The translations under genes were made by a program, and so were the position numbers. 64,000 bases of DNA from positions 484-64,483 of the forward strand of contig JADJBM010000017.1 in the NCBI GenBank assembly GCA_016703785.1, in the 5' to 3' direction. Below the pieces are notes generated by a model. The model worked only from the letters and a program-made list of their open reading frames with translations. It did no database searches and had not been told where the DNA came from. Numbering within the stretch: position 1 is the first letter of the stretch; each line of letters begins with the position of its first letter. Of this stretch, positions 1 to 64,000 are shown piece after piece. This DNA comes from Betaproteobacteria bacterium. GTDB taxonomy: Bacteria > Pseudomonadota > Gammaproteobacteria > Burkholderiales > Rhodocyclaceae.

Positions 1-278
1 TGATCTCCAAGCTCGATGCCGGTGAAGCTCCGCGTTACGCCAACCAGGCTCGCTACTTCCTCAAGAAGATTGACGACGGACTCGAAGGGTTCGGGCTGCG
101 CATCGTTAGCCTCGAAGGCCAGCCCTACGACACGGGAATGGCTGTTTCGGCTCTGAACATCGCCGACTTCGGCCCCGACGATGTTCTGTTCGTCGAACAG
201 ATGGTCGAACCGGTCGTAATGGGACCAGACGGGCTTGTCCGCGGCGGAACAGCAATGCTTGCGAAAGTGAACCCATAA
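1..278 (+). CDS. GrpE-like nucleotide-exchange factor, C-terminal fragment (5' end outside window)
   Basis: Frame 3 is open from the window edge to TAA 276-278, which overlaps the next ATG (TAATG). The tail GLRIVSLEGQPYDTGMAVSALNIADFGPDDVLFVEQMVEPVVMGPDGLVRGGTAMLAKV follows the pattern of the GrpE C-terminal beta domain. It is absent from the ORF track because it has no start codon in the window. Confidence 0.45.
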   Translation, partial: ISKLDAGEAPRYANQARYFLKKIDDGLEGFGLRIVSLEGQPYDTGMAVSALNIADFGPDDVLFVEQMVEPVVMGPDGLVRGGTAMLAKVNP

Positions 279-2771
279 TGAAAAACTACATCGGCATCGA
301 CCTCGGGACAACCAACAGCGCCGTGTGTGCCTACGACGGCGAGAACCTGCGCCTGTTCAAGAGTCCCGACCAGAACGACGTCACCCCTTCGGCCATCTTC
401 ATCGACAAGCGTTCCAACAAATACGTCGGCAAGCGCGCCTACGACAACGCCGCGCGCAACCCCGGAAAATGCGGCCACCCTCTTCAAGCGCCTGATGGGA
501 ACCAGCACCCCGGTGAAACTCCCGGCGGTCGACCTCGTCATGACGCCGGAGGAGTGCTCCGCTGAAATCTTGCGCGTGCTCTTCGGCTACATGCCCGAGG
601 AAATTCGCAACGATCCCGAGACCGGGACCGTCATCACTGTTCCTGCAGCCTTCAACCAGATGCAGAAGGACGCCACCATGGCCGCCGCCGAAATGGCTGG
701 ACTCGGCAAGGTCGCTCTAATGCAAGAGCCTGTTGCTGCCGTGATGAGCGTCATGCGCCACCGTAAAGGCGACGGTATGTTCCTCGTCTGACCTGGGCGG
801 CGGCACCCTCGACATCGCTATCGCCGATAGCATCAGCGGCCGGGTGAACCTTCTGGCCCACGGCGGAATCGCCATGTGCGGCGGCCGTGACTTCGACCGC
901 CTCCTGCACGACAACATCGTCAAGCCTTGGCTGATGAAGAACTTTGACCTGCCCGAGAACTTCTCGGCCGATAAGCGCTACACGACATTGCGCCACATGG
1001 CCACATGGGCCGCAGAAAAGGCGAAGATCGACCTATCGTCGAGCGAAGAGGCCGTCGTCACCCTCGATGACAGCGAACTGCGCGTCAAGGACGAGTCCGG
1101 CGCCGATGTCTATCTGGACATTTCCGTCACCCGAGCCACATACGATGACCTGATCGCATCCAAGCTCGAGGAGTCCGTCGCCGCCGCGCGCGCGACTATG
1201 GAAAAAGCGGGACTGAGTCCCCACGACATCGGACGAATCGTCTTCGTCGGCGGCCCGACCCAATACAAGCCCCTGCGCGACAAGATCGCCTTCGAGCTGG
1301 GCATCGCCGCGTCCACCGATGTCAATCCCATGACGGCAGTCGCCGAAGGCGCTGCGGTATTCGCCGAATCCATCGATTGGTCCAGCCAGAACCGCGGTCG
1401 CAAGAGCGGTCGCGGGGCGTTGGCCGCCGGCGGTGGCCTTGACCTCTCTTTCAACTACCAGGCCCGCACGCCGGATTCCAAGGCAAAGGTGGTCGCCAAG
1501 GTCGGAGGCAAAGTCGCCGAGGGGAGCGCATTTCAAGTCGACAGCCTCGACACCGGTTGGTCCTCAGGCAGGGCCGCCCTCACGGACGGCGCTGTAGTCG
1601 AGGTGCCATTGGCCAAACCGGGTGAAAACATTTTCAAAGTGTTCGTGTTCGACGCTGCGGGTGGCCCCGTCAAACTAACGCAGGACAAGATCGCGATCTC
1701 GCGCACTGCCGCCCAGATCGACGCGATCCCCGCGTCGCAATCGATCGGCGTGGAGGCCCGCGAAAGATTGGCGGACGCGTCATCCTCGACTACCTCGTGC
1801 GCGAGGGTGACCAACTGCCGAAGAAAGGTAAGAAGACCTTCAAGGCCGAAGAATCCTTGCGCGCCTCGGCTGCGGGATCAATTAAGTTCAAGCTTTGGGA
1901 AGGCGGCATCGAGGACCCTGTTTCAGACAACCGGTTTATCGGCATGTTTGAGATCAAGGGCTCCGACTTTTCTGACGGTGTAATTGCCAAGGGAGCGGAG
2001 CTCGTGTGCGAATACGAGATTCTCGATTCCGGCAACATCGTCCTCGAGGTTACGGTTCCCTCCATCGGAGGATCGTTCCACAGCGGACGCAACTTCTACT
2101 CGCGCCAAGAGGGCCAGATCGACTACACCAAGGCGGCCAAGCGCATTGACGAGGAGGCTGATCGCGTCGGTGGCCGCATCGACGAGATCGCATCGAAGGT
2201 CGACGATCCCAGGATCGACCAGGCCCGCGAGCGGCTCAAGCGGGCCGCCGCGTCCAAGGGCAACGAGGGCGACCCGGAAACGGCCAAGCAAGCAATGGAC
2301 GACATCCAGGAGGCCAAGAAACTTATTGCCCAAGCCCGCAAGGAGCACCAGAAAGTCATCCGTCAGATGGAGCTCGACAAGACGGTCGACTTCTTCGACT
2401 CGCGCATCCGCGAGCACGCCCGCCCCGCCGAGGCCGGAGCCTTCGACAACCTGGCCAAGACCGCGCAACGCGCCATCGACAACAACAGTGGCGACTTCGA
2501 GTCCCACCTTGACGAGCTCCGAGGCAAGAACTTCATGATCCTCTGGCGCCAGGACTGGTTCGTCATCGACCGGTTCAAGTGGCTCTCCGAGGACGCGTTC
2601 CTGTTCCCCGATGCAAACGAGCACGCGGAGCTTTGCAAAATCGGACGACAGGCTCTCCAAGCGAACGACATAGACAAGCTCCGGCAGGTTGTCGCCCATC
2701 TTGACTCGACCCGCGTCGGCACCGCCGGCGAGGACGACATGGTTGCCGGCTCCAACATTCTGGTGGGCTGA
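278..2771 (+). CDS. Hsp70-family ATPase (~830 aa) with an insert between NBD and SBD and a long helical C-terminus; frame broken 3 times
   Basis: ORF fragments 278..565, 327..791, 844..1983 and 1797..2771 join into one protein. Motifs: IGIDLGTTNS, VITVPAAF, DLGGGTLD, GGRDFD, VFVGGPTQ, NPMTAVAEGAA. An SBD-beta-like stretch follows: IPASQSIGVEA...FKLWEGG...DNRFIGMFEI...VCEYEILDSGNIVLEV. Frame switches lie at the C4 run 460-463, near 785 and near 1760. Confidence 0.85.
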
Positions 2772-2774
2772 TTC

Positions 2775-4238
2775 GTGTCTATCGAGAGCTGGCTTCCGAT
2801 TGGCTTCGAACTGCCCGACGGCGCCCGTTGCGGCCGGGCGCTGCACGGTGAGGCCAACTGGCAGATCGTCGAAACCAGGGGCAGCGGCTGCGCGCTCGTC
2901 GCCAAGACGGATTTGGTCGCCAAGTGGGTCGGCGCTGGCCTGATCGAGGACGGGGCGTTCCGCGAGTTCGCCTTCGGCGCCGAAAACTACCGCGAGGTTT
3001 CCTGCGGGGCAAGCCAATTGCTCGCGCCGCTGGCCGACTGCCGCTCGCCGGAGAACAAGAACGAAGCATTGGCGTTCGCCATGGCGATGAAGGCAACGCG
3101 GGACATCGACCCCGACAGCCCGCTACAGGACGCCCTTTACGTCGAGAAGTTCAGCCGACTGCTGCCATCCTACGGGATCACTTCGCGCACCGATGACGAC
3201 ATCGTCCTTGGCTACTGGTTGACAGGTGGCGCCCGCGTCTCCGTCAAGTCGTTCCGCCGGTTGCGGCAAATGTTAACGTGGATGGAGGCCAAGCAACTGC
3301 GGGATGTCGTCCAGAGCGCCGGATTCGAGGTTTCGGAGGTGATGCCCTTGGACGAACCCCGTCCCGCCGCGTCCTCGCCCGTTCCGGCCGAAAAGGTCGA
3401 CGGAGAACGGCCCGCCGAGCGGGAGGCCGAAGCGCCTACCCAACGTACCCCCGGCTCCTCACCCAAGCCCTTTGAGCTTCCGGGACGACCTGAGCTCGAG
3501 GAATTCTTCAACGAGCATGTGATCGACATCATTCGGAATAAGGAACGCTACAAGGCGCTCGGTGTTGGCTTTCCATCCGCTGTCGTCCTGCACGGCCCAC
3601 CCGGATGCGGGAAAACCTTCGCTGTTGACCAACTGGTCGAATACCTCGGCTGGCCGAGCTTCCAGATCGACGCGTCGAGCGTGGCGAGCCCCTACATTCA
3701 TGAGACCAGCAAGAAGGTCGCTGACATGTTTGACAAGGCTATGCAGAACGCACCTTCGGTCCTGGTAATCGACGAGATGGAGGCGTTCCTGGCCGACCGG
3801 GAAAGCGGAGGCGGCGGCAGCCACCACCGAGTCGAGGAGGTCGCCGAGTTCCTGCGGCGCATTCCAGAGGCCGCCAAGAACGAAGTGCTGATCGTGGCAA
3901 TGACCAACCGGATCGAGATGATCGATTCGGCAATCATGCGCCGAGGCCGGTTCGACCATGTCATCAAGGTCGACTACGCCAACGCCGACGAGGTTCTCGC
4001 CCTACTCGACAAACTGCTGGCCACGCTACCAAAGGACAAAACGGTGGACGCCGGACCGCTGGCCAAGAAACTCGCCGGCCGCCCACTTTCTGACGTCGCC
4101 TTCATCGTACGCGAGGGTGCCCGGCTTGCAGCACGTGCCGGAGAGGACAAGCTCGGACAAGAGTTTTTGCTCGCAGCACTCGAGGACACTCCGTCGAGAA
4201 CCGAAGAGGGTTCCAGCCGGCGCATCGGTTTCGTTTGA
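2775..4238 (+). CDS. AAA+ ATPase (classic Cdc48/FtsH-like clade) with a unique ~230 aa N-terminal region
   Basis: Intact 487 aa ORF with a GTG start 3 nt after the Hsp70 stop. Walker A is VVLHGPPGCGKT and Walker B is VLVIDEMEAF. The sensor/arginine-finger region reads LIVAMTNRIEMIDSAIMRRGRFDHVIKV. Confidence 0.85.
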   Translation: MSIESWLPIGFELPDGARCGRALHGEANWQIVETRGSGCALVAKTDLVAKWVGAGLIEDGAFREFAFGAENYREVSCGASQLLAPLADCRSPENKNEALAFAMAMKATRDIDPDSPLQDALYVEKFSRLLPSYGITSRTDDDIVLGYWLTGGARVSVKSFRRLRQMLTWMEAKQLRDVVQSAGFEVSEVMPLDEPRPAASSPVPAEKVDGERPAEREAEAPTQRTPGSSPKPFELPGRPELEEFFNEHVIDIIRNKERYKALGVGFPSAVVLHGPPGCGKTFAVDQLVEYLGWPSFQIDASSVASPYIHETSKKVADMFDKAMQNAPSVLVIDEMEAFLADRESGGGGSHHRVEEVAEFLRRIPEAAKNEVLIVAMTNRIEMIDSAIMRRGRFDHVIKVDYANADEVLALLDKLLATLPKDKTVDAGPLAKKLAGRPLSDVAFIVREGARLAARAGEDKLGQEFLLAALEDTPSRTEEGSSRRIGFV

Positions 4239-5466
4239 CCGAGGGAAACTGTGGTGCACTCCGGATCGAACGGAAAAGGAAAGGAAAGGGATTCGCGGGA
4301 CTCGACTCCATGGTTTCGGACGTCTCCGCAGACATCGAGGAAGCCGCAAAGGCAGCCCCGCCGAAGGCCCCGGAGACCCCTCCCGCACCTCCTTCCCCGC
4401 CAACCGCACCACCGGTTGCGCCGCCCTCTGCATCCGGTGGCAATTCCAACTACTCACCTCCCGGAAAATCGGGGCCATCCGGGCTTGGCTGGGTCATCGC
4501 TGGAGTCGTGGTCCTGGTAATTTGGATCGCCAATTCCGGGTCGGGAAGCAAAACCGCGACGCCATCCCCGCGTAGCCCCGAGCCCACCTATTCGTCGCCG
4601 ACCCCTGCCACTGCTCCGGCATCAGCTCCCGTTTCCGACACGCAAAAGCCCGCGGTCGGCCGCAACCAAGTGCTTGGCGTCGCGCAAATTCGATACTGCA
4701 AAACTGAGAAGATTCGAATCGAGGCGTTTGAAAGCGTCATCAACAATACCTACGACCACGAGGTGGATCGGTTCAACCGAATCGTCAACGATTACAACTC
4801 GCGCTGTGGGGAATTCCGATACCGTCGCGGGGACGTCGAACGTGTCGAGCGCGCCCGAGCGCGCTCCCATGCGTCGCCGCGAAGTCCGACGGGTGCCGCG
4901 AAGTCCAACGCTGGGTGCGACGGCAACGCTGGCCCTCGGCGCCAACCGCAAAAAAGCCCCGCGCCCAAGGACGGGAGCCCCGGCAGTGCAGACAGATCGG
5001 CCCAAAGCGGAGGCCACGATGGACTCCCTTAGTTACGCAGAGAAGGAATCAATCGAGAGCGCATGCTCGGTGCAAAAGACTCTCTACGGCCCTGCCGAAT
5101 ACAACAAATGCGTTTCCGGGAAGCTTTCAGCCTTGAAGGCCGGCCCGCGAAACATTGATTTGTCGGGACTCAGTTACGCAGAGAAGGAATTCGGCCGGAC
5201 TCGAGAGCGCAGTGCTCAGATCGCAAAAGATCTCTAAGGCCGTGCCGAAGTACAAGGCAAATGCGTTTCCAGTGGAAGCTTTCAGGCGCGAACGCGAAGG
5301 TCGACTACACCGCGAAACATTGATTTGTCGGGACTCAGGTACGCAGAGAAGGAACGCGATCGAGAGCGCATGCTCGAGTGCAAAAGAGTCTCTATGGCAC
5401 TGCCGCGAATACAACAAGTGGTCGACACAAGAATTGCAGGCAGGCCCGCACCGGAAATGCAGGTGA
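4235..5466 (+). CDS. Pro-rich single-pass membrane protein, paralogue A, with three C-terminal Cys-containing repeats (frameshifts plus in-frame TAA)
   Basis: ORFs 4235..5032 and 4674..5237 plus repeat 3. The layout is KGKGFAGLDSMVSDV, a Pro-rich stretch, a TM segment (WVIAGVVVLVIWIA), a second Pro-rich stretch, then QIRYCKTEKIRIEAFE...FNRIVNDYNSRCGEFRYRRG, which is collinear with 7116..7787. The true start may be GTG 4251, giving MVHSGSNGKGK before a shift. TAA 5235-5237 aligns with TAC in repeat 1. The terminal TGA 5464-5466 overlaps ATG 5466. Confidence 0.6.
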
Positions 5467-5470
5467 TGAA
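5027..5470 (+). repeat. Three tandem ~145-165 nt coding repeats (about 50 aa module L-S/R-YAEKE-x-IESACS-x-x-K-x-LYG-x-AEYNKC...PRNIDLSG)
   Basis: Units lie at ~5027-5169, 5170-5335 and 5336-5470. They share strings such as gttacgcagagaaggaa, cgagagcgca, aaatgcgtttcc and cgcgaaacattgatttgtcgggactcag. Units 2 and 3 carry indels and a nonsense change. Confidence 0.85.
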
Positions 5471-7109
5471 AGTAAAACCACGACGCTGCACGCCAATCCA
5501 TTCTGGATTCTTGGCGTCACGACGCGGGATGATCGCCGCAAGATTGTCGAAATGGCCGAGGAACGCTCGCTGCACATCGACCACGACCTTTGCCAGAAGG
5601 CCCGCTCCGACCTGACCAATCCGCGAGCTCGGCTTTCGGCCGAAATGGCCTGGATGCCCGGCGTCGCCCCGAGTGCAGCTGAAAAACTGGTCAAGATACT
5701 GTCTGATAACCCGGTCTTCACGCGCTCCGTGGATAGGTTACCCGAACTCGCCCGCGCGAACCTGATGGCTGCGGCCTTTGAACTTGTGGACGAGTACGAG
5801 CCGGCGGAGTCGATCGCCGAGTTCATCCGCGACTTTGCGTGGGTGGTCGAAACCATCGACGCCAGCGACGTGATGCGCGACGTCAACGAGGATCGGGCCG
5901 TTTCGGGCTTTCCCGAAGTCAGGGAGGTCGAGACGATTGAAGAGGAACTTGCATCGCGGCGCAAGGTTTACAAATCTGTGTTGAAGAATCTTCTGGACAC
6001 GATGGACCCGAACAAACTCGTCGAGACGATGACAGATGCGGTGTCGGTAGCCACCGACGACGGCGAAGATCAAGGACCTGCCCTGATCGACGAACTCGTC
6101 GACGCATACGAGGTGGAGACCCAAGCGTTCTTGCAAAAGGAGTCCGAAAACATTTCGAAGCTGGTTGAAAGCGCAAGGGTCGCCGCGCCGCAGGGGGAAC
6201 GTGCCGTAGCTCCGATACTCGACAAACTCGAGAAGGTTGCGCGCAACTGGGATCGGGTCGCCCAGCCGATCCAGCTAAGTGCCAAGTCGAGAGGAATCCA
6301 GCATCCCCACAGCCGCGAGGTCGCCTACGATCTACGCAGCCTCGGAATTGACTTGAACAACAAGCACGACATGCTCGGCCAAGCCCACCGGATGACAGGG
6401 CTGCTTCAAGAATTGTTCGCCGAATTACCCGAAGTGGCCGAGAGGCTCGGCGAGGACGCCGAGGCCATCGCCGGCCTGCGCAGACAAGCCCAGGAAAAAG
6501 AGAAGAACAATGCCAAGTGGGCACGGGACGTCACATTCAGTGCCGAGGTCGGTCTTGTCTTCAAGGATGAACTTTCCATCTCGCCAAAGGGAATCCAATG
6601 GAAGGGAGCGACCTACCCTCTCGAATCGATCACCGCAGTCCGCTGGGGCGCCGTGCGCAATTCGGTCAACGGAATACCGACGGGAACGGACTACACAATC
6701 GCGTTCGCGAACAACCGGTCCTCGCAGACGATTGAATTGAAGAAGGAGTCAACCTATTCCGGCTTCCTCGAGGCTCTCTGGCGGGCGGTTTGCGTGCGCC
6801 TGATTTTCGACATGGTCTCCGCCCTGGAGGAGGGAGGAGTTTTGGAGTTCGGAGACATAAAGGTTACGGACGACTCAGTGACGCTGACCAAGCACAAACT
6901 GCTTGGAGCCAACGAGAAGGTGCGCCTTGGCTGGCACGATGTTCATGTGTGGAGCGCCAACGGAAGTTTTGTCATCGGAAAACAAGACGACAAGAAGACC
7001 TACGGTTCCGCCTCCTACATCCGACTGGAACACTCACATTTTCGAGCATGTCGTCCGCGGCGGCTTCAAGAAGGGCGTGCGCAAACTCAGCGATTACATC
7101 AAGGATTGA
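5466..7109 (+). CDS. J-domain-like protein lacking an HPD motif, with a large C-terminal region (frameshifted)
   Basis: Main fragment is ORF 5378..7495, and the end is supplied by ORF 6903..7109 (...WNTHIFEHVVRGGFKKGVRKLSDYIKD*). The N-terminus NPFWILGVTTRDDRRKIVEMAEERSL...LTNPRARLSAEMAWMPG has the spacing of J-domain helices I-III, but HIDHD sits where HPD would be. The proposed start ATG 5466 needs a shift in the A4 run 5474-5477. A second shift lies near 7025. Confidence 0.55.
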
Positions 7110-7115
7110 CAGGAT

Positions 7116-7787
7116 ATGGCGAACGACAAGGGCAAGAAGGGATTCGCCGGGCTCGACTCGATGGTCTCGGACGTGGAAGTGCCCAAGCCGAGGCCCGCTC
7201 CGGCCCCGACCCCGGAACCAGTTCGACAGCAGGAGGCGCCCCGGCCGAGCGCCGAGCCCAAGCCGGCCTATTCACCCCCGAAGCCTTCGGGCGGAGGCGC
7301 CGGCAAATGGTGGGCCATCGGAATCGGAGTGGTGGTTCTGTTCTCTTGGCTCGGGGGCTCCGACAAAAAATCTTCCGCCCGTTCCGCGCCGACTCCCTCA
7401 TATTCGGCGCCATCGTATTCCGCTCCAGCTCCGGCTCCGGCTGCAGCGCCTGCATATACTCCGCCCGCCTACGTTCCAGAGCCCGCGCCTGTTAACGTCA
7501 CAAATGACGAGGAAATGCCGCCGGTCGGAAGTGGCCTGTCCCTGAGCAGGTCGCAGATCCGCTATTGCCTCTCTGAAAAGATTCGTGTCACCGCGTGGCA
7601 GGGGCAGGTGAACGAATATTCGGAATCCTCCGTGGGCGCGTTCAACGAGGCCGTGCGTGACTACAACTCCCGCTGCTCGAGCTTCCGCTATCGGAGTGGC
7701 GCGCTCGAAAGTGTGCGCGCGGAGGTGGAAGCGAACCGCTATGCCCTCCAACTCGAGGGTATTCGTAGCGCGGCGGTGAATCCATGA
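7116..7787 (+). CDS. Pro-rich single-pass membrane protein, paralogue B
   Basis: Intact 223 aa ORF. Layout: MANDKGKKGFAGLDSMVSDV, Pro-rich stretch, TM (WWAIGIGVVVLFSWLGG), Pro/Ala/Ser-rich stretch, then QIRYCLSEKIRVTAWQ...FNEAVRDYNSRCSSFRYRSG. Same architecture and motifs as 4235..5466. Confidence 0.75.
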   Translation: MANDKGKKGFAGLDSMVSDVEVPKPRPAPAPTPEPVRQQEAPRPSAEPKPAYSPPKPSGGGAGKWWAIGIGVVVLFSWLGGSDKKSSARSAPTPSYSAPSYSAPAPAPAAAPAYTPPAYVPEPAPVNVTNDEEMPPVGSGLSLSRSQIRYCLSEKIRVTAWQGQVNEYSESSVGAFNEAVRDYNSRCSSFRYRSGALESVRAEVEANRYALQLEGIRSAAVNP

Positions 7788-7999
7788 CCAAGGGAAAGTT
7801 TGGATTCAGCCAATTTGTTGCATCGACTGGGTGAATCCAAGTTGCACAAGATCCATTCAGATCGGGTTATGCGCGATGAATCTTAATGGCGGCTTCCCGA
7901 TTGTAGGCGTTGGCAGTGAATGTCCGCTCCCGATTTCCTCCACCGGCTGCAATGGGCACGAAGCCGACGCGAAGCTGACCGAAAGCGAACAGCGGCTTT

Positions 8000-8061
8000 G
8001 GCCGACGAACGGGCATTCGGCGGATTCCCTTCAAGCCACGCTGCCTCCGGGTATAACCGTC
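8000..8061. repeat. Copy 1 of a 62-nt direct repeat (about 90 percent identical to 9017..9078)
   Basis: ggccgacgaacgggcattcggcggattcccttcaagccacgctgcctccgggtataaccgtc. It lies immediately 3' of the minus-strand gene that ends at 8064. Confidence 0.85.
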
Positions 8062-8063
8062 AC

Positions 8064-8880
8064 TCATTCCTTGTTCTTGTAGAGTGTCCTGAACTGCCCG
8101 TCAGGTAGCGGCTCATCGAAGACATCAAACATCCCACTTCCGACAAGCAGTTTCTTGAGCGTCTTGAAACCGTAGCGCTCCTTGAGGTTCTCCACTTCCT
8201 CAGCCAAATCCCTGTTCGCCAGGTCCCCAGCGCGAGCCAGGTAGGTCCAGCCATCCTCCCGGCGAATCTGGCTGGCCGCGTCCCTCAGGAACGACACAAG
8301 TGGACTGGCTTGCAGCCACATCAGTTCAGATTGCTTCCGATACTCTTCACTGGCCATGAACTCGACAAGCTTCTTCCGGCCATCCTGAACGTGACTGGCC
8401 GTGGTTCGCAGGTGCTCATGCATCGGCAGCACTTTGTCGCGCTGGGCGTCCAGATAGGCCAGAGTCTCCTCAAGCTTTTCCTGCGAGTCAGGCTGCCATC
8501 TTGGCAGGAAGCCATGGATAAGCTCCGTTGCGCTGGTCCGTCATCAGCTTCATGTCTCGGCGCATGGCTTCAACGAACTTGGCATCCGCGGAAATCCGGA
8601 AAGAGAAAGTGACCCAGTCGGCAGGGCCTTCCTCCTCGGGGACCTCAACTCCGGCATCCTGGAGGACTTCGGTTCCGTACCGGTCAACAAGGTGCCCAAG
8701 CATCGTCTTGTTGATGGTGTCGGCCTGCTTCTGTTGGCGTTCCTTGAAATCCGCCGGTGGTGCGCCACCGGCTTGGTGGGAAAGAGAAAGCACCAACAAC
8801 CTCTCGATCTGCTGGAGAAGGAGGTTGCGGCCCATGAGGCGGAGCACTTCGTCTCGAGTTGGTTTGAGGTCGGAATTCAA
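8064..8880 (-). CDS. Hypothetical protein (one frameshift), possible OST-HTH/LOTUS-like C-terminus
   Basis: ORFs 8488..8880 and 8064..8432 are adjacent on the same strand and join across ~8440-8500. The tail ENLKERYGFKTLKKLLVGSGMFDVFDEPLPDGQ is reminiscent of OST-HTH. The gene sits between the two 62-nt repeats. Confidence 0.45.
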
Positions 8881-8989
8881 AGAAGAAGGCCCCGAGGGTG
8901 GGCCGGCCAGATCCTAGCCGCATATTGGGCAGATCCGGCGATTGAGCCGCCTACCGACCCGGAGACGGTATCACTCATAGCGGAAGTAG

Positions 8990-9259
8990 TCAGGGCGGAT
9001 CACCAATGACCGCTTCGGCCGACGAACGGGCATTAGGCGGATTCCCTTCAAGCCATGCTGCCTCAAGGTATACCTGTCTTGCTTCGACTTCGGCCAGATC
9101 AAGGTACCGACACTCTTCGTGCATCACCGGGACGACGGTTGCGTCGTGTGTCCTTACACGCGGGCACGCGACATATCCAGCAAGTACGGCTTTCCCCTCA
9201 TCACGGTCACAGGAGCGACCAATCCCACCGGTGACCCGTGCCAGGCCTACAGCCATCAT
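8990..9259 (-). CDS. Hypothetical ORF fragment whose 3' end contains repeat copy 2
   Basis: 89 aa ORF ending ...QVYLEAAWLEGNPPNARSSAEAVIGDPP*. The same peptide, EAAWLEGNPPNARSSA, is encoded by repeat copy 1, and several of the nucleotide differences are synonymous. Confidence 0.3.
   Translation of the reverse strand: MMAVGLARVTGGIGRSCDRDEGKAVLAGYVACPRVRTHDATVVPVMHEECRYLDLAEVEARQVYLEAAWLEGNPPNARSSAEAVIGDPP
9017..9078. repeat. Copy 2 of the 62-nt direct repeat
   Basis: ggccgacgaacgggcattaggcggattcccttcaagccatgctgcctcaaggtatacctgtc. 6 of 62 positions differ from copy 1. Confidence 0.85.
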
Positions 9260-9369
9260 GGCTTCCGCGGTCGCGAGAAGGAAACCATGGCAGCGATTCT
9301 GAAATGGGTTAAGTCACGGGATGTGACGGAGACCATCAATTAGCTGGTGTGCACCGTGTGAGGCGCGAC

Positions 9370-9591
9370 TCAAGCTTCCTTCTCTGCGCAACCGGAGTCA
9401 GCGGTACATGAAGAACCAGTTTTGACCGTAGCAATGGAAACCCGACCCGGCCCTGGCTCAAGCATTGCCAGCAGGCGCTTGAATTCGCCTTCGGGAACCG
9501 GAAAGGTCGTCAGCACGAGCCTTACCAGCTCACGCTCGATCTCGTCCCGCCCGCCGCGGATGAGCGTCAGGTTCGGCTCATCAGGATTCAT
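9370..9591 (-). CDS. Small hypothetical protein (73 aa)
   Basis: ORF with the AAATATACA-N5-TGTATATTT palindrome 40 nt upstream of its start. No motif recognised. Confidence 0.4.
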   Translation of the reverse strand: MNPDEPNLTLIRGGRDEIERELVRLVLTTFPVPEGEFKRLLAMLEPGPGRVSIATVKTGSSCTADSGCAEKEA

Positions 9592-9632
9592 GGGTCAAAG
9601 TTCTCGCAACTTGCCTGGCTAATGCCATTGTC

Positions 9633-9655
9633 AAATATACATGCCGTGTATATTT
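9633..9655. promoter_or_regulatory. Perfect 9-bp inverted repeat, putative operator
   Basis: aaatataca tgccg tgtatattt, an AT-rich sequence in a GC-rich background, upstream of the minus-strand gene 9370..9591. It shares the half-site AAATATACATG with the site at 9991..10013. Confidence 0.5.
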
Positions 9656-9690
9656 GGGTTGAAGTGCCCCAGTGACCCCGTTCCGTTCTC

Positions 9691-9930
9691 TCAATCCCTC
9701 TCGGACTGCCTCAGGAACTTCAGCATGGCCATGGCCTGCTTCTCCGGCGCATAAGCCAGGTGAAGCAGGAGCCGGACGGGCTTGGGAAGATTCCGGCCCG
9801 ACTCATAACGGGAACCGCCGGACTGCGTGACGGAAATCCTGCTCCAGAAATCGGATTGATTCATGCCCAGCTTCGATCGAAGCAGCTTGGCTTCCTTGCC
9901 GGATTCAATGAAGTATTTTGGCTTGCTCAT
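9691..9930 (-). CDS. XRE-family helix-turn-helix DNA-binding protein (79 aa)
   Basis: GKEAKLLRSKLGMNQSDFWSRISVTQSGGSRYESGRNLPKPV is a typical HTH_3-like layout. Confidence 0.65.
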   Translation of the reverse strand: MSKPKYFIESGKEAKLLRSKLGMNQSDFWSRISVTQSGGSRYESGRNLPKPVRLLLHLAYAPEKQAMAMLKFLRQSERD

Positions 9931-9990
9931 CGGGATTCTCGAATCGTTGAGGGTGGAGGTTTCAGGAAACTATTTCATGCATATATGCCG

Positions 9991-10013
9991 AAATATACAT
10001 GAGGCGTATATAT
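9991..10013. promoter_or_regulatory. Second operator-like palindrome (ATATAC-N7-GTATAT)
   Basis: aaatatacatgaggcgtatatat, located ~60 nt upstream of the minus-strand XRE gene start at 9930. Confidence 0.45.
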
Positions 10014-10102
10014 CCAGGCTGCATTGCTTCGGCAGGTCGGGCGATGGCCAACTCGTTTCTTGCTGGCCGAATGAAGCAGCTGCCGCCTCATTCGCCCCGG
10101 CA

Positions 10103-10863
10103 TCAATGCAGCACCGTCGCAGCGCCGCAGCACTTCTTGAACTTCTTGCCGCTGCCGCAGGGGCACGGATCGTTGCGGCCCACCTTGGGATGCGCCCTCT
10201 GGTAGGTCGCCGCCAGCATGCGTTCATGCACGGCCTTGCGGTAAGGCAACCAGTAGCGATAAATGGCGGCCAGGCCAGCCGGGATCTGCTTGGCGAGTTC
10301 TTCACGCTGGGCGGGCGTCCGGGTCAATTTTTCCTCATCCTTGGTGACCTTGTCCGCCCCCAGGAGATAGATCGGGCGCAGGGCTGCAGACGCCTGCGTA
10401 TCGTCGTAGAGGGACTGCCAGTCCTCCCGGCAAAGGGCAATGCCCTGCATGAAACCATAGGCCCACATTTCGGCGTCCAGGTATTCCTTCCGGTCATTGC
10501 CGAAGGTGGTGATGTTGAACAGCGGCTCGAAGGCGTCCGGATCATCCTGGAAACTCCAGACGATGCCGTTCATGTGCCGGGTAATCAGGTCGAGGATGCG
10601 CTGGGCCTGCTCCAGGGTCTCGAATTCGGGCGCATGTTCCTCCCCGGGCCCCAGATGCCTGGCAGCCAATCCTGCATTCTGACCGTGGTTGGCCCAATGA
10701 TGATCGCGGTGAGATAGCCGTCCAGCTGATCGAGCATCATCGTCTCGTCGGATACGGCATCCGACATCAGGAAATCATCGAGTTCGTCGATTTCCTCTTC
10801 GGACAGGGGCACCATCAGACGGGCGGGGTTGCGGTCGGGCACGATCGATATCTCTGAAGGCAC
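10103..10863 (-). CDS. UPF0149/YecA-like protein with C-terminal SEC-C metal-binding motif (one frameshift)
   Basis: ORFs 10585..10863 and 10103..10669 join near 10650. The first gives [39 protein letters not shown]. The second ends in [18 protein letters not shown]. Confidence 0.75.
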
Positions 10864-11001
10864 TGGCTTGATGGCAAGGGCAACCGCTCAGGCTGGTGCA
10901 GTTGGTTCTGGGGGGATGGCTTAAGAGCCGACACACGCGCCACCTCCTCCGTGAACCACCTCCCAACCGGTAGGTTCGATGCCAATGTCGCTGCCGCCAA
11001 T

Positions 11002-11484
11002 TCATTTCTCCGATGTAATAGCCCCGACCCGTCTTGCCTCGTACCTCTTGGCAGTCGGGTGCACAAGATAAGGCTTGTCCTCGATTGTTTTGAGCAGATC
11101 TTGCCGCGCTTTGACCGCCCGCTTGAACGCTCCGTCATAGCCATATCTTTTCACCGAAAAAGTCCGCGTCAGTTCTTTCCCGTCGGGCAACTTCAACCTG
11201 GCCTGCCATGAGCCCAGCGGCTGCTTTCTGGGGTGGATGAACTGGACGCCGGGAACCCCGCTCTGATTATTTGCGCGCACCAGCTGGTGGAATTCCCGTT
11301 TGCCCAAGGCCCGCGTTTTGGCGAGCCGATCGTCGCGCCACCCGATTGCGGCAGCCAAGGCCTTCTTCGAGCCACCCATCTTCAGATCGTAGAAACTCTT
11401 GTAGTGCGACTTCCCCGACCGCCGGAAATGCACCGACCAGCACCAGACGCCGGGCTTGGCCTCTATTCGGCTGATGGCATACAT
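11002..11484 (-). CDS. AP2/ERF-type DNA-binding protein (two AP2-like repeats)
   Basis: WCWSVHFRRSGKSHYKSFYDLKMGGSKKALAAAIGWRD, then SGVPGVQFIHPRKQPLGSWQARLKLPDGKELTRTFSVKRYGYDGAFKRAVKARQ. Confidence 0.7.
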   Translation of the reverse strand: MYAISRIEAKPGVWCWSVHFRRSGKSHYKSFYDLKMGGSKKALAAAIGWRDDRLAKTRALGKREFHQLVRANNQSGVPGVQFIHPRKQPLGSWQARLKLPDGKELTRTFSVKRYGYDGAFKRAVKARQDLLKTIEDKPYLVHPTAKRYEARRVGAITSEK

Positions 11485-11754
11485 GGGATGAGAGCAAAAT
11501 GAAACAGGCCATCCGAGATCATAATGAAATCGCTCACCCGGCCCTTACTGCCCGGGCTTAGAACAGGCTTTTCCAGGTTCATGCGCAAACACGCAAGATA
11601 CTGACATTGCCTGCCAATGATACCGATCCAACGGTGCCATACGCCTCGGATCCCCGATTAACTGCGGGAGAACCTGAGGACAAAACGAACGATAAGAATC
11701 CGGCGGCAATGGCTTCAAACCACCCAAACATCGTGGCGGGCGAAGAGCTTGGTA

Positions 11755-12048
11755 TTACCGCCGAGAACGAGCGACGGTCCGCGGCCTGACATTCTTGGCG
11801 CCCAATTTCGACGTCTCAATGGGTGCCAGTAACTCGAGGACATCGACGCCCAGGGCGATAGCCAACCGCTCCAGCCCATCCACGGAGATATTCGTAACGC
11901 AGCGCTCCAGCTGCGACACATACGTTCGATGGAAATCCGCCAGCTCGGCCATTTCCTCCTGGCTCAGCCCGCGCTCCCTGCGCAGGCACCGGACATTCTC
12001 GGCAATCCGCCGGCGCGCCTCTCCAACCGTTTGATTTGTTGTGCCCAT
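11755..12048 (-). CDS. XRE-family transcriptional regulator (97 aa)
   Basis: IAENVRCLRRERGLSQEEMAELADFHRTYVSQLERCVTNISVDGLERLAIALGVDVLELL is a canonical HTH_3 sequence. Confidence 0.85.
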   Translation of the reverse strand: MGTTNQTVGEARRRIAENVRCLRRERGLSQEEMAELADFHRTYVSQLERCVTNISVDGLERLAIALGVDVLELLAPIETSKLGAKNVRPRTVARSRR

Positions 12049-12201
12049 AGTAGGCGGAGAGTGACCGCCTACGGGCTTTGTATCTACAGAATAATACTCT
12101 ACTGTTTATTACTCTCTTTTTGGTAAGATTGGCTTGTCATTCTTTTTGCCCTTCGCCCCGTCCCTCCGCAGGGGAAAAGGGCGTGACCAACAGGAACAGC
12201 C

Positions 12202-13305
12202 ATGAAACCACTATGTTGCTTATTGGCATTGGCGACCGTGATCGCCGGAAAGCCCGTGCTGGCCCAGAACCCGATTGCCGAGCTCGGCGGTTCAACTTAC
12301 CGGGAGAAGGCGGTTTACGCCGTCTATGATCTGCCGGGCACAACCCGTCAGGCGGACGCCATCGAGGGGATCGTGCTTGACGCCCTCCGCACCTATGCTC
12401 GAAATGCCCAGGTTCGTTACGGCATCCCCCCTTCCCCCTACCCCGACTACCCGAGCCAGATGACCATCGGTCAGCGCCTGAGCGGAGGGCCTAAACCGGA
12501 CTGCGCTGGCGAACTTCTCTCCATTGAGGGGCTCGACACCTCGATGGCGAAGTACGGGGAGAAGATTTACCACCGTGTTTGCCTGTTCCCCTACAGCGGC
12601 GGTCTCCGGATCAACTACTTCGCCCTCTACGGCCAGCAGTCCGGGGCAGGCAACGCCAATCCCAATGTGCTTGCTGCCATGCTTGGCCGGGCCATTGGTG
12701 GCGCCATGGGCCTGGGCGACAGCAGCGCCACCATCAACAAGCTCCTAGCCAGGCTGGAAAATGGACTCCAGACGGCCGGGATCGGCTTCAAGTTGGTGCA
12801 GTTGCATCCGAAGGACCTGGCCGGCCGGACAGTGGTGGAGGACGATATTCCCCGACCTGCAACCAGGGCCGTAGCTTCCGCCCAGGTTCAGGCAACGACG
12901 ACGGAACCCGCTCAGCCCGCGCAGGCATCCCCAGCCCAGACGACGGCGATGATGCCTGCCCCCGTGCCGCCGGCAATGGCCCAGTTGCAGGCGGCCCTGC
13001 TGCAACAGCGCGAAATGGCCCGCCAGCAGATGGCGGCACAACTGCCGCCACAGGGCCAGCCCGAGCGGAGACTTGCAGCTGCCGCTGCCCGCAAGGAACT
13101 CACGGCCATGGGGCTCCAGTACTTTAGCCAGGAGCAGTTTCTGGCGGCCATTCGCCGCGGAGACGTCTTGGCTGTGGATCTGTTCATCACCGGCGCCGGT
13201 ATCGACTTGAATGCCGGCGCCCCTGGAGCAACGCCCCTGGCCATTGCGGAAAGCAATGGGCGACAAGACATCGTCGCCCTGCTGAAAACCGGCGGGGCAC
13301 GCTGA
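12202..13305 (+). CDS. Secreted protein with Ala/Gln/Pro-rich linker and C-terminal ankyrin-like repeat
   Basis: Signal peptide MKPLCCLLALATVIAGKPVLAQ. The C-terminus FLAAIRRGDVLAVDLFITGAGIDLNAGAPGATPLAIAESNGRQDIVALLKTGGA fits the ANK consensus. Confidence 0.6.
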   Translation: MKPLCCLLALATVIAGKPVLAQNPIAELGGSTYREKAVYAVYDLPGTTRQADAIEGIVLDALRTYARNAQVRYGIPPSPYPDYPSQMTIGQRLSGGPKPDCAGELLSIEGLDTSMAKYGEKIYHRVCLFPYSGGLRINYFALYGQQSGAGNANPNVLAAMLGRAIGGAMGLGDSSATINKLLARLENGLQTAGIGFKLVQLHPKDLAGRTVVEDDIPRPATRAVASAQVQATTTEPAQPAQASPAQTTAMMPAPVPPAMAQLQAALLQQREMARQQMAAQLPPQGQPERRLAAAAARKELTAMGLQYFSQEQFLAAIRRGDVLAVDLFITGAGIDLNAGAPGATPLAIAESNGRQDIVALLKTGGAR

Positions 13306-13307
13306 AC

Positions 13308-14258
13308 ATGCGACGCCTGTCCTGCGAAGTTCTGTTTGTAGGCTTGCTGATCGGCATGCCAGCGGCGGCTCAGCAATCCCCAATACTCGATGCCAGTGGC
13401 GACGGTTCGACAACGCCACGCTCGCGACTGGCATCGATCAAGGCCGTCACGGTATATCTGCACCGTGCCGAGGAGCGATGGTCAGCCAGCCTGGAGGGCG
13501 ACGTCAAGGATGCTGCCACCGAGAAAATCGAGGTCACGCTGGCGGACGGTTCCCTTCGCGTGCTAACCCAGCCGCTACCCAAGGGGAGCAAGCTCTGCCT
13601 GACCAAGATGAAGGACCGGGAGCAGTTCGGCTACCTGGAGTGCAATTCGGCCTTCTTCTCCGCTAACACAGGATCGACGGCCGCGGCGACGGTTCTGCGC
13701 GGTGTCCTGAGCCTGGGGATACTGACGGTTTCCGATGCGGCTTCGGGCAATACGGGATTCACCGTTTCCCTCGACCGGCAAGCCCTCGATGCGGCGGTGA
13801 GTGAATCAAAAGCCATCGAATTCGCCCGGAAATCGGCGCCACTGATCGAATACCGCAAAGCATTTGAGAGTGCCATCTCCGCCAGACAGCTGAGCGAATT
13901 CATTGCCCGCTACGAAGGCGCGTCCGATCCGGAATCGCTGGTCGTCAAGGCAAAGGAAAAACTGCCGCTCGCCATGGAGCAGGAGGAGGCTCGTGCGAAG
14001 CAAAAGTCGGAGGCCGCGGCCCGGCAGGCGGAAGCGCAGAGGCAGCAAGAAATCCAGCGGCAGGCGGAATCGGAGGCTTTAAGGCAGTTCCAGGCGAAAC
14101 TTAAGCCAGGCGATCGGGTGAAGATGATGCGGACCCATTACGCAGCGTTCCATGGATTGGTCATCGAAGTAAAGCCGCCGCTGGCCTATATCCAATGGGA
14201 GAACGTTACGCCGCCAATGCAGTGGGTTCGCGTCGAGCAACTCTTGCCGTCACCATGA
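13308..14258 (+). CDS. Secreted hypothetical protein with coiled-coil and small C-terminal beta domain
   Basis: Signal peptide LFVGLLIGMPAAAQQ. It has a charged QEEARAKQKSEAAARQAEAQRQQEIQRQAESE stretch. The start lies 3 nt after the previous stop. Confidence 0.55.
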   Translation: MRRLSCEVLFVGLLIGMPAAAQQSPILDASGDGSTTPRSRLASIKAVTVYLHRAEERWSASLEGDVKDAATEKIEVTLADGSLRVLTQPLPKGSKLCLTKMKDREQFGYLECNSAFFSANTGSTAAATVLRGVLSLGILTVSDAASGNTGFTVSLDRQALDAAVSESKAIEFARKSAPLIEYRKAFESAISARQLSEFIARYEGASDPESLVVKAKEKLPLAMEQEEARAKQKSEAAARQAEAQRQQEIQRQAESEALRQFQAKLKPGDRVKMMRTHYAAFHGLVIEVKPPLAYIQWENVTPPMQWVRVEQLLPSP

Positions 14259-14361
14259 GGATAGAATCTCTAATCGTGGAGCTGCTGTTGGGTCTGTTCG
14301 GTCCGTGCGTCTGCATTTTGGGGCATCAGCTGGCATTGATGTCCATCACGCAAATCAATGA

Positions 14362-14873
14362 CTATCTTTTCGGAGACAGTTCTTTATCGTTGTATTTGGG
14401 CAAAGCTTTATGCTCTCCCAGGTAAGTCGCCAAGGCATCGTACTCGGCTTTCGCAACCCGACCCATCAGCTTCAAATCGCGTGACGTTTCTGGTTTCAGC
14501 CCAGGCTTGGAACTAAAGAATGGGCTTACCGATACAAAAAGCTTCTTCGCGAGGACATCCCCTTCTTATGCTTGCGTTCGTTCTGACAAGAATCGCGCCG
14601 CACCACCATGCCCTGCGCCAGGGAGGTCGCGTAGGGTATTGTTGAATTGCTTCAGCCTGCCGGCGAATCCTTTAATCGAATTCGTCATGCCGAAATAGAC
14701 GATGTCTTTCTCCCACTTAAAATCCTTGCCAGTCATGTCCGTTTTTTTGATATAGCAAGCGCATAGATGCCGCGAAATTTCAAGAGATCCTTCCCGGAGA
14801 TGGTCCTTTTCCCAACCTCCATCTTCAGAACAATTTCACGCTCATCCCATTTCGCCCACTTGGAAAATTTCAT
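14362..14873 (-). pseudogene. GIY-YIG-like protein remnant (T7/A7 frameshift plus in-frame TAA)
   Basis: AGGAG lies 8 nt upstream of ATG 14873. The sequence is MKFSKWAKWDEREIVLKMEVGKRTISGKDLLKFRGIYALAISKK. It is then broken at the homopolymer 14742-14748. The adjusted frame continues DMTGKDFKWEKDIVYFGMTNSIKGFAGRLKQFNNTL (GIY ... YFG spacing). An in-frame TAA near 14566 is followed by about 65 more open codons. Confidence 0.35.
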
Positions 14874-15028
14874 CTGAGCTCTCCTGAAAGTACATCGATG
14901 TTGCATGCTACACAGTGGCGATATGGAGACGCAATAGGAATAACTATCCCAATGACCAGAGCCCAACCTTAAGCGACACATCATGTCGCTCATAGTTAGA
15001 AAATGGTCTTCGAACATCGGAGACCAGC

Positions 15029-17125
15029 ATGGCCAAACGCCGCAATCCTCGCAGATCCCTCAACCCCCTCGACATTCCTCCTATCGTCAGGCTCTGGCTT
15101 CTGCGAATCCTCGTCCCCTTGGGCGGATATCGGGAATTCATTTCCTACAGCGAAATCAGGAGCGATCCGCTGGCCATAGCGGTTGGACTGGAGGAGTGGA
15201 TTGATCCTTCGCCCCGCGAATATGACCAGAAGACCGCAACGACGCAGCTTCGCAAGATTTATCAGGCTTGCGAAGACGAGTCGTGGGACGCTATGGTGCC
15301 CTCCTGCCTCCAGCGCAACGTCAAGCGCCTGGCCGATCTGGCCAACTTGTCGGAGACGGACTGCCGAATTCTCGAATTCGCCGTGATACTGAATGACGGG
15401 CAGCTAGTCGCTTTAGCGGCCGATTATCTTGGAGAACTGTCGACCCTCAAGTTGTTCAACGCGCTGACTGTGGTGCTGGATCTTTCCGAACGGGATGTTT
15501 GCGCCTCGCTGAGTCCGCATGGCGTTTTGGCCACGACAGGCCTGCTCTCCATAGATCGGCAGGGCACATCCTCCCTGCGCGAGAAGTTCGACCTCCTTTC
15601 CAGGAGCTTTGCGGATCACATTCTGTCCTTTGACGCAGACCCGGTCGTTCTGCTGCGCGATATCCTTACACCCAGTACGCCAGCGGAGCTTTCGCTTGCC
15701 GATTTTGATCATGTCGGTGAGTCGCTCTCCCTGCTCCTGCCCTATCTCAAGCACGCCCTCACCACCGGCCGGAAAGGCGTCAACATTTTCCTGCAGGGCC
15801 AGCCCGGCACCGGCAAGAGCCAGCTGGCCAAGCTACTTGCAAAGGAGTTCGACTGCGAGCTGTTCGAAGTCGCCAGCGAGGACAGCGAGAACAAGCCGGT
15901 AGACGGCGAGCGGCGCCTGAGGGCATTCAAGGCTGCCCAATGTTTCTTCTCGAAGCGCAGGGCGATCCTGCTTTTCGATGAGGTGGAGGACGTCTTCGAC
16001 GATGGCGACTACGGCTTTGGTCGCAAGAGCACCGCGCAGACCCGAAAAGCCTGGATCAATCGTATTCTGGAAAGCAACCCGGTGCCGACGCTGTGGCTGT
16101 CGAACTCGATCCAGAGCCTCGATCCGGCATTCATTCGCCGTTTCGACATGGTCATCGAGCTTCCACTACCGTCCCGGCGGCAACGGGAGCGAATCATCCG
16201 GGAGGCCTGCTCGGACCTACTTGACGAAGCGGATATGGACCGCATTGCCGAGCACGAGTCACTCGCTCCTGCAGTCGTGACCCGCGCCGCATCCGTGGTC
16301 CGCACAATCCACCAGGAGCTTGACAGTTGCGATGCAGCCAGAGCCATGGCGTTACTGATCGGCAACACGCTCGAAGGACAAGGCTATCCGCGTCTCCGTA
16401 GCAGCGACGATAACCGCCTGCCGGAGTTCTACGACACCGCTTTCATCAATGCCGATGCGGACCTCGCAAAGATTGCCGAGGCCCTCATCGCAGCCCGGCC
16501 AGGGCGTCTGTGCCTGTTCGGTCCGCCCGGGACCGGGAAAACGGCCTATGGGAAGTGGCTGGCCGACCGCCTCGACCTGCCGCTGCAGACTAAAAGGGCT
16601 TCCGATCTGCTGTCGATGTGGGTCGGCGAGAGCGAGAAGAAAATTGCCCGCACCTTCAGGCAGGCGGCCGAGGAGAATGCCCTGCTGATGATCGACGAGG
16701 TCGACAGCTTCCTGCAGGATAGGCGCGGCGACCTGCGAGGATGGGAGACCAGCCTGGTCAATGAAATGCTGACCCAGATCGAGTCCTTCCCCGGCGTGTT
16801 CATCGCCTCGACCAACCTGCTGAGAAATCTCGACCAGGCGGCGCTGCGCCGTTTCGACCTCAAGATCAAGTTTGACTTCATGACGTGCGAGCAGGCTGCG
16901 AAGCTGCTGTGCCGCTTCTGTGCCATGGCGAACATCCCTGCGCCCGGCCCTGATCACCTGATACGGCTGGCGCGCCTGCGCGGGCTGACGCCGGGCGACT
17001 TCGCCGTGATGGCCCGGCGCCACCGCTTCCATCCTTTCGCTTCCTGCGACGCCTTGATCGAGGCGCTCGAGGCCGAATGCGAGATCAAGGAAGGCCCGAC
17101 GGCTGCCATCGGCTTCCTGCAATAG
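15029..17125 (+). CDS. Tandem AAA+ ATPase (two AAA modules, 698 aa) with unique N-terminal domain
   Basis: Intact ORF. Module 1 has NIFLQGQPGTGKSQLAK and AILLFDEVEDVF. Module 2 has LCLFGPPGTGKTAYGK, ALLMIDEVDSFL and FIASTNLLRNLDQAALRRFDLKI. Confidence 0.85.
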   Translation: MAKRRNPRRSLNPLDIPPIVRLWLLRILVPLGGYREFISYSEIRSDPLAIAVGLEEWIDPSPREYDQKTATTQLRKIYQACEDESWDAMVPSCLQRNVKRLADLANLSETDCRILEFAVILNDGQLVALAADYLGELSTLKLFNALTVVLDLSERDVCASLSPHGVLATTGLLSIDRQGTSSLREKFDLLSRSFADHILSFDADPVVLLRDILTPSTPAELSLADFDHVGESLSLLLPYLKHALTTGRKGVNIFLQGQPGTGKSQLAKLLAKEFDCELFEVASEDSENKPVDGERRLRAFKAAQCFFSKRRAILLFDEVEDVFDDGDYGFGRKSTAQTRKAWINRILESNPVPTLWLSNSIQSLDPAFIRRFDMVIELPLPSRRQRERIIREACSDLLDEADMDRIAEHESLAPAVVTRAASVVRTIHQELDSCDAARAMALLIGNTLEGQGYPRLRSSDDNRLPEFYDTAFINADADLAKIAEALIAARPGRLCLFGPPGTGKTAYGKWLADRLDLPLQTKRASDLLSMWVGESEKKIARTFRQAAEENALLMIDEVDSFLQDRRGDLRGWETSLVNEMLTQIESFPGVFIASTNLLRNLDQAALRRFDLKIKFDFMTCEQAAKLLCRFCAMANIPAPGPDHLIRLARLRGLTPGDFAVMARRHRFHPFASCDALIEALEAECEIKEGPTAAIGFLQ

Positions 17126-17167
17126 CCATCCTTATGGGATATTCTGTCGGCACACACCACTAAGCCT

Positions 17168-18680
17168 ATGATGCGCACGCTCTCGAAAACCAAGCTGCTG
17201 GCCTACAGGCAGTGCCCGAAGCGGCTCTGGCTCGAAATCCATCGCCCCGAGCTGCGGCAGGATTCCTCAACGACCCAGGCCAGCTTTAATGCCGGTCATG
17301 AAGTTGGCAGAGTGGCGCGGCGGCTGTATGACCCGGCGGGAAAGGGGCAACTGATCGATGTCATGGCGGAAGGATTCGACGCCGCCCTTGCCAGGAGCCG
17401 TGAGCTGCTGGGATCGTCACGGCCGATATTCGAGGCCGGGTTTGCGGCGGAGGGCGCGCAGGCCTTCGCCGACGTGATGCTGCCTATGAAGAGGGCTGGC
17501 AAACGTGCCTGGCGCATGATCGAGGTGAAGTCCTCGACCAGCATCAAGGACTACTACCGCGACGACGCGGCGATCCAGACCTTCGTCGCCAGAAATGCCG
17601 GCGTTCCCCTGGCGTCCGTCGCGCTCGCCCATATCGATAGCAAGTGGGTCTATCCAGGTAGCGAGGATTACCAGGGCCTGCTCAAGGAAAACGACCTGAC
17701 CGAAGAGGCCTTCGGTCGGGAATCCGAGGTCGTCGAGTGGATCGCCAACGCACACGCCATCGCGCGCAAGCGCGCAGAACCGAAGATAAGTACCGGCAGC
17801 CACTGCTCGAAGCCTTACGAATGCGGCTTCCTGGCTCATTGCCAGAGCCGGGAGCCGCAATCGGACTACCCGGCTGCCTGGCTCCCGCGCATCCAGTCCA
17901 GGAAACTCAAGGCGCTGATCGATGAGGAAGGGGTTGCCGACCTGCGCCAGGTTCCCGATGCCCTGCTCAATGATCGCCAGTTGCGTGTCAAGCACAGCAC
18001 GCTCACCGGCAAGGCATACTTCGATGCCGAACAGGCCGCCGCCGAGCTGGCGGCGCACAAGCTCCCGGCTTACTTCCTGGATTTCGAGACCATCCTGTTT
18101 GCCGTGCCCGTCTGGAAGGGCGCGCGGCCCTACCAGCAGATTCCCTTTCAGTTCAGCGTGCATATGCTGTCGCGTAGCGGAAAGCTGAGCCACGTATCGT
18201 TTCTCGATCTCTCGGGCAACGATCCTGCGAAGGCGCTGGCCGAAGCGCTGATTGCCGCCCTGGGCGAGCGCGGCCCGGTCTTCGTCTATAACGAGAAGTT
18301 CGAAAAGGCGCGCATCAACGAGCTCGCAGAACGTTTCCCGCGCATGCGGCGAGCCCTGCTGGCCATCAATGAGCGGATCGTCGATCTGATGAAGATCGCC
18401 GAGACGCACTATTATCATCCCAGCCAGCAGGGGAGCTGGAGTATCAAGAAGGTGCTGCCGGCCGCAGTGCCCGATCCCAGGCTGCGCTATGATTCGCTCT
18501 CCGGAGTACAGGACGGCGGCATGGCCATGAGAGCCTACATCCAGGCGCACCTCTCCTGCGGCGTCCCGGTCGGACAAGGAACGCATAGAGAAAGAGCTGC
18601 TCGAATACTGCTGGCTCGACACCTACGGCATGGTTCGCCTCTGGCAGTTCTTCTCCGGCCGCAACGATCTGGCGATCTAG
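17168..18680 (+). CDS. DUF2779-family protein (PD-(D/E)XK-like N-terminus plus RNase H-like exonuclease fold); one frameshift near 18555
   Basis: N-terminus LSKTKLLAYRQCPKRLWLEIH, then IEVKSST, CSKPYECGFLAHC and YFLDFETI...IPFQFSVH. The true C-terminus is recovered in another frame as DKERIEKELLEYCWLDTYGMVRLWQFFSGRNDLAI*, with TAG at 18678-18680. The ORF track fuses it to the next gene as 17168..19675. Confidence 0.75.
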
Positions 18681-18685
18681 ATCCG

Positions 18686-19675
18686 ATGCCCAAGCGCCCC
18701 GATACCCTGGAAACCGTCCTGCTGGTCCTTGAAATGCTGCGCCGCATTCCCCGCGGCCGCAAGATTTCGGCCCCGGAGTTGCACAGGCAGCTCGCCGACA
18801 TCGGCGTCGAACGCGACCTGCGCACCATCCAGCGGCAGTTGGATATGTTGAGCGAACACTTCGAGATCGAGCGGGACGACCGCAGCAAGCCTTACGGTTA
18901 CCGATGGAAGGATCGGGCAAAGGGCATGTCCGTGCCTTCGCTCACCGAGCATGAGTGGCTGCTGCTCACCTTGGCCGAGAAGCATTTGCGGAACCTGTTG
19001 CCGGCCAACCTGATGAAGTCAATGGAGCCGTTCTTCGTCCAGGCGCGGGCCAACCTGGGCCCGCAGGCCAGTGCACGGCGTGAGCGGGAATGGCTAAACA
19101 AGGTCTGCGTCGTTAGTACCACGCAGCCTCTTTTGCCGCCCAGGATCAAGCCCGGGGTGTTCGAGGAAGTCAGCAATGCGCTCTATGCCAACCGTTGGCT
19201 GCATGTCGACTACAAGAGCGCTACAGGCAAGGCGACCAAGGCTGAGGTGATGCCGCTCGGCCTAGCCCAGCAGGGACCGCGACTCTATTTGGTCTGCCGC
19301 TTTCGCGGATACGACAACGAAAGGAGCCTGGCGATTCACCGCATCAACTCTGCCAAGGCATCAACGCTGACCTTCGAGCGCCCAAGGAATTTCGACTTGA
19401 AGAAATACGACGACGATGGACGCTTCGGCTTTGGCGAAGGGCGACGCATCCGCCTGACGTTCAGAATCGCGCGAAACGCTGGCGCCCACCTGTTGGAGTC
19501 GCCGCTATCCGACGATCAGCAGGTTAAGAAGATAGGCGATCAGTACGAGATTAGCGCCACCGTCGTCGATAGCGCCCAGCTTGAATGGTGGTTGCGTGGG
19601 TTCGGGACGCATGTTAGCAATATCCGGCGTCAGCCTATGTTGGAAAGAATCAAACATAATGGGTGTTCCAAGTAG
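18686..19675 (+). CDS. WYL-domain transcriptional regulator (wHTH-WYL-WCX architecture)
   Basis: ATG at 18686. The wHTH reads LETVLLVLEMLRRIPRGRKISAPELHRQLADIGVERDLRTIQRQLDML. The WYL region reads WLHVDYKSATGKATKAEVMPLGLAQQGPRLYLVCRF. The C-terminus reads ISATVVDSAQLEWWLRGFG. Confidence 0.8.
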   Translation: MPKRPDTLETVLLVLEMLRRIPRGRKISAPELHRQLADIGVERDLRTIQRQLDMLSEHFEIERDDRSKPYGYRWKDRAKGMSVPSLTEHEWLLLTLAEKHLRNLLPANLMKSMEPFFVQARANLGPQASARREREWLNKVCVVSTTQPLLPPRIKPGVFEEVSNALYANRWLHVDYKSATGKATKAEVMPLGLAQQGPRLYLVCRFRGYDNERSLAIHRINSAKASTLTFERPRNFDLKKYDDDGRFGFGEGRRIRLTFRIARNAGAHLLESPLSDDQQVKKIGDQYEISATVVDSAQLEWWLRGFGTHVSNIRRQPMLERIKHNGCSK

Positions 19676-19795
19676 CACTGCTACTGATTTGAAGTCCCCC
19701 AAAGAGCGAAATGCGGCCTCGCCGTCCTGCGGCGACTGACATTTATCTATGATTCATGGAACGCACGACAGGCAATTCAACATGCTAGGAAAATC

Positions 19796-20380
19796 ATGCT
19801 TTTCAGTGGGGATATATGGGTAAATATTTTTGCTCTTTTTCTGATCGGTTGTTGCCTTATAGCCTCTTCCGAAGTAAGCGCTCAGATCAAGGATGGCAGC
19901 TACAACGGAGCGTTGCGTTGCGGCCCATTGATCAGCGATGCAAAGCGTGGTCCGTGGACCCAACCAGTGCAGTTGCATGTTTCAGGAACCTCGATCTCTT
20001 GGTTACGCACTGACGGAAAATATACTGAATCGGGAAGTGGAGTCTTTCAGTGGCCAAGTTAATTTGGCATTGAAGGCTCCTGGAATTGAGCAATCCCAAC
20101 AAAAGTTGGCGTACTGCAGTAAAGCTGAATCTTGAGGAAGGCAAGCTTAGGGTCTTGCGACCATCCCACAGAAGATGGAAAGCAACGACTTCGTGATTGC
20201 AATGTTGTAATCGCAATCTCATTGATACCTGGCACTTCAATTGCCAACACGGTCCCCAGAGAAAACACTGTACAGACTGTTACTCAAAGAAAGAATTCTG
20301 TAGCCACAACTGCAACCGGACCTCTCTTTAGCACCAAGGCCGAAATGATTGAGAAAACGCGCGCCGGCCAGTTTCTTTGA
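19796..20380 (+). CDS. Hypothetical secreted protein in AT-rich DNA (about 3 frame breaks)
   Basis: ORFs 19796..20062, 19938..20135 and 20132..20380 overlap end to end. The N-terminal signal-like sequence is NIFALFLIGCCLIASSEVSAQ. The join is tentative. Confidence 0.3.
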
Positions 20381-21290
20381 TCAAAACAAAATTTATGTCA
20401 GTGAGAGGACCGCATTTGTCCAATCTGTAATGGCTACTCTATATAACGACTTCGGCGTAACCGAGTTGCCAAGAGACGTTGGATGTGTGGGTGAGTTTGA
20501 ACACAATGTGAAAACGTTGTTCGGAGAAACGGTACGTGCGTATGTTGATGGCTCGATTGGTGGGCCACCCGACTTCACGTTTAATCAGCAGGCCGTCAAA
20601 ATGAAATTGTCGAATGTTGAGCAAACCGCAGCTAGATTGTTGCCTGAGAATGGAAGTGGTTGGTGCAGCGGAAAATCGGGTGCGCACCCGTATTTGATCG
20701 CGTTACCGAAGCTACGCAAAGAATTCGACTTGGCAATACTAAGCGCCATCAGTGAGCGTCGCTCTCAACTCTTAGCTCAGCATAAGCAACAGCAGGCTGA
20801 AAAGCTTGCTGCTAGGCAAAAACAGGAACAAGAGAAACGTGTTGAAGACCAGCGGAAAGCTGAAGCTGAGCGTGAGCGCGTAGCTCGTGAAAATGTTGCG
20901 GCAAACGAAAAAGCTAAATATGAAAAGGGGGCTGCTTCACGCAACGCTAAAAAAATAAGCGAGCTAAGACTTCCATCGAAATTCGTGGCGTCCAATTTGT
21001 ACGTGAATTACCTGGGACAATGGCTAATACTGATGCCATGTTCCCAGTGGTTGGGCTGTTATTTGAAAATAATGCCATCGAATCACTTAAAGCCATTTCC
21101 GGCAAACGGAAATCCAGGTGTTTCAATCAAACTTAATGGACAGCCGCCCATTGGGTTGCTGTTCAGAATGGAGAGTAACGAAGCATATATATACGCCATT
21201 GTAACGAACAACATTGTTGAGCCAATTCATACCCAAGGCGAACACAGTCAAATGGCGCTTATGCTCCAACAGCTAACTGAGCGTAAATGA
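20349..21290 (+). CDS. Hypothetical protein with central Lys/Glu/Gln coiled-coil, in AT-rich DNA
   Basis: Intact 313 aa ORF containing LLAQHKQQQAEKLAARQKQEQEKRVEDQRKAEAERERVARE. The true start may be an internal Met such as MATLYNDFG. No domain recognised. Confidence 0.5.
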   Translation: MRKRAPASFFDQNKIYVSERTAFVQSVMATLYNDFGVTELPRDVGCVGEFEHNVKTLFGETVRAYVDGSIGGPPDFTFNQQAVKMKLSNVEQTAARLLPENGSGWCSGKSGAHPYLIALPKLRKEFDLAILSAISERRSQLLAQHKQQQAEKLAARQKQEQEKRVEDQRKAEAERERVARENVAANEKAKYEKGAASRNAKKISELRLPSKFVASNLYVNYLGQWLILMPCSQWLGCYLKIMPSNHLKPFPANGNPGVSIKLNGQPPIGLLFRMESNEAYIYAIVTNNIVEPIHTQGEHSQMALMLQQLTERK

Positions 21291-21402
21291 CCGCTCTGGC
21301 CGACTTTGAGAAGCTCATTTTGGTAGTGATTATCTTCGGGAGTTTGCGGTTACACATGATGGCCACACCAGATGGATCTACTTTGAACGAGCGATAGACT
21401 TC

Positions 21403-21450
21403 CTTCAAGAGGCCACCCAGCACCTAATAGGTGCTGGGGTCCTCTTGAAG
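21403..21450. terminator. Long GC-rich stem-loop downstream of alpA
   Basis: cttcaagagg cca cccagcacc taata ggtgctggg gt cctcttgaag, a nested 10+9 bp stem. It lies 19 nt beyond the alpA stop on the minus strand. Confidence 0.5.
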
Positions 21451-21468
21451 ATTATTGCCACAGTTACA

Positions 21469-21681
21469 TTACAGTTCCTGACCCAGACGGGATATCTTTA
21501 TCTGGTGATTCAGCCAGTCGATCACCTCATCGCGAATCCATCCCACAGCCCTCGCGCCCAGTTTGACCTGCTTTGGGAACTGGTTGCGTGTGATCTTTTG
21601 GTAGATAGAGCTGCGCGAGAGACATGTCATCTGGGTCACATCTTTCATACTCAACATTTGGTTGCTAAGTCTGGCATTCAT
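21469..21681 (-). CDS. alpA: AlpA-family phage/island regulatory protein (excisionase-like HTH)
   Basis: MLSMKDVTQMTCLSRSSIYQKITRNQFPKQVKLGARAVGWIRDEVIDWL matches the AlpA/MerR-type pattern. Confidence 0.8.
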   Translation of the reverse strand: MNARLSNQMLSMKDVTQMTCLSRSSIYQKITRNQFPKQVKLGARAVGWIRDEVIDWLNHQIKISRLGQEL

Positions 21682-21733
21682 GTCGACTCCTTGAAATGAT
21701 TTAAAGGAAGTCTCGTCGTCTCGTCGTCTCGTA

Positions 21734-22732
21734 CTATTGGATCAATCCTTCTTTCGCATGGCATGCCCATGGCTGCCGTAGTAGCTCGCGGTCACCTGCA
21801 CGCCCGTGGCCCAGGTCGCGCGACACTTCGATGCCGGCTTCGCGGTGCTTCACCAGATCAACCTGCTTGGGATCGGCGCCGGCAATTGGCGACGGCAGTC
21901 CAGCCATGTCCTGATACTTCTCTTGGGCGTACTCATGCCGCAGCCCATGGCTGGTCACCCCGAGGTCGTTGAGATTGACCCCGAGTTTCTCCGCCAGCAG
22001 GTAGTAGTAGCGGCGCTTGGCTTGGGCCCAAGTGCGACCCGGCCAACGGATACGCCTCGTCTTTCCGGTCTCCGCCACACGCAGCGCCCACTCGAACACC
22101 TCGCGCTTGTAGTCGGTGTCGATCGGAATGCGGCGCCAGCGCCCGCCCTTCGTGCCTTCATGGATGTCCAGCGCGGTTCCGCTCTCGGCGCGGCACCAGG
22201 CCGGGTGCATCTCAATGGCTTCCTTCATGCGCAGGCCGAAGGCGTCCTCGAGAGCCAACATCACCGCAAGACGCTCGTCGATCTCGCGCGCTCGGGCGAT
22301 CACCACCGCAGCCTCAACACCGTTGGGCAGCCAGGCGCGGTTTCGCTTAGCGACCGTGCGGCGCCGCACGTCCTTGTTGGGCAGATAGTCATGCACGTCC
22401 TGGACCATGCCGGGCTTGTTGATCCAGCCGCAGAAGGTGCGGAGGAAGGACACCCTGGTATGCAGGGTGATGATGGCGATGCCTTCCTGATCCCAGCGCT
22501 GGAGCAGAACCTCGATGTGGCGGCTGCCCAAGTTGCGCGGCGAGGCCAGGCGGTAGCCCATCTCAAATAGCTGCGCGAAGGCCAGCCGGTAGAAGCTGGC
22601 ACGCTCGAGCCGGGTCTTGGCGGAGGCCTTGCCCTGCTTGCGTGTGGTGCGAAAGCCGTTGTGACCGTTGAGGATCCTGTCCAGCTCGTTCAGAAACTTG
22701 GCCGGCAGGTACTTGTCTGCGAGGGACTTCAT
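21734..22732 (-). mobile_element. Tyrosine recombinase / island integrase (Integrase_1-like), 3' end probably frameshifted
   Basis: 332 aa ORF with AFGLRMKEAIEM (Arg I region) and TSHGLRHEYAQEKY (H-x-x-R box). After LGHGRAG the alternative frame reads VTASYYGSHGHAMRKKD*, which restores a Y-containing catalytic tail. In the printed frame that Tyr is lost. Confidence 0.75.
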
Positions 22733-23966
22733 GGTGGTTTCCTTTCTCTTGAATGATTCGCATAGGTTCTCCTCATCCCAGTCCGGGACGATGAGGTTGA
22801 TTTCTTCGATATCGCGCTCGACAACCAGCAGTCAGCGGCCGGCGGCGGTCTCGCCGGCGACAGGCAAAAGGTCTTCCCCCGCGCGAGAGCCGTCGCACGG
22901 TGCAATTCAATTACGGGTTGGTGGGGTAAAGCAGGGCGGTTAGAAAGGTCAAACGATTGGCGCACGTCTTCCACATTTCTGCGGAGAGAACGGCAGCAGC
23001 TACCTCGCTCAAAACGAAGCGCTACCCAGATCGGCCGTCCAGACGCTCATAGCGCTGAAGCGGGGTCACCATCACATGGCGAGGAGCACCCTCAAAGAAG
23101 GTACCCCGGGGTATATTTCAGCCCCCCGATCCGTCCGTCCACGGCCATCCATCACATGGCGCCGCGGGTCAGCTGTTTCCGGAATCGCATCCCGTGCGGA
23201 CATCAAATCTCAAGTGTCGATGTCCCAGCCGCTGTTCGTAGATCCACCCCTGCCCACCTGGGTTCAGCTCCTGCCAACGGAGCTACCGGGTGCTCTTCAA
23301 CGGAGACGATGGCCCATTGCCACCACCTTGCCGGTTGGCATCCAAGACGGACATCGAGCGTGTGAATCATGTTGTTTGGTCTGCCAGGGAGGAAGTCGCA
23401 CGTTCCGAACCGCCGGCCCGCACAGAAATCAACCATGACTAGAGAGAATCCCTGCGGTACCAGCTGCAGGGGTGACGAGCGCAAGGCTCATCGGTAATAG
23501 AGCGACCATTCAGGTCGGTGATTCGCGCCGTTGTTGCTCGGCGGATGTCCGGGCGGCTCGCCCGAAAGGGTTTCGAGAGCTTTATCCCCATCCTGCAGGG
23601 ACTGACGCGGTTCCTCTCGCGCTTCCACGTTCGCCAGCACGGCGAAAAAACTTTTAATCGGTCATGCGGGACAAGCTACATCACGCGACGCAATTATCCT
23701 CACAGAAAATAATTCCTGTCAACTGTCGAGCGAACGAACTACATGGGTTGGTGAATTTTTGGTTCCGAAATCGGCTTGAAAACTAATAAAGACGCCACTC
23801 TTGAAATATGTCTGGTTCCACCTGCTTTCCGTTGGTGGTTCGCTCGACTGCAAGCCGCGTGCCACAAAGCACTCGATGCATCGCGCGATTTCAAAGCTGG
23901 ATCACATCATTCTTTCCGCGCTCAAGCAGTTCTCACCGATCAACAGCAAAAGCATACTCAAATCAC

Positions 23967-24070
23967 ATCTCGCCACCTATTGGACACCTTTTGGACACCC
24001 TCTCGCCACCTGGCGCTGATTTCCCTTACCGCAAGCGATCTCGCCGCCTATTGGACACCTTTTGGACACC
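23967..24070. repeat. Two 33-bp direct repeats, each holding two TTGGACACC boxes (iteron/arm-site-like)
   Basis: atctcgccacctattggacaccttttggacacc at 23967-23999 and atctcgccgcctattggacaccttttggacacc at 24038-24070, with 1 mismatch. A third partial copy, ctctcgccacctgg, lies at 24000-24013. The region is non-coding, 1.2 kb from the integrase start. Confidence 0.8.
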
Positions 24071-24245
24071 TCGTGGTGTTTTTGAACAAAAAACCAGCCC
24101 ATCCCCCTGCATCGTCGCAAAGTGATGTTCCTTGCTGCTGCTTCCAGGTGCTCGAAGAATCGACTCCGCACAGCCGTTGCGTTCCCTGGCTTCCTCGATG
24201 CCCATCCACTTTGCTCATCGGCCCATCTGGAACCTCTCGCTAAGG

Positions 24246-24548
24246 TCAGGCAATTCCCTCCATCCTCACCGCCCAGGCCTCCCCCTGCCGCGCCGCCACG
24301 AACTCGCGCGATCCCTTCGTGCCAGGCTCCACTTCCGTCCGGCTCGGAATGCGGTTGCCCCAGGCGTCCTGCGCCGGCTGCGGCCCGAGCAGGCAGCGGC
24401 CTTCCTCGATGGCGGCCATCATTGCGCGGCCGTAGCTGCCCTGGAACTTCCACCCCTCGCCGCCGTTGATGGCGCGCTGCAGGGCTTCGAAGTAGGCCGG
24501 CTCGCCGGTGGCGCCGCCCTCGATGATGTCGACGTCTTCCAGTCTCAT
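24246..24548 (-). CDS. Small hypothetical protein (100 aa)
   Basis: ORF starting 8 nt downstream of the previous minus-strand gene end. No motif recognised. Confidence 0.45.
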   Translation of the reverse strand: MRLEDVDIIEGGATGEPAYFEALQRAINGGEGWKFQGSYGRAMMAAIEEGRCLLGPQPAQDAWGNRIPSRTEVEPGTKGSREFVAARQGEAWAVRMEGIA

Positions 24549-24555
24549 GGCAGGA

Positions 24556-25066
24556 TCAGTGAAGGGTGCCGGACGGTTCCCTGTCCGGCAGCAGGCCGAC
24601 GAAGCGGCCCTCGACGCCGTCCATGAACGACAGGCTCACCGGCGTGGCGAAGGTGCGCCGCTTCTTCGAGGGCGGCTTGGGCTTCAGCGGTACCTGCGCG
24701 CCCCACACGCCGTGGCGAGTCTCCAGCATGAAGTTGGCGGTGTCCATCTTCCACGGGCAGGCGCCGATCGAGCCGTAGCGCTCGATGATCTCTCGTAGCG
24801 CGCCACCTTGTCCTTCGGCAGGCCCCAGCCTTCCATCACCAGAACACGAAATCCGCCTCGACGCTCTCCGCCGCCATGCGGATGGCCAGGGCGGCGTTGT
24901 CCTTCGCCTCGTCGGAGGCAGTGTCGATGACGACGGGGACCAACCGGCCGGAGGCGAAGTTGCCAACGAAGGCGATGGGCGAGAGGCTTTCCCCCTTCTC
25001 CAGGAAGCCGCGGGCTTTCTCGATGAAGGGCAGGACGGCTTCCAGGTAGGGTTCGGGCAGTTTCAT
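24556..25066 (-). CDS. Hypothetical protein (two frameshifts)
   Basis: 24836..25066 gives MKLPEPYLEAVLPFIEKARGFLEKGE...ADFVF. A piece from frame 24684.. gives LVMEGWGLPKDKV. 24556..24966 gives REIIERYGSIGACPWKMDTANFMLETRHGVWGAQVPL.... Together they read as one ~170 aa protein. Confidence 0.4.
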
Positions 25067-25143
25067 GGTCGGTTCGGGGCGGCAGGTCCGGCGCGGCAGC
25101 CGGGCATCGGCGATAATCGCACATTGCCCGACATGACCGCCAG

Positions 25144-27081
25144 ATGATTTTCCATATCCCGCTGCGCGACCTCAAGCTGTTCTCGGCCGGCGGCCTCGAA
25201 GGCCTGACCGAGGCCGAGCTGGTGGCGCGCCTGCGCGCCGAGCACCCCCGCCTGCTCGCCGATGCGCAGATCGAGATCGCCGGCGGCATGGTCACCATCC
25301 GCTTCCCCGAGCCGCCCGCGCAGGGCAAGGCGGAGGCCGCGCGCCTGCTGGAGAAGGGCATCCAGCGCTGCCGGCAGGGCGAGTACCGCAAGGCCGCCGG
25401 CATCCTGGAGCGCGTGCTCGAGCTGGACCCGTCGAGCACGCCGGCCTACCGCAACCTCGGCATGGCGCTGATGGAGCTGGGCGAGACGGAGCAGGCGCGC
25501 CAGCACCTGGTGGAGGCCGCGCTGCTCGACCCGAAGGACGCCTGGCCCTACGTCGTGCTGGGCAACGCCCTGGTGCGCGAGCCGGGCAAGCTCGACGCCG
25601 CCGAGGGCCTGCTCGCCAAGGCGCACGAGCTCGACCCGAAGGATCCCTGGGCGATGAACTCGCTGGGCGGCATCGCCATGGAGCGCGGCGACCTCGCCGC
25701 GGCGGTGGCCTGGTTCAGCAAGGCGCTGGCGGCCAAGCCCGACTTCGCCAACGCCCACTACGGCTGGGCCCTGGCGCTCTCCACCCAGGGCCGCGACGAG
25801 GCGGCGCTGGAGCGCCTCGGCCTCCTCTTCGCCAAGGCGGAAGTGCAGGACGCGCGCTCCCGCCCCGTCTTCGCCAACGCCCGCAGCCTCTGGCGCGAGA
25901 TCACGGCGCGGCGGGCCACCGCCCATGCGACGGAAAGCATCGCCGCCGTGCGCGCTTACCTCGACGGCATCGCGGAGCGTTCGGGCTTCCCCGTGCGCGA
26001 GGAATGGGCGGACTTCCCGGAGAACTACGCCGCGCAGACGCAGATGGCCTGGAAGAAGGGGCGCGACCACCACCTGGTGCGCCTGCGCCGCGGCTACCCC
26101 GAGCCGGCCTGGCACCACATCCTCGCCCACGAGGCCACCCATATTTCCATGGAGGCGGAGGCGCGCGCGCTCGGCCGCAACCGCTGGTTCACCCTCACCG
26201 ACGAGACGCGCCGCAAGGCGCTCCGGCAGATGGAGCCGGAGATCCGCCGCATCGCCCGCCAGGGGCATTCCGCCGAGCGCCTCGCCGCGCTGGTTTCGAA
26301 ACTGCTGGAGGGCGCCGCCGGCCTGCTCTTCAACACCCCCATCGACATGGCGATCGAGTCGCGCCTGGCGCGCGAGCTGCCGGTGCTGCGCGAGGCGCAG
26401 CTGCTGTCGCTCGACACCCTGGCGCGCGAGGCGGCGGCCCTGAGCACCCACCGCGAGATCCGCCAGATCACGCCGGAGCGCATCCTCGCCGTCAATGACA
26501 CTCTGAACGCCGCCGCCGCGCTGTTCCTGCGCGACCTCTCGGGCGGCGCCCTCGACTACATTGAGGCCTATCGCCCGTTCAACTGCCTGGCCAGGGCGGA
26601 GCGTTTATACGCCGCCTACCGCGACGCCGAGGCGGAGGGCATCGCGCCCGGACAGGAATACGATCTCGTCGACGAATTCGCCTCGCAGCTCGGCGTGCGC
26701 GCCTGGTACGTTTGGCAGGCCGACAGCGGGCCGGGCGGGGCGGCGGCAAGCGAGCCGCCGGCGCAGTCCCGCAAGATCGAGTCGCCGGCCGCGCTGATGT
26801 GCCTCGTGGCGGCGCTGGAGCGCCTTGACGGGCGCGGCGATCAGGACGTCGCGCAGATCGCCGCCGAGGCGGCGCTGAAGGGCACCACCGGCCTCGACCT
26901 GGATTCGCCGGAGAAGCTCCACAGCCTCTCCGCCTTCGGCAACGAGCGCTTCAGCGGGCTGGAGCTGCTCTGCCTGATGCACGCCGCGATGCAGCGCGTC
27001 AGCCCGGGCACTGACGTGGGGGCAGATTTCTCGGGGGTGTGGACGGCGGCGCAGATGATTTACGCGACGCGGAAGAAGTAG
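25144..27081 (+). CDS. TPR-repeat protein with central HEXXH metalloprotease-like motif
   Basis: Intact 645 aa ORF in very GC-rich DNA. TPR units run from QGEYRKAAGILERVLELDPSSTPAYRNLG to DFANAHYGWALAL. HEATH is at 26128-26142 (WHHILAHEATHISME). Confidence 0.7.
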   Translation: MIFHIPLRDLKLFSAGGLEGLTEAELVARLRAEHPRLLADAQIEIAGGMVTIRFPEPPAQGKAEAARLLEKGIQRCRQGEYRKAAGILERVLELDPSSTPAYRNLGMALMELGETEQARQHLVEAALLDPKDAWPYVVLGNALVREPGKLDAAEGLLAKAHELDPKDPWAMNSLGGIAMERGDLAAAVAWFSKALAAKPDFANAHYGWALALSTQGRDEAALERLGLLFAKAEVQDARSRPVFANARSLWREITARRATAHATESIAAVRAYLDGIAERSGFPVREEWADFPENYAAQTQMAWKKGRDHHLVRLRRGYPEPAWHHILAHEATHISMEAEARALGRNRWFTLTDETRRKALRQMEPEIRRIARQGHSAERLAALVSKLLEGAAGLLFNTPIDMAIESRLARELPVLREAQLLSLDTLAREAAALSTHREIRQITPERILAVNDTLNAAAALFLRDLSGGALDYIEAYRPFNCLARAERLYAAYRDAEAEGIAPGQEYDLVDEFASQLGVRAWYVWQADSGPGGAAASEPPAQSRKIESPAALMCLVAALERLDGRGDQDVAQIAAEAALKGTTGLDLDSPEKLHSLSAFGNERFSGLELLCLMHAAMQRVSPGTDVGADFSGVWTAAQMIYATRKK

Positions 27082-27544
27082 GGCGGTCGAGAGGCGGTAG
27101 GGTATTCAGGGATGGGCAGGCCTGGGGGAGGGCGGAATCCACTTATCGTTTCGCTTGGCTATGACGCTATGTCGCGGAACGACCGGTTTGCGATTGCCAA
27201 TACCTGTCGGTGGCGATTGTTCTCTCCATAGCTGACGTTGAGCAGGAACGTGTTCTCATAGGTTGTCCCTGGTTGCTCCGCCGCAGTTCATGGAAGACGA
27301 TTCGCACAAGCGACTGATCGTCGTTACGTCAGAGAACACATGATTGGCATCTGAAGCACCCAAGCCAGAAGTCGCGAACAGCGCAAAGCCCATAGAGTCT
27401 TGTTATTCCATTTGATTCACGGCAGGATACCAGGCTAAAAAGAGCTATCCTGCATCCTCGGGCGGCAACGGCAACCGCGTTTTCTGATCTCAGCCTTCTT
27501 CATAGAGCGGGGATGTTAGAAACACCAGTCGGATATCACCTGAA

Positions 27545-30500
27545 ATGAACGTCTTTCAAACCCATGCTGACATCGTTTCGGACTACGCGACCTACATCCG
27601 AAGCTTCCTGAAGATCGACGATCCCGCGATTCGACTTACCGTCGAGGAAGCGCTCAATCAGGGGAAGCTCTGGCCGGAGCCGCTGCTCCAGTTCAATCCA
27701 TCATTCGAGATGTACGGCAGTCTGGAGAAGCTGGCGCAGGCCGGAGACATTCACTCCGATATTCGTGACATCTTCAAAGGTTACTCACTCTACAAGCATC
27801 AGGTCGAGGCCATCAGGCTCGGCACGTCCGGCAAGGACTTCATCGTTACTTCCGGAACGGGCTCCGGGAAGTCATTGACCTACATTGGATCGATCTTTCA
27901 TTACCTGCTGTCCAACCCGCATGCCAAGGGTGTCACTGCGATCGTCGTCTATCCGATGAACGCTCTGATCAACTCGCAGTTCGAGGAATTTACCCGCTAC
28001 AAGGACAACTACGAAGAGACTACGGGGAAGACTTTCCCGATCAGTTTCGGCCAATACACAGGGCAAGAGAAGGAAGACAAGCGCGCCGAGATGCGCGAGA
28101 ACCCGCCGCAGATACTGCTCACCAACTACATGATGCTGGAGTTGTTGCTGACGCGCCTTCGCGAGCGATCGATCCGCGACGGGATCTACGAGAACCTGAG
28201 TTTTCTGGTCTTCGACGAACTGCATACCTATCGCGGCCGACAGGGCGCTGATGTCGCCATGCTGATCCGGCGCATCCGGGCCCGCAGCATCAAGCCGGTA
28301 GTCTGCATTGGCACATCGGCGACCATGGTTTCGGTGGGTTCGCTTGCGGAGCAAAGCGCCGAGGTCGCCAAAGTCGCGACCAAGCTATTTGGCAAGCCCT
28401 TCTCGCCTGAACAAGTCATCAACGAGACACTCGCCCGCTCGCTCGACTACAAGGGATTATTGCCATCGTCAGATGCATTGGCCCAGGCGATTGATGCGGG
28501 CGTAAATCAGAACGCCGATGCCGACAGTCTGAAATTGCATCCAGTTGCGGTATGGCTTTGAAAACGCCGTAGCACTCGAAGAGCGAGAAGGGCGACTGGT
28601 GCGGGGAAAGCCACAGCGCCTGTCTGCGATTGTTGAATCACTTGCCCTCGCCTCCGGGAAAACGGCCGACGTTTGCCTGGCATTTCTGCAGCATCTATTG
28701 CAGTGGATCAGTGCCGTCAATCAACGAATACAGGAGGCAGGGCAACGCTATACGCAATTGCCATTCAAGCTTCATCAATTCATCTCGCAAACCGGGTCTG
28801 TCTATACAACACTCGATCAGGATGAAAAGCGTTTCATCACGCTTGAGCCTGGTATTTTCAAAGCCGACGAGGCAGACAAGAAGCCGATCTTTCCGAATGT
28901 GTTCAGTCGGGCCAGTGGCCACGCGTTCATTTCTGTTTCCAGGATAGAGAATCGCCTTGAGCCCCGTGAATTCAGGGAAAGCTCGGATGAGGATTCACAG
29001 GCGACGGATGGCTATCTGATCGTCGGGGAAGATATCTGGGATCCGCTGGAAGACAGCGAACTGCTACCGGAGGCATGGCTGCGCCAGACCAAAACCGGTC
29101 CCGTGCCCGACTCGAAGAAAAAGGCATCCTTTCCGATCAAGTTGTACTTCAACGAATTGGGTGAGTGCTCGGAATCAAAGCCGCTGAAATGGTGGGGTTG
29201 GTTCATGAAAGCCCCGCTGCTGTTCGATCCAACGGCCGGCATTTTTTACGACACCAAGACCAATGAGGGAACCAAGCTGACCAAGCTGGGCAGCGAAGGC
29301 CGCAGTACATCCACCACCATCACTGCCTTCTCCATGCTTAATCGGCTCAACGATGCCGGCTACCGGCAGGAGGACCAGAAGCTCCTCAGCTTCACCGACA
29401 ACCGGCAGGATGCCGCTTTGCAAGCCGGGCACTTCAATGACTTTGTCCAGGTGGTTCGCCTGCGCGCCGGCATCCGCAAGGCGCTCGAACTGGCGCCTAA
29501 CCAGACCTTGACCTATGCCACGCTCGGCGAAGCTATTTTCAAGGCGCTTGCCGTGCCATTCACGGAATTCGGCAACCGTAACGAAGAGCCCCAGTTCGCA
29601 TCGGTCCGTGATGACTACGAACGCTGCTTTCAGGACTACCTGCTGTACCGAGCTATCGCTGACCTGCGCAGGAGTTGGCGGATTGTTCTGCCCAATCTTG
29701 AGCAGTGCGGTCTGCTCACAGTCACTTATGCCGACCTTGACCGCCGTGCGGCAGATGCCGCCTGGAACAGCTTTCCTCTGATCGGCGACCTGAAGCTCGA
29801 TGAACGCAAGGAGTTCATCAGCACCATCCTCGATTTCTTCCGCCTCGAATATGCCATTCACAGCGAAAACTACCTGACGCTGTCCAAGATCAAGGAATAC
29901 GAAAAGCACTTCCGTGAACTGCTGCGGGCGCCCTGGACGCTGGACCGCAACGAAGAGCTTCGTGAGCCGTTTTTCATCCGTTACGATCCGCTCCACAAGT
30001 CGGCACGGTTTTCCTCCAAGAGCATGGGGCCGGCCAGCGCCCTGGGCAAATTCATCAAGCTCTATGTCCGCCAGAACGACATCGACATTGACCTCAAGGG
30101 GCCGAACTACCGCGTCTTCATCGAGCGGTTGATGACCATGCTGGAACAGGCCGACTTTCTCAAGTCGCAGATCGCCCGTAACGCAAAAAATGAAGAGGTG
30201 CCTGTCTATCGCCTGCGTCTGGAAAAGATAGTCTGGAAAGTCGGCGATGGCGAGACGGTGAAAGCGGACGTCATCAAGCAGCGGTCCTACAAGAATCAAG
30301 CGCCTCGGCCGAATCTTTTCTTCCGCAGCCTTTATTCCCGCGACTTTTCCAAGGTGAAGCGATTGCGTGGCGACGACCACACCGGGCAATTGAGTACGGA
30401 CGTCCGCATCGAACGGGAAGATCAGTTCCGCGAAGGGAAAATCAGCGCCTTGTTCTGCTCGCCGACGATGGAACTGGGTATCGACATTCGCAACCTGAGT

Positions 30501-32672
30501 GTCGTCCACATGCGCAATGCGCCGCCCAACCCGTCCAACTATGCGCAGCGCTCTGGGCGCGCTGGCCGCAGCGGCCAGGCGGCACTGGTATTCACCTATT
30601 GTTCGACGTATTCGCCTCACGATCGGCACTACTTCAAGGAGCAGGCGGCCCTGGTGGCGGGGGCGGTCATGGCGCCACGTCTTGACCTGTGTAACCGCGA
30701 GCTTCTCGCCTCGCACTTGAACGCGCTTGTGGCATCGCAAATCGGCATGCCGGGGCTCGACGACATGGGAGCGGGCAAGCCGTCCATCATGAGGCTGGTG
30801 ATCGACGATAACGACAAGATGCCCTTGTCCAAGGAAGTTCGTTCCGGTCTCGACATGTCGCCGGCGACGTTCGGCGACATCAAGGCGACCTTCAAGCGCG
30901 CCATACGAGACTTCGAGGGAGAGCTGGAAGCCAATGGGGCAACGTGGTATTCGGATCAGTGGATCGACCAGAATCTGTCGAAAGTCGCCGACAATCTTGA
31001 TCGCTCGCTGGATCGTTGGAGAAGGCTATACCGCTCGGCCCGAACCATACTCAGTCGTGCGACGCAGAAGATCGAAAGCGGAACGCTCAGTCTGGGCAGC
31101 GATGAATATCGTAAGCACAAGCGCAATCAGGATCAGGCGACACGCCAGCTCGATCTGCTGCGTAACGACCTGGCCGGCCGATTCAGCGAATTGTCCGAGT
31201 TTTATCCCTATCGCTATCTGGCCTCCGAAGGATTTCTCCCCGGATACAACTTCACCCGGCTCCCACTCCGGGTCTTCCTACCCACTGGGGACTCTTCCGG
31301 GGAGTTCGTCTCGCGACCGCGCTCGATTGCACTGCGGGAGTTCGGGCCGCTGAACATCATCTATCACAACGGCCGCAAATACCGCGTATGCCAGCTTGTG
31401 ATCCAGGATGCGGAATCGGCATTGACGGAAGCCAAGATCAGCAGCAAGACGGGCTACTTCATGGCAGGCGACGCTGCCAAGGACAGTACCTGTCCGTTCT
31501 CCGGCATCGATCTTTCCGACAACGCCTTCAAGGAACACCTCCATGACCTGATGGAGATGGCCGAATCCCGTGCCGAAGAGATTGATCGCATTTCCTGTGA
31601 GGAAGAGGAGCGCGTCTCGCGCGGCTACGAAATTCGCACCTATTTCTCCGTCGACGGCGGGCAGGTCGATCGCGTCCGCAAGGCCGTCGCCACGTCGACC
31701 GAAAACGCCCTGTTGAATCTGCGTTATGTTCCAGCGGCGCGTCTGATTCACGTCAATACCCAATGGCGTTCGCAGAAAACCGAAGGCTTCCCCATTGGCC
31801 TGATTTCCGGTGACTGGCGTGGCTCCATGCCGGATACCAGCGCCGAAGCCAATGCCAATCTCAAGGAAGAATTCCGCCTGGTCAAACTCTGGACTTCCAA
31901 TCTTGCGGACGCCCTGTATATCGAGCCGATCCAGCCGCTCGGCTTGAAACCCGACGGTGTCATCACCTTGCAGCATGCGCTCAAGCGCGCCATCGAACGT
32001 GTCTTCCAGGTCGAGCCAAACGAAATCGGCGTGGTCGCCATCGGCGATCCGGAGGCGCCCAACATCCTGCTGTATGAAGCCGCCGAAGGCAGCCTCGGCA
32101 TCCTGTCGCAATTCGTCGAAGACGTGAATGTCTTCCACAACGTCATCAATCAGGCCATCGCCCTGTGTCGCTTCGACGACGCCGATTACAAGGGCCCGGC
32201 GAGTTACGACGATCTGCTCAGCTACTACAACCAGCGCGACCACCGGATCATCGACCGCCATCTGATCAAGGATGCGCTGGAGAAGTTGCGCATCTGTTCC
32301 ATCGAGATTCAAACCAACACCGGTTTCGGCAGCTACGAAGAGCAATACCAGGCGCTGCTGCGCAATCTCGACCCCAATTCATCGACCGAACGCAAGTTCA
32401 TCAATCATCTCTACGAGAACGGATTGAGGCTCCCCGACGCCGCACAGAAGCGGGTCGATGGTCTCTATGTCCAGCCGGACTTCTACTACGAACCCCGCAT
32501 CTGGGTCTTCTGCGACGGTACTCCGCATGACGAACCGGCGATGAAGGAAAGCGATCACGCCAAGCGGCAAGCCATCATGGCGCGCGGTGACGAGGTCTGG
32601 GTTTATTACTACCAGGATGACCTCGCCGCTATCGTTGCGGCCCGGCCCGATATCTTCAGGAAGGTGCGATGA
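27545..32672 (+). CDS. Giant DEAD/DEAH-box helicase fused to a DUF1998-like domain and a C-terminal DUF559/Vsr-like endonuclease domain (DrmA+DrmB-like), ~1709 aa
   Basis: ORFs 27545..28561 and 28545..32672 join if one T of the T3 run 28557-28559 is dropped (VAVWLENAVALEE). Helicase motifs: TSGTGSGKSL (I), VFDELHTYRG (II), GTSATM (III), SPTMELGIDI (V), YAQRSGRAGR (VI). The DUF1998-like part reads YRYLASEGFLPGYNFTRLP...ISCEEEERVSRGYEIRTYF. The C-terminus LYVQPDFYYEPRIWVFCDGTPHDEPAMKESDHAKRQAIMARGDEVWVY fits the DUF559 PD-(D/E)XK pattern. Confidence 0.8.
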
Positions 32673-35572
32673 CCGCCTTTTCACAATCGTCCTTGCAGCC
32701 CGGCAAGCTCGTCAGCCTGCGTGGGCGCGACTGGATCGTGCTGCCCTCGGAAGATCGCGACCTCCTGGTCGTCAAGCCGCTCGGCGGATCGGACGATGAG
32801 ATTGCCGGCATCTATCTGCCACTCGCCATTGCGAGCGATCGGCCCGCCGATGCCCGGTTTGAAGCACCCGCTGCCGCCGACCTCGGCGATATCAGCTCCG
32901 CCCGCCTGCTTTACGATTCGGCCCGACTGGCTTTTCGCAATGGCGCGGGTCCATTCCGAGCCCTGGCCAAGCTTTCCTTCCGGCCGCGTTCCTACCAGAT
33001 GGTGCCGCTCATCATGGCCCTGCGTCAGGAGTCGGTGCGACTGTTGATCGCCGATGACGTGGGTGTCGGCAAGACGGTCGAAGCACTGCTGATCGTCAAG
33101 GAATTGCTGGAGCGGCGCAAGATCAAGCGCTTTGCCGTCGTCTGCCTGCCCCACCTCTGCGAGCAATGGCAGGCCGAGATTCGCGCCAAACTGGACATGG
33201 AAGCCGTCATCATCCGCTCCAACACCCAGGCGCGACTGGATCGCCAGATCCAGGGCGACACCAGCGTCTACGACTACTACCCATATCAGGTCATCAGCAT
33301 CGACTTCATCAAGTCCGATACCCGGCGCGACGTATTCGTCGAGCAATGTCCGGAACTGGTGATCGTCGATGAAACCCATACCTGTGCGCGTCCAACCGGT
33401 GCCTCCAACAGTCAGCAACAGCGCTATCACCTGATCAGCCGCATCGCCGTCAAGCCGGGCCAGCAGCTCATCATGCTCACGGCGACACCGCACAGCGGCA
33501 AACCGGAAGAATTTCAGTCCCTGCTGGGGTTGCTTCGCCCCGATTTCGAGTTTATCGACCTGCCCAATTCCAGTCAGGCCCAGCGCCGCGAATTGGCGCG
33601 CTACTTCATCCAGCGCAAGCGCGGCGATGTCGAAAAATGGTTGGGCGAAGACACGCCATTTCCCGAACGCGATGCCTTCGAGTGGCCCTACGAGCTTTCG
33701 CCGGCCTACTTGCAATTTTTCGAAGAGATCATCGACTTCGCCCGCCGCCTGATTGCGACGGATTCCGCGCAGGAACGGCGTCAGCGGGTCCAATACTGGA
33801 CGGCTCTCGCATTGTTGCGTGGTGTCATGTCCAGCCCGTCAGCCGGCGTAGAGATGCTCAATACCCGGCTAACGAACCTGGCAGCCGCTGTGGGTGATGA
33901 TGCAGAGGTTTCGGCCGCTGCCGACGTTGCTCAACTGGAGCTTGGCGACAACCCCGTTCGCGATACCGAATCCGGGTGCCGAGAGCGACAACACGCCCAC
34001 CCAGATCGTCGAACGCAACGGCTGGACCCAGCGCCAGCGCCAGGAACTGCGCGAGTTTGCCCGGCAGCTCGAACAGCTTGGCAACATCAAGCAAGACCTT
34101 AAGCTGGCTTCGGCCGAACTGATCATCGACGACTGGCTGACAAGCGGCTTCAACCCCGTTGTCTTCTGCCGCTACATCGCCACCGCCAAATACATCGGCG
34201 AGCAGCTCGCGCCGATACTCAAGAAGAAATTTCCCAAGCTCGATCTGGCCGTCATCACCAGTGAGTTGCCCGACGAATTGCGCAAGCAGCGCATCGAAGA
34301 AATGGGCAAGTCGCCGCTGCGAGTGCTGATCGCCACCGACTGCCTCTCCGAGGGTATCAACCTGCAAGAGCACTTCACCGGCGTCCTGCACTACGACCTG
34401 CCGTGGAATCCGAACCGGCTGGAGCAGCGAGAAGGCCGGGTCGACCGCTTCGGCCAGATGGCGCCCACCGTCAAAGCCTGCCTGCTGTACGGTGCCGACA
34501 ATCCCATCGATGGCGTCGTGCTCGATGTGCTCCTGCGCAAGGTGCGCGAGATCAAGCGCGCCACCGGCATCAACGTCCCGTTTCCCGAAGATTCGCAAAG
34601 CATCATCGACACCATCACGCAGGCACTGCTCCTCAACCCCAATCGTCACATCGAGAAGAAGCGCGTCAGCAAGAACCAGATCGAATTCGACTTCGGCCAG
34701 TTCGACGAAGCGGCCGCTGCCCGCGCCAACGTCACCCGCAAGATCGATGAAGCCGCCGAACGCGAAAAAGCCTCGCGCGGCATCTTTGCCCAGAATGCCA
34801 TCAAGGCGCAGGAAATCGAGGCCGATCTGCGCGAGATGGATGAAGCCATCGGCGATCCACTCGTTGTCGAAAACTTCGTTACTTCAGCGCTGAACAACCT
34901 GCTTGGTGTGCAGGTCGACAAGCATGCCAAGGGCTACCGCATCGTCCTCGGCAACCTGCCGCCGCAACTGCGTGAGCTGTTGCCAGACCTTGGCCATAGC
35001 CCCCAGGCGACGCAATCAAGGTCAGCTTTCATTCCCCGACGCCCGAGGGTTATCACTACCTGGGGCGCAATCATCGCTTCGTCGAACAGTTGTGTCAGCT
35101 TGTCATGGCCAATACGCTGTCTCGGGTGGACAAGCGCGCCGCCCGTGCCGCGGTCGTTCGCTCCCGGCAAGTCAGCATCAAGACCACGTTGCTGCTCTTC
35201 CGCTGCCGCAACGTCATCGAGCAGGCCAAGCTCAATCACCAGATCGTCGCCGAGGAAATGTTGCTCTGGGGCTGGCGCGGCACGCCGCAACAGAAGGAGT
35301 TTCTCGACCACGCCGAAGCCAAGGCGCTACTGACCGAGGCGCGTGCCTCCTCGGACATCTCGCCGCAGGCTCGCGCCAGCTTCCTGGAGAACGAACACAA
35401 GCTTCTCGACAATCTCGATGATGATTTCCGCGTGATCGCCGAACAGCAGTCGAAGCGCCTGGTCGAGGCCCACGAGCGCTTCAGCGCCCTCATGGACAAA
35501 CAGCGATTCCAGGTTGTCTATCCCGTGTTGCCGATGGATCTGCTCGGCATCTACATCCTGCTCCCCGAATAA
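32669..35572 (+). CDS. drmD: SNF2-family helicase (DrmD-like), two or more frameshifts
   Basis: ORFs 32669..34102, 33894..35333 and 35090..35572 join into one protein. Its ATG overlaps the upstream stop (ATGA). Motifs: [15 protein letters not shown] (I), LVIVDETH (II), MLTATPHSG (III), [15 protein letters not shown] (V), [20 protein letters not shown] (VI). The symbol is tentative and based on context. Confidence 0.75.
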
Positions 35573-35575
35573 GCC

Positions 35576-37142
35576 ATGTCACTGCCCATCAACATCAACG
35601 ACCTTCTGCACGGCAAGTCCGTCGAGTGGGAGCGCCTCGAATTCAAGGCAGGTTGGAATCCGCTCGATGTACTGCATTCGATTTGCGCCTTCGCCAATGA
35701 CATTTCCACAACCTTGGCGGCGGCTACATCCTGTCGGTGTCGCGGAGAAAGAGGGCCAGCCCGAGCTGCCGCCCGTCGGCCTCGATCCCGCCAGATTCGA
35801 TGCCATCCAGAAGGAAATCCTCAACCTTGGCTACAGCGGCATCCAGCCTGCCTACCACCCCATCGTCGCGCCCTGTGATCATGAGGGCGCGTCGATTCTG
35901 GTCATCTGGGTCCCGGGCGGGCCGACCCGGCCCTACAAGGCCAAGCTCAGGCTGGGCAAGGATTGCAAGGACTACGGCTACTTCATTCGCAAGCAGTCCA
36001 GCACCGTGCGCGCCAAGGGTGCCGAAGAGCTTGAGCTGCTCTCATTGGCGGCCACAGTCCCGTTCGATGATCGCGTCAATCAATCGGCCCATGTCGAAGA
36101 CCTGTCGCGCGAACTGATGCAGGACTATCTGCACAGGTGGGCAGCGATCTGGCCGGGCAGCCGACCAAACTCTTCCATTGCTAGAACTTGGCCGCCAGAT
36201 GGGCGTCATCGGCGGCCCGAAGGAAGCGCCTTTCCCGCTCAATGTCGGCCTGCTGATGTTCAAACAGGATCCTGCGCTTCTTCCCCGCCACGCAGATCGA
36301 CGTCGTCTGGTTTCCCGAAGGAAGGCGGCGGGCGGCATACAGTTCTTCGAAAAGATCTTTCAAAGGCCCGATTCCATCGCATGATCCGCGATGCGCTGGA
36401 TTACATCAAGCGCAACTACATCACCGAGATCGTCATCAAGCACTCCGGCAAGGCCGAAGCCACCCGGGTCAAGAACTTCCCCTTTGATGCGATTGAAGAA
36501 GCACTGGTTAATGCGGTCTATCACCGCAGCTACGAGGTGCGCGAACCAGTCGAGGTACGCGTTTATACCAATGAACTGGTGGTGCTCAGTTATCCCGGCC
36601 CGGATCGTTCAGTGCAACTTGATCAATTGCGGCGGGGGCGCGCCATGGCCCGGCGCTACCGCAACCGCCGCATCGGTGAGTTCCTGAAGGAACTGGAATT
36701 CACCGAAGGCCGCTCCACCGGCATTCCGAAGATTCTGCGTGCGATGGCCGCGAATGGTTCACCGCCGCCCCGACTTCGAGACCGACGAAGACCACAGCTA
36801 TTTCCAGGTACGCCTGCCGGCGCACCCTATGGCGCAAACAGCCATCGCAAAAGTCAGCGCTGGCGAGACGGCGGCAGGGCCAGGCCGGGACCAAGTCGGG
36901 ACCTAAGTCGGGACCAGGTCATGAACTGCGTAAGTGCCTGGACCGAAAGCCCGATTCAGGACCTCATGGCAGTCGCGCGAACCAACCGAACCAAGTTCCG
37001 GGACCAGGTACTCAAGCCGCTGCTGGCTGACGGCCTGCTTGCCATGACCATCCCGGACAAGCCCACCAGCCGTAACCAGCGCTACATCATCACTGACCAA
37101 GGCCGTGCCCTGCTGACCACACTGCCGGAAGACCAGCCGTGA
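35576..37142 (+). CDS. AlbA_2/Schlafen-type DNA-binding domain plus HATPase_c_4-like ATP-binding regulator (4 or more frameshifts)
   Basis: N-terminus [37 protein letters not shown]. The middle region in other frames reads [66 protein letters not shown] and [16 protein letters not shown]. The C-terminus reads [44 protein letters not shown]. Confidence 0.65.
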
Positions 37143-40100
37143 TTTACCCCAGCATCCGCATCGAAGGCGCCATCCTGTCGCCCGACATCCTCGACCACCT
37201 CGACGATGCCGCCGGCCAGCGCCCCGCCGATTTCAGCCTCGATACCGGCACCAAGGTAAAGGACGAAATCGCCCGCGCCTGGGCCGACGCGCAAGACTAC
37301 TGGCGCATCTTCCAGCGCAAGCTGGAAAGCCTGAAGCCCGATTCCCCGGCCACCACCGAAGCCCGCCAGCAATGGGTCACGCCGCTGCTGGGCCTGCTCG
37401 GCTACCAGCTCGACTACCAGGCCAAGGGGGTCGAACTCAATGGCAAGACCTACGCCATTTCCCACCGTCTCGCGCATCGCGGCAACACCCCCATCCACAT
37501 CATCGGCGCCCGCGAAGCCGCCGGGCTGGACCGTAAACCGGAGCGCACCCACATCGGCGCGCCGCGCATGTCCGCCCACGCCCTGGTGCAGGAATACCTC
37601 AATCTGCACGACGAACTCTATGGCATCGTCACCAACGGCCGCATCCTGCGCCTGCTGCGCGACAGCTCCCGCCTGATCAAGCTCAGCTACCTCGAATTCG
37701 ACCTCGACCGCATCTTCGGCGATGGCCTGTTTGCCGACTTCGCCATCCTCTATCGCCTGCTGCACGTCTCGCGTCTGCCGGCCAGTAGTGAAGCCGCAGC
37801 GGAAAGCCTGATCGAGCGCTACCACCAGGATTCGCTGGATTCCGGCGCTCGTATTCGCGATGGCCTGTCCAAGGCCGTCGAGCAAGCCATCCGCGATTTC
37901 GCCAACGGGTTTCTTACCCATCGCGACAACGATGCGCTGCGCCAGTCCATCCGCGAAGGCAATTTGTCACCGGAAAGCTACTACCAGCACCTGCTGCGCC
38001 TGATCTACCGGCTGCTCTTCCTGCTCGTCATCGAAGAACGCGATCTGGTTTTCCCTCCCTCGGCCAGCAACCCGCAGCGCGATATCTACCGGCGCTATTA
38101 CAGCCTGGAACGCCTGCGCCTGCTGTCCGAAAAACGCCACCTCGCCGACAAACGTCATCACGATCTCTGGCTGGCGATGCTCGCCACCTTTCGCCTGTTC
38201 GAAGCCCACGGCCCCGGCCACAAGCTCGGCTTGGCCCCGCTGGCCGGCGACCTGTTCAGTCCGGCAGCCATCGGCCCGCTGGCCGGCGCCATGCTGGGCA
38301 ACGACGTTCTGCTCGGTTGCCTGCGCGCCCTCGGTCTCTACCAACACCCCGAAAATGGCCAGACCATCCGCGTCAACTACGCCGCCCTCAACGTCGAGGA
38401 ATTCGGCTCGGTCTATGAAGGCTTGCTCGAATACAAGGGTTCGTTTGAGCTCATCCCCGTCCTTCAACACGGCCGGGGGACGATGACTTCGCCCAAGGCG
38501 ACCAGGGCCGCCACCGGCTCGCACACCGATCGTCCAGCCGCTCATCAAGCACTCGCTCGACTACCTGATCGCCGACGCACTCAAGAAACCCGACCCAGAA
38601 AGGCCCTGCTCGAACTGCGCGTCGCCGACATCGCCTGCGGTTCCGGCCACATCCTGCTGGCCGCCGCCCGCCGCATCGCCACCGAACTCGCCATCGTCCG
38701 CACCGGCGAGGAACAGCCCTCACCATCGGCCTTCCGCAGCGCCATCCGCGACGTGATCCGCAACTGCATCTACGGCGTGGACCTGAATCCGCTCGCCGTG
38801 GAGCTCTGCAAGGTCGCCCTCTGGCTGGAAGCCCACACCCCCGGCGAGCCGCTCAACTTCCTCGACCACCACATCAAGTGCGGCAACGCCATCGTCGGTT
38901 TCGCCCGGCGCGAGGAAGCCGAGCGCGGCGTGCCCGATGAAGCCTTCAAGACGCTGCCGGATGATGACAAGGAAACCGCAGCTCTCCTGCGCAAGCGCAA
39001 CAAACAGGAGCGCAAGGACCACGAAACCGGCCAGTTGCCCTCTTGCCCCTGCCTTGCAGAAGCAACTCGATGACATCTTGCGCGGCTGGCACGAACTGGC
39101 TACCTTGCCGGAGCGCACCCCCGACCAGATCGACGCCAAGAAGGCCCGCTACATCGCTTTCAGCCAGAGCGCCGATGCCTGGCTGCTGGGCCAGATTGCT
39201 GGGATTCCCATCGCCCAGTTCTACCTGCCCAAGACAGCGGACAACCTGCATAAGTTTGTCACCGACGCCGCCTTCCGGCGCTACTGGAAGGGAGAGATCA
39301 GCCCGCAAGGGCAGGCCACCGCGGAAGCCTGGGCACTGGCCGAGCGCAAGCATTTCTTCCACTGGTTTCTGGAGTTCCCCGAGATTATCGAGCGCGGCGG
39401 GTTTGATTGCATTCTTGGCAATCCGCCCTACCTCGGCGGGCAGGGGCTGAGCGGAACCTACGGCTCAGCCTTCTGCGAATATGTAAAGTGGGAATACGCG
39501 CCAACAGGACTAAGCGAACTGGTCGTCTATTTCGTCCGCCGCATCTTTACCTTGCTGCGCCCCGGCGGCTTCACCGCCTTCATTACGACCAATTCCATCA
39601 AGGATGGCGACATCCGCAAGGACGGGCTGGAACAGGTGCTGGCGCAGGGTGGCGCGATCAACATGGCCGTGCGCGGCATCAAGTGGCCAGGACGGGCCAA
39701 TCTTGTTGTTTCGCTGGTGGCACTACACCGTGGCGAATGGCACGGCACGAGGCTGCTTGACGGCAAGAAGGTGCCGGTCATCAGCGCCTACTTTGAGGAC
39801 GGCGAGGATGCGGGGGAACCGAAGGTGCTACCAGATAATGCCGATAGCGTTTTCCAGGGCTGCATTTTTCTCGGCGACGGTTTTTTGCTGTCGCATGACG
39901 AGGCCGAAGGGATGAGACTGCGCGACCCCCGCGTTTCCGAAGTCATCTTTCCTGTTACCAACGGTCAGGAGATCAATAACTCGCCCGACCAGTATCCCGG
40001 ACGGCAGATCATCAATTTCCTGGACTGGCCAAGATGAGGCAGCTGGTTACGGTGAGGCGTTTGAGCGCATTGACCGTCTTGTGCGTCCTCAGCGTGCTAC

Positions 40101-40951
40101 GGACAACCGGGCGCTTTACCGAGATCGTTGGTGGCAGTACGCGGAGCCAAGAAGGAAGCTGACAGCTAATCTCTCGCTGACTCCCCGCTGCTTCATCGCT
40201 GCAGCCACAACCAAATACCTCAACTTCTCTGCCGTGCCGACCAACTACGTTTTCTGCACACGCTCTACGTCTTCACCACCGACCGCTGGGACCTCTACGC
40301 CGTCGTCCAATCCACCCTGCACGAAGTCTGGGCGCGCAAATACAGCGGCGCGCTGAAACACGATTGCGCTACTCACCATCGGATTGCTTCGAGACCTTCC
40401 CCTTCCCGCAAGGTCTCTGGCAAACCGCAAATCCAACTCTTGCAACCCTCGGCGAGCGCTACCACGAACACCGCCGCGCCCTGATGCGCCAGCTCTGGCT
40501 CGGCCTCACCGACATCTACAACCTGTTCCATTCCCGCGACCTCACACCCGCCCAGGTCGCCAAGGTCAGCAAGAAATCCGCCGAAGAAGCCGAAGCCGGC
40601 TACCAGGGCATCCTCGAACTGCGCCGCCTCCACCGCGAACTCGACCTTGCCATCCGAGACGCCTACGGCTGGACCGATCTCGACCTCGGCCACGATTTCA
40701 TTGAAGTCGAAACCCTCCCCGAAAACGACCGCGTCCGCTACACCCTCAGCCCCGCCGCCCGCAAGGAAGTCCTCAAACGCCTTCTGGATATCAACCATCA
40801 GCGCGCCACCGCTGAATCGTTAGCAATGGATGCCATAGCGCCCGCAAAAAAGAAGCACAAAAAAGCGGCAAGTGATGATACTCATCCGGATATGTTCAGC
40901 GATAGCAGATATTCCCCTGGGTCGGGCGCGAGGCTTTCGTCTATGCATTGA
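37139..40951 (+). CDS. drmMI: Large N6-adenine DNA methyltransferase (DrmMI-like, type IIG-like architecture), 6 or more frameshifts
   Basis: Fragments 37139..39073, 38937..40037, 40081..40356 and 40364..40951 join. The GTG start overlaps the upstream stop (GTGA). The AdoMet motif is VADIACGSGHILLAAA. Catalytic NPPY is at 39420-39431 (DCILGNPPYLGGQG). Compensating shifts near 38520 and 38605 restore YTPIVQPLIKHSLDYLIADALKKPDPE. The gene may continue to 41342. Confidence 0.75.
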
Positions 40952-41352
40952 TTCCGCCCTGGGTGCAAGAGAGGCCGGGCAAGCAGTTCGAGTTCTATCG
41001 CGACGCGGCGCTGGCGGCGCTGCAGCGTTGTGCACGTTGGCGGGATGCGCAGGCGCGCGGGCCTCGATTGGCCGTTCCGGATGACCAACCATCCAGCGCG
41101 GCACCGCACCGCGCAAGCAGATCATTAGAACCGATGCGAAGACGGGGGCAACAGCAGTGCAAAGCGTGGCGAGTCTGCCTCCATTACCCAAGGGTCTTGA
41201 ACCCACAATGCCGCTGATCCTGAAGGCGGCGGATAACTTGGACAAGATGCAGCGAGGCGCACTCGAACGTGCCGAAGCAGAAAAACTTGCGTTGACGAAG
41301 GAGGATTTAGCCGCAGAATTCGAGAGGCTAATGGTCGCGTAGGATATATGAC

Positions 41353-43207
41353 TTGATCACAGTAGCCAAAATCAAGGATGCAGATTCACCGCGACTGTGG
41401 CTAAAGCGCATGGTTCTCTTTGCGTCACCAGAAAAGCGAGATGCACCCATCCGCGATATTCCTTTGCACCGTGGGTTGAATATCATCTGGGGCGTCGAAT
41501 TGCCGGATGACGCCGGGATAGATGCGGCTCACCCTGTGACTCTATCCGGACACTCGGTCGGCAAGACAACATGTTGCCGTTTGATACGCTATTGCCTAGG
41601 CGAAACGACATTTGGTAATCCAGCGGCAATGAGTCGCATCAGGAACACATTTCCGGAGTCGTGGGTTGGCATGGAGCTGACCGTAGGCGGTCAGGAGTGG
41701 TTGGTACTCAAACCCATCGGTCGTTCCGGTAACCCCAAAGCAGCACAGGGGATTGCTATCGAGCATCTTTTTGACCTTGATCGCAAACAGAATAATTTCA
41801 GCGTTTTCACGGAACATCTGCATAGCACCATGATGAGCGGGCTTCGAGACAAGCGCCCCTCCCAATTCCGCGAAGTCCTACGAGTGGAAACATCTGCTTG
41901 CATGGCTAACCCCGCGATCAGGAGGCGCGCTTTCAAAGCTTGTATGACTGGCGTTCGCCTCGTAGCGGAGCGGATACGCCAAGATTCGAGAAACCGAAGG
42001 AATATGCTTTGTATCTGATTCGCCTGGTCTTGGACATTGTTCAGGATGAGGAACTGCGTGTTGCCCAGTTGCTTGGCGAAGCTGAGCGCAGGTTAACGCA
42101 ATCTGAATCGCGCATAGCGGAATTACGACAGGAACCGGAGTACGGGCGGACTGAGCAGGAGCGGGCCTTGAAGCAGTTGCTTGGTCTATCGTCTGCGGAT
42201 GCGCTGAATGTTGACGAGCTTGATTTAATGTCCCCCATAGTCATCCGTCGCTCGGTGCTGACAGGCACCATCTCCGCTATTCAGAACGAGATTGACGCAA
42301 TCGATGGACGTATTGCCCTGGAGCGCGTTTGGCTGGCTTCATACGACGAGCAACGTCGTCTTTTTCATGATGTGATGGAAACGACGGATGGGGCAACTGA
42401 GCAGGGGAATCACGAAGAACCGGAAGACGACACGATTCAAAAACTCCGGGCGATAAGAGGGAAAGATTGCACTTACGGCAACATCCCTTTCGGTGAATGT
42501 TCGTATGTACTTGAGCGTTTGGAGAAAACCGACAAGCTAATCAACCTTCCACAAATACGGGAGGATCGGCGCGTAGCTTCGAGACAGAGCGCCGCTTGAG
42601 TATCTTGGATCAGCAGCGCAAGGACCATGACGAGATAGTTGCTCTGCTGGAAGAATTGCGGAAGAAGCTGGAAGGGAACGTTGCTGACAAGCGCACCAAA
42701 GAAGTACGTCTGGCGGAGCAGCGAAATCAACTTCAGCTTCTCGACTACCACCTCGTGCAGTTGCGATCGGCACGGGACTTGATAGCGGGGCGGTCACCCA
42801 ACACGGAACTGGAGAAGGGAAAGCGGCCAGTGCCGCCGAACAACAGGAGGTTATCGAGCTTCAAAAGCAGGAATTACAGCGCTTGCAGGCATCCTATGGA
42901 CAACGCTTGCAGGCAATCGGGAACATATACGATGGCCTGATAAAAAGCGCCTTGTCCGATACCTATTCCGGCGCGCTACAAATGCCGAAGGGCGAATTGC
43001 AGTTCCAGATTGAGGAAGCCACCGGCCTCTCTGGCGAGGCGGTTGAGACCTTGGCCCTCGTGTTAGCCGTATTACTACGACGAGTCGTCCTCCGGAGAAG
43101 CTGCGGCAAGCGATTTGCCTCCAGCTCGAAGCTCATCCACAGACCAACATGCTGTTCGGCTGCGCACTAAGGAATCCGGAATTGCCAGCTACGGGAGATC
43201 TTTTCTG
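41353..43207 (+). CDS. P-loop ABC/SMC-like ATPase with long coiled-coil (DUF2326 / ABC-three-component-like), 4 or more frameshifts
   Basis: Fragments 41353..42018, 41940..42599, 42596..42940 and 42883..43170. N-terminus IPLHRGLNIIWGVELPDDAG...LSGHSVGKTTCCRLIRYCLGETTFG. Long heptad-rich middle region. The likely tail is ...TNMLFG... with TGA 43206-43208 overlapping the next ATG. Confidence 0.55.
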
Positions 43208-43450
43208 ATGACCGCGCCACTGAATCGGGACATCAATTCGCGCTTCGAAGACTGGCTCATCAGTCCAACCGAGACCCTCGACTTCGAGGTCAAGGGCTGG
43301 CTCGATCTGAGTGATGCCGAGGCGCGTGGCGCGGTGGCGAAAGCACTTATCGCACCGGAAAACCACGGCGGCGGATTCCTGCTGATTGGGTTTGCCGAAG
43401 ACCAGGAACGACTGATCCAGGATCCGCAACGCCCTGCAAGTCTCGCTTAG
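43208..43450 (+). pseudogene. AlbA_2-like domain fragment (ends at TAG; the frame stays open beyond it)
   Basis: MTAPLNRDINSRFEDWLISPTETLDFEVKGWLDLSDAEARGAVAKALIAPENHGGGFLLIGFAED. After TAG 43448-43450 the same frame reads YRTDEINAIIKKCADWQNPEQRQFNG before stopping. Confidence 0.4.
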
Positions 43451-43643
43451 TACAGGACGGATGAGATCAATGCGATTATCAAGAAGTGCGCTGACTGGCA
43501 GAATCCTGAGCAACGCCAGTTCAATGGGTAGCCAGACAGGTAGCCAGGAGGAAACATGAAGACGAAACACCGCGCCAGTACTGGCATTCCGCCATTCTTC
43601 AACCTTACCTTCTGCAACCTGTAGGTTTTGTTTCGACGGACTC

Positions 43644-43829
43644 GTGACGAAGACACCTGCTCCGCGCATTGTCATCTGTCTGCTGCGGCAAGCCGGTGCC
43701 GTGGATTCCGGCCGCGCCTTCCGCCCCTTCTGTTCCGAGCGCTGCCGCAACGTCGACCTGGGCGCCTGGGCGGCGGAGGGTATCGCGTGCCCGAAGCAGA
43801 GCAAGCCGCTCCCGGACGAGCAACAGTAA
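43644..43829 (+). CDS. yacG: DNA gyrase inhibitor YacG (zinc finger), with compensating indels in the first Cys pair
   Basis: FRPFCSERCRNVDLGAWAAEGIA is the YacG signature. The upstream CxxC is recoverable only in a neighbouring frame, as CCGKPVPW. Confidence 0.7.
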   Translation: MTKTPAPRIVICLLRQAGAVDSGRAFRPFCSERCRNVDLGAWAAEGIACPKQSKPLPDEQQ

Positions 43830-43830
43830 C

Positions 43831-44771
43831 TCAATCCCACGCCGCGCGGACGGCCGATCGCGCGATACCGTGCGTGCGCCGGCCTGCTGCGCGGTGTCCA
43901 GATCCTCCGCCGCATGCCGCCGAGCGCGAATACCGGCAAGGGCATGTTTTCCAGCAGTTGCGCGAAGCGTTTCCAGCCGAGGCCGCCGATGCCGGGATGG
44001 CTCAACGTATCGCGCACCGTTCCCAGCACCGCGAAATCCAGTTCCAGCGCAGCGGCGCGTGCCAGTTCCGCAGCGTGATGACAGGACGCCGCCACCAGCG
44101 GCAATTCAGGCCACACCTCCATTTTGCATCAGTTGTGCGCTGGGCGGTTGCACACCGTCGCGCCGACATGCAGCGCCAGCGCGGCATCGCCGTTGATCAG
44201 CACGCGTGCGCCATGGGCGTGCGCCAGCCGATGTCGCCTCGCGCGCAGGCCTCCCGCCGCTCGACCTTTAACAGCGGCTCGCGGATCTGCACAAGTCGCA
44301 AGCCAGCGGCCGGTGCCCGCCGCAGCTTTCCATCTGCGCCGCAACGCCGGTCTCGCCGGCATGGGTGATGGCGTAGAAATCCGGCAAAGTCAGCCCCCGC
44401 AGCACGGCGAGGTTGGCCGGCAGCAGCGGCGCCACATCGACGTTGTCGGCGCGCCGCCACGCCAACGCCGAATGATGGATGTCGCGGATCTCGCCGTGCC
44501 AGCCGGAGACGCGGAAGAAATGCAGCCGCACGTGGGCGTGCGGATAAACGAACTCGCGGGTGATCCACGGCGTATAGCGATCCGCCTCGATGCCGAGCTC
44601 TTCGTGCAGCTCGCGCACGAGCGCCTGCGCCGCGGTCTCGCCCGGCTCGATCTTGCCGCCGGGGAATTCCCAGTAGCCGGCGTAGGGCTTGCCCTCGGGC
44701 CGCTGGCCCAGCAGGAAGCTGCCGTCGGGCTGCAGGATGACGGCAGCGGCGGCTTCGACAATGCGCGTCAT
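43831..44771 (-). CDS. mutT: Nudix hydrolase (MutT-like) fused to a ThiE-like domain (3 or more frameshifts)
   Basis: MTRIVEAAAAVILQPDGSFLLGQRPEGKPYAGYWEFPGGKIEPGETAAQALVRELHEELGI carries the Nudix box. Downstream fragments read LRLVQIREP, ARVLINGDAALALHVGA, VAASCHHAAELARAAALELDFAVLGTV and PVFALGGM. Confidence 0.75.
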
Positions 44772-45636
44772 TTCTTGCGGATGCCGTGCTGCCCCGCATA
44801 GTCGCGCGCGAACTGCCAGGCGATGCGGCCGCTGCGCGAACCGCGCATGAGCGCCCACTGCAGCTCCTCTCACGTGCCGCCGCGATGACGGCGGCGGGCG
44901 CCGTATTCGCGCAGCCGGTGATCGGCAATGGCGAGGTAGGCGTCCTGGTCGAAGGGATAGAAGGACAGCCACAGGCCGGAAGCGCCCCGACACGGAGATC
45001 TTTTCCCCGATGGTCCCGCCGGGATGGATCTCTCCGTCGACGTGCTTCGTTTCCAGATTCTCCTGCATGTACTCCGGCATCAGGTGGCGCCGGTTCGAGG
45101 TGGCGTAGAGCAGCACGTTGTCCGGCGTGCTCGCCACCGAGCCGTCGAGGATGCTCTTCAGCGCCTTGTAGCCGGGCTCGCTCGCTTCGAAGGACAGGTC
45201 GTAGCAGAAAATGATGAAGCGCTCCCGCGGCCGTCCGGTCAGCTCGACGATGTCTGGCAGGTCGATAGGTCGTTCTTGTCCCCCTCGATCCAGGCGCAGC
45301 CCCTTTGCCGCGTAGCGGTTGAGCAGCGCCTTCACCGGCGGCTCTTCCCCGTGCCACGCGCGCCGGTGAGCAGCACGTTGTTGGCGCTGTGTCCCTCGAC
45401 GAACTGCCGCGTGTTGCGCTCGATGCGCTTCTTCTGCTCGTCGATGTTGCGCAGGTCCTGCAGGCGGATGCGGTGAGGCCGGGCGACCGGCTCAAGATAG
45501 CCGCGGCCGCCCGCTGCGCCAGCGGAACGCCAATCGGGGAGCCTTCAGTCGGGCGCAGCCGCTCCTGCCGGCAAAGAGGATTCGACGCTGCGACAGGAGC
45601 TTCGGCGCGGGCAATCAGGCGGGAGAGGTCATCCAT
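44768..45636 (-). CDS. DUF815-family AAA-like ATP-binding protein (4 or more frameshifts)
   Basis: Fragments read MDDLSRLIARAE..., RIRLQDLRNIDEQKKRIERNTRQFVEGHSANNVLLTGARGTGKSS, RFIIFCYDLSFEASEPGYKALKSILDGSVASTPDNVLLYATSNRRHLMPEYMQEN and GLWLSFYPFDQDAYLAIADH. Its stop overlaps the mutT ATG (ATGA). Confidence 0.7.
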
Positions 45637-45679
45637 TTCGATTGTTATACTGGCGAAAAATCCGACTTTAGCGAAATTC

Positions 45680-46911
45680 ATGCCGACACGCCAACTCGCA
45701 ACTGCACTTCTCGCAATCGTTGTCGTCCTCGCCGGCTGCGCCACGCAGCCCTGACCGCCAAGCCCGAAGCGACTCAGCTTGCCCGTCCCGCGCCGCAGCC
45801 CTGCCCCGCCTGCCCGGTGTGCCCGAGCGTCGAGCCGCCCATGCCACCCAAACCGCCGGCCAAGCCGCTGCAGGAAGCACGCTGGGAGGACATCGCCGGC
45901 TGGGGCGAGGACAACCTCGCCGAAGCACACGGCGCACTGCTCGAATCCTGCGGCGCCCTCTCAAAAGCAGACTGTCTGGCGCGGTGTCTGCGACGAGGCG
46001 CGCGCGCTGCCCGCCGAGACCGCGGCACTGCGCAGCTTTTTCGAAAGCCGCTTCCGTCCTGGCGCGTGACCAATGCCGACGAATCCCGCGACGGACTCGT
46101 CACCGGCTACCGGGCCCCCTGCTCAAGGGCAGCCGTGAGCGCACCAGGCTCAACCGGCACGCCATCTACGGCGTGCCCGACGATTACTCGTGGTGGACCT
46201 CGGCGGGCTGTATCCGAGTTGAAGAACTACCGCGCCTGCGCGGCGCATCGATGGCCGCAAGGTGGTGCCTACTAGTCGCGCGCCGAACTGGGGCAGCAGG
46301 AGGAACAGCTTGCCGGCAAGGCGCTGTTCTGGGTGGCCAGATCCGATCGAACTGTTCTTCCTGCAGGTGCAGAGCTCCGGCCGCGTGGACCTGCCCGATG
46401 GCAGCCGTGCGCCCGTCGGCTATGCCGACCAGAACAGCCATCCTACACCTCCATCAGGCGCTGGCTGGTGGAGAAGGGCGAATTGAAACTGGAGCAGGCC
46501 TCCATGCAGGGAATCCAGGCCTGGGCGCGGGCCAATCCGCAGCGCCTGAATGAAATGCTCAACACCAACCCGAGCTTCGTCTTCTTCCGCGCACTGCCGG
46601 ACAACGGCGGTGGCCCGCTCCAGCGCGCTCGGCGTGCCGCTCGCTCAGGGCGCAGCATTGCCCGTCGACCCGCGCGCCGTGCCACTCCGGTGCGCCGGTG
46701 TTCTGCCACCACCCATCCGAACAGCGACAAGCCGCTGCGCCGCCTCGTGCTGGCGCAGGACACCGGCGGCGCCATCAAGAGCGCGGTACGCGCCGACTTC
46801 TTCTGGGGCTTCGGCGCCGAGGCTGGTGCGCACGCGGGGCGCATGCGCCAGCGCGGCGAAATGTGGGCGCTGCTGCCGAACGGCTACGTGCCGAACAACT
46901 CCTCGAAGTAG
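45680..46911 (+). CDS. mltA: Membrane-bound lytic murein transglycosylase A (6 or more frameshifts)
   Basis: Lipoprotein signal MPTRQLATALLAIVVVLAGC. Fragments read ARWEDIAGWGEDNL, DGLVTGY, HAIYGVPDD and FFLQVQSSGRVDLPDGS. Further fragments read RWLVEKGELKLEQASMQGIQAWARANPQRLNEMLNTNPSFVFFR and LVLAQDTGGAIKSAVRADFFWGFGAEAG. Confidence 0.75.
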
Positions 46912-46931
46912 TGCGTACGCCGCACGGGCGC

Positions 46932-46978
46932 GCACCGGCCCGGTGCGTGAAGCGTGCGCTGCCGCACCGCAATGGTGC
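46932..46978. promoter_or_regulatory. Two NtrC-type enhancer palindromes (GCACC-N5-GGTGC)
   Basis: gcaccggcccggtgc at 46932-46946 and gcaccgcaatggtgc at 46964-46978. They lie about 55-100 nt upstream of the -24/-12 element. Confidence 0.55.
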
Positions 46979-47030
46979 GGCGTGTTGTGCGGGCTGACGC
47001 TAATCCCCTGATTCGACGTTCCAATTGCTC

Positions 47031-47046
47031 TGGAACGGATTTTGCA
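47031..47046 (+). promoter_or_regulatory. Sigma-54 (-24/-12) promoter of amt
   Basis: TGGAAC-ggatt-TTGCA matches TGGCAC-N5-TTGCW. It lies 34 nt upstream of ATG 47080. Confidence 0.65.
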
Positions 47047-47079
47047 CCTATTGTGCTCATTTTATTTCTGGAGCGCACC

Positions 47080-48283
47080 ATGGAACCCGTTGCGATCACG
47101 TCCGCCGACGTCCTCTTCGTCCTGCTCGGCGCCATCATGATTCTGGCCATGCATGCCGGCTTCGCCTTCCTCGAGCTCGGCACGGTGCGCAGGAAGAACC
47201 AGGTGAATGCGCTGGTGAAGATCATGGTGGATTTCGCCGTGTCGACCATCGCCTACTTCTTCATCGGCTACGGCGTCGCCTACGGCGTGCATTTCTTCGC
47301 CGGCGCAGAGACGCTGGCGCAGAAGAACGGCTACGACCTGGTGAAGTTCTTCTTCCTGCTCACCTTCGCCGCCGCCATCCCGGCCATCGTCTCCGGCGGC
47401 ATTGCCGAGCGCGCGAAATTCAACCCCCAGATGGCCGCGACCTTCCTGCTCGTCGGCTTCGTCTATCCCTTCTTCGAGGGCATCGCCTGGAACCAGGCCT
47501 ACGGCATCCAGGCCTGGCTGAAGGCCACCTTTGGCGAGGAGTTCCACGACTTCGCCGGCTCGGTGGTGGTGCATGCGGTGGGCGGCTGGGTCGGGCTGGT
47601 TGCCGTGCTCATGCTCGGCGCTCGGCGCGGCCGCTACAACAAGGACGGCGGCATCTCGGCGCATCCGCCCTCGAGCATCCCCTTCCTCGCGCTCGGCGCC
47701 TGGGTGCTCACCGTCGGCTGGTTCGGCTTCAACGTCATGAGCGCGCAAATGCTCGACAAGATCAGCGGGCTGGTGGCGATGAACTCCTCATGGCGATGGT
47801 CGGCGGAACGCTGGCGCGCTGATCGCCGGCAGGAACGACCCGGGCTTCGTGCACAACGGCCCGCTCGCCGGCCTGGTGGCGGTATGCGCCGGCTCCGACC
47901 TCATGCACCCCCTCGGCGCCCTGGTGACGGGCGGCGTGGCGGGCGCATTGTTCGTCTACCTCTTCACGCTGACGCAGAACCGCTGGAAGATCGACGACGT
48001 GCTCGGCGTGTGGCCGCTGCACGGCCTGTGCGGCGCCTGGGGCGGCATCGCCGCCGGCATCTTCGGCGCCAAGGCGCTCGGCGGCCTGGGCGGCGTCGCC
48101 TTCATGTCGCAGCTCGCCGGCACGCTGCTCGGCATCGCCGTCGCCGTCCTCGGCAGCCTGATCGTCTACAGCCTGTTGAAGAAGGCCTTCGGCCTGCGCC
48201 TCGACGCCGAGGAGGAATTCAACGGCGCCGATCTCTCCATCCACAAGATCTCTTCGACTGCGGAGCGCGAGACGTTGTGGTGA
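47080..48283 (+). CDS. amt: Ammonium transporter (Amt family), two frameshifts near 47790-47830
   Basis: ORFs 46954..48297 (from Met 47080), 47025..47822 and 47849..48283. Sequences include FAFLELGTVRRKNQVNAL, AAIPAIVSGGIAERAKF, FAGSVVVHAVGGWVGL, LTVGWFGFN, FVHNGPLAGLVAV and DDVLGVWPLHGLCGAWGGI. Confidence 0.9.
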
Positions 48284-48318
48284 TTCGGCAGAGGTAACAA
48301 CACAGCTTGTTGAGAATA

Positions 48319-48350
48319 CTGAAGGCCCGCAATGCGGGCCTTCAGTATTT
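48319..48350 (+). terminator. Rho-independent terminator of amt
   Basis: ctgaaggcccgc aat gcgggccttcag is a perfect 12-bp stem, followed by tatttgt. Confidence 0.8.
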
Positions 48351-48663
48351 GTGAATCGCGAGCATTGGTAATGGTAGCTTGCGACCCAAAGCGTCGTTCC
48401 CGCGAAAGCGGAATCCATATGCGTGTAAATAACGATACTGGCTTCCGGGTTCCGCTTCGCGGCCCCGGAATGACGGCTCATGGCCGCTTGTTCTCCTTCC
48501 GTCATTCTCATCGCCGTATTCCAGCGGCTGACTTTCCCGGGCAAATCCATTTCATTAGACAGGGGACGTTCGAAACTGCTTAGGCAACGCTCTTCTTGCG
48601 CATGGCCTAGAATGAAGGCGGCGATGCGGCCCCATTCTGGACCGCACCGAATTCGGGAATCCC

Positions 48664-49008
48664 ATGACCACGCTGGAAAACCTGCTCAAGCTCGTCGGCA
48701 CGCCGCGCGACGGCGCCTTGCTGCGCTACTCGCTGGGCAACGAACTCCTCAAGGCCGGAGATGCGGCGCAGGCCGTTGTTCATCTGCGCGTGGCGGTGGG
48801 CGAGGATCCGAAGTACTCCGCAGCATGGAAGCTGCTTGGCAAGGCCCTGGTTGACGCTGGCCAGCCTGAGGAAGCGCTGGCGGCGTATCGCCAGGGCATT
48901 ACGGTGGCAGAGGCGCGGGGCGATATCCAGGCGGCGAAGGAAATGAAGGTGTTCGCCCGGCGCATCGAGCGCGCCGGCGGTACGACCGGGGATGTCTCCG
49001 GGCCCTGA
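48664..49008 (+). CDS. Small TPR-like protein (114 aa)
   Basis: RYSLGNELLKAGDAAQAVVHLRVAVGEDPKYSAAWKLLGKALVDAGQPEEALAAYRQGI. Confidence 0.65.
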   Translation: MTTLENLLKLVGTPRDGALLRYSLGNELLKAGDAAQAVVHLRVAVGEDPKYSAAWKLLGKALVDAGQPEEALAAYRQGITVAEARGDIQAAKEMKVFARRIERAGGTTGDVSGP

Positions 49009-49029
49009 CATCATGCGGCGATCGTCGCT

Positions 49030-49920
49030 TTGCCATTCATCGGAGGAATCATGCCTGTCACAACCCGCAGCCTGAACAGGCTCCTGCTCGCAGCAGCGTT
49101 CTGCGCGATCGCCGCGCACGTGCCGGCGTACGGGCAGGCCGCGGACGCGCTGGCGGGCGATCCGAACCTGGCGCATCCCAACCAGGTGGTCACCGTTGCG
49201 GTCGGGAGCCATGCCATTTCCGGCCTCGTGACGCATCTGCGCGACGCCACGACCTTCAAGTACGGCGTCGTCCTGTTTCCCGGCTATCCGGGCATCATGC
49301 GCCTGCGCGAAGAAGGCGGCATGCCGCGCTTCGATCTGCGCGGCAACTTCCTCGTGCGCTCGCGACGGCACTGGCTGGACGAGGAAACGCTGGCCGTGGC
49401 GGTGGATGCGCCTTCCGACCAGTGGGCGACGTTCTCGCAGACCTTTCGCGAAACGCCGCGCTACGGCGCGGACGTGGCCGCCCTGGTGAAGGAACTCGCG
49501 CGCCGCCACGGCGTGCAGGACTGGACCTTCGTCGGCACGAGCGAGGGGTCGGTCAGCGCCTATCATGCGGCGCGCCAGAATCCCGATTTGGCGCGGCGCC
49601 TGATCCTGACGGCGTCGCTGTTCCAGGACTCGCGCATCGGGCCGGGATTGTCCGGCGTTTCGTGGGACGGCCTGCAGGGACGCCTGCTCTGGGTGCATCA
49701 CGAGGCGGATCCCTGCGAGTACACCGCCTACAAGGACGCGAAGCGGTTCGCCGAGATAAGCCGCAGCCCGCTGCTCACCGTGCGGGGCGGCGATCCCGGC
49801 CGAGGCGATGCCTGCATGGCGTACACCGCCCACGGCTTTGTCGGCATGGAACAGCAAACGGTGGAGGCCATGCGGTCCTGGGTGAAAAGCGGGGCGGTTC
49901 CGCCCGACGTGGCCCGCTGA
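49030..49920 (+). CDS. Secreted alpha/beta-fold hydrolase
   Basis: Signal LNRLLLAAAFCAIAAHVPAYG (the start may be Met 49051). Nucleophile-elbow-like WTFVGTSEGSVSA. No frame breaks. Confidence 0.6.
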   Translation: MPFIGGIMPVTTRSLNRLLLAAAFCAIAAHVPAYGQAADALAGDPNLAHPNQVVTVAVGSHAISGLVTHLRDATTFKYGVVLFPGYPGIMRLREEGGMPRFDLRGNFLVRSRRHWLDEETLAVAVDAPSDQWATFSQTFRETPRYGADVAALVKELARRHGVQDWTFVGTSEGSVSAYHAARQNPDLARRLILTASLFQDSRIGPGLSGVSWDGLQGRLLWVHHEADPCEYTAYKDAKRFAEISRSPLLTVRGGDPGRGDACMAYTAHGFVGMEQQTVEAMRSWVKSGAVPPDVAR

Positions 49921-49961
49921 GCGAATCCGAATCGAGGCAGCGTTTTCCGGAGGAGGTGTCG

Positions 49962-50738
49962 ATGTCGAGAGTCCTGGTCATGCTGGTGCTTGCCGCGTGC
50001 GTGCAGCCAGCCTTCGCCGAAGCGGTCAAGGGCGTCCTTCAGTCCGGCGCGATCGAAGTGCCCTACGAGGTGGCGCGGCCCGAGGGCAAGGGGCCCTTCC
50101 CGCCGCTGCTCTACATCCACGCCAAGCGTGGCTACGACGAGATCGACCGCGCGCACATCGAACAACTGGCTGCGCAGGGCTTCCTCGTGCTGGCGCCGGA
50201 CTGGCAGAGCGGGCATTTCATCGAGCGCTGGCCCGACCGGCATTACCCCGAGACGGAAGCGGATGTGGAGGCGGCGCTGGATGTGCTGTTGAAGCGCTCC
50301 GACGTTTGCCGGATGCCGGCCGGCATCGTCGGCGTCTCGCGCGGCGGCTATTACGCCTTGCGCCTGGCGGCGAAGCGACCCGAGGCGGTGGCCGCCATCG
50401 CCACGTACTACGGCCATTTCCAGAATCCGAACGCGCCGGAAGGCCAGCAGTTGTTCAGCGTCGCGCCCGAAGTGAAGGACCTCAAGGCGCCGCTGTTGCA
50501 GATCATCGGCGATGCGGATTTCGAACTGCGCCGCATGAACAACGGCCGTGCCTTCTATTCGCTGGTCGAGCGCGGCGCGACGGTCGAGATCCAGATGTAT
50601 CCGATGGCGCGGCGCGCCTTCGATTTCCGCAACGATGCGACGCCGGAGGAGAAGATTGCCGCACGCCACGCGCGCGCGCGCGTCAGGGCCTGGCTGGTGC
50701 GACACATGCGGCTTGGCGTCGACGGGCGCTGCAAGTAG
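49962..50738 (+). CDS. Secreted dienelactone-hydrolase-like alpha/beta hydrolase
   Basis: GGAGGAGG lies upstream of ATG 49962. Signal MSRVLVMLVLAACVQPAFA. Further sequences are PPLLYIHAKRGYDE, FLVLAPDW, IVGVSRGGYYA and LLQIIGDADF. Confidence 0.65.
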   Translation: MSRVLVMLVLAACVQPAFAEAVKGVLQSGAIEVPYEVARPEGKGPFPPLLYIHAKRGYDEIDRAHIEQLAAQGFLVLAPDWQSGHFIERWPDRHYPETEADVEAALDVLLKRSDVCRMPAGIVGVSRGGYYALRLAAKRPEAVAAIATYYGHFQNPNAPEGQQLFSVAPEVKDLKAPLLQIIGDADFELRRMNNGRAFYSLVERGATVEIQMYPMARRAFDFRNDATPEEKIAARHARARVRAWLVRHMRLGVDGRCK

Positions 50739-50753
50739 TCCGGCAGCGTGGTG

Positions 50754-50786
50754 AAAGTCAGCCGCCGTGGTACGGCGGCTGACTTT
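50754..50786. terminator. Bidirectional terminator hairpin between convergent genes
   Basis: aaagtcagccgccg tggta cggcggctgacttt is a perfect 14-bp stem. Confidence 0.75.
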
Positions 50787-50797
50787 GCAATCCGTGC

Positions 50798-51499
50798 TTA
50801 CTTGACCTGCGCCAGCTTCTGCTCGAGCTGGGCAAGGGGAATGGCGCCGGGAATGCGCTCGCCATTGGTGAAGAAGAGCGTCGGCGTGCCGCGAATGTTG
50901 TACTTCTGGGCGAGCGCCAACACCTTCTCGATGGGTGCGTCGCAGGTGCCGGCGGCGGGCACGATGCCGTTCACCATGAGGTCGCTCCACGCCTTGCTGC
51001 GGTCGGCTGCGCACCACACCGCCCGCGATTTGTCAGCGGAATCGCGCGACAGGATGGGCAGCAGGAAGGTGTAGATCGTGACGTTGTTCATGCCCGCCAT
51101 GTCCTTCGCCAGCTTCTTGCAATAGCCGCAGTTCGGGTCCTCGAAGGTGGCGAAGACGCGCTTTCCGTCGCCCTTGACCGTCTTCACGGCAAGCTCCAGC
51201 GGCAGGTCGGCGAAATTGATGGCGGAGAGCTTGTTCAGGCGCTCCTGGGTGAGGTTGATGCGCTTCTTGGCATCGATGATGTTGCCGGTGATGATGTAGT
51301 TCACCTTTTCGTCGGTGTAGAGGATGTCGCCGCCGACCACCACCTCGTAGAGGCCGAGGATATTGGTCTTGCGCACGGCTTCGGGTTTTGCGCCGACCGC
51401 AGCTTCGACGGCCTGCCTGATCTTGGCTTCGTCGGCGTGGGCGGCGCCGGCGGCGAGCAGCAGGGCGACAAGGGCGCGCGTGATGAGGTTCTTGATCAT
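50798..51499 (-). CDS. dsbC: Thiol:disulfide interchange protein DsbC
   Basis: Signal peptide, an N-terminal dimerisation region, FEDPNCGYCKKL (the CGYC active site) and GTPTLFFTNG (the cis-Pro loop). Confidence 0.85.
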   Translation of the reverse strand: MIKNLITRALVALLLAAGAAHADEAKIRQAVEAAVGAKPEAVRKTNILGLYEVVVGGDILYTDEKVNYIITGNIIDAKKRINLTQERLNKLSAINFADLPLELAVKTVKGDGKRVFATFEDPNCGYCKKLAKDMAGMNNVTIYTFLLPILSRDSADKSRAVWCAADRSKAWSDLMVNGIVPAAGTCDAPIEKVLALAQKYNIRGTPTLFFTNGERIPGAIPLAQLEQKLAQVK

Positions 51500-51515
51500 G
51501 ATGTCTCCGGTGGGG

Positions 51516-52700
51516 TTAGCCGAGCGCGTAGCGCACCAGCATGTTGCGTACGACAGGCAGGTTGTCGGTGAGGTTCAATCCGAGGTTGCGAAGAGCGGAA
51601 AAGGCCGGGTGCTGCGGCCTGAACAGCCGTTGCAGTCCATGTGTCGTCCATTGTAGCAGGGCAACCTCCTCGGCCCGGGCGCGCGCGTAGCGCCGCAGCG
51701 CCCGCTCGTCGCCGCAGTCGCGGTATTCGGGCAGTTCGAGCAGGGCGCGTGACAGTTCGCGCGCATCGAGAAAGCCGAGGTTGATGCCATGGCCGGAAAG
51801 CGGGTGGATGGCGTGGGCGGCGTCGCCGACGAGCGCCAGACGCTTCGCGACGATGCGCGGCGTGCGCATCATCCGCAGCGGAAAGGCCGTCGGCGGTGTG
51901 AGCGGCGTTAGCGCGCCGAGCCGGTTCGCACCTGCTGCGGCAATGCGGCGGCAGAGGCCTTCCGCATCCAGCCCGAGCAGTTCGCGGGCATGGGCTTCCG
52001 GCGTCGACCAGACGACGGAGATGCGCTGGCCCGGCAGGGGCAGCCAGGCCAGTACTCCGTCAGGGCGAAACCACTGGAAGGCGGTGTTGTGGTGCGGTTG
52101 CGCGCATTCGAAATTGGCCACGACGCCCATTTCGCCATAGAGCAGGGTGTCGGCCTGCAGCCCGGCCTGCGCGCGCACCCAGGAGTCGGCGCCGTCGGCG
52201 CCCACCACCAGCGCCGCCTCCAGCGTTTCGCCGGAAGTCAGTACCCCAGAAGCAGATGCGGGCACTAGTCTCAGCGATACGGCGTCCGCGCGGATGTCCA
52301 GCTGCTGCGGCTGCGCCGGACAGAACAGCGTGATGTTGCCCTGGCGCTTGACGGTTTCCCACAGCTCGCGCTGCATGAGGCCGGATTCGACGATCCAGGC
52401 AAGCTGGTCGACGCCGCTGTCGTAGGCGGAAAAATTCAGCCGCCCGTCGGCATCGCCGCGGATGTCCATGTCGTAGACGGGCGTGAGGCGGTCGGGGTCG
52501 AGATGCGGCCACGCGCCGATCTCCTGGAGAAAGCCCTGCGCTGCGGGACTGACGGCATAGATGCGGCTGTCCCAGCCGGAGGGTGCCGGCGCGGGCGCCC
52601 GGCCCTCGACGAGGGCAATGCGATAGCGGCTGCCCTTGAAGGCGGCAGCCAGGCTGGCGCCGGCGAGGCCGGCCCCGACGATGATGATGTCGAAACGCAA
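51516..52700 (-). CDS. UbiH/UbiF/VisC/COQ6-family FAD-dependent ubiquinone biosynthesis hydroxylase
   Basis: FDIIIVGAGLAGASLA (the GxGxxG motif), LVVGADGADSWVR, LALVGDAAHAIHPLSGHGINLG. Confidence 0.85.
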   Translation of the reverse strand: MRFDIIIVGAGLAGASLAAAFKGSRYRIALVEGRAPAPAPSGWDSRIYAVSPAAQGFLQEIGAWPHLDPDRLTPVYDMDIRGDADGRLNFSAYDSGVDQLAWIVESGLMQRELWETVKRQGNITLFCPAQPQQLDIRADAVSLRLVPASASGVLTSGETLEAALVVGADGADSWVRAQAGLQADTLLYGEMGVVANFECAQPHHNTAFQWFRPDGVLAWLPLPGQRISVVWSTPEAHARELLGLDAEGLCRRIAAAGANRLGALTPLTPPTAFPLRMMRTPRIVAKRLALVGDAAHAIHPLSGHGINLGFLDARELSRALLELPEYRDCGDERALRRYARARAEEVALLQWTTHGLQRLFRPQHPAFSALRNLGLNLTDNLPVVRNMLVRYALG

Positions 52701-52796
52701 TTTTTACTCTGGAAAAGATCGATTCTGCATTGTGACGCTACGCGGCCAACCTTGACAAGGCTTTGCTGCACAACGATAATTCGCCCCCTTCCCAGT

Positions 52797-52873
<77 letters not shown>

Positions 52874-52948
52874 TCTTCCCTTTCGAAGCCAGGATTCTGG
52901 CAAAGCAAAGCTATAATCAAGGCGTTCATCCATTGCCAGAGGCCAGGC

Positions 52949-53605
52949 ATGCGCACTTTCGCCTTTCTGCTGGGTTGCGTACTGACGTCGATGGCCGCGG
53001 CGGACGCTACGCCGGCGCGCATCGAGGGGCCCGCTGTCAAGGTCGGCGACACCTGGATCTACAACAGGCTGGATGGCTGGAACAACGTGCTGCAGGACAT
53101 CTCGCTTGTCCGCGTCAAGGGGGTTGGGGCCGAGGGGATACTCATGGAGGCGAGCGCCCTCGACGGCAGCAATATTGCCCGCATTCGGCGTACGCCCGAC
53201 TTCAACCTGGTGCGCATCGAGGCGTCGCGCTTCACGAAGACCACGCTGCCCTACTACCCAAACTTTTCTTTCCCCCTATGGGTGGGCAAGACCTGGAAGG
53301 CCAAGGTCGCCTTTGCAAGCACGGACCAGCCCGGCAAGTCAGTCAGGGCAGACCTGGAGGCGCGCGTGGTCGGATTCGAGAGCGTTACGGTGCCGGCCGG
53401 GACCTTCTTCGCGCTGAAAATCGAACTCGGCGGCCCTTATCGGGCAAGCAACCTTGAAGGCAACTGGACCGGGCACATCGAGGACACCCTCTGGTACGCG
53501 CCCGAGGCGCGCAATGCCGTGCGCTACGAATACAAGGACACCAGCGGCACTTCCCTGTACAACCACGAGATCCACGAACTGGTGCGCTATTGGCTCGTTC
53601 CCTGA
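52949..53605 (+). CDS. Secreted hypothetical protein (218 aa)
   Basis: Signal MRTFAFLLGCVLTSMAAADA. Beta-rich. Its stop abuts the convergent gene within a cctgatcaggg palindrome. Confidence 0.55.
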   Translation: MRTFAFLLGCVLTSMAAADATPARIEGPAVKVGDTWIYNRLDGWNNVLQDISLVRVKGVGAEGILMEASALDGSNIARIRRTPDFNLVRIEASRFTKTTLPYYPNFSFPLWVGKTWKAKVAFASTDQPGKSVRADLEARVVGFESVTVPAGTFFALKIELGGPYRASNLEGNWTGHIEDTLWYAPEARNAVRYEYKDTSGTSLYNHEIHELVRYWLVP

Positions 53606-54259
53606 TCAGGGCACGTGCTTGATGTAGGTTGTCGCTTCGATGTGGCCCGGAACGCGCTCGAGGACCTGCGCATACAGTTCCTTGGCCTTGCGAGTGCGCT
53701 TCAGAGCGGCTTCGGCGCGCGCCCAGTAAACCAGCAGCGTTGCGTCCGTCGGGTAGCGCGCAGAAACCTCGGCGGCATGCTTCGCCAGATCCTCCCAGCG
53801 CGAAAGCGCCTCCTCGCTGATCATGATGCGGACATGGGCCGTGTAATTCCACGGGCTGTCTGCGAGCACCTTCCTGCCGCCCTGGATGACGTCATTCCAG
53901 CGGTAGAGCGCCATCTGAGGCAGCATTGCGCCGAGTCTGGCCTCGATCGAGCGCGGGTTGACTTCCAGCGCCCGCAGGTAACGCTTCTCGGCCTCTGCGT
54001 ACTTGCCCTGAAGGTGCAGCAGCCAGGCGCTGCGCAAGATGGCGAATTCATTGACCGGCTGGCGATTGGCTAATGGCTCGATGAGCGCGAGCGCCTCGGC
54101 GTGCTTGCCGGTGTACTCGAGCCGGTAAGACTCCGACCAGAGGTTTTGCTGCGCGCCAATGGCGGGGGCCATGAGCAATGCGGCCAGCACAACGGTAGTA
54201 CGGACAAACCAGCATTGTGTCGTCATGGTGCATCTCCTTTGCTTGAATCGGGCTGCCAT
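53606..54259 (-). CDS. Periplasmic TPR-repeat protein, last gene of the ATP-grasp operon
   Basis: Signal FVRTTVVLAALLMAPAIGAQQ. TPR-like GKYAEAEKRYLRALEVNPRSIEARLG. The start may be Met 54226. It begins 1 nt after the upstream stop. Confidence 0.6.
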   Translation of the reverse strand: MAARFKQRRCTMTTQCWFVRTTVVLAALLMAPAIGAQQNLWSESYRLEYTGKHAEALALIEPLANRQPVNEFAILRSAWLLHLQGKYAEAEKRYLRALEVNPRSIEARLGAMLPQMALYRWNDVIQGGRKVLADSPWNYTAHVRIMISEEALSRWEDLAKHAAEVSARYPTDATLLVYWARAEAALKRTRKAKELYAQVLERVPGHIEATTYIKHVP

Positions 54260-54260
54260 T

Positions 54261-56381
54261 TCATTCGGTGACCATCAGTTCGGCTTCCCAGCTGATCCCG
54301 GGTGCATCCAGGTGCAGGCGCCGTATGCCGAGCTCAGGAGCGATCCAGGCCCGGGTTTCGCAGCGCCAGACAAGGCCGGGGGCCAGTTGCAGGTCGTGGT
54401 CGCCTTCCTGCAGCCAGGCGCCGCTTGCCTCATCCCACCTGCGGCGGTAAGCGCTGTCGCAGCTGGCGCCGAGCGGATGTAGCAGGATGCAGAGCAGGTG
54501 CTGTGCGGCGGGCAAGGGCAGCAGGCGCGCAGGCGGGCGATCCCGCCATTGGTCGGCTACGGCCGAGAGCGGCGTCAGTCCCACGGCGAGCAGCCATAGG
54601 TCGAGCATCGGATCTCGCCGCGCATTCCGGTCATAGAAGCCGAGCACGGCGGCAGTTTCCTCAAAGGCGGCCGAGGCGCCCTTGCCCGTTTCCAGGCGAG
54701 ACTGTCCGAGCAAGGTCAGCTTGGTGCGCAGCGTCACACGCTCGGTTTCGCTACCGGATCTTCTCAGGGTGTAAGTCAGGCAGCGGTCCCGTGAAAGGCG
54801 TATGGCGGTCGCCAGGCGATCGTCGCTCAGGGCGGCACTAACCGCCTCGCTCTGACCAGGCAGGTGGTAGAGGCGGAACTCGCGCGCATTCCGAGCGTTG
54901 CGAACCAGGACATTGGTGAGGTGGAAAGGCAGCGTTGGGCTGCCCAACTCGTCGTTTCGCTGCACCTGCAGATGCAGGTGCGGAAAGGGCGATCGCCCGG
55001 AACTGCCGCAGACCGAGACCTGCTGTCCGGCCGCCACCCATTCACCGATGCGCACTTTCATGCTGCCGCGTCTGAGGTGGGCGAGCAGCACATGAAGGCT
55101 GCCCGAGCGCAGCAGAACGAAGTTTCCCCAGTTGTTGGCGACATCGATTTCCCCAGGCAGGGTATCGGCCAGATCGTCGCGCAAGCGCACGACCTGGCCG
55201 GCAATCGGGGCCAGAACGGGTGCGCCGAAGCAGAAATAATCCTCGCGCAAGGCACCGCTGCCGCCATGATTGCTTCCGTCTGCGGCAATGTCGAAATCCA
55301 GGGCATGCTGCCAGGGCTGTTTATGCGTTTCCGGCCCATTGAAACCCTGCGTGACGCGCCACTCGCCGTGGAAGGGAGGCCGCAAGGGCAGGCTGTCCGT
55401 CCCGCCACCGCGGGCCTCAGCCAGCCGCGCTCTCTCGAGGTTGGCTTCCGGCGAGACGGGATGCTCCAGCATGAGAGCAGGCTGGCTGGGTGCCAGGCGC
55501 GCGCCCAGGGTGCCGAGCAACAGGTAGGCGACCCCCAGGAAGGGCATGGTCAGCAAGGGAAGATACAGTGGATGCAACAGCACTTCGAGGACGATCGTCA
55601 GCCAGCCCGTCAGTGCGCTGCCGGCCAGCGCCAGCAGGAAACTGCCCCGACCCGGAACGGAGAAGAATCCGCCCAGCGCCATGGCTGCCAGGGAGAAATT
55701 GAAGCCGATCGGCGTTGCATCCCCGCCGCCGAGCAGATGCACGGTGAGCATTCCAACCGCATAGCCGGCGGCGGCCAGCAAGGCCAGATAGCGGGATGCC
55801 GCCAGGATGCCGGCGAAGACGAGCACGCCTGCTGCGGGATATGGAATCAGCAGAAGCCAGCCGAGGGAAATGAAAAAACTGTCCAGCATCGGCCAGGGCA
55901 GGAGCGGATCGCCCCTCGCCAGGGCTCCGACCGGCAGCGCAGAGGGGGCATGGACCTGCCAGGCCAGGAAGACCGCCCAGCAGGCGAGCACGAAGGGCAG
56001 GCTGAGCAAGGGCAGGCGTGCGGATTTCCAGAACAGGCCGGCCAGCCAATAGGCAAGCAGGGTGGAGAGTAGTGCGGCCAGGATGATCCAGAGGAAATAG
56101 GGGATATCGATGGAGTGGAAGGCGCCAATGACCAACCCGCACAGCAGACCATTGACCAGATGCAGCCTGCCGCTGGACTGGAGCTGGAAGACCCTTGCCC
56201 AGACGATTGCGGCGACCAGGCCCGTCAAGCCGCCCAATGCGGCACGCGGCGTCCACCAGGTGAGCGCGGCGAACCAGGCGCCGATCCAGGGCGAGTGGCA
56301 AAAAAATACGGCGGCATAGGTCTTGGCCAGGGAACGACCCCAATGCACGAGTGAAGACTGCTTTGACAACGCTGGATTCAT
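54261..56381 (-). CDS. Polytopic membrane domain (urea-transporter-like, tentative) fused to M23 metallopeptidase domain plus C-terminal extension
   Basis: About 330 aa with 9-10 hydrophobic segments. The M23 core follows: HALDFDIAADG...APVLAPIAGQVV...NFVLLRSGSLHVLLAHLRRGSMKVRIGEWVAAGQQVSVCGSSGRSPFPHLHLQVQ. The start ATG 56381 overlaps the upstream stop (ATGA). Confidence 0.65.
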   Translation of the reverse strand: MNPALSKQSSLVHWGRSLAKTYAAVFFCHSPWIGAWFAALTWWTPRAALGGLTGLVAAIVWARVFQLQSSGRLHLVNGLLCGLVIGAFHSIDIPYFLWIILAALLSTLLAYWLAGLFWKSARLPLLSLPFVLACWAVFLAWQVHAPSALPVGALARGDPLLPWPMLDSFFISLGWLLLIPYPAAGVLVFAGILAASRYLALLAAAGYAVGMLTVHLLGGGDATPIGFNFSLAAMALGGFFSVPGRGSFLLALAGSALTGWLTIVLEVLLHPLYLPLLTMPFLGVAYLLLGTLGARLAPSQPALMLEHPVSPEANLERARLAEARGGGTDSLPLRPPFHGEWRVTQGFNGPETHKQPWQHALDFDIAADGSNHGGSGALREDYFCFGAPVLAPIAGQVVRLRDDLADTLPGEIDVANNWGNFVLLRSGSLHVLLAHLRRGSMKVRIGEWVAAGQQVSVCGSSGRSPFPHLHLQVQRNDELGSPTLPFHLTNVLVRNARNAREFRLYHLPGQSEAVSAALSDDRLATAIRLSRDRCLTYTLRRSGSETERVTLRTKLTLLGQSRLETGKGASAAFEETAAVLGFYDRNARRDPMLDLWLLAVGLTPLSAVADQWRDRPPARLLPLPAAQHLLCILLHPLGASCDSAYRRRWDEASGAWLQEGDHDLQLAPGLVWRCETRAWIAPELGIRRLHLDAPGISWEAELMVTE

Positions 56382-57770
56382 CGCGCCGTGGCCGTATCCG
56401 GGAAGGGCGTGCGCAGCGCATCCGGCATGCATTCGAGATCGGTCAGGGTCTGCAGGCTCTCAGCGAGCCGGATGGGCGCGACCGAACCGTCCTGCAGGAC
56501 CATCACAACGGCAGGCCGGCTCTGGATGAACTGCGTCCATTGCGTGTTGTTGTAGGCGCCGGCGCAGGACACCAGCAGGGCGTCGCCGACATTGAGCGGC
56601 GGCAGCATCACGGAGGCGCGCACGGTATCGATGTTCATGCACAGCGGCCCGTACAGGACGGTTTCTTCGGCGAGGCCTTCGGCCGGCAGCACGGGGCGCA
56701 CATCGTGGTTGTACCAGTAGGCGGTGAACAGGAGGTTGACGCCTGCATCGAGAATCGCGGCGCGACGCCCGTCCGGCAGGCGCTTGCCGCCAACAACGCG
56801 GGTGACCAGCACTTCTGCATCGTCCACGAGTGCGCGGCCGGTTTCGAGAACCAGCACGGGCAGGGGCTTTCGAGCGCGGCCCGGCCGCGCGTGGCCTCCG
56901 GTCAAGGCGTCCACGATGGCTTCGGCGTATTGCTCGAAACTGGGAACAACCTGATCGGGCGGCAGATAGAGTCCTTGCAGGGCATTCCGGGATGCGAAGC
57001 CGCCGCCGAGGTCCAGATATTCGATGCGGCAGCCGGTTTCGCGTTCCGAAGGCTTCCATGAAGTCGGCCATGATGCGTGCCTGCTGGGCGTATGCGCGCA
57101 CGTCCAGCACAAAAGTGCCGATGTGGCTGTGCAGACCGGTCAATTGCAGCCACTGGCTGGCATCGATGCGCCTGACTGCGTCCATCGCGGCGCCGGATTC
57201 GATATTGAAGCCGAAGCGGCTCCACGGTTCCGTATAGCCGGTGTCGAAATTCAGCTTCAGGCCGACCGCTACCTGCTTGCCCAGGCGCTGCGCGACCTGT
57301 TCCACCGAAAACAGCTCGTCCAGATGATCCAGATGGATCGCCGCGCCTTCGAGAATGGCCCGCTCCAGGGCGGCGACGGGTTTCCAGGGGCCGTTGAATA
57401 TGATGCGCGAGCCCGGTACACCGAGTGCCCGCGCCTTGTCATATTCCAGTTCCGACACCACTTCTGCCCAGGAACCCTCCTGATGCAGGGCATTGCATAC
57501 CGCACCGAGATAATTCGTCTTGTACGACCAGCCGTGGCGTACTTTAGGCCACCGGGTGGAAAAGGCGCGCTTCAGGTGGCGGACATTTTCGCGCAGTCGT
57601 TTCTCGGAGACGATGAACAGGGGAGAGCCGTACGCTTCGAGTAGCGGGGCGATTGGCACGCCGTCGAGTTCCGACTGATGCAACTTGGGGCGCGGCGCGC
57701 CGAACTTGTTCATCCCGCCGGAACGGTGGGGGGTGAGGACGGGCTTGCTCCAGGGCGCGCGCTGCGTCAT
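56378..57770 (-). CDS. PLP-dependent decarboxylase (fold-type III, DapDC/ODC-like), one frameshift near 57050
   Basis: ORFs 56460..57770 and 56378..57112 join. Sequences include GSPLFIVSEKRLRENVRHLKRAF, WSYKTNYLGAVC, LTGLHSHIGT, YLDLGGGF, ETGRALV, YGPLCMNID and AGAYN. Confidence 0.75.
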
Positions 57771-58843
57771 GACTGCTCACTTTCCAGTGCGGATCGACCT
57801 TCAACCATAAGCGACTCGAATGAAGAGAGCGGGACGAGGGTTTCCTGTGCATAGCGTATGAACAGCAGGCCGGGCCGCGGCGGTGCCAACGGGAGGGGTT
57901 CTTCTCCGAGCGCTAGTGCCAGCAGCATCGCTGGCAGGTTGCGCCCGACGCCCTGCGAAAGATAGATCCAGGCGGGGAAGCGCGGATTGATCTCGATCAG
58001 TTGATAGACGCCCTGGTTGTCGCGCATGACTTCGATCTCGATGGGGCCTTTCCACTTCAGCGCGGCGACCAGGCGCTGCGCGGCCGAGGACAGTTCTTCG
58101 TCATGAATGGAAATGCCCGCCCAGGCCTTGCCGCGGCTGGTGGTGGCGCGCTTTTTCATCATGACTTCGCCGAGCAGCGCTCCCTTGCCGTCTCCGATGC
58201 CAGCCAGATTGCATTCCTCGCCCGAGATGCGCCGCTGCACCAACACCGGCAATCCCCATTCCGCTGCGATTGCGCGAAAGGCAACCTCCGCCTCTTCCCT
58301 GTTGGCAGCTATCCGGGCGTCGTAGAAAACGCCCTTGACGACCAACGGGAAAGGCCAGCCCTTGCGATCGCAGTCACGGAAGAAATCGGCATGGGTGACC
58401 GGGAGGGTTTCCGGACTTGCCGTTCCCGCCTCGTGGGCCAGTTCGGCCAATCGGTCCTTTGTCCGCTTGGCCAATTGCTCGCGGCTGGGCAAATAGCTCC
58501 GGATGCCAAGTTCATCAAGCCGTGGCGCCATATTCACCAGCAGTGGCAATTCAGCATCGAGGCAGGGCAGCAGGAAGTCGATGCGCTCGACTTCGTGGAT
58601 TTCAGCCAAACGGTCAAACAGGGCATCCGTCCCGCTGCCCGGATAGGAAATCAGATGGGCGCTGTCGCAATATTCCCGTCGGTGCAAACCAGGATCCAGC
58701 GCATCGTAGCCGAGCCCGATGATGCGGAGGCGCTCGCCGTAGGCTTCGCGGAGGCAGCGCGCCACTGCTAGGCCGGCACCCGGATTGTCCGCCACAGCAT
58801 TCATGCCCGTGATGGCGACGGTGAGCCGCTCGTCTCGCTTCAT
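57767..58843 (-). CDS. ATP-grasp domain protein
   Basis: Start at Met 58843 (MKRDERLTVAITGMN). Sequences include FPLVVKGVFYDA, VLVQRRISGEE and IEINPRFPAWIYL. It overlaps both neighbouring genes by 4 nt. Confidence 0.75.
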   Translation of the reverse strand: MKRDERLTVAITGMNAVADNPGAGLAVARCLREAYGERLRIIGLGYDALDPGLHRREYCDSAHLISYPGSGTDALFDRLAEIHEVERIDFLLPCLDAELPLLVNMAPRLDELGIRSYLPSREQLAKRTKDRLAELAHEAGTASPETLPVTHADFFRDCDRKGWPFPLVVKGVFYDARIAANREEAEVAFRAIAAEWGLPVLVQRRISGEECNLAGIGDGKGALLGEVMMKKRATTSRGKAWAGISIHDEELSSAAQRLVAALKWKGPIEIEVMRDNQGVYQLIEINPRFPAWIYLSQGVGRNLPAMLLALALGEEPLPLAPPRPGLLFIRYAQETLVPLSSFESLMVEGRSALESEQS

Positions 58844-59121
58844 CGGAAGGTATTGCGCAGCAGGTTGGCGAACTCGATGATGTCGCGTTCGGCAGCCAAG
58901 ACGTCCACATCGAACGCCTCGCACAGGGAAGCAACGATGCGAATGAGGTCCGATTCCTGCTGGAGCCGCCGCAAAATGGCCAAGCCTGAGCCATTTACGG
59001 TAAAGCTGTTGCCAGACACAGGATCGAAGACGAACCCGCTGTCGCTGAGTGCCAGTCGCTTTAAGACGTCCGACTTGGGCAGTTCGAGCGAGTGGCCCTG
59101 CCTTGCTGGAATATTATCCAT
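58840..59121 (-). CDS. PqqD-family-like small protein (peptide-chaperone fold, tentative)
   Basis: GGAGG lies 5 nt upstream of ATG 59121. Sequence: SDSGFVFDPVSGNSFTVNGSGLAILRRLQQESDLIRIVASLCEAFDVDVLAAERDIIEFANLLRN. Confidence 0.5.
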   Translation of the reverse strand: MDNIPARQGHSLELPKSDVLKRLALSDSGFVFDPVSGNSFTVNGSGLAILRRLQQESDLIRIVASLCEAFDVDVLAAERDIIEFANLLRNTFR

Positions 59122-59260
59122 AAGCCTCCTCCCGATAAGGCTATTCTGCTTGGTGCCGGGAAACAATAGCGCATCATTTATGCGCAGCGGCTAGAATTAT
59201 GTCGATTAATCGATGTGAATGCACGGAAGAAGGCCTTCTTCCGGATTGCCGGACTGACCG

Positions 59261-61822
59261 TTGACGACAACCCAGGCTCAATCAGGCGGAATGACGATCA
59301 GGAACCAGTTGAACTTGCTGGTGCTGGCGGCTGTTTTACCCCTGTTTCTGGGGTTCATCTACGATATCTACCAGCAGGCTCGATCCGGCTTCGAGCGCGC
59401 AAAGAGCGATGTGCAGCACCTCGCAAAGGTGGCTTCGGCGGATGCCCACGGATACTTTGCCAGGACGGAACAGCGGCTCGGTGACATTGCCCGTCGGGTC
59501 GAAGTGGGGAGCCTTGATCCGGCGCGATGCAAATCCCTGTTCGCCGATATTGAAACCATTGACCGCGAGTATGCGGGTCTGGCCATGATCGATCGGATCG
59601 GCAGGGTGGTGTGTCTTGCCGGGGGGGAGACGGATCATTCGATCGAGGGGCTGAGTGCGGCCCGACCCTTGATGACCCAGGCCGAGGGGCCTCCCAGGCT
59701 CTTGGTAGGCGCGCCCGTCAAGGGCGCAGCTTCAGGCGGATGGGTGCTTCCGCTGGCTTACCCGGTGCGCGGCGGTGAAGGGCTTGCCGCAGGCATGGTG
59801 ATTGCCGCAGCGGAATTGAACCGGTTTCAGTCCTTAGTGACTGCCCTGGAACTGCCGGAGAAGCCGGCCATGCTGATCGTGAAGGGCGGCGGGATGGTCA
59901 TCGCCAGCTCGCACGATCCGGACCGGCATGTCGGGCAGAGCCGCCGAGACGACACACTGACACGCTTAATCCTCGAACGGCATAGCGGAGTTATGCGCGG
60001 GGTTTCCGTCGATGACGTGGAGCGTTTCTATGGTTTTCAACCCGTCAGGGTACGGACTGGATCGCGATCATCGGCCTGGATGTCGCCCGGTTCGGTGGAA
60101 AGTGATTGAAAGCGCACTGACGCATGGCGCCTATGGCCTGGGCGTGCTGGCGCTGGTGCTGGTCCTTGCTTTCGCTGTGGGGCGACGTATTTCGGCACCG
60201 ATTTCAGCGCTGGCTCGGGCCAGCCATGCCTTCGGCGAGGGCAAGCAGGATGTTCGGGCAACCGTGTCGGGTGCACGGGAAGTGGCCGAAGTTGCGGCCC
60301 AGCTGAACAGCATGTTTAGCATCCTGGTGGCGCGCGAACGCACGCTAGTCGAGACGCAGGAAATGCTCGACATCCTGCTGGACTCGATGGATCGCGTGCT
60401 TTGGTCCTTCACGCCGGACATGAGCACTGTGTTGTTTGCCAGCGAGTCGACGAGGAAAGTTTTCGGTCATGATTCGTCCGCATTTCGGGCCAACCCGGGT
60501 CTTTGGCTGGAGTTGATGCACCCGGACGATCGCAAGCTTGTGGAAGCCACGGCCGACCGAATTGCCCTCTCCGGCACGGGGGCCATGGAGTATCGCGTCC
60601 TCCGTCCGGACGGAGAAACGCGATGGGTCGAAGTGCGCTGGCGCCATGCCGCAGGAGGGCAGGGCAAGACGGCACGGATGGACGGCTTGGTCACCGACAT
60701 TACCGAGCGCAAGCAAACGGAAGAGGAAAACCGCCAGTTGCTGTCCATCATTGAGCAGAGCCTGAACGAAATTTACGTCTTCGATGCCGCCACCCTCAGC
60801 TACGAGTACGCCAACAGCAGCGCGCTGCATAATCTCGGCTATGCCTTCAGACATCTGCGATTGCTGACGCCAGTCGATCTGATGCCGCAATTCACCGAAG
60901 GCACAGTGGTCGGGATGGTCAATCAGCTTCTTCATCGGGAAAAACCGCAGCAGGTCTTCGAGACGACTCACCGACGGGCGGATGGCAGCGAATACCCCGT
61001 TGAAGTGCACTTGCAGACGGTGGAACGGGAGGGGCGCTGGAAGTGCCTCGCCGTCGTTATTGATATTTCTGAGCGGCAGCACGCACACACCGAGATCATA
61101 AAACTGGCCAATTCGCTCGAACGCCGCGTGGCCGACAGGACGACAGAGCTGGCGCGGGCCAATGCCGAACTGGAATCCTTCGTCTATTCCATCTCGCACG
61201 ATCTGCGCACACCGTTGCGGGCCATCAACGGCTACGCGCACATCCTGGCTGAGGATCTGAAGGAACGCTTGGATCCGGGTGCCCTCGCCATGCTGCAGCG
61301 CATCGCGCAAGGTGCGGTGCGCATGGGCGAGTTGATCGACGATCTGCTGACATTTTCGCGCGTGGGCCGCGGCGATCTGAGTCTGATGCAGGTGGATATG
61401 GAGGCGATGGCGCGCGCAATCGTAGAGGAGTTGCGTCACGAGAACCCACAGGCTCAGGTATCGATACAGGACATGCCGAAGCCGGTTGCTGATCCGAAAC
61501 TGCTGCGGCAAGTGATGCTCAACCTGATCGGCAATGCCCTCAAGTTTTCCTCCAGACAAGCTGAAGCACGCATTGAAATTGGGTCGATTAGCGAGGACGG
61601 TAAGCCGATGTATTTCGTGCGGGACAATGGGGCCGGCTTCGATTCAGCGCATGCAAGCAAAGCTGTTCGGCGTTTTTCCAGCGCCTGCACCAGGAGTCCG
61701 AATTTCCCGGCACCGGCGTGGGGTTGGCCATCGTCAAGCGCATTGTCGAGCGCCACCACGGCCATGTCTGGGCCGAGGCAGCACCGGGGAAGGGGGCCAC
61801 GTTCTATTTCACATTGCCTTGA
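59261..61822 (+). CDS. Membrane sensor histidine kinase (periplasmic Cache-like domain, HAMP, two PAS, HisKA, HATPase_c), two frameshifts
   Basis: ORFs 59261..60109 and 60012..61844 join. The last ~55 aa come from another frame ([52 protein letters not shown]). The H-box is [13 protein letters not shown]. The N-box is [13 protein letters not shown]. Confidence 0.85.
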
Positions 61823-61853
61823 AAACCTGTCTGATGGCCTATAATTCCCACTT

Positions 61854-62234
61854 ATGAATCCGATCGTCTCGGCGATAATCAGCAGCATCATCGACAGCAT
61901 TCTCGAGTCGGCGATGACGCCGGCGCCAGTGGTGCCCCCAGGTGCGCCGCCCGGCGTCGTGCGACCGGCCCTGCAGAACGGCCCACTGGCGGTGATGGGG
62001 CCGCCCAGCAACGGCCAGGCCCAGTTCGGCGACCAGACGCTGCGTCTCTCCGCCAGCCTGCAGATCCGCGACACGCAGAACCGCATCGTCATGTCGGGCA
62101 GCCTGCAGCAGCCGGTGCCCGTTCTGTACAAGATCGATGAGTACGGCTCCGTCCAGCGCGTCTGGGTGCTGACGCAGGAGGAGGCGGAAGTCGCCGACCA
62201 ACTCATCAAGCAGAAGGCCGCCACGCAGAAGTAG
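61854..62234 (+). CDS. Hypothetical protein (126 aa)
   Basis: Intact ORF with a hydrophobic N-terminus, MNPIVSAIISSIIDSILESA. No motif recognised. Confidence 0.45.
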   Translation: MNPIVSAIISSIIDSILESAMTPAPVVPPGAPPGVVRPALQNGPLAVMGPPSNGQAQFGDQTLRLSASLQIRDTQNRIVMSGSLQQPVPVLYKIDEYGSVQRVWVLTQEEAEVADQLIKQKAATQK

Positions 62235-62263
62235 TAGTACCCCAGACCCAGTAGCGGGCACTA

Positions 62264-63598
62264 GTGACCAAGAAACTCTATATCAAAACGTTCGGCTGCC
62301 AGATGAACGAGTACGACTCGGACCGCATGGCCGACGTGCTCGCCGCCAGCGAAGCGATCGAGAAGACCGACTCCCCCGAAGACGCCGACATCATCCTCTT
62401 CAATACCTGCTCGGTGCGCGAGAAGGCGCAGGAAAAGGTGTTCCACGACCTTGGTCGCGTGCGCCACCTGAAGCAGGCGAAACCCCATCTGGTCATCGGC
62501 GTCGGCGGCTGCGTGGCGAGCCAGGAGGGCGATGCCATCGTCCGCCGCGCGCCCTATGTGGATATCGTTTTCGGCCCGCAGACCCTGCACCGCCTGCCGC
62601 AACTGATCCGCACGCGGCGCGACTTGGGACGGCCGCAGGTCGACACCTCCTTCCCCGAGATAGAGAAATTCGACAACCTGCCGCCGGCGCGGGTGGAAGG
62701 GACCTCGGCCTTCGTCTCCATCATGGAAGGCTGCAGCAAGTTCTGCAGCTTCTGCATCGTGCCCTACACGCGCGGCGAGGAAGTCTCGCGGCCGCTCGAC
62801 GATGTGCTGGCGGAGATCGCCGGATTGGTGGCGCAGGGCGTCCGGGAAGTGACACTGCTCGGGCAGAACGTGAATGCCTACCTCGGCCTGATGGCGGACG
62901 GGGAGGCTGCGGACCTCGCCTTCCTGCTCGACTGCGTGCACGACATGCCCGGCATTGAGCGCATTCGCTATACGACCTCGCACCCGCGCGAGATGACGCC
63001 GCGGCTGATCGAGGCCTATGCCCGGCTGCCGAAGCTGGTCTCCCACCTGCACCTGCCGGTGCAGTCCGGCTCCGACCGCGTGCTGGCGGCGATGAAGCGC
63101 GGCTATACCGTGCTCGAATACAAGTCGATCGTGCGCAGGCTGCGCGCGGTGCGGCCTGATCTTTCATTGTCGACTGACTTCATCGTCGGTTTTCCCGGCG
63201 AGACGGAAGCGGATTTCGAAGCGACCATGAAGTTGATCGAGGACGTCGGCTTCGATGCCTCCTTCAGCTTTCTCTACAGTTCGCGCCCCGGCACGCCGGC
63301 GGCGGACTTGGCCGACGACACGCCGCAGGAACTTAAAACACAGCGCCTGATGCGCTTGCAGAAACGCATCGAGGCGCAGGCGCAGGTCATCAGCGCGGCG
63401 ATGGTCGGTACGGTGCAGCGCATCCTGGTCGAGGGCGTGTCCAAGAAGGATGCGGGCGAACTGGCCGGCCGCACCGACAACAACCGCATCGTCAATTTCA
63501 CGGCCCCGCCGCGGTTGTCGGGCGGCTTTGTTGACGTCTCCATCACTGCCGCGCTGCCGCATTCGCTGCGCGGCGAGATCGTCACCCGCGAATCGTGA
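62264..63598 (+). CDS. miaB: tRNA-2-methylthio-N6-dimethylallyladenosine synthase MiaB
   Basis: [14 protein letters not shown] (UPF0004 cluster), [19 protein letters not shown] (radical SAM CxxxCxxC) and a C-terminal TRAM domain. Confidence 0.95.
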
Positions 63599-64000
63599 AA
63601 GCCAAGCCCGTCGAATTCGTGCTGTCTCCCGTGGACAACCAGCGCCTGGCCAACCTGTGCGGCGCGCTGGACGAGAACCTGCGGCAGATCGAGGCGGCCT
63701 ACGACGTGGCCATTTCCCGTCGCGGCGAGCGCTTCACCGTGCTGGCCCCCTGTCCAGTCGGCGCAGGCGGCCGCCGCCCTGCAGCACTTCTATGCGGAGG
63801 CCGCCGGACATCTTTCCGTCGATGCCATTCAGCTCGGCCTGGTGGAACTGGCCAACCGGGGCCAGGCCGGCCAGCCGGCGCAGGGACTGCTCACGCGCAA
63901 GCCCGAATTGCACGGACGCACGCCGCGCCAGGTGCAGTACCTGCGCCAGATCCAGGAGCACGACATCACTTTCGGCATCGGCCCGGCCGGCACCGGCAAG
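63595..64000 (+). CDS. phoH: PhoH-family ATPase, N-terminal part (runs off the window; one frameshift near 63745)
   Basis: The GTG start overlaps the miaB stop (GTGA). Sequence: [44 protein letters not shown]. After the shift it reads [31 protein letters not shown] (Walker A). Confidence 0.85.

Follow-up and report, generated by a model that had tools for sequence, protein, structure and literature searches.

The first 7,787 nucleotides of the window (the whole 64,000-nucleotide stretch of betaproteobacterial DNA analysed here) hold six same-strand genes, which encode, in this order, a GrpE-like small protein, an Hsp70, an AAA+ ATPase and three proteins that we call mem1, big and mem2. The stop codon of the small gene overlaps the ATG of the Hsp70 gene at 278 (TAATG, 276-280), 3 nt (2772-2774) separate the end of the Hsp70 gene at 2771 from the GTG of the AAA+ gene at 2775, mem1 and big meet at TGATG (5464-5468), and 6 nt (7110-7115) lie between the TGA of big (7107-7109) and the ATG of mem2 (7116). 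These junctions, and the six-gene chaperone-like set as a whole, are as a first-pass annotation of this DNA had described them. The features are as follows.

3-278, + strand: GrpE-like small protein; the window begins inside the gene and holds its 3' part, 91 of ~125 codons
278-2771, + strand: Hsp70, 831 aa once three indels (~464, 790, 1763) are repaired
~278-1360, + strand: Hsp70 nucleotide-binding domain (NBD; Pfam HSP70, BLASTP against DnaK)
1369-1716, + strand: Hsp70 insert, ~105-120 aa (BLASTP against DnaK)
1717 to ~2072, + strand: Hsp70 segment resembling the beta part of the substrate-binding domain (SBD-beta; weak DnaK alignments)
2073-2771, + strand: Hsp70 C-terminal tail, ~230 aa
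2775-4238, + strand: intact AAA+ ATPase of the classic clade with a single module, 487 aa (Pfam AAA, 7.5e-31); residues 1-245 are a unique N-domain without matches
3594-3617, + strand: AAA+ Walker A
3687-3704, + strand: AAA+ pore-loop-like SPYIHE
3759-3782, + strand: AAA+ Walker B
3939-3956, + strand: AAA+ RRGRFD
~4235-5466, + strand: mem1, single-pass membrane protein, frame broken at several sites; start codon uncertain (TTG 4235 or later)
4286-4324, + strand: mem1 N-terminal peptide KGFAGLDSMVSDV
4484-4531, + strand: mem1 transmembrane segment (Kyte-Doolittle 19-residue maximum 2.12)
~4649-4852, + strand: mem1 conserved two-Cys domain
~4935-5463, + strand: mem1 variable C-terminus with three Cys-containing repeats (direct repeats spaced 141/165 nt)
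5466-7109, + strand: big, 547 aa (relatives 547-551 aa), frame broken at ~5478 and 7022
5495-5665, + strand: big N-terminal J-like four-helix unit, LHIDHD replacing HPD
central part of big, + strand: long helical bundle
~6530 to the 3' end of big, + strand: two PH-like beta+helix modules
7116-7787, + strand: mem2, open reading frame of a minimal mem1 paralogue, 223 aa, intact
7137-7175, + strand: mem2 peptide KGFAGLDSMVSDV
7308-7355, + strand: mem2 transmembrane segment
~7518-7730, + strand: mem2 conserved two-Cys domain

Three of the genes are interrupted in the window: Hsp70 at ~464 (+1), 790 (-2) and 1763 (-1), big at ~5478 and 7022 (-2), and mem1 at several sites within its repeat region (4906-5400). 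If these breaks were real, the window copy would be dead, and the source genome would hold a decaying pseudogene array encoding nothing functional. At least eight breaks within 7.8 kb, two of those in Hsp70 and big being 2-nt deletions outside homopolymers, speak for such decay, which we nevertheless regard as improbable: indels aside, the proteins are 91-99% identical to intact relatives and lack substitutions giving premature stops. After repair, Hsp70 shares 99% identity with two intact proteins (P0001, P0002) across 100% of its sequence, and big matches the intact proteins P0121 and P0124 at 90-97% identity. Furthermore, the breaks of a 97%-identical locus (L007) lie elsewhere (~2551 and 7449 in window coordinates), and the long DISARM-like genes of the window are likewise split into adjacent open reading frames, which together point to an assembly-wide indel error. 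Judged from these alignments, assembly indels are the likeliest source of the frame breaks.

Distribution and genomic context

The gene set is self-contained, as had been proposed. Upstream, relatives are conserved only from the ribosome-binding site of the small gene onward, similarity to the closest relative ends ~170 bp past mem2, and the genes flanking the cassette have almost nothing in common between loci. The cassette is conserved as a unit of five to six genes with the core order small–Hsp70–AAA+–mem–big, an order kept far beyond close relatives, by more than 25 independent loci spread over several phyla and at least six major lineages; the hosts include Alpha-, Beta- and Gammaproteobacteria, Nitrospira, Desulfovibrio, Synergistaceae and Poribacteria, with Hsp70 identities of 50-99%. 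Near-identical Hsp70s occur in distantly related classes, indicating horizontal transfer. In E. coli, only 2 of 5426 complete genomes have the cassette, within a tRNA-Phe island next to RADAR and a Dpt remnant; elsewhere it is borne on plasmids from wastewater and clinical isolates, in an IncP plasmid directly downstream of Tn7-like transposition genes. The locus thus lies on accessory DNA, as suggested at first reading. It is a single representative of an autonomous operon that is widespread and horizontally mobile, and that encodes a private Hsp70 machine together with the membrane proteins dedicated to it as clients.

The flanks are unrelated between loci yet rich in defence genes. The window itself holds three of the neighbours named in the first-pass annotation, namely a WYL protein (17168-19675), an integrase (21734-22732) and the DISARM-like genes (27545-40037). 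In other loci the cassette neighbours QatABCD and BrxR in one context and GmrSD, integrases and a P4-like element in another; CBASS, Shedu, MmeI and a KAP NTPase are found as well, in Poribacteria GmrSD and a type III system, and the tally pooled over 22 loci adds Shango, PsyrTA, BrxH, DpdF and type I/III restriction-modification. Some neighbours are ordinary (LysR regulators, glycosyltransferases), and the association rests on locus-by-locus inspection and the pooled tally, without a score against the genomic background. Neither the PADLOC models nor the literature searched yielded a description of the cassette, in line with the initial impression that it is not a named system.

Components of the cassette

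The small protein is 99% identical to its counterpart in locus L008, and had been called GrpE-like. Pfam GrpE does not match it, but the call is supported by fold: for the AlphaFold2 model of the near-identical P0301 (pLDDT 88), the best eight Foldseek matches in the PDB are all GrpE, with probabilities of 0.87-1.0, after which E jumps above 1. A Nitrosococcus orthologue is titled 'Nucleotide exchange factor GrpE' in UniRef. At the level of predicted structure, the protein is thus confirmed as a truncated GrpE-like nucleotide-exchange factor of ~125 aa in intact relatives.

By sequence, the Hsp70 NBD is DnaK-like (35% identity to E. coli DnaK, BLASTP E = 2e-49) with conserved nucleotide-binding motifs, the phosphate-binding motifs being kept in 27 orthologues. 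The rest of the protein departs from DnaK. The Pfam HSP70 match is confined to the NBD (model positions 2-373 only), and a second BLASTP alignment pairs residues 481-562 with DnaK 392-461, so that the insert of about 110 aa noticed earlier between NBD and SBD-beta indeed lies between the NBD end at residue 361 and the SBD-beta-like start at 481. Similarity of the C-terminal half to a substrate-binding domain was weak in two tests (hhalign to DnaK SBD-beta gave E = 0.017) and absent in one, and substrate-binding competence is unverified, no model being available. The position of DnaK Arg167 is Ala, and the NCBIfam scores for DnaK (208) and HscA (197) fall far short of the cut-offs (648 and 620). 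Together with the absence of HPD, this bears out the non-canonical nature of the set.

The AAA+ protein was read as a classic-clade ATPase with a novel N-domain, and this holds. Its closest solved chains are NVL, Cdc48/p97 and AFG2 (1e-47 to 1e-43, restricted to the AAA module), NCBIfam FtsH, PAN and CDC48 matches are all far below their cut-offs, and nothing matched the N-terminal 245 residues. From these similarities it is assigned to the Cdc48/NVL-like single-ring type with a putative aromatic pore loop.

mem1 and mem2 are 40% identical and, as had been noticed, share the N-terminal peptide; tblastn with mem1 finds the mem proteins of L008, L004 and L001. Throughout the family GF[AS]G at the N-terminus is invariant and a domain carries two conserved Cys, while mem2 matches 1073 clusters (50% identity) at E <= 1e-10. 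PG_binding_1 occurs in 19 of 85 long homologues, and others carry PG_binding_2, RodZ_C, TonB_C, EGF-like, Ank or TPR modules. Region 4851-5487 is unmatched in L007; judging from this comparison, the C-terminal module is swapped between loci that are 97% identical. Minimal mem proteins of ~200-230 aa lack the module and retain the whole cassette. The window and L007 each have two membrane paralogues, and L024 has additional big-mem pairs. The mem proteins are thus built of a constant cytosolic N-terminus and modular, swappable periplasmic C-termini, often peptidoglycan-binding.

big was thought to be a J-like protein with HIDHD where HPD is expected. The motif is there, whereas support for the J-like call is only weak: hhalign with a small J profile gave P = 0.002, with the alignment in the expected register and D-x-D under HPD, but two of three sequence tests were negative. 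Pfam DnaJ has no match in the cassette, and HPD is absent. Foldseek with the AlphaFold2 model of big (pLDDT 91.6) returned no significant match, the best being BAR-PH, FERM and bacterial PH proteins.

Comparison with known systems

The cassette resembles the DnaK-DnaJ-GrpE system and the specialised bacterial HscA/HscB and HscC/DjlC systems in its DnaK-like NBD and nucleotide-binding motifs. It further shares with the DnaK system a GrpE-fold partner encoded directly upstream of the Hsp70 and a partner protein whose N-terminus aligns weakly to the J-domain, and with HscA/HscB a private Hsp70 with private co-chaperones. In contrast to DnaK, the insert takes the place of the VLLL interdomain linker and the SBD is barely recognisable, with a tail of ~230 aa; the GrpE-like protein is shortened to 125 aa, HPD and Arg167 are lost, and the set is linked to an AAA+ protein and membrane proteins and is accessory and transferred rather than core. 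As in the DnaK-ClpB/Hsp104 disaggregase, an Hsp70 is paired with a hexameric-type AAA+ protein with an aromatic pore loop, and by analogy this pairing suggests polypeptide hand-over for threading. However, unlike Hsp100, the AAA+ protein has a single AAA module nearest to Cdc48/NVL/AFG2 rather than Clp/Hsp100, and its unique 245-aa N-domain comes without an M-domain or Clp N-domain.

The mitochondrial presequence-translocase motor consists of mtHsp70, Mge1/GrpE, the J-protein Pam18, the J-like Pam16 lacking HPD, and the Tim44 tether. Here too an Hsp70 and a GrpE are combined with an HPD-less J-like protein, apparently at a membrane and on an extended client segment, and the motor offers a precedent, by analogy only, for Hsp70 as a pulling motor. 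Homology is nevertheless limited to the Hsp70 and GrpE folds, and the cassette has an AAA+ protein, no channel component, and a bacterial, mobile, defence-island setting. The envelope-anchored anti-phage system Zorya ZorAB, again a functional analogy only, likewise combines a membrane part bearing a periplasmic peptidoglycan-binding module with energy-consuming cytosolic proteins in defence islands; the cassette, however, lacks a MotAB-like stator and a nuclease effector, and its energy would be ATP used through Hsp70 and AAA+. The AAA+ module also resembles IetA of IetAS (Gao_Iet; PADLOC 1.9e-25, NCBIfam IteA 86 bits), but its score falls far short of the family cut-off of 510, the similarity is confined to the generic AAA module, and the IetS protease is absent from the cassette. 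Hsp70-family NBDs and SBDs are known from predicted defence operons as CoCoNuT CnuD and McrB-Hsp70 fusions, with degenerate ATPase motifs (PMC11090510), and GAP1-N2 GTPase systems include HSP70, GrpE and DnaJ-domain proteins (PMC7159879). Those systems are centred on the McrBC GTPase/nuclease or on TRAFAC GTPases and have FNIII or tubulin components, and none of these partners is in the cassette.

Possible function

No experiment bears on function, but the cassette probably represents a new conflict or defence system powered by chaperones. As a whole explanation, we lean towards a mobile Hsp70/AAA+ machine acting on envelope-sensing membrane proteins in defence against phages or mobile elements. 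big would be a J-domain-derived adaptor, placed at the membrane by its PH-like modules, and its N-terminal unit might dock on Hsp70 through a non-canonical interface; the loss of HPD from big would then go together with that of Arg167 from Hsp70. The basic-plus-hydrophobic mem N-terminal peptide (K-G-F-A-G-L-x-S-M-V) with the long Pro-rich tail could serve as a handle to be gripped or pulled by Hsp70, the AAA+ unfoldase or both, these contacts, like all those among the components, being inferred. An ATP-driven cytosolic response, with its trigger at the envelope, would thereby be coupled to the state of the peptidoglycan- or ligand-binding module in the periplasm. Nothing in the core cassette is recognisable as a toxin, a nuclease or another classical effector; possible outputs would be membrane damage by a released or remodelled mem protein, or unfolding of an invader protein.

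Of the two functions first envisaged, conflict is favoured by genomic context, and the other, a stress-tolerance module analogous in logic to transmissible heat-resistance loci, is not excluded. In this mobile envelope-proteostasis module, Hsp70, GrpE and AAA+ would clear, refold or extract damaged proteins anchored in the membrane or periplasm, with the mem proteins as stress sensors. It remains a minority possibility: the full ATP-driven kit of Hsp70, exchange factor and unfoldase, the lack of an obvious toxin, sensors that could report envelope stress by binding peptidoglycan, and carriage on wastewater and clinical plasmids would all suit it, but the small heat-shock protein, ClpK/ClpG and protease genes usual in such loci are absent among the cassette Pfam matches, anti-phage systems rather than stress genes dominate the neighbours, and a strongly diversified, module-swapped periplasmic end typifies conflict rather than housekeeping quality control. 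Alternatively, the mem proteins could themselves carry out the function, for instance as peptidoglycan-anchored factors, at the surface or in the periplasm, that serve to compete with other bacteria, to adhere or to exclude conjugative DNA; the chaperones would then only assemble, regulate or turn over these proteins. That mem and big copy numbers co-vary, always alongside the ATPases, that the diversity of the mem family far exceeds that of the ATPases, and that its C-terminal modules bind proteins or peptidoglycan is compatible with this. We consider it unlikely, however, as mem proteins without a C-terminal module keep the whole cassette, linked secretion genes are absent and the context points to phage defence.

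That the genes are merely a dnaK-dnaJ-grpE housekeeping set in an unusual arrangement is hardly credible, even though an Hsp70 and a GrpE-fold protein are present, given the sub-threshold NCBIfam scores, the missing Pfam DnaJ match and HPD, the rarity and island location in E. coli and the near-identical Hsp70s of distant classes. The first-pass annotation had named three findings that would refute it (a housekeeping set, a gene order limited to close relatives, or persistent frame breaks), and all three fail: the set is not the housekeeping one, the order is conserved widely, and the breaks look assembly-derived. For the relatives, the housekeeping reading is refuted by the island location and by E. 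coli having its own dnaK, dnaJ and grpE.

Organization of the cassette and integrity of its reading frames

Positions 1-7787 of the window are filled, on the plus strand, by six co-directional genes: a small GrpE-like gene cut by the window edge, then genes for an Hsp70, an AAA+ ATPase, a membrane protein (mem1), a 547-aa helical protein (referred to here as big) and a second membrane protein paralogous to the first (mem2). The first-pass annotation had described these genes as joined by tiny or overlapping junctions, and both the genes and the junctions were confirmed: TAATG lies at 276-280, the Hsp70 stop at 2771 is 3 nt away from the GTG start of the AAA+ gene at 2775, TGATG lies at 5464-5468, and a 6-nt gap occupies 7110-7115. 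A promoter and terminator scan 3′ of mem2 found none. Genes with intact frames include the following:

2775-4238, + strand: AAA+ gene, 487 aa, frame intact
7116-7787, + strand: mem2, the last membrane-protein gene, 223 aa, frame intact

The Hsp70 frame is broken at about 464, 790 and 1763, that of big at about 5478 and 7022, and that of mem1 at several points within its repeat region. Joining the Hsp70 frames gives a repaired protein of 831 aa that is, over its full length, 99% identical to intact 831-aa database proteins. The nearest relative at the DNA level, a MAG contig (L007, 96.5-97% DNA identity), has frameshifts of its own elsewhere (at about 2551 and 7449 in window coordinates) and intact frames at the sites of the window's breaks. 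The long genes of a DISARM-like locus further downstream in the window are each present as two adjacent ORFs matching consecutive parts of a single PADLOC model, indicating frameshifts there too. Taken together, these observations make assembly-wide indel error the economical explanation of the breaks, which only re-sequencing can prove.

A divergent Hsp70 with its own exchange factor

The Hsp70 scored far short of the cut-offs of the DnaK and HscA families, and the family models end with the nucleotide-binding domain (NBD): NCBIfam DnaK (PRK00290) gave 207.9 bits against a cut-off of 648 and covered only residues 1-364, and the Pfam HSP70 match was limited to model positions 2-373 of 599. Within the NBD, identity to E. 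coli DnaK amounts to 35% (BLASTP, E = 2e-49), and the phosphate- and adenosine-binding motifs IDLGTTNS, DLGGGT.D, EP.AA and VGGPT are kept in 27 orthologues. Between the end of the NBD (361) and the start of an SBD-beta-like segment (481) lie about 119 residues without a DnaK counterpart, compared with 14 in DnaK. Residues 481-562 align with DnaK SBD-beta in the same register (BLASTP E = 0.05, hhalign E = 0.017) and are followed by a tail of ~230 aa; when a profile of the C-terminal half was run against the PDB, nothing was retrieved except helical proteins made by design and the coiled coil of Rad50. Arg167 of DnaK contacts the Asp of the J-domain HPD motif, and the aligned position of the cassette Hsp70 is an Ala.

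If the gene were simply the canonical housekeeping DnaK, it should have an actin-like NBD, which it does, and also a full-length family match, a direct hydrophobic linker, Arg167 and core-gene status, all of which failed. Vertical inheritance as a core gene is contradicted by the occurrence of the cassette in just 2 of the 5426 complete E. coli genomes, where it lies in a tRNA-Phe island; Hsp70s of 75-86% identity are common to Alpha-, Beta- and Gammaproteobacteria.

The intact small protein had no match at E <= 0.1 in Pfam or NCBIfam, Pfam GrpE included, its profile did not recover GrpE among PDB sequences, and hhalign to E. coli GrpE gave E = 0.095; the Nitrosococcus orthologue is labelled GrpE in UniRef. 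An AF2 model built from 31 homologues (pLDDT 88.3) has two helices and six strands. Foldseek ranks 1-8 for this model were all GrpE (9a81, 3a6m, 4ani, 9bls, 8gb3 and 1dkg among them; sources E. coli, Thermus, Geobacillus, M. tuberculosis and human mitochondria), with probabilities of 0.87-1.0 and E = 2e-3 to 6e-2, the next match being at E = 1.1. The modelled fold therefore has the GrpE arrangement, in which a compact beta domain comes after two long, paired helices; GrpE membership by sequence and a full-length N-terminal coiled-coil helix are lacking. Judged by its predicted structure, the small protein is a GrpE cut down to ~125 aa.

AAA+ ATPase, big protein and membrane proteins

The AAA+ protein contains one classic-clade AAA module (PF00004, residues 270-400) with Walker A, Walker B, an aromatic pore-loop position (SPYIHE) and an arginine pair, and its nearest solved relatives are NVL, Cdc48/p97 and AFG2 (1e-47 to 1e-43). 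Residues 1-245 gave no match to anything. An Hsp100/ClpB disaggregase would need two AAA modules, an M-domain and a Clp N-domain, and was rejected on the single module and the absence of Clp domains.

Homologues of big fall into 1609 clusters, all named 'hypothetical' and without a Pfam domain. Pfam and NCBIfam searches with the intact small, membrane and big proteins, and with variant big proteins, returned essentially nothing except PG_binding_1. In the AF2 model of big (pLDDT 91.6), four short helices (15-65) lead into a long bundle of helices (72-359), after which come two modules of the beta-plus-helix type (361-458, 463-540). Foldseek found nothing in the PDB at E <= 0.001, the best partial matches being BAR-PH, FERM and bacterial PH proteins; as modelled, the fold combination is without a PDB match and gives no function. 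Roughly one in three big proteins retains no more than the first ~340 residues and ends in a different C-terminal part.

The N-terminus of big had been annotated as J-like. HPD is absent from it, and a conserved L-x-x-D-x-[DE] motif (LHIDHD, LELDHD, LLHDAD and others) is found instead, whose His varies and in which a Pro is seldom seen. Pfam DnaJ did not match big, the N-terminal profile found no J protein in the PDB, and hhalign of the full-length alignment against the E. coli DnaJ J-domain produced a spurious alignment to the wrong internal region. Against a small, hand-compiled profile of nine J sequences, hhalign paired residues 7-53 with J positions 5-64, which is the register expected (P = 0.002, probability 14%), with NPFxxLGV under DYYxILGV, D-H-D under H-P-D and LTNPRxRL under LSDxxKR. 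A J-domain origin of this region is plausible, not shown.

The N-terminal peptide KGFAGLDSMVSDV is shared by both membrane proteins, each of which also has a Pro-rich linker, a single hydrophobic span and a conserved ~95-aa domain containing two Cys. Mem1 extends into three Cys-containing repeats, visible only by a seeded direct-repeat search, Tandem Repeats Finder having detected nothing. The family comprises 1073 clusters at 50% identity (E <= 1e-10), with lengths of 190-590 aa. PG_binding_1 is present in 19 of the 85 long members, others of which have modules such as PG_binding_2, RodZ_C, TonB_C, EGF-like Cys-rich, ankyrin and TPR. Since C-terminal modules such as PG_binding_1 are attached, we infer that the C-terminus is periplasmic and the conserved N-terminal peptide cytosolic. 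The window and L007 align at ~97% throughout except at 4851-5487, the C-terminal module of mem1, which is non-homologous to its L007 equivalent (14575-15356) and resembles Janthinobacterium repeats. Such a difference between otherwise ~97% identical loci points to a recombinational swap of the periplasmic module.

The cassette spreads as a unit

Scanning a single genome of each species by pattern and tblastn, with an alignment of big, yielded 34 loci, and further loci were fetched via the Hsp70. When the cassette proteins were mapped onto the loci, the usual order was small–Hsp70–AAA+–mem–big, found in Nitrosococcus, Janthinobacterium, Massilia, Piscinibacter, Zestomonas, Serratia, Rouxiella, Buttiauxella, Thalassovita, Hyphomicrobiales, Nitrospira and others. 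Variants have big before mem (Burkholderia, Paraburkholderia, Desulfovibrio, Vibrio) or mem first (a Synergistaceae MAG), and a Poribacteria MAG lacks the AAA+ gene and has two big genes. A second, minimal mem gene 3′ of big is present in the window, in L007 and in a Rhodocyclales MAG (L024); the last also has an additional big–mem pair (10664-14227), located 3′ of its complete set of six genes. The second big ORF of this MAG is over-extended, its call beginning at whichever start codon first follows a stop, and starts with a Cys-rich (CxxC) segment like the zinc-ribbon-like N-terminal extension of the 669-aa Nitrosococcus big.

Hsp70 identities of 50-99% across these phyla point to horizontal spread. 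No conserved upstream regulatory region was found beyond the ribosome-binding site, the DNA 5′ of the small gene being unrelated between loci, and no accessory family recurred in the flanks of at least 3 loci, save scattered SNase-like and resolvase genes. The cassette is an autonomous unit. It is plasmid-borne in Shewanella, Polaromonas and Vibrio, and on an Aeromonas IncP plasmid lies directly downstream of Tn7-like TnsC/D/E genes. A phage genome collection contained no homologue of big, and only 2 loci with the cassette were found in IMG/VR.

In a Nitrosococcus-type subclade (L044, L013, L026 and L030) big is followed by a conserved gene of ~214 aa, which in Nitrosococcus is cut to 86 aa by an IS. 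In one member of the subclade, Aeromonas caviae pKAM471_1 (L044), five more co-directional genes, one of them for an RDD-family membrane protein, follow the ~214-aa gene (13671-17478), the whole run being directly downstream of Tn7-like transposition genes.

Known defence systems are recurrent neighbours

All contexts examined gene by gene were islands or mobile elements, and many carried recognizable defence genes.

Genes found near the cassette in individual loci
Nitrosococcus: QatABCD, a BrxR-type WYL regulator and an SNF2 gene
Janthinobacterium-like contigs: integrases, a DUF927/pRha element and GmrSD
L007, the nearest relative of the window: CBASS, a DUF4011 helicase and Shedu
L008, another cassette locus: MmeI, a KAP NTPase and a resolvase
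Poribacteria: GmrSD and a type III restriction-modification system
E. coli HeN100: RADAR rdrB and the remains of dptF, within a tRNA-Phe island; the intact cassette lies at 4115537-4122320 of NZ_CP044443.1 (WP_076487106 to WP_133301086)

When 103 proteins encoded beside the cassette in 22 further loci were pooled and scanned with PADLOC, Shango SngABC, PsyrTA, BrxH and DpdF were matched strongly, as were type I and III restriction-modification, PbeA and WYL; a pooled Pfam scan of neighbours also returned ordinary genes, e.g. LysR regulators. By inspection, without a background-corrected enrichment statistic, the cassette recurrently neighbours known defence systems, in variable islands or on mobile elements.

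Genes related to staphylococcal nuclease (SNase-like) lie near three cassettes (L023, 11613-12152; L007, 21211-21693; L008, 5553-6164), and in the Nitrospira locus such a gene begins immediately 3′ of big. They could be an occasional effector, or a coincidence.

Comparison with known systems

In PADLOC-DB v2.0.0 only the AAA module was matched, by the generic models of IetA and TRIP13; neither the small protein nor the fragments of Hsp70, mem and big had a match at E <= 0.01. IetAS itself was rejected, because NCBIfam IteA_antiphage scored 86.1 bits against a cut-off of 510 and the cassette has no protease gene (IetS). Two described families combine an Hsp70 with other conflict proteins. CoCoNuT, or McrBC-Hsp70 (PMC11090510), would require a McrB-type GTPase and a McrC/DUF2357 partner, neither of which Pfam or PADLOC detected in any cassette protein, and the GTPase-centric HSP70-GrpE conflict systems, comprising a GAP1-N2 TRAFAC GTPase with FNIII-repeat proteins (Kaur et al. 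2020, PMC7159879), would require GTPase and FNIII matches, both absent from the cassette. The bNACHT25-DnaJ system was screened and set aside as different, and membership among HscA and J-domain proteins failed on the HscA cut-off and the missing HPD, respectively.

Precedents exist for parts of the arrangement: specialized pairs such as HscA/HscB for the Hsp70, and DnaK/ClpB for an Hsp70 with an unfoldase. The mitochondrial import motor is like the cassette in logic, and it too uses a J-like protein without HPD. We found no description of the cassette in the full-text literature; subscription-only literature was outside the scope, and prior description is not fully excluded. The gene combination appears to be new. 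Bacterial DnaK derivatives are largely unexplored, and have been called 'DnaK-derivative dark matter' (2026 review, PMC13580251).

Possible function of the cassette

The components are inherited as a unit, in defence islands. They comprise an Hsp70 whose nucleotide-binding motifs are conserved, an exchange factor dedicated to it, an unfoldase-type AAA+ ATPase bearing a pore loop, a helical protein with PH-like modules, and single-pass proteins with a constant cytosolic N-terminus and exchangeable periplasmic modules. The first-pass annotation had offered two interpretations of such a set: a mobile proteostasis or stress-tolerance module, and an NTPase-driven conflict or defence system. An Hsp70/GrpE/AAA+ set could serve envelope proteostasis on mobile DNA; the evidence of the neighbourhood favours defence, the function being unproven. 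We lean, with some reserve, towards a dedicated chaperone/AAA+ machine that acts on envelope sensors and is used in defence or conflict. In such a machine big would be an adaptor or co-chaperone bringing the Hsp70 to the membrane protein, whose basic-plus-hydrophobic N-terminal peptide and unstructured tail might be gripped by the Hsp70 SBD, the AAA+ ATPase or both, and an envelope change would be turned into a cytosolic or membrane response. No classical effector was found in the cassette, leaving the output step undetermined.

A more specific picture, in which the machine is a pulling motor, has much less support than this general one, and we put it forward as speculation that may well prove wrong. 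The cassette would then be the first immune system powered by an entire Hsp70 cycle: a single-pass sensor, binding peptidoglycan or other ligands of the envelope through its exchangeable periplasmic module, would have its cytosolic tail held or pulled by a membrane-tethered Hsp70/GrpE motor together with a Cdc48-like unfoldase. Envelope damage by a phage, or a phage protein, would alter the load on the sensor, and the ATPases would convert the change into a protective or abortive output. Such a device would in effect be a chaperone-powered transmembrane mechanosensor repurposed for defence and, in logic, a bacterial counterpart of the mitochondrial import motor.

If the general reading as a defence machine is right, a full Hsp70 cycle with a Cdc48-like unfoldase would be a new engine for prokaryotic immunity, and a second route, besides stator-type systems, for reading envelope events from the cytosol. 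For chaperone biology, the cassette offers a concrete and genetically tractable case of a DnaK derivative, a natural minimal GrpE, a putative HPD-less co-chaperone paired with an Arg167-less Hsp70, and a defined candidate client peptide. It is directly testable, being compact (~7 kb), intact in E. coli and Serratia isolates (S. grimesii among the latter) and carried by plasmids.

Other genes of the window

Downstream of the cassette, the window has genes for a WYL protein and an integrase as well as a DISARM-like locus:

12202-19675, + strand: WYL module; two unannotated ORFs (367 and 316 aa), then a 698-aa ATPase and an 835-aa DUF2779-WYL-WCX protein
21734-22732, - strand: tyrosine integrase (Integrase_1 / Phage_int_SAM_2), between the WYL module and the DISARM-like locus
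27545-40037, + strand: DISARM-like locus; a DruE/DrmA-like DEAD helicase with Helicase_C and an MrfA Zn-binding (DUF1998-type) domain, a DpdE/DrmD-like SNF2 ATPase and a DrmMI-like methyltransferase

The position of the integrase is consistent with an integrative island. The WYL module may be a separate defence or regulatory module; its 698-aa ATPase has two AAA modules with IetA/TRIP13-like matches. A 542-aa ORF within the DISARM-like locus (35514-37142, + strand) is matched weakly in PADLOC by pAgo (1.5e-10) and, over ~110 residues, by an SIR2 model associated with Ago. Close to the cassette, on the minus strand, lies a gene for a protein with UPF0149 and an SEC-C motif (10103-10669), and an SEC-C-motif protein is also encoded near the L008 cassette (4133-5296, - strand).

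Follow-up and report, generated by a model that had tools for sequence, protein, structure and literature searches.

Which defence system is encoded by a cassette that combines two helicases with a large adenine methyltransferase and has no PLD nuclease (DrmC) gene? Such a cassette lies in a contig of a Betaproteobacteria bacterium, of which we analysed a stretch of 64,000 nt, referred to here as the window. A sequence-only reading had described four co-directional genes starting at 27545 for a DExH helicase with a DUF1998-like domain, an SNF2 helicase, an AlbA_2-type ATPase and an N6-adenine methyltransferase, and had regarded them as a class 1 DISARM-like locus with drmA, drmB, drmD and drmMI content. 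Our analysis confirmed the identities of these genes and their common orientation on the + strand, as well as stop/start overlaps (ATGA at 32669-32672 and GTGA at 37139-37142). None of the four is a single intact ORF, however; together they are broken into eight ORF pieces, and a fifth co-directional gene had been overlooked. Five genes and one gene remnant now account for all coding sequence between 27545 and 43495. No PLD gene is among them, as had been claimed.

The helicase and its predicted C-terminal nuclease

The first gene (27545..32672, + strand) encodes an armC-like helicase-nuclease of the YprA family of DExH helicases, and is split into two ORFs by a +1 insertion at 28557. Its intact orthologue in a related locus (L031) is a protein of 1708 aa with 98% amino acid identity to the window helicase. 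The RecA1/DEAD domain (27794..28330, + strand; Pfam DEAD, 92 bits) harbors the Walker A motif GSGKS at 27860 and the DELH motif at 28214, and the Helicase_C (RecA2) motif region follows at 30363..30575 on the same strand (Pfam Helicase_C, 54 bits). Since RecA2 is located about 680 aa beyond RecA1, the two RecA lobes must be separated by a large insertion, and the alignments of the DruE models lie to either side of it. A DUF1998/MZB (MrfA Zn-binding) domain resides on the same polypeptide (31968..32162, + strand; Pfam MZB, 29 bits with a cut-off of 24.2). Thus, the supposed drmA and drmB genes correspond to one fused helicase-DUF1998 polypeptide.

Comparison with PADLOC models placed the helicase away from DISARM. 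DruE3 scored 267 bits, whereas the DrmA models scored at most 36 bits with alignments confined to the Helicase_C motifs, and the DrmB models gave zero matches. Assignment of the helicase to another family, such as Druantia DruE, was the very outcome that the sequence-only reading had named as contrary to its proposal. In the published scheme of the ARMADA systems, ARMADA is placed beside Druantia (Bell et al., 2025; bioRxiv 10.1101/2025.09.15.676423), and the matching of the helicase to DruE and not to DrmA or DrmB agrees with this placement. The inserts described between RecA1 and RecA2 of ARMADA Type I are BrxA-like, beta-barrel zinc-binding (CxxC) and MarR-like. Zinc motifs belong to the general published description of ARMADA, whereas the subfamily of the window helicase is devoid of CxxC: a cysteine scan of the 1708-aa orthologue found no C-x2-4-C motif anywhere, and the four-cysteine cluster of DUF1998 was likewise missing.

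The C-terminal region of the helicase (32361..32669, + strand) carries a predicted Vsr-like nuclease domain of the PD-(D/E)xK superfamily. It shares the invariant motif PDF...FCDGxPHD...D...RQ, including its D/H residues. An AlphaFold2 model of this domain, built with a shortened domain and an alignment of 112 sequences, reached a pLDDT of 79.9 and a pTM of 0.70. The top Foldseek match in the PDB was 3r3p_B, the catalytic domain of I-Bth0305I (prob 0.97, TM 0.58/0.60, E 0.059), followed by matches to DdmD, VRR_NUC and TnsA. The ARMADA authors also matched related Vsr domains to PDB entry 3r3p, and in ARMADA the helicase carries the nuclease, a Vsr-type domain, at its C-terminal end. A first model of 150 residues from a 30-sequence alignment was discarded, having a pLDDT of 60 and meaningless Foldseek matches. 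Scanning the C-terminal part of the helicase against Pfam with E up to 10 gave no match, nor did a profile search of PDB sequences with the same region, and a regex search of the loci for stand-alone DUF559/Vsr proteins, intended for profile-profile comparison, found none. Because the searches based on sequence were negative, we consider the support for a Vsr-like nuclease domain to be moderate.

The SNF2 protein and the methyltransferase

The second gene (32669..35572, + strand) encodes an armA-like SNF2 helicase similar to RapA, BrxHII and DrmD, with the Pfam domains SNF2-rel_dom and Helicase_C; it would be 967 aa long when intact and has frame breaks at 33977 (+1) and 35007 (-1). Among the PADLOC models, PDLC02853 ('DpdE') matched this protein over its full length with 614 bits, followed by DrmD (285 bits) and BrxHII (164 bits). 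Its best NCBIfam match was DrmD (NF038317), the family named in the sequence-only reading, with an alignment over nearly the whole length but a score below the NCBI threshold (305 bits with a cut-off of 610).

High scores of DruE3 on the helicase and of the full-length 'DpdE' model on the SNF2 protein would be expected if the locus were a variant of Druantia or Dpd. Yet no DruA-D, DruH, DruM/F/G or DpdA/B/C gene is present in the cassette or among the flanking genes scanned, the NCBIfam models of DpdE and DpdJ stayed far below their cut-offs (166 vs 500 bits and 72 vs 800 bits, respectively), and the methyltransferase is a conserved partner in related loci. We consider a Druantia or Dpd variant highly improbable.

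The methyltransferase gene (37139..41342, + strand) encodes an armB-like, PglX/DrmMI-like N6-adenine methyltransferase of the long form (about 1400 aa), whose reading passes through frames 2>3>1>3>2>1>3. Motif I (DIACGSG) is located at 38627-38647 and motif IV (NPPY) at 39420-39431, exactly where NPPY had been placed before. The gene had been thought to end at 40951, but a C-terminal extension crosses other frames and closes with the TAG at 41340-41342. Pfam detected Eco57I, MmeI_Mtase and MmeI_TRD domains, and the central recognition-domain region showed 57-68% identity, compared with 80-86% in the flanks. The drmMI assignment held: the PADLOC model DrmMI (PDLC02643) scored 700 bits, far above the type IIG model REase_MTase_IIG (397 bits).

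The latter score, together with the Eco57I and MmeI domains, would fit a stand-alone type IIG restriction-modification enzyme with the helicases as unrelated neighbors. This explanation is hardly credible, given that the DrmMI score exceeds those of the type IIG models and that the three genes are linked, with stop/start overlaps, across many phyla in the loci long enough to show linkage.

Assignment to ARMADA Type I

ARMADA Type I is an anti-phage system related to DISARM whose helicase carries the nuclease as a fused domain (Bell et al., 2025; bioRxiv 10.1101/2025.09.15.676423). Table S1 of that preprint lists four orthologues of the window helicase (MBI3915848.1, MBE0613778.1, MBX3650389.1 and MBI2506241.1) under the label "ARMADA Type I helicase", each with 76% identity to the 1375-aa helicase ORF of the window at 100% query coverage. 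The published order of Type I genes is a YprA-like helicase first, a BrxHII/RapA-like SNF2 helicase and a PglX-like methyltransferase. The window has the same order on the + strand (helicase at 27545, SNF2 at 32669, methyltransferase at 37139), and about 35 of the 61 related loci, namely those long enough to show all three genes, keep it as well; they span many phyla. Cultured carriers with an intact orthologous cassette include Acidithiobacillus ferriphilus DSM 100412 (L002) and Dechloromonas sp. Dech2017 (L013).

We weighed this assignment against a genuine class 1 DISARM that had lost drmC and fused drmA with drmB. The DrmMI score of the methyltransferase and the near whole-length DrmD match of the SNF2 protein are in keeping with such a history. 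However, DrmD remained below its cut-off, the helicase was recognized by DruE models and barely by DrmA, its orthologues are tabulated as ARMADA Type I, and the DISARM branch consistently encodes helicase and DUF1998 in two genes, followed by one for a PLD protein. We regard such a class 1 DISARM as very unlikely. Of the earlier proposal, what stands is a defence locus that has the SNF2 protein and the large adenine methyltransferase in common with class 1 DISARM; the helicase does not fit.

ARMADA Type I fits the locus better than class 1 DISARM, and from family membership and gene order we conclude that the locus is very probably an ARMADA Type I anti-phage system with two accessory genes. 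A separate PLD (DrmC) gene is presumably missing because the nuclease is a predicted Vsr-type domain on the helicase C-terminus. The pattern of a DISARM without PLD is explained in this way by an already known system with a published name, ARMADA Type I. The published experimental tests concern ARMADA Type II, not Type I.

Accessory genes and flanks

Between the SNF2 and methyltransferase genes, a gene at 35576..37142 (+ strand) encodes a protein of about 520 aa with Schlafen/AlbA_2, HATPase_c_4 and C-terminal winged-helix domains, as identified with Pfam and tblastn across about five frame switches. This slot is variable: the gene is found between SNF2 and methyltransferase in about 10 related loci and is missing from most. 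The AlbA_2 protein is 50% identical to the copy in L031, where the flanking genes are 97-98% identical.

The overlooked fifth gene (41353..43205, + strand; frames 1>2>3>2>1>3) encodes an LmuB-like SMC/ABC-type ATPase of about 680 aa with the P-loop GHSVGKTT. The PADLOC LmuB model matched it over nearly the full model length (E 7e-17), and tblastn with the orthologue in another locus (L005) gave 63-74% identity across frames. In 14 related loci and in the window, the methyltransferase gene is followed by an LmuB-like gene, and the methyltransferase always has at least 1423 aa, whereas none of the 17 short-form methyltransferases (1246-1294 aa) has one adjacent. The two genes are separated by at most 13 nt or overlap, and carriers of the pair belong to Bacteroidota, Verrucomicrobiota, Nitrospirota, Desulfuromonadaceae and Betaproteobacteria. 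The main text of bioRxiv 10.1101/2025.09.15.676423 has no mention of the AlbA_2/HATPase_c_4 and LmuB-like genes. We tentatively suggest that, within ARMADA Type I, these loci could be a subtype of their own with four or five genes. In it, a methyltransferase of the long form, extended by about 170 aa at its C-terminus, would work with a tightly coupled LmuB-like SMC/ABC ATPase, sometimes accompanied by a swappable Schlafen/AlbA_2 ATPase cassette. The strict pairing of LmuB-like ATPase and long-form methyltransferase is the only possibly new point of this analysis and, if real, would define such a subtype.

Downstream of the fifth gene, 43208..43495 (+ strand) holds a remnant of a 451-aa gene, limited to its first 96 codons (tblastn, 82% identity); this gene follows the methyltransferase in a related locus (L054). 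Upstream, the AT-richer region of about 460 bp described before is indeed present as a spacer of 463 bp (27082..27544) with a GC content of 0.54, compared with 0.72 further upstream. The inverted repeat GCAGGATA-N16-TATCCTGC is found in it at 27422-27453, but we rejected the suggested role as an operator: a perfect inverted repeat of 8 nt with a spacer of 3-25 nt arises in 12% of shuffles of the upstream spacer, and none of the 61 related loci has the repeat upstream. The spacer is outside the conserved cassette, with homology to related loci beginning only at 27522-27545. A consensus scan of 27082-27544 detected no sigma-70-like promoter or terminator, and no direct or inverted repeats of at least 11 nt that could be insertion scars were common to both cassette ends.

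Frame breaks

All five genes contain frame breaks of the indel type, about 19 in 15.7 kb, and as written in the window none can be translated at full length. Frame switches were mapped against intact orthologues; a GC-phase track across the window was too noisy for counting frameshifts and served only as a pointer. There is one switch in the helicase gene, two in the SNF2 gene, about five in the AlbA_2 gene, six in the methyltransferase gene and at least five in the LmuB-like gene. Phase variation was ruled out as the cause, because the mapped indels are not in simple-sequence tracts.

The breaks may be real mutations, in which case an ARMADA Type I island would have decayed here and lost its function. 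Clustering of the switches in the 3' genes, the truncated remnant at 43208-43495 and the lower conservation of the part of SNF2 enclosed by the two indels (90.6% vs about 98%) would be consistent with decay, as would the intact look of several other long ORFs of the window. The density of breaks is also uneven, with one in the 5.1-kb helicase gene vs about 5 per 1.6 kb in the AlbA_2 gene and 5 per 1.9 kb in the LmuB-like gene, which a uniform error process does not predict. On the other hand, no clean nonsense substitution accompanies the indels, and the helicase protein has kept its near identity to an intact orthologue. Outside the island, the genes for an ammonium transporter and a sensor histidine kinase have two frame switches each, and a ThiE-like gene in the window also seems truncated. 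Breaks outside the island lie at about 47790-47830 and 61640-61680. Comparable shredding was found in four related loci (L018, L052, L053 and L058), all from 'MFD' MAGs.

We favor indel errors in the assembly, since housekeeping genes with no relation to the locus show this kind of breakage too. Such errors are at least as likely as decay to have caused the frame breaks; decay itself we regard as possible but somewhat doubtful. The broken housekeeping genes call for caution before this copy of ARMADA Type I is called either functional or decayed.

Proposed mechanism

The analysis of the window demonstrates which genes are present and in what order, their families as judged from sequence, the predicted fold of the nuclease and the broken frames, whereas every mechanistic step below is drawn from two homologous systems, ARMADA Type II and class 1 DISARM. 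Experiments with ARMADA Type II have shown that defence requires every gene, the Walker motifs of the helicase and NPPW, and that it is non-abortive. By analogy, the ArmB-like methyltransferase, with its MmeI-type recognition domain, would mark a short asymmetric motif in host DNA, and it is probably also required for the restriction step, as in BREX and ARMADA II. The ArmC-like YprA helicase would load onto incoming unmodified DNA, translocate by means of its RecA lobes and the OB-CON-DUF1998 canopy, and presumably cut with its own C-terminal Vsr-like nuclease. The ArmA-like SNF2 ATPase may link recognition to attack by translocating on or remodelling DNA. Such defence would be direct rather than abortive. 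The two further proteins appear to be optional add-ons: the AlbA_2/HATPase_c_4/wHTH protein is possibly a regulator or sensor, and the LmuB-like protein possibly partners with the long-form methyltransferase as an additional ATPase.

Comparison with known systems

Class 1 DISARM and the window have in common an SNF2 protein, a large N6-adenine methyltransferase and a module of YprA-family helicase and DUF1998. In class 1 DISARM, DrmA and DrmB are separate proteins, the former with a trigger loop and an EVE-like N-terminus, whereas the window has one fused protein (1708 aa in the intact orthologue). The nuclease of class 1 DISARM is a separate PLD protein, unlike the fused, predicted Vsr-like domain of the window.

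DruE of Druantia is the closest HMM match of the window helicase, and in both, DUF1998 is fused to the helicase and a large insertion separates the RecA lobes. The partner genes of Druantia are missing from the window, DruE of Druantia III ends in PLD domains, and Druantia I and III, unlike the window, have no SNF2 or adenine methyltransferase partners. The fifth gene resembles Lamassu LmuB in that both encode an SMC/ABC-type ATPase with a P-loop; the LmuA effector and LmuC are missing from the window, where the gene is tied to the long-form ARMADA methyltransferase.

ARMADA Type II, represented by ArmABCD of E. coli, has homologous SNF2, methyltransferase and YprA-helicase-Vsr components. Its fixed order armA-armB-armC-armD, its ArmD (a GajB-like UvrD helicase with a RelE-like domain) and the additional inactive EEP and Vsr domains of its ArmC were not seen in the window. 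In the proposed subtype, the LmuB-like ATPase would be the analogue of ArmD, the extra ATPase of Type II. The closest system is ARMADA Type I. The window copy differs from it by the frame breaks, the AlbA_2/HATPase_c_4 gene, the LmuB-like gene and the lack of CxxC, and agrees with it in the three core genes, their order, the fused DUF1998, the C-terminal Vsr-type nuclease and the absence of a PLD gene.

Gene content of the locus and its intact form

Co-directional reading frames fill the plus strand of the window between 27545 and 43205. A domain scan of the ORF pieces, all on this strand, revealed the N-lobe of a DEAD/DEAH helicase on one piece, Helicase_C together with the MrfA zinc-binding domain (DUF1998) on another of 1375 aa, SNF2 matches on two, HATPase_c_4 plus a winged helix on one, and an Eco57I/MmeI-type methyltransferase spread over three. 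The stop/start overlaps recognized in the sequence-only reading are real (32669-32672 and 37139-37142), as is its NPPY motif at 39420-39431; methyltransferase motif I (DIACGSG, 38627-38647) lies in a different frame from NPPY. That reading ended the locus at 40951, but the true stop codon of the methyltransferase gene is TAG at 41340-41342. A fifth gene (41353-43205, +) is homologous to the ~680-aa protein encoded 3' of the methyltransferase in a related locus, L005. In another related locus, L054, a 451-aa gene lies 3' of the methyltransferase; 96 codons of it survive as a remnant at 43208-43495 (+) of the window (82% identity), evidence that the island was truncated or exchanged cargo at its 3' end in the past.

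When one genome per species was scanned, 61 related loci were detected in many phyla, with helicase identities of 63-99%. The closest full-length one, L031 from a Sulfuritalea MAG, shares 91% nucleotide identity with the window, and its region consists of four intact genes encoding a helicase (1708 aa), an SNF2 helicase (967 aa), an AlbA_2/HATPase_c_4 protein (532 aa), and a methyltransferase (1452 aa). Wherever the related loci extend far enough, the core has a fixed order of helicase, SNF2 helicase, and methyltransferase genes. The slot between the latter two is variable: most loci leave it empty, about ten have an AlbA_2 gene there, and a few carry small genes of other kinds. Cargo 3' of the methyltransferase also varies: SIR2_2 proteins in L010, L013, and L018, a NERD + UvrD-like helicase reminiscent of ArmD in L044, a Fic protein in L023, and a 947-aa repeat-rich protein in L055 are each encoded directly 3' of it.

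Homology to the other loci begins at 27522-27545, and therefore the upstream spacer (27082-27544) lies outside the cassette. The inverted repeat GCAGGATA-N16-TATCCTGC (27422-27453), suggested earlier to be an operator, exists in this spacer as a single occurrence, but its role as an operator found no support. Shuffling the spacer produced a comparable perfect 8-nt inverted repeat in 12% of cases, and the repeat of the window was missing from all 61 related loci. Scanning the spacer gave no promoter-like or terminator-like site. Upstream of the cassette is a second low-GC stretch (15029-22732, GC 0.47-0.56) with genes for a double-AAA ATPase (15029-17125), a DUF2779+WYL protein (17168-19675), and a tyrosine integrase (21737-22732, minus strand). 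This stretch may be a further defence island or a mobile one, and between it and the cassette lies a high-GC TPR gene (25144-27081).

Frame breaks within and outside the island

The first four genes had been read as intact, but comparison of the window with intact orthologues mapped frame breaks in all five: a +1 break in the helicase gene (28557), a +1 and a -1 break in the SNF2 gene (33977 and 35007, respectively), about five switches in the AlbA_2 gene, six in the methyltransferase gene (frames 2>3>1>3>2>1>3), and at least five in the fifth gene. Every break was of the indel type, and no clean nonsense substitution was seen among them. Housekeeping genes outside the island were also affected. 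One frame of the ammonium transporter gene (46954-48265, +) covers Pfam model positions 2-227 and a second frame covers 253-395, with two switches near 47790-47830. A gene for a PAS/HAMP sensor histidine kinase (60012-61822, +) has its HATPase_c domain split between frames, with two switches near 61640-61680. A ThiE-like ORF (43136-44122, minus strand) looks truncated, its Pfam TMP-TENI match covering only model positions 97-159. These breaks suggest window-wide assembly indel errors, and the locus should therefore not be called a pseudogene array. Four related loci, all from 'MFD' MAGs, are shredded in the same manner. Real decay of the locus may instead be the cause, as the breaks are unevenly dense (a single one in the 5.1-kb helicase gene, about five within 1.6 kb of the AlbA_2 gene), but indel error in the assembly explains them more parsimoniously. 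The GC-phase track of the dienelactone hydrolase gene (49422-50738, +) suggests another internal switch at ~49900, and a 723-aa ORF (54264-56432, minus strand) with urea transporter and Peptidase_M23 domains represents an unusual fusion, unless a frame error has merged two genes.

Assignment to ARMADA Type I

For clean values, PADLOC, NCBIfam, and Pfam HMM scores were taken on intact orthologues. The helicase scored 267 bits with PADLOC DruE3 and 36 bits or less with DrmA, the latter restricted to Helicase_C; it had no DrmB match and reached the cut-off of no NCBIfam model. The SNF2 protein matched PADLOC PDLC02853 ('DpdE', 614 bits) ahead of DrmD (285) and BrxHII (164), and its NCBIfam scores were 305 for DrmD (cut-off 610) and 166 for DpdE (cut-off 500). 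The methyltransferase scored 700 bits with PADLOC DrmMI and 397 bits with type IIG, and matched Pfam Eco57I, MmeI_Mtase, and MmeI_TRD. The sequence-only reading, a class 1-like DISARM locus without the PLD gene, was right about the resemblance and about the missing gene, but strict membership fails with the assignment of the helicase to DruE, an outcome that it had itself named as refuting.

[quoted passage not shown] Contigs of at least five related loci appear in Table S1 of that paper under 'ARMADA Type I helicase'. For four of those loci, the exact accessions listed (MBI3915848.1, MBE0613778.1, MBX3650389.1, MBI2506241.1) are helicases 76% identical to that of the window over the full length. 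At the level of sequence, these accessions are direct evidence of ARMADA Type I membership. We conclude that the locus is real and of an already known kind, ARMADA Type I.

The last ~100 residues of the helicase are nearly invariant across phyla (PDF...FCDGxPHD...D...RQ), and sequence searches of Pfam and PDB returned no match for them. A first AlphaFold model was poor; a 103-residue model for which 112 homologues were aligned had a pLDDT of 79.9, a pTM of 0.70, and an alpha-beta-beta-beta-alpha-beta core. The PDB entry that Foldseek ranked first for it was 3r3p_B, the catalytic domain of the homing endonuclease I-Bth0305I (prob 0.97, TM 0.58/0.60, 94/98 columns, E 0.059), followed by other PD-(D/E)xK-type nucleases (DdmD, VRR_NUC, TnsA). 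Bell et al. (2025) report the same entry, 3r3p, for the Vsr domains found in DruE and in ArmC of ARMADA II. Support for a predicted Vsr-like nuclease domain at the end of the helicase is moderate but consistent.

Variable components

Fourteen related loci (including L005, 21273-23318) carry an LmuB-like gene 3' of the methyltransferase, as does the window (41353-43205). The product matched PADLOC LmuB over nearly the whole model length (E 7e-17), had no Pfam match, and is of the SMC/ABC ATPase type. The two genes are tightly coupled. The neighboring methyltransferase is always a long form (1423 aa or more), and none of the 17 short forms has an LmuB-like gene. Judged from this co-occurrence, the pair could mark a subtype of ARMADA Type I with the ATPase as a possible fourth component.

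The helicase and SNF2 proteins of the window are 97-98% identical to those of L031, and the recognition-domain region of the methyltransferase shows 57-68% identity versus 80-86% in its flanks. Such a divergent recognition domain beside conserved motor proteins is in keeping with diversifying specificity. At only 50% identity to its L031 copy, the AlbA_2 gene suggests that cassettes have been exchanged in that slot.

Comparison with known systems

In published experiments, defence by ARMADA Type II depended on every one of its genes, on the Walker motifs of the helicase, and on the NPPW motif of the methyltransferase; it is direct, not abortive, and its target appears to be unmodified phage DNA. 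By homology, the methyltransferase would label self DNA and probably share in recognition, the helicase-nuclease would translocate along non-self DNA and then cleave it, and the SNF2 ATPase would assist.

ARMADA and class 1 DISARM both have a PglX-like methyltransferase and a helicase of the BrxHII/RapA-like type. They differ in the nuclease, which in ARMADA is a Vsr-type domain forming the fused C-terminus of the helicase and in DISARM has a separate PLD gene (Bell et al., 2025). The published description of ARMADA stresses many zinc-binding modules. In contrast, the helicase subfamily of the window (27545-32672) has no C-x2-4-C motif and lacks the DUF1998 four-cysteine cluster in a cysteine scan; the L031 orthologue (8990-14116) contains only 15 cysteines. 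The main text of Bell et al. (2025) makes no mention of an LmuB-like partner, and its pairing with the long methyltransferase is a possible new detail in an otherwise known system.
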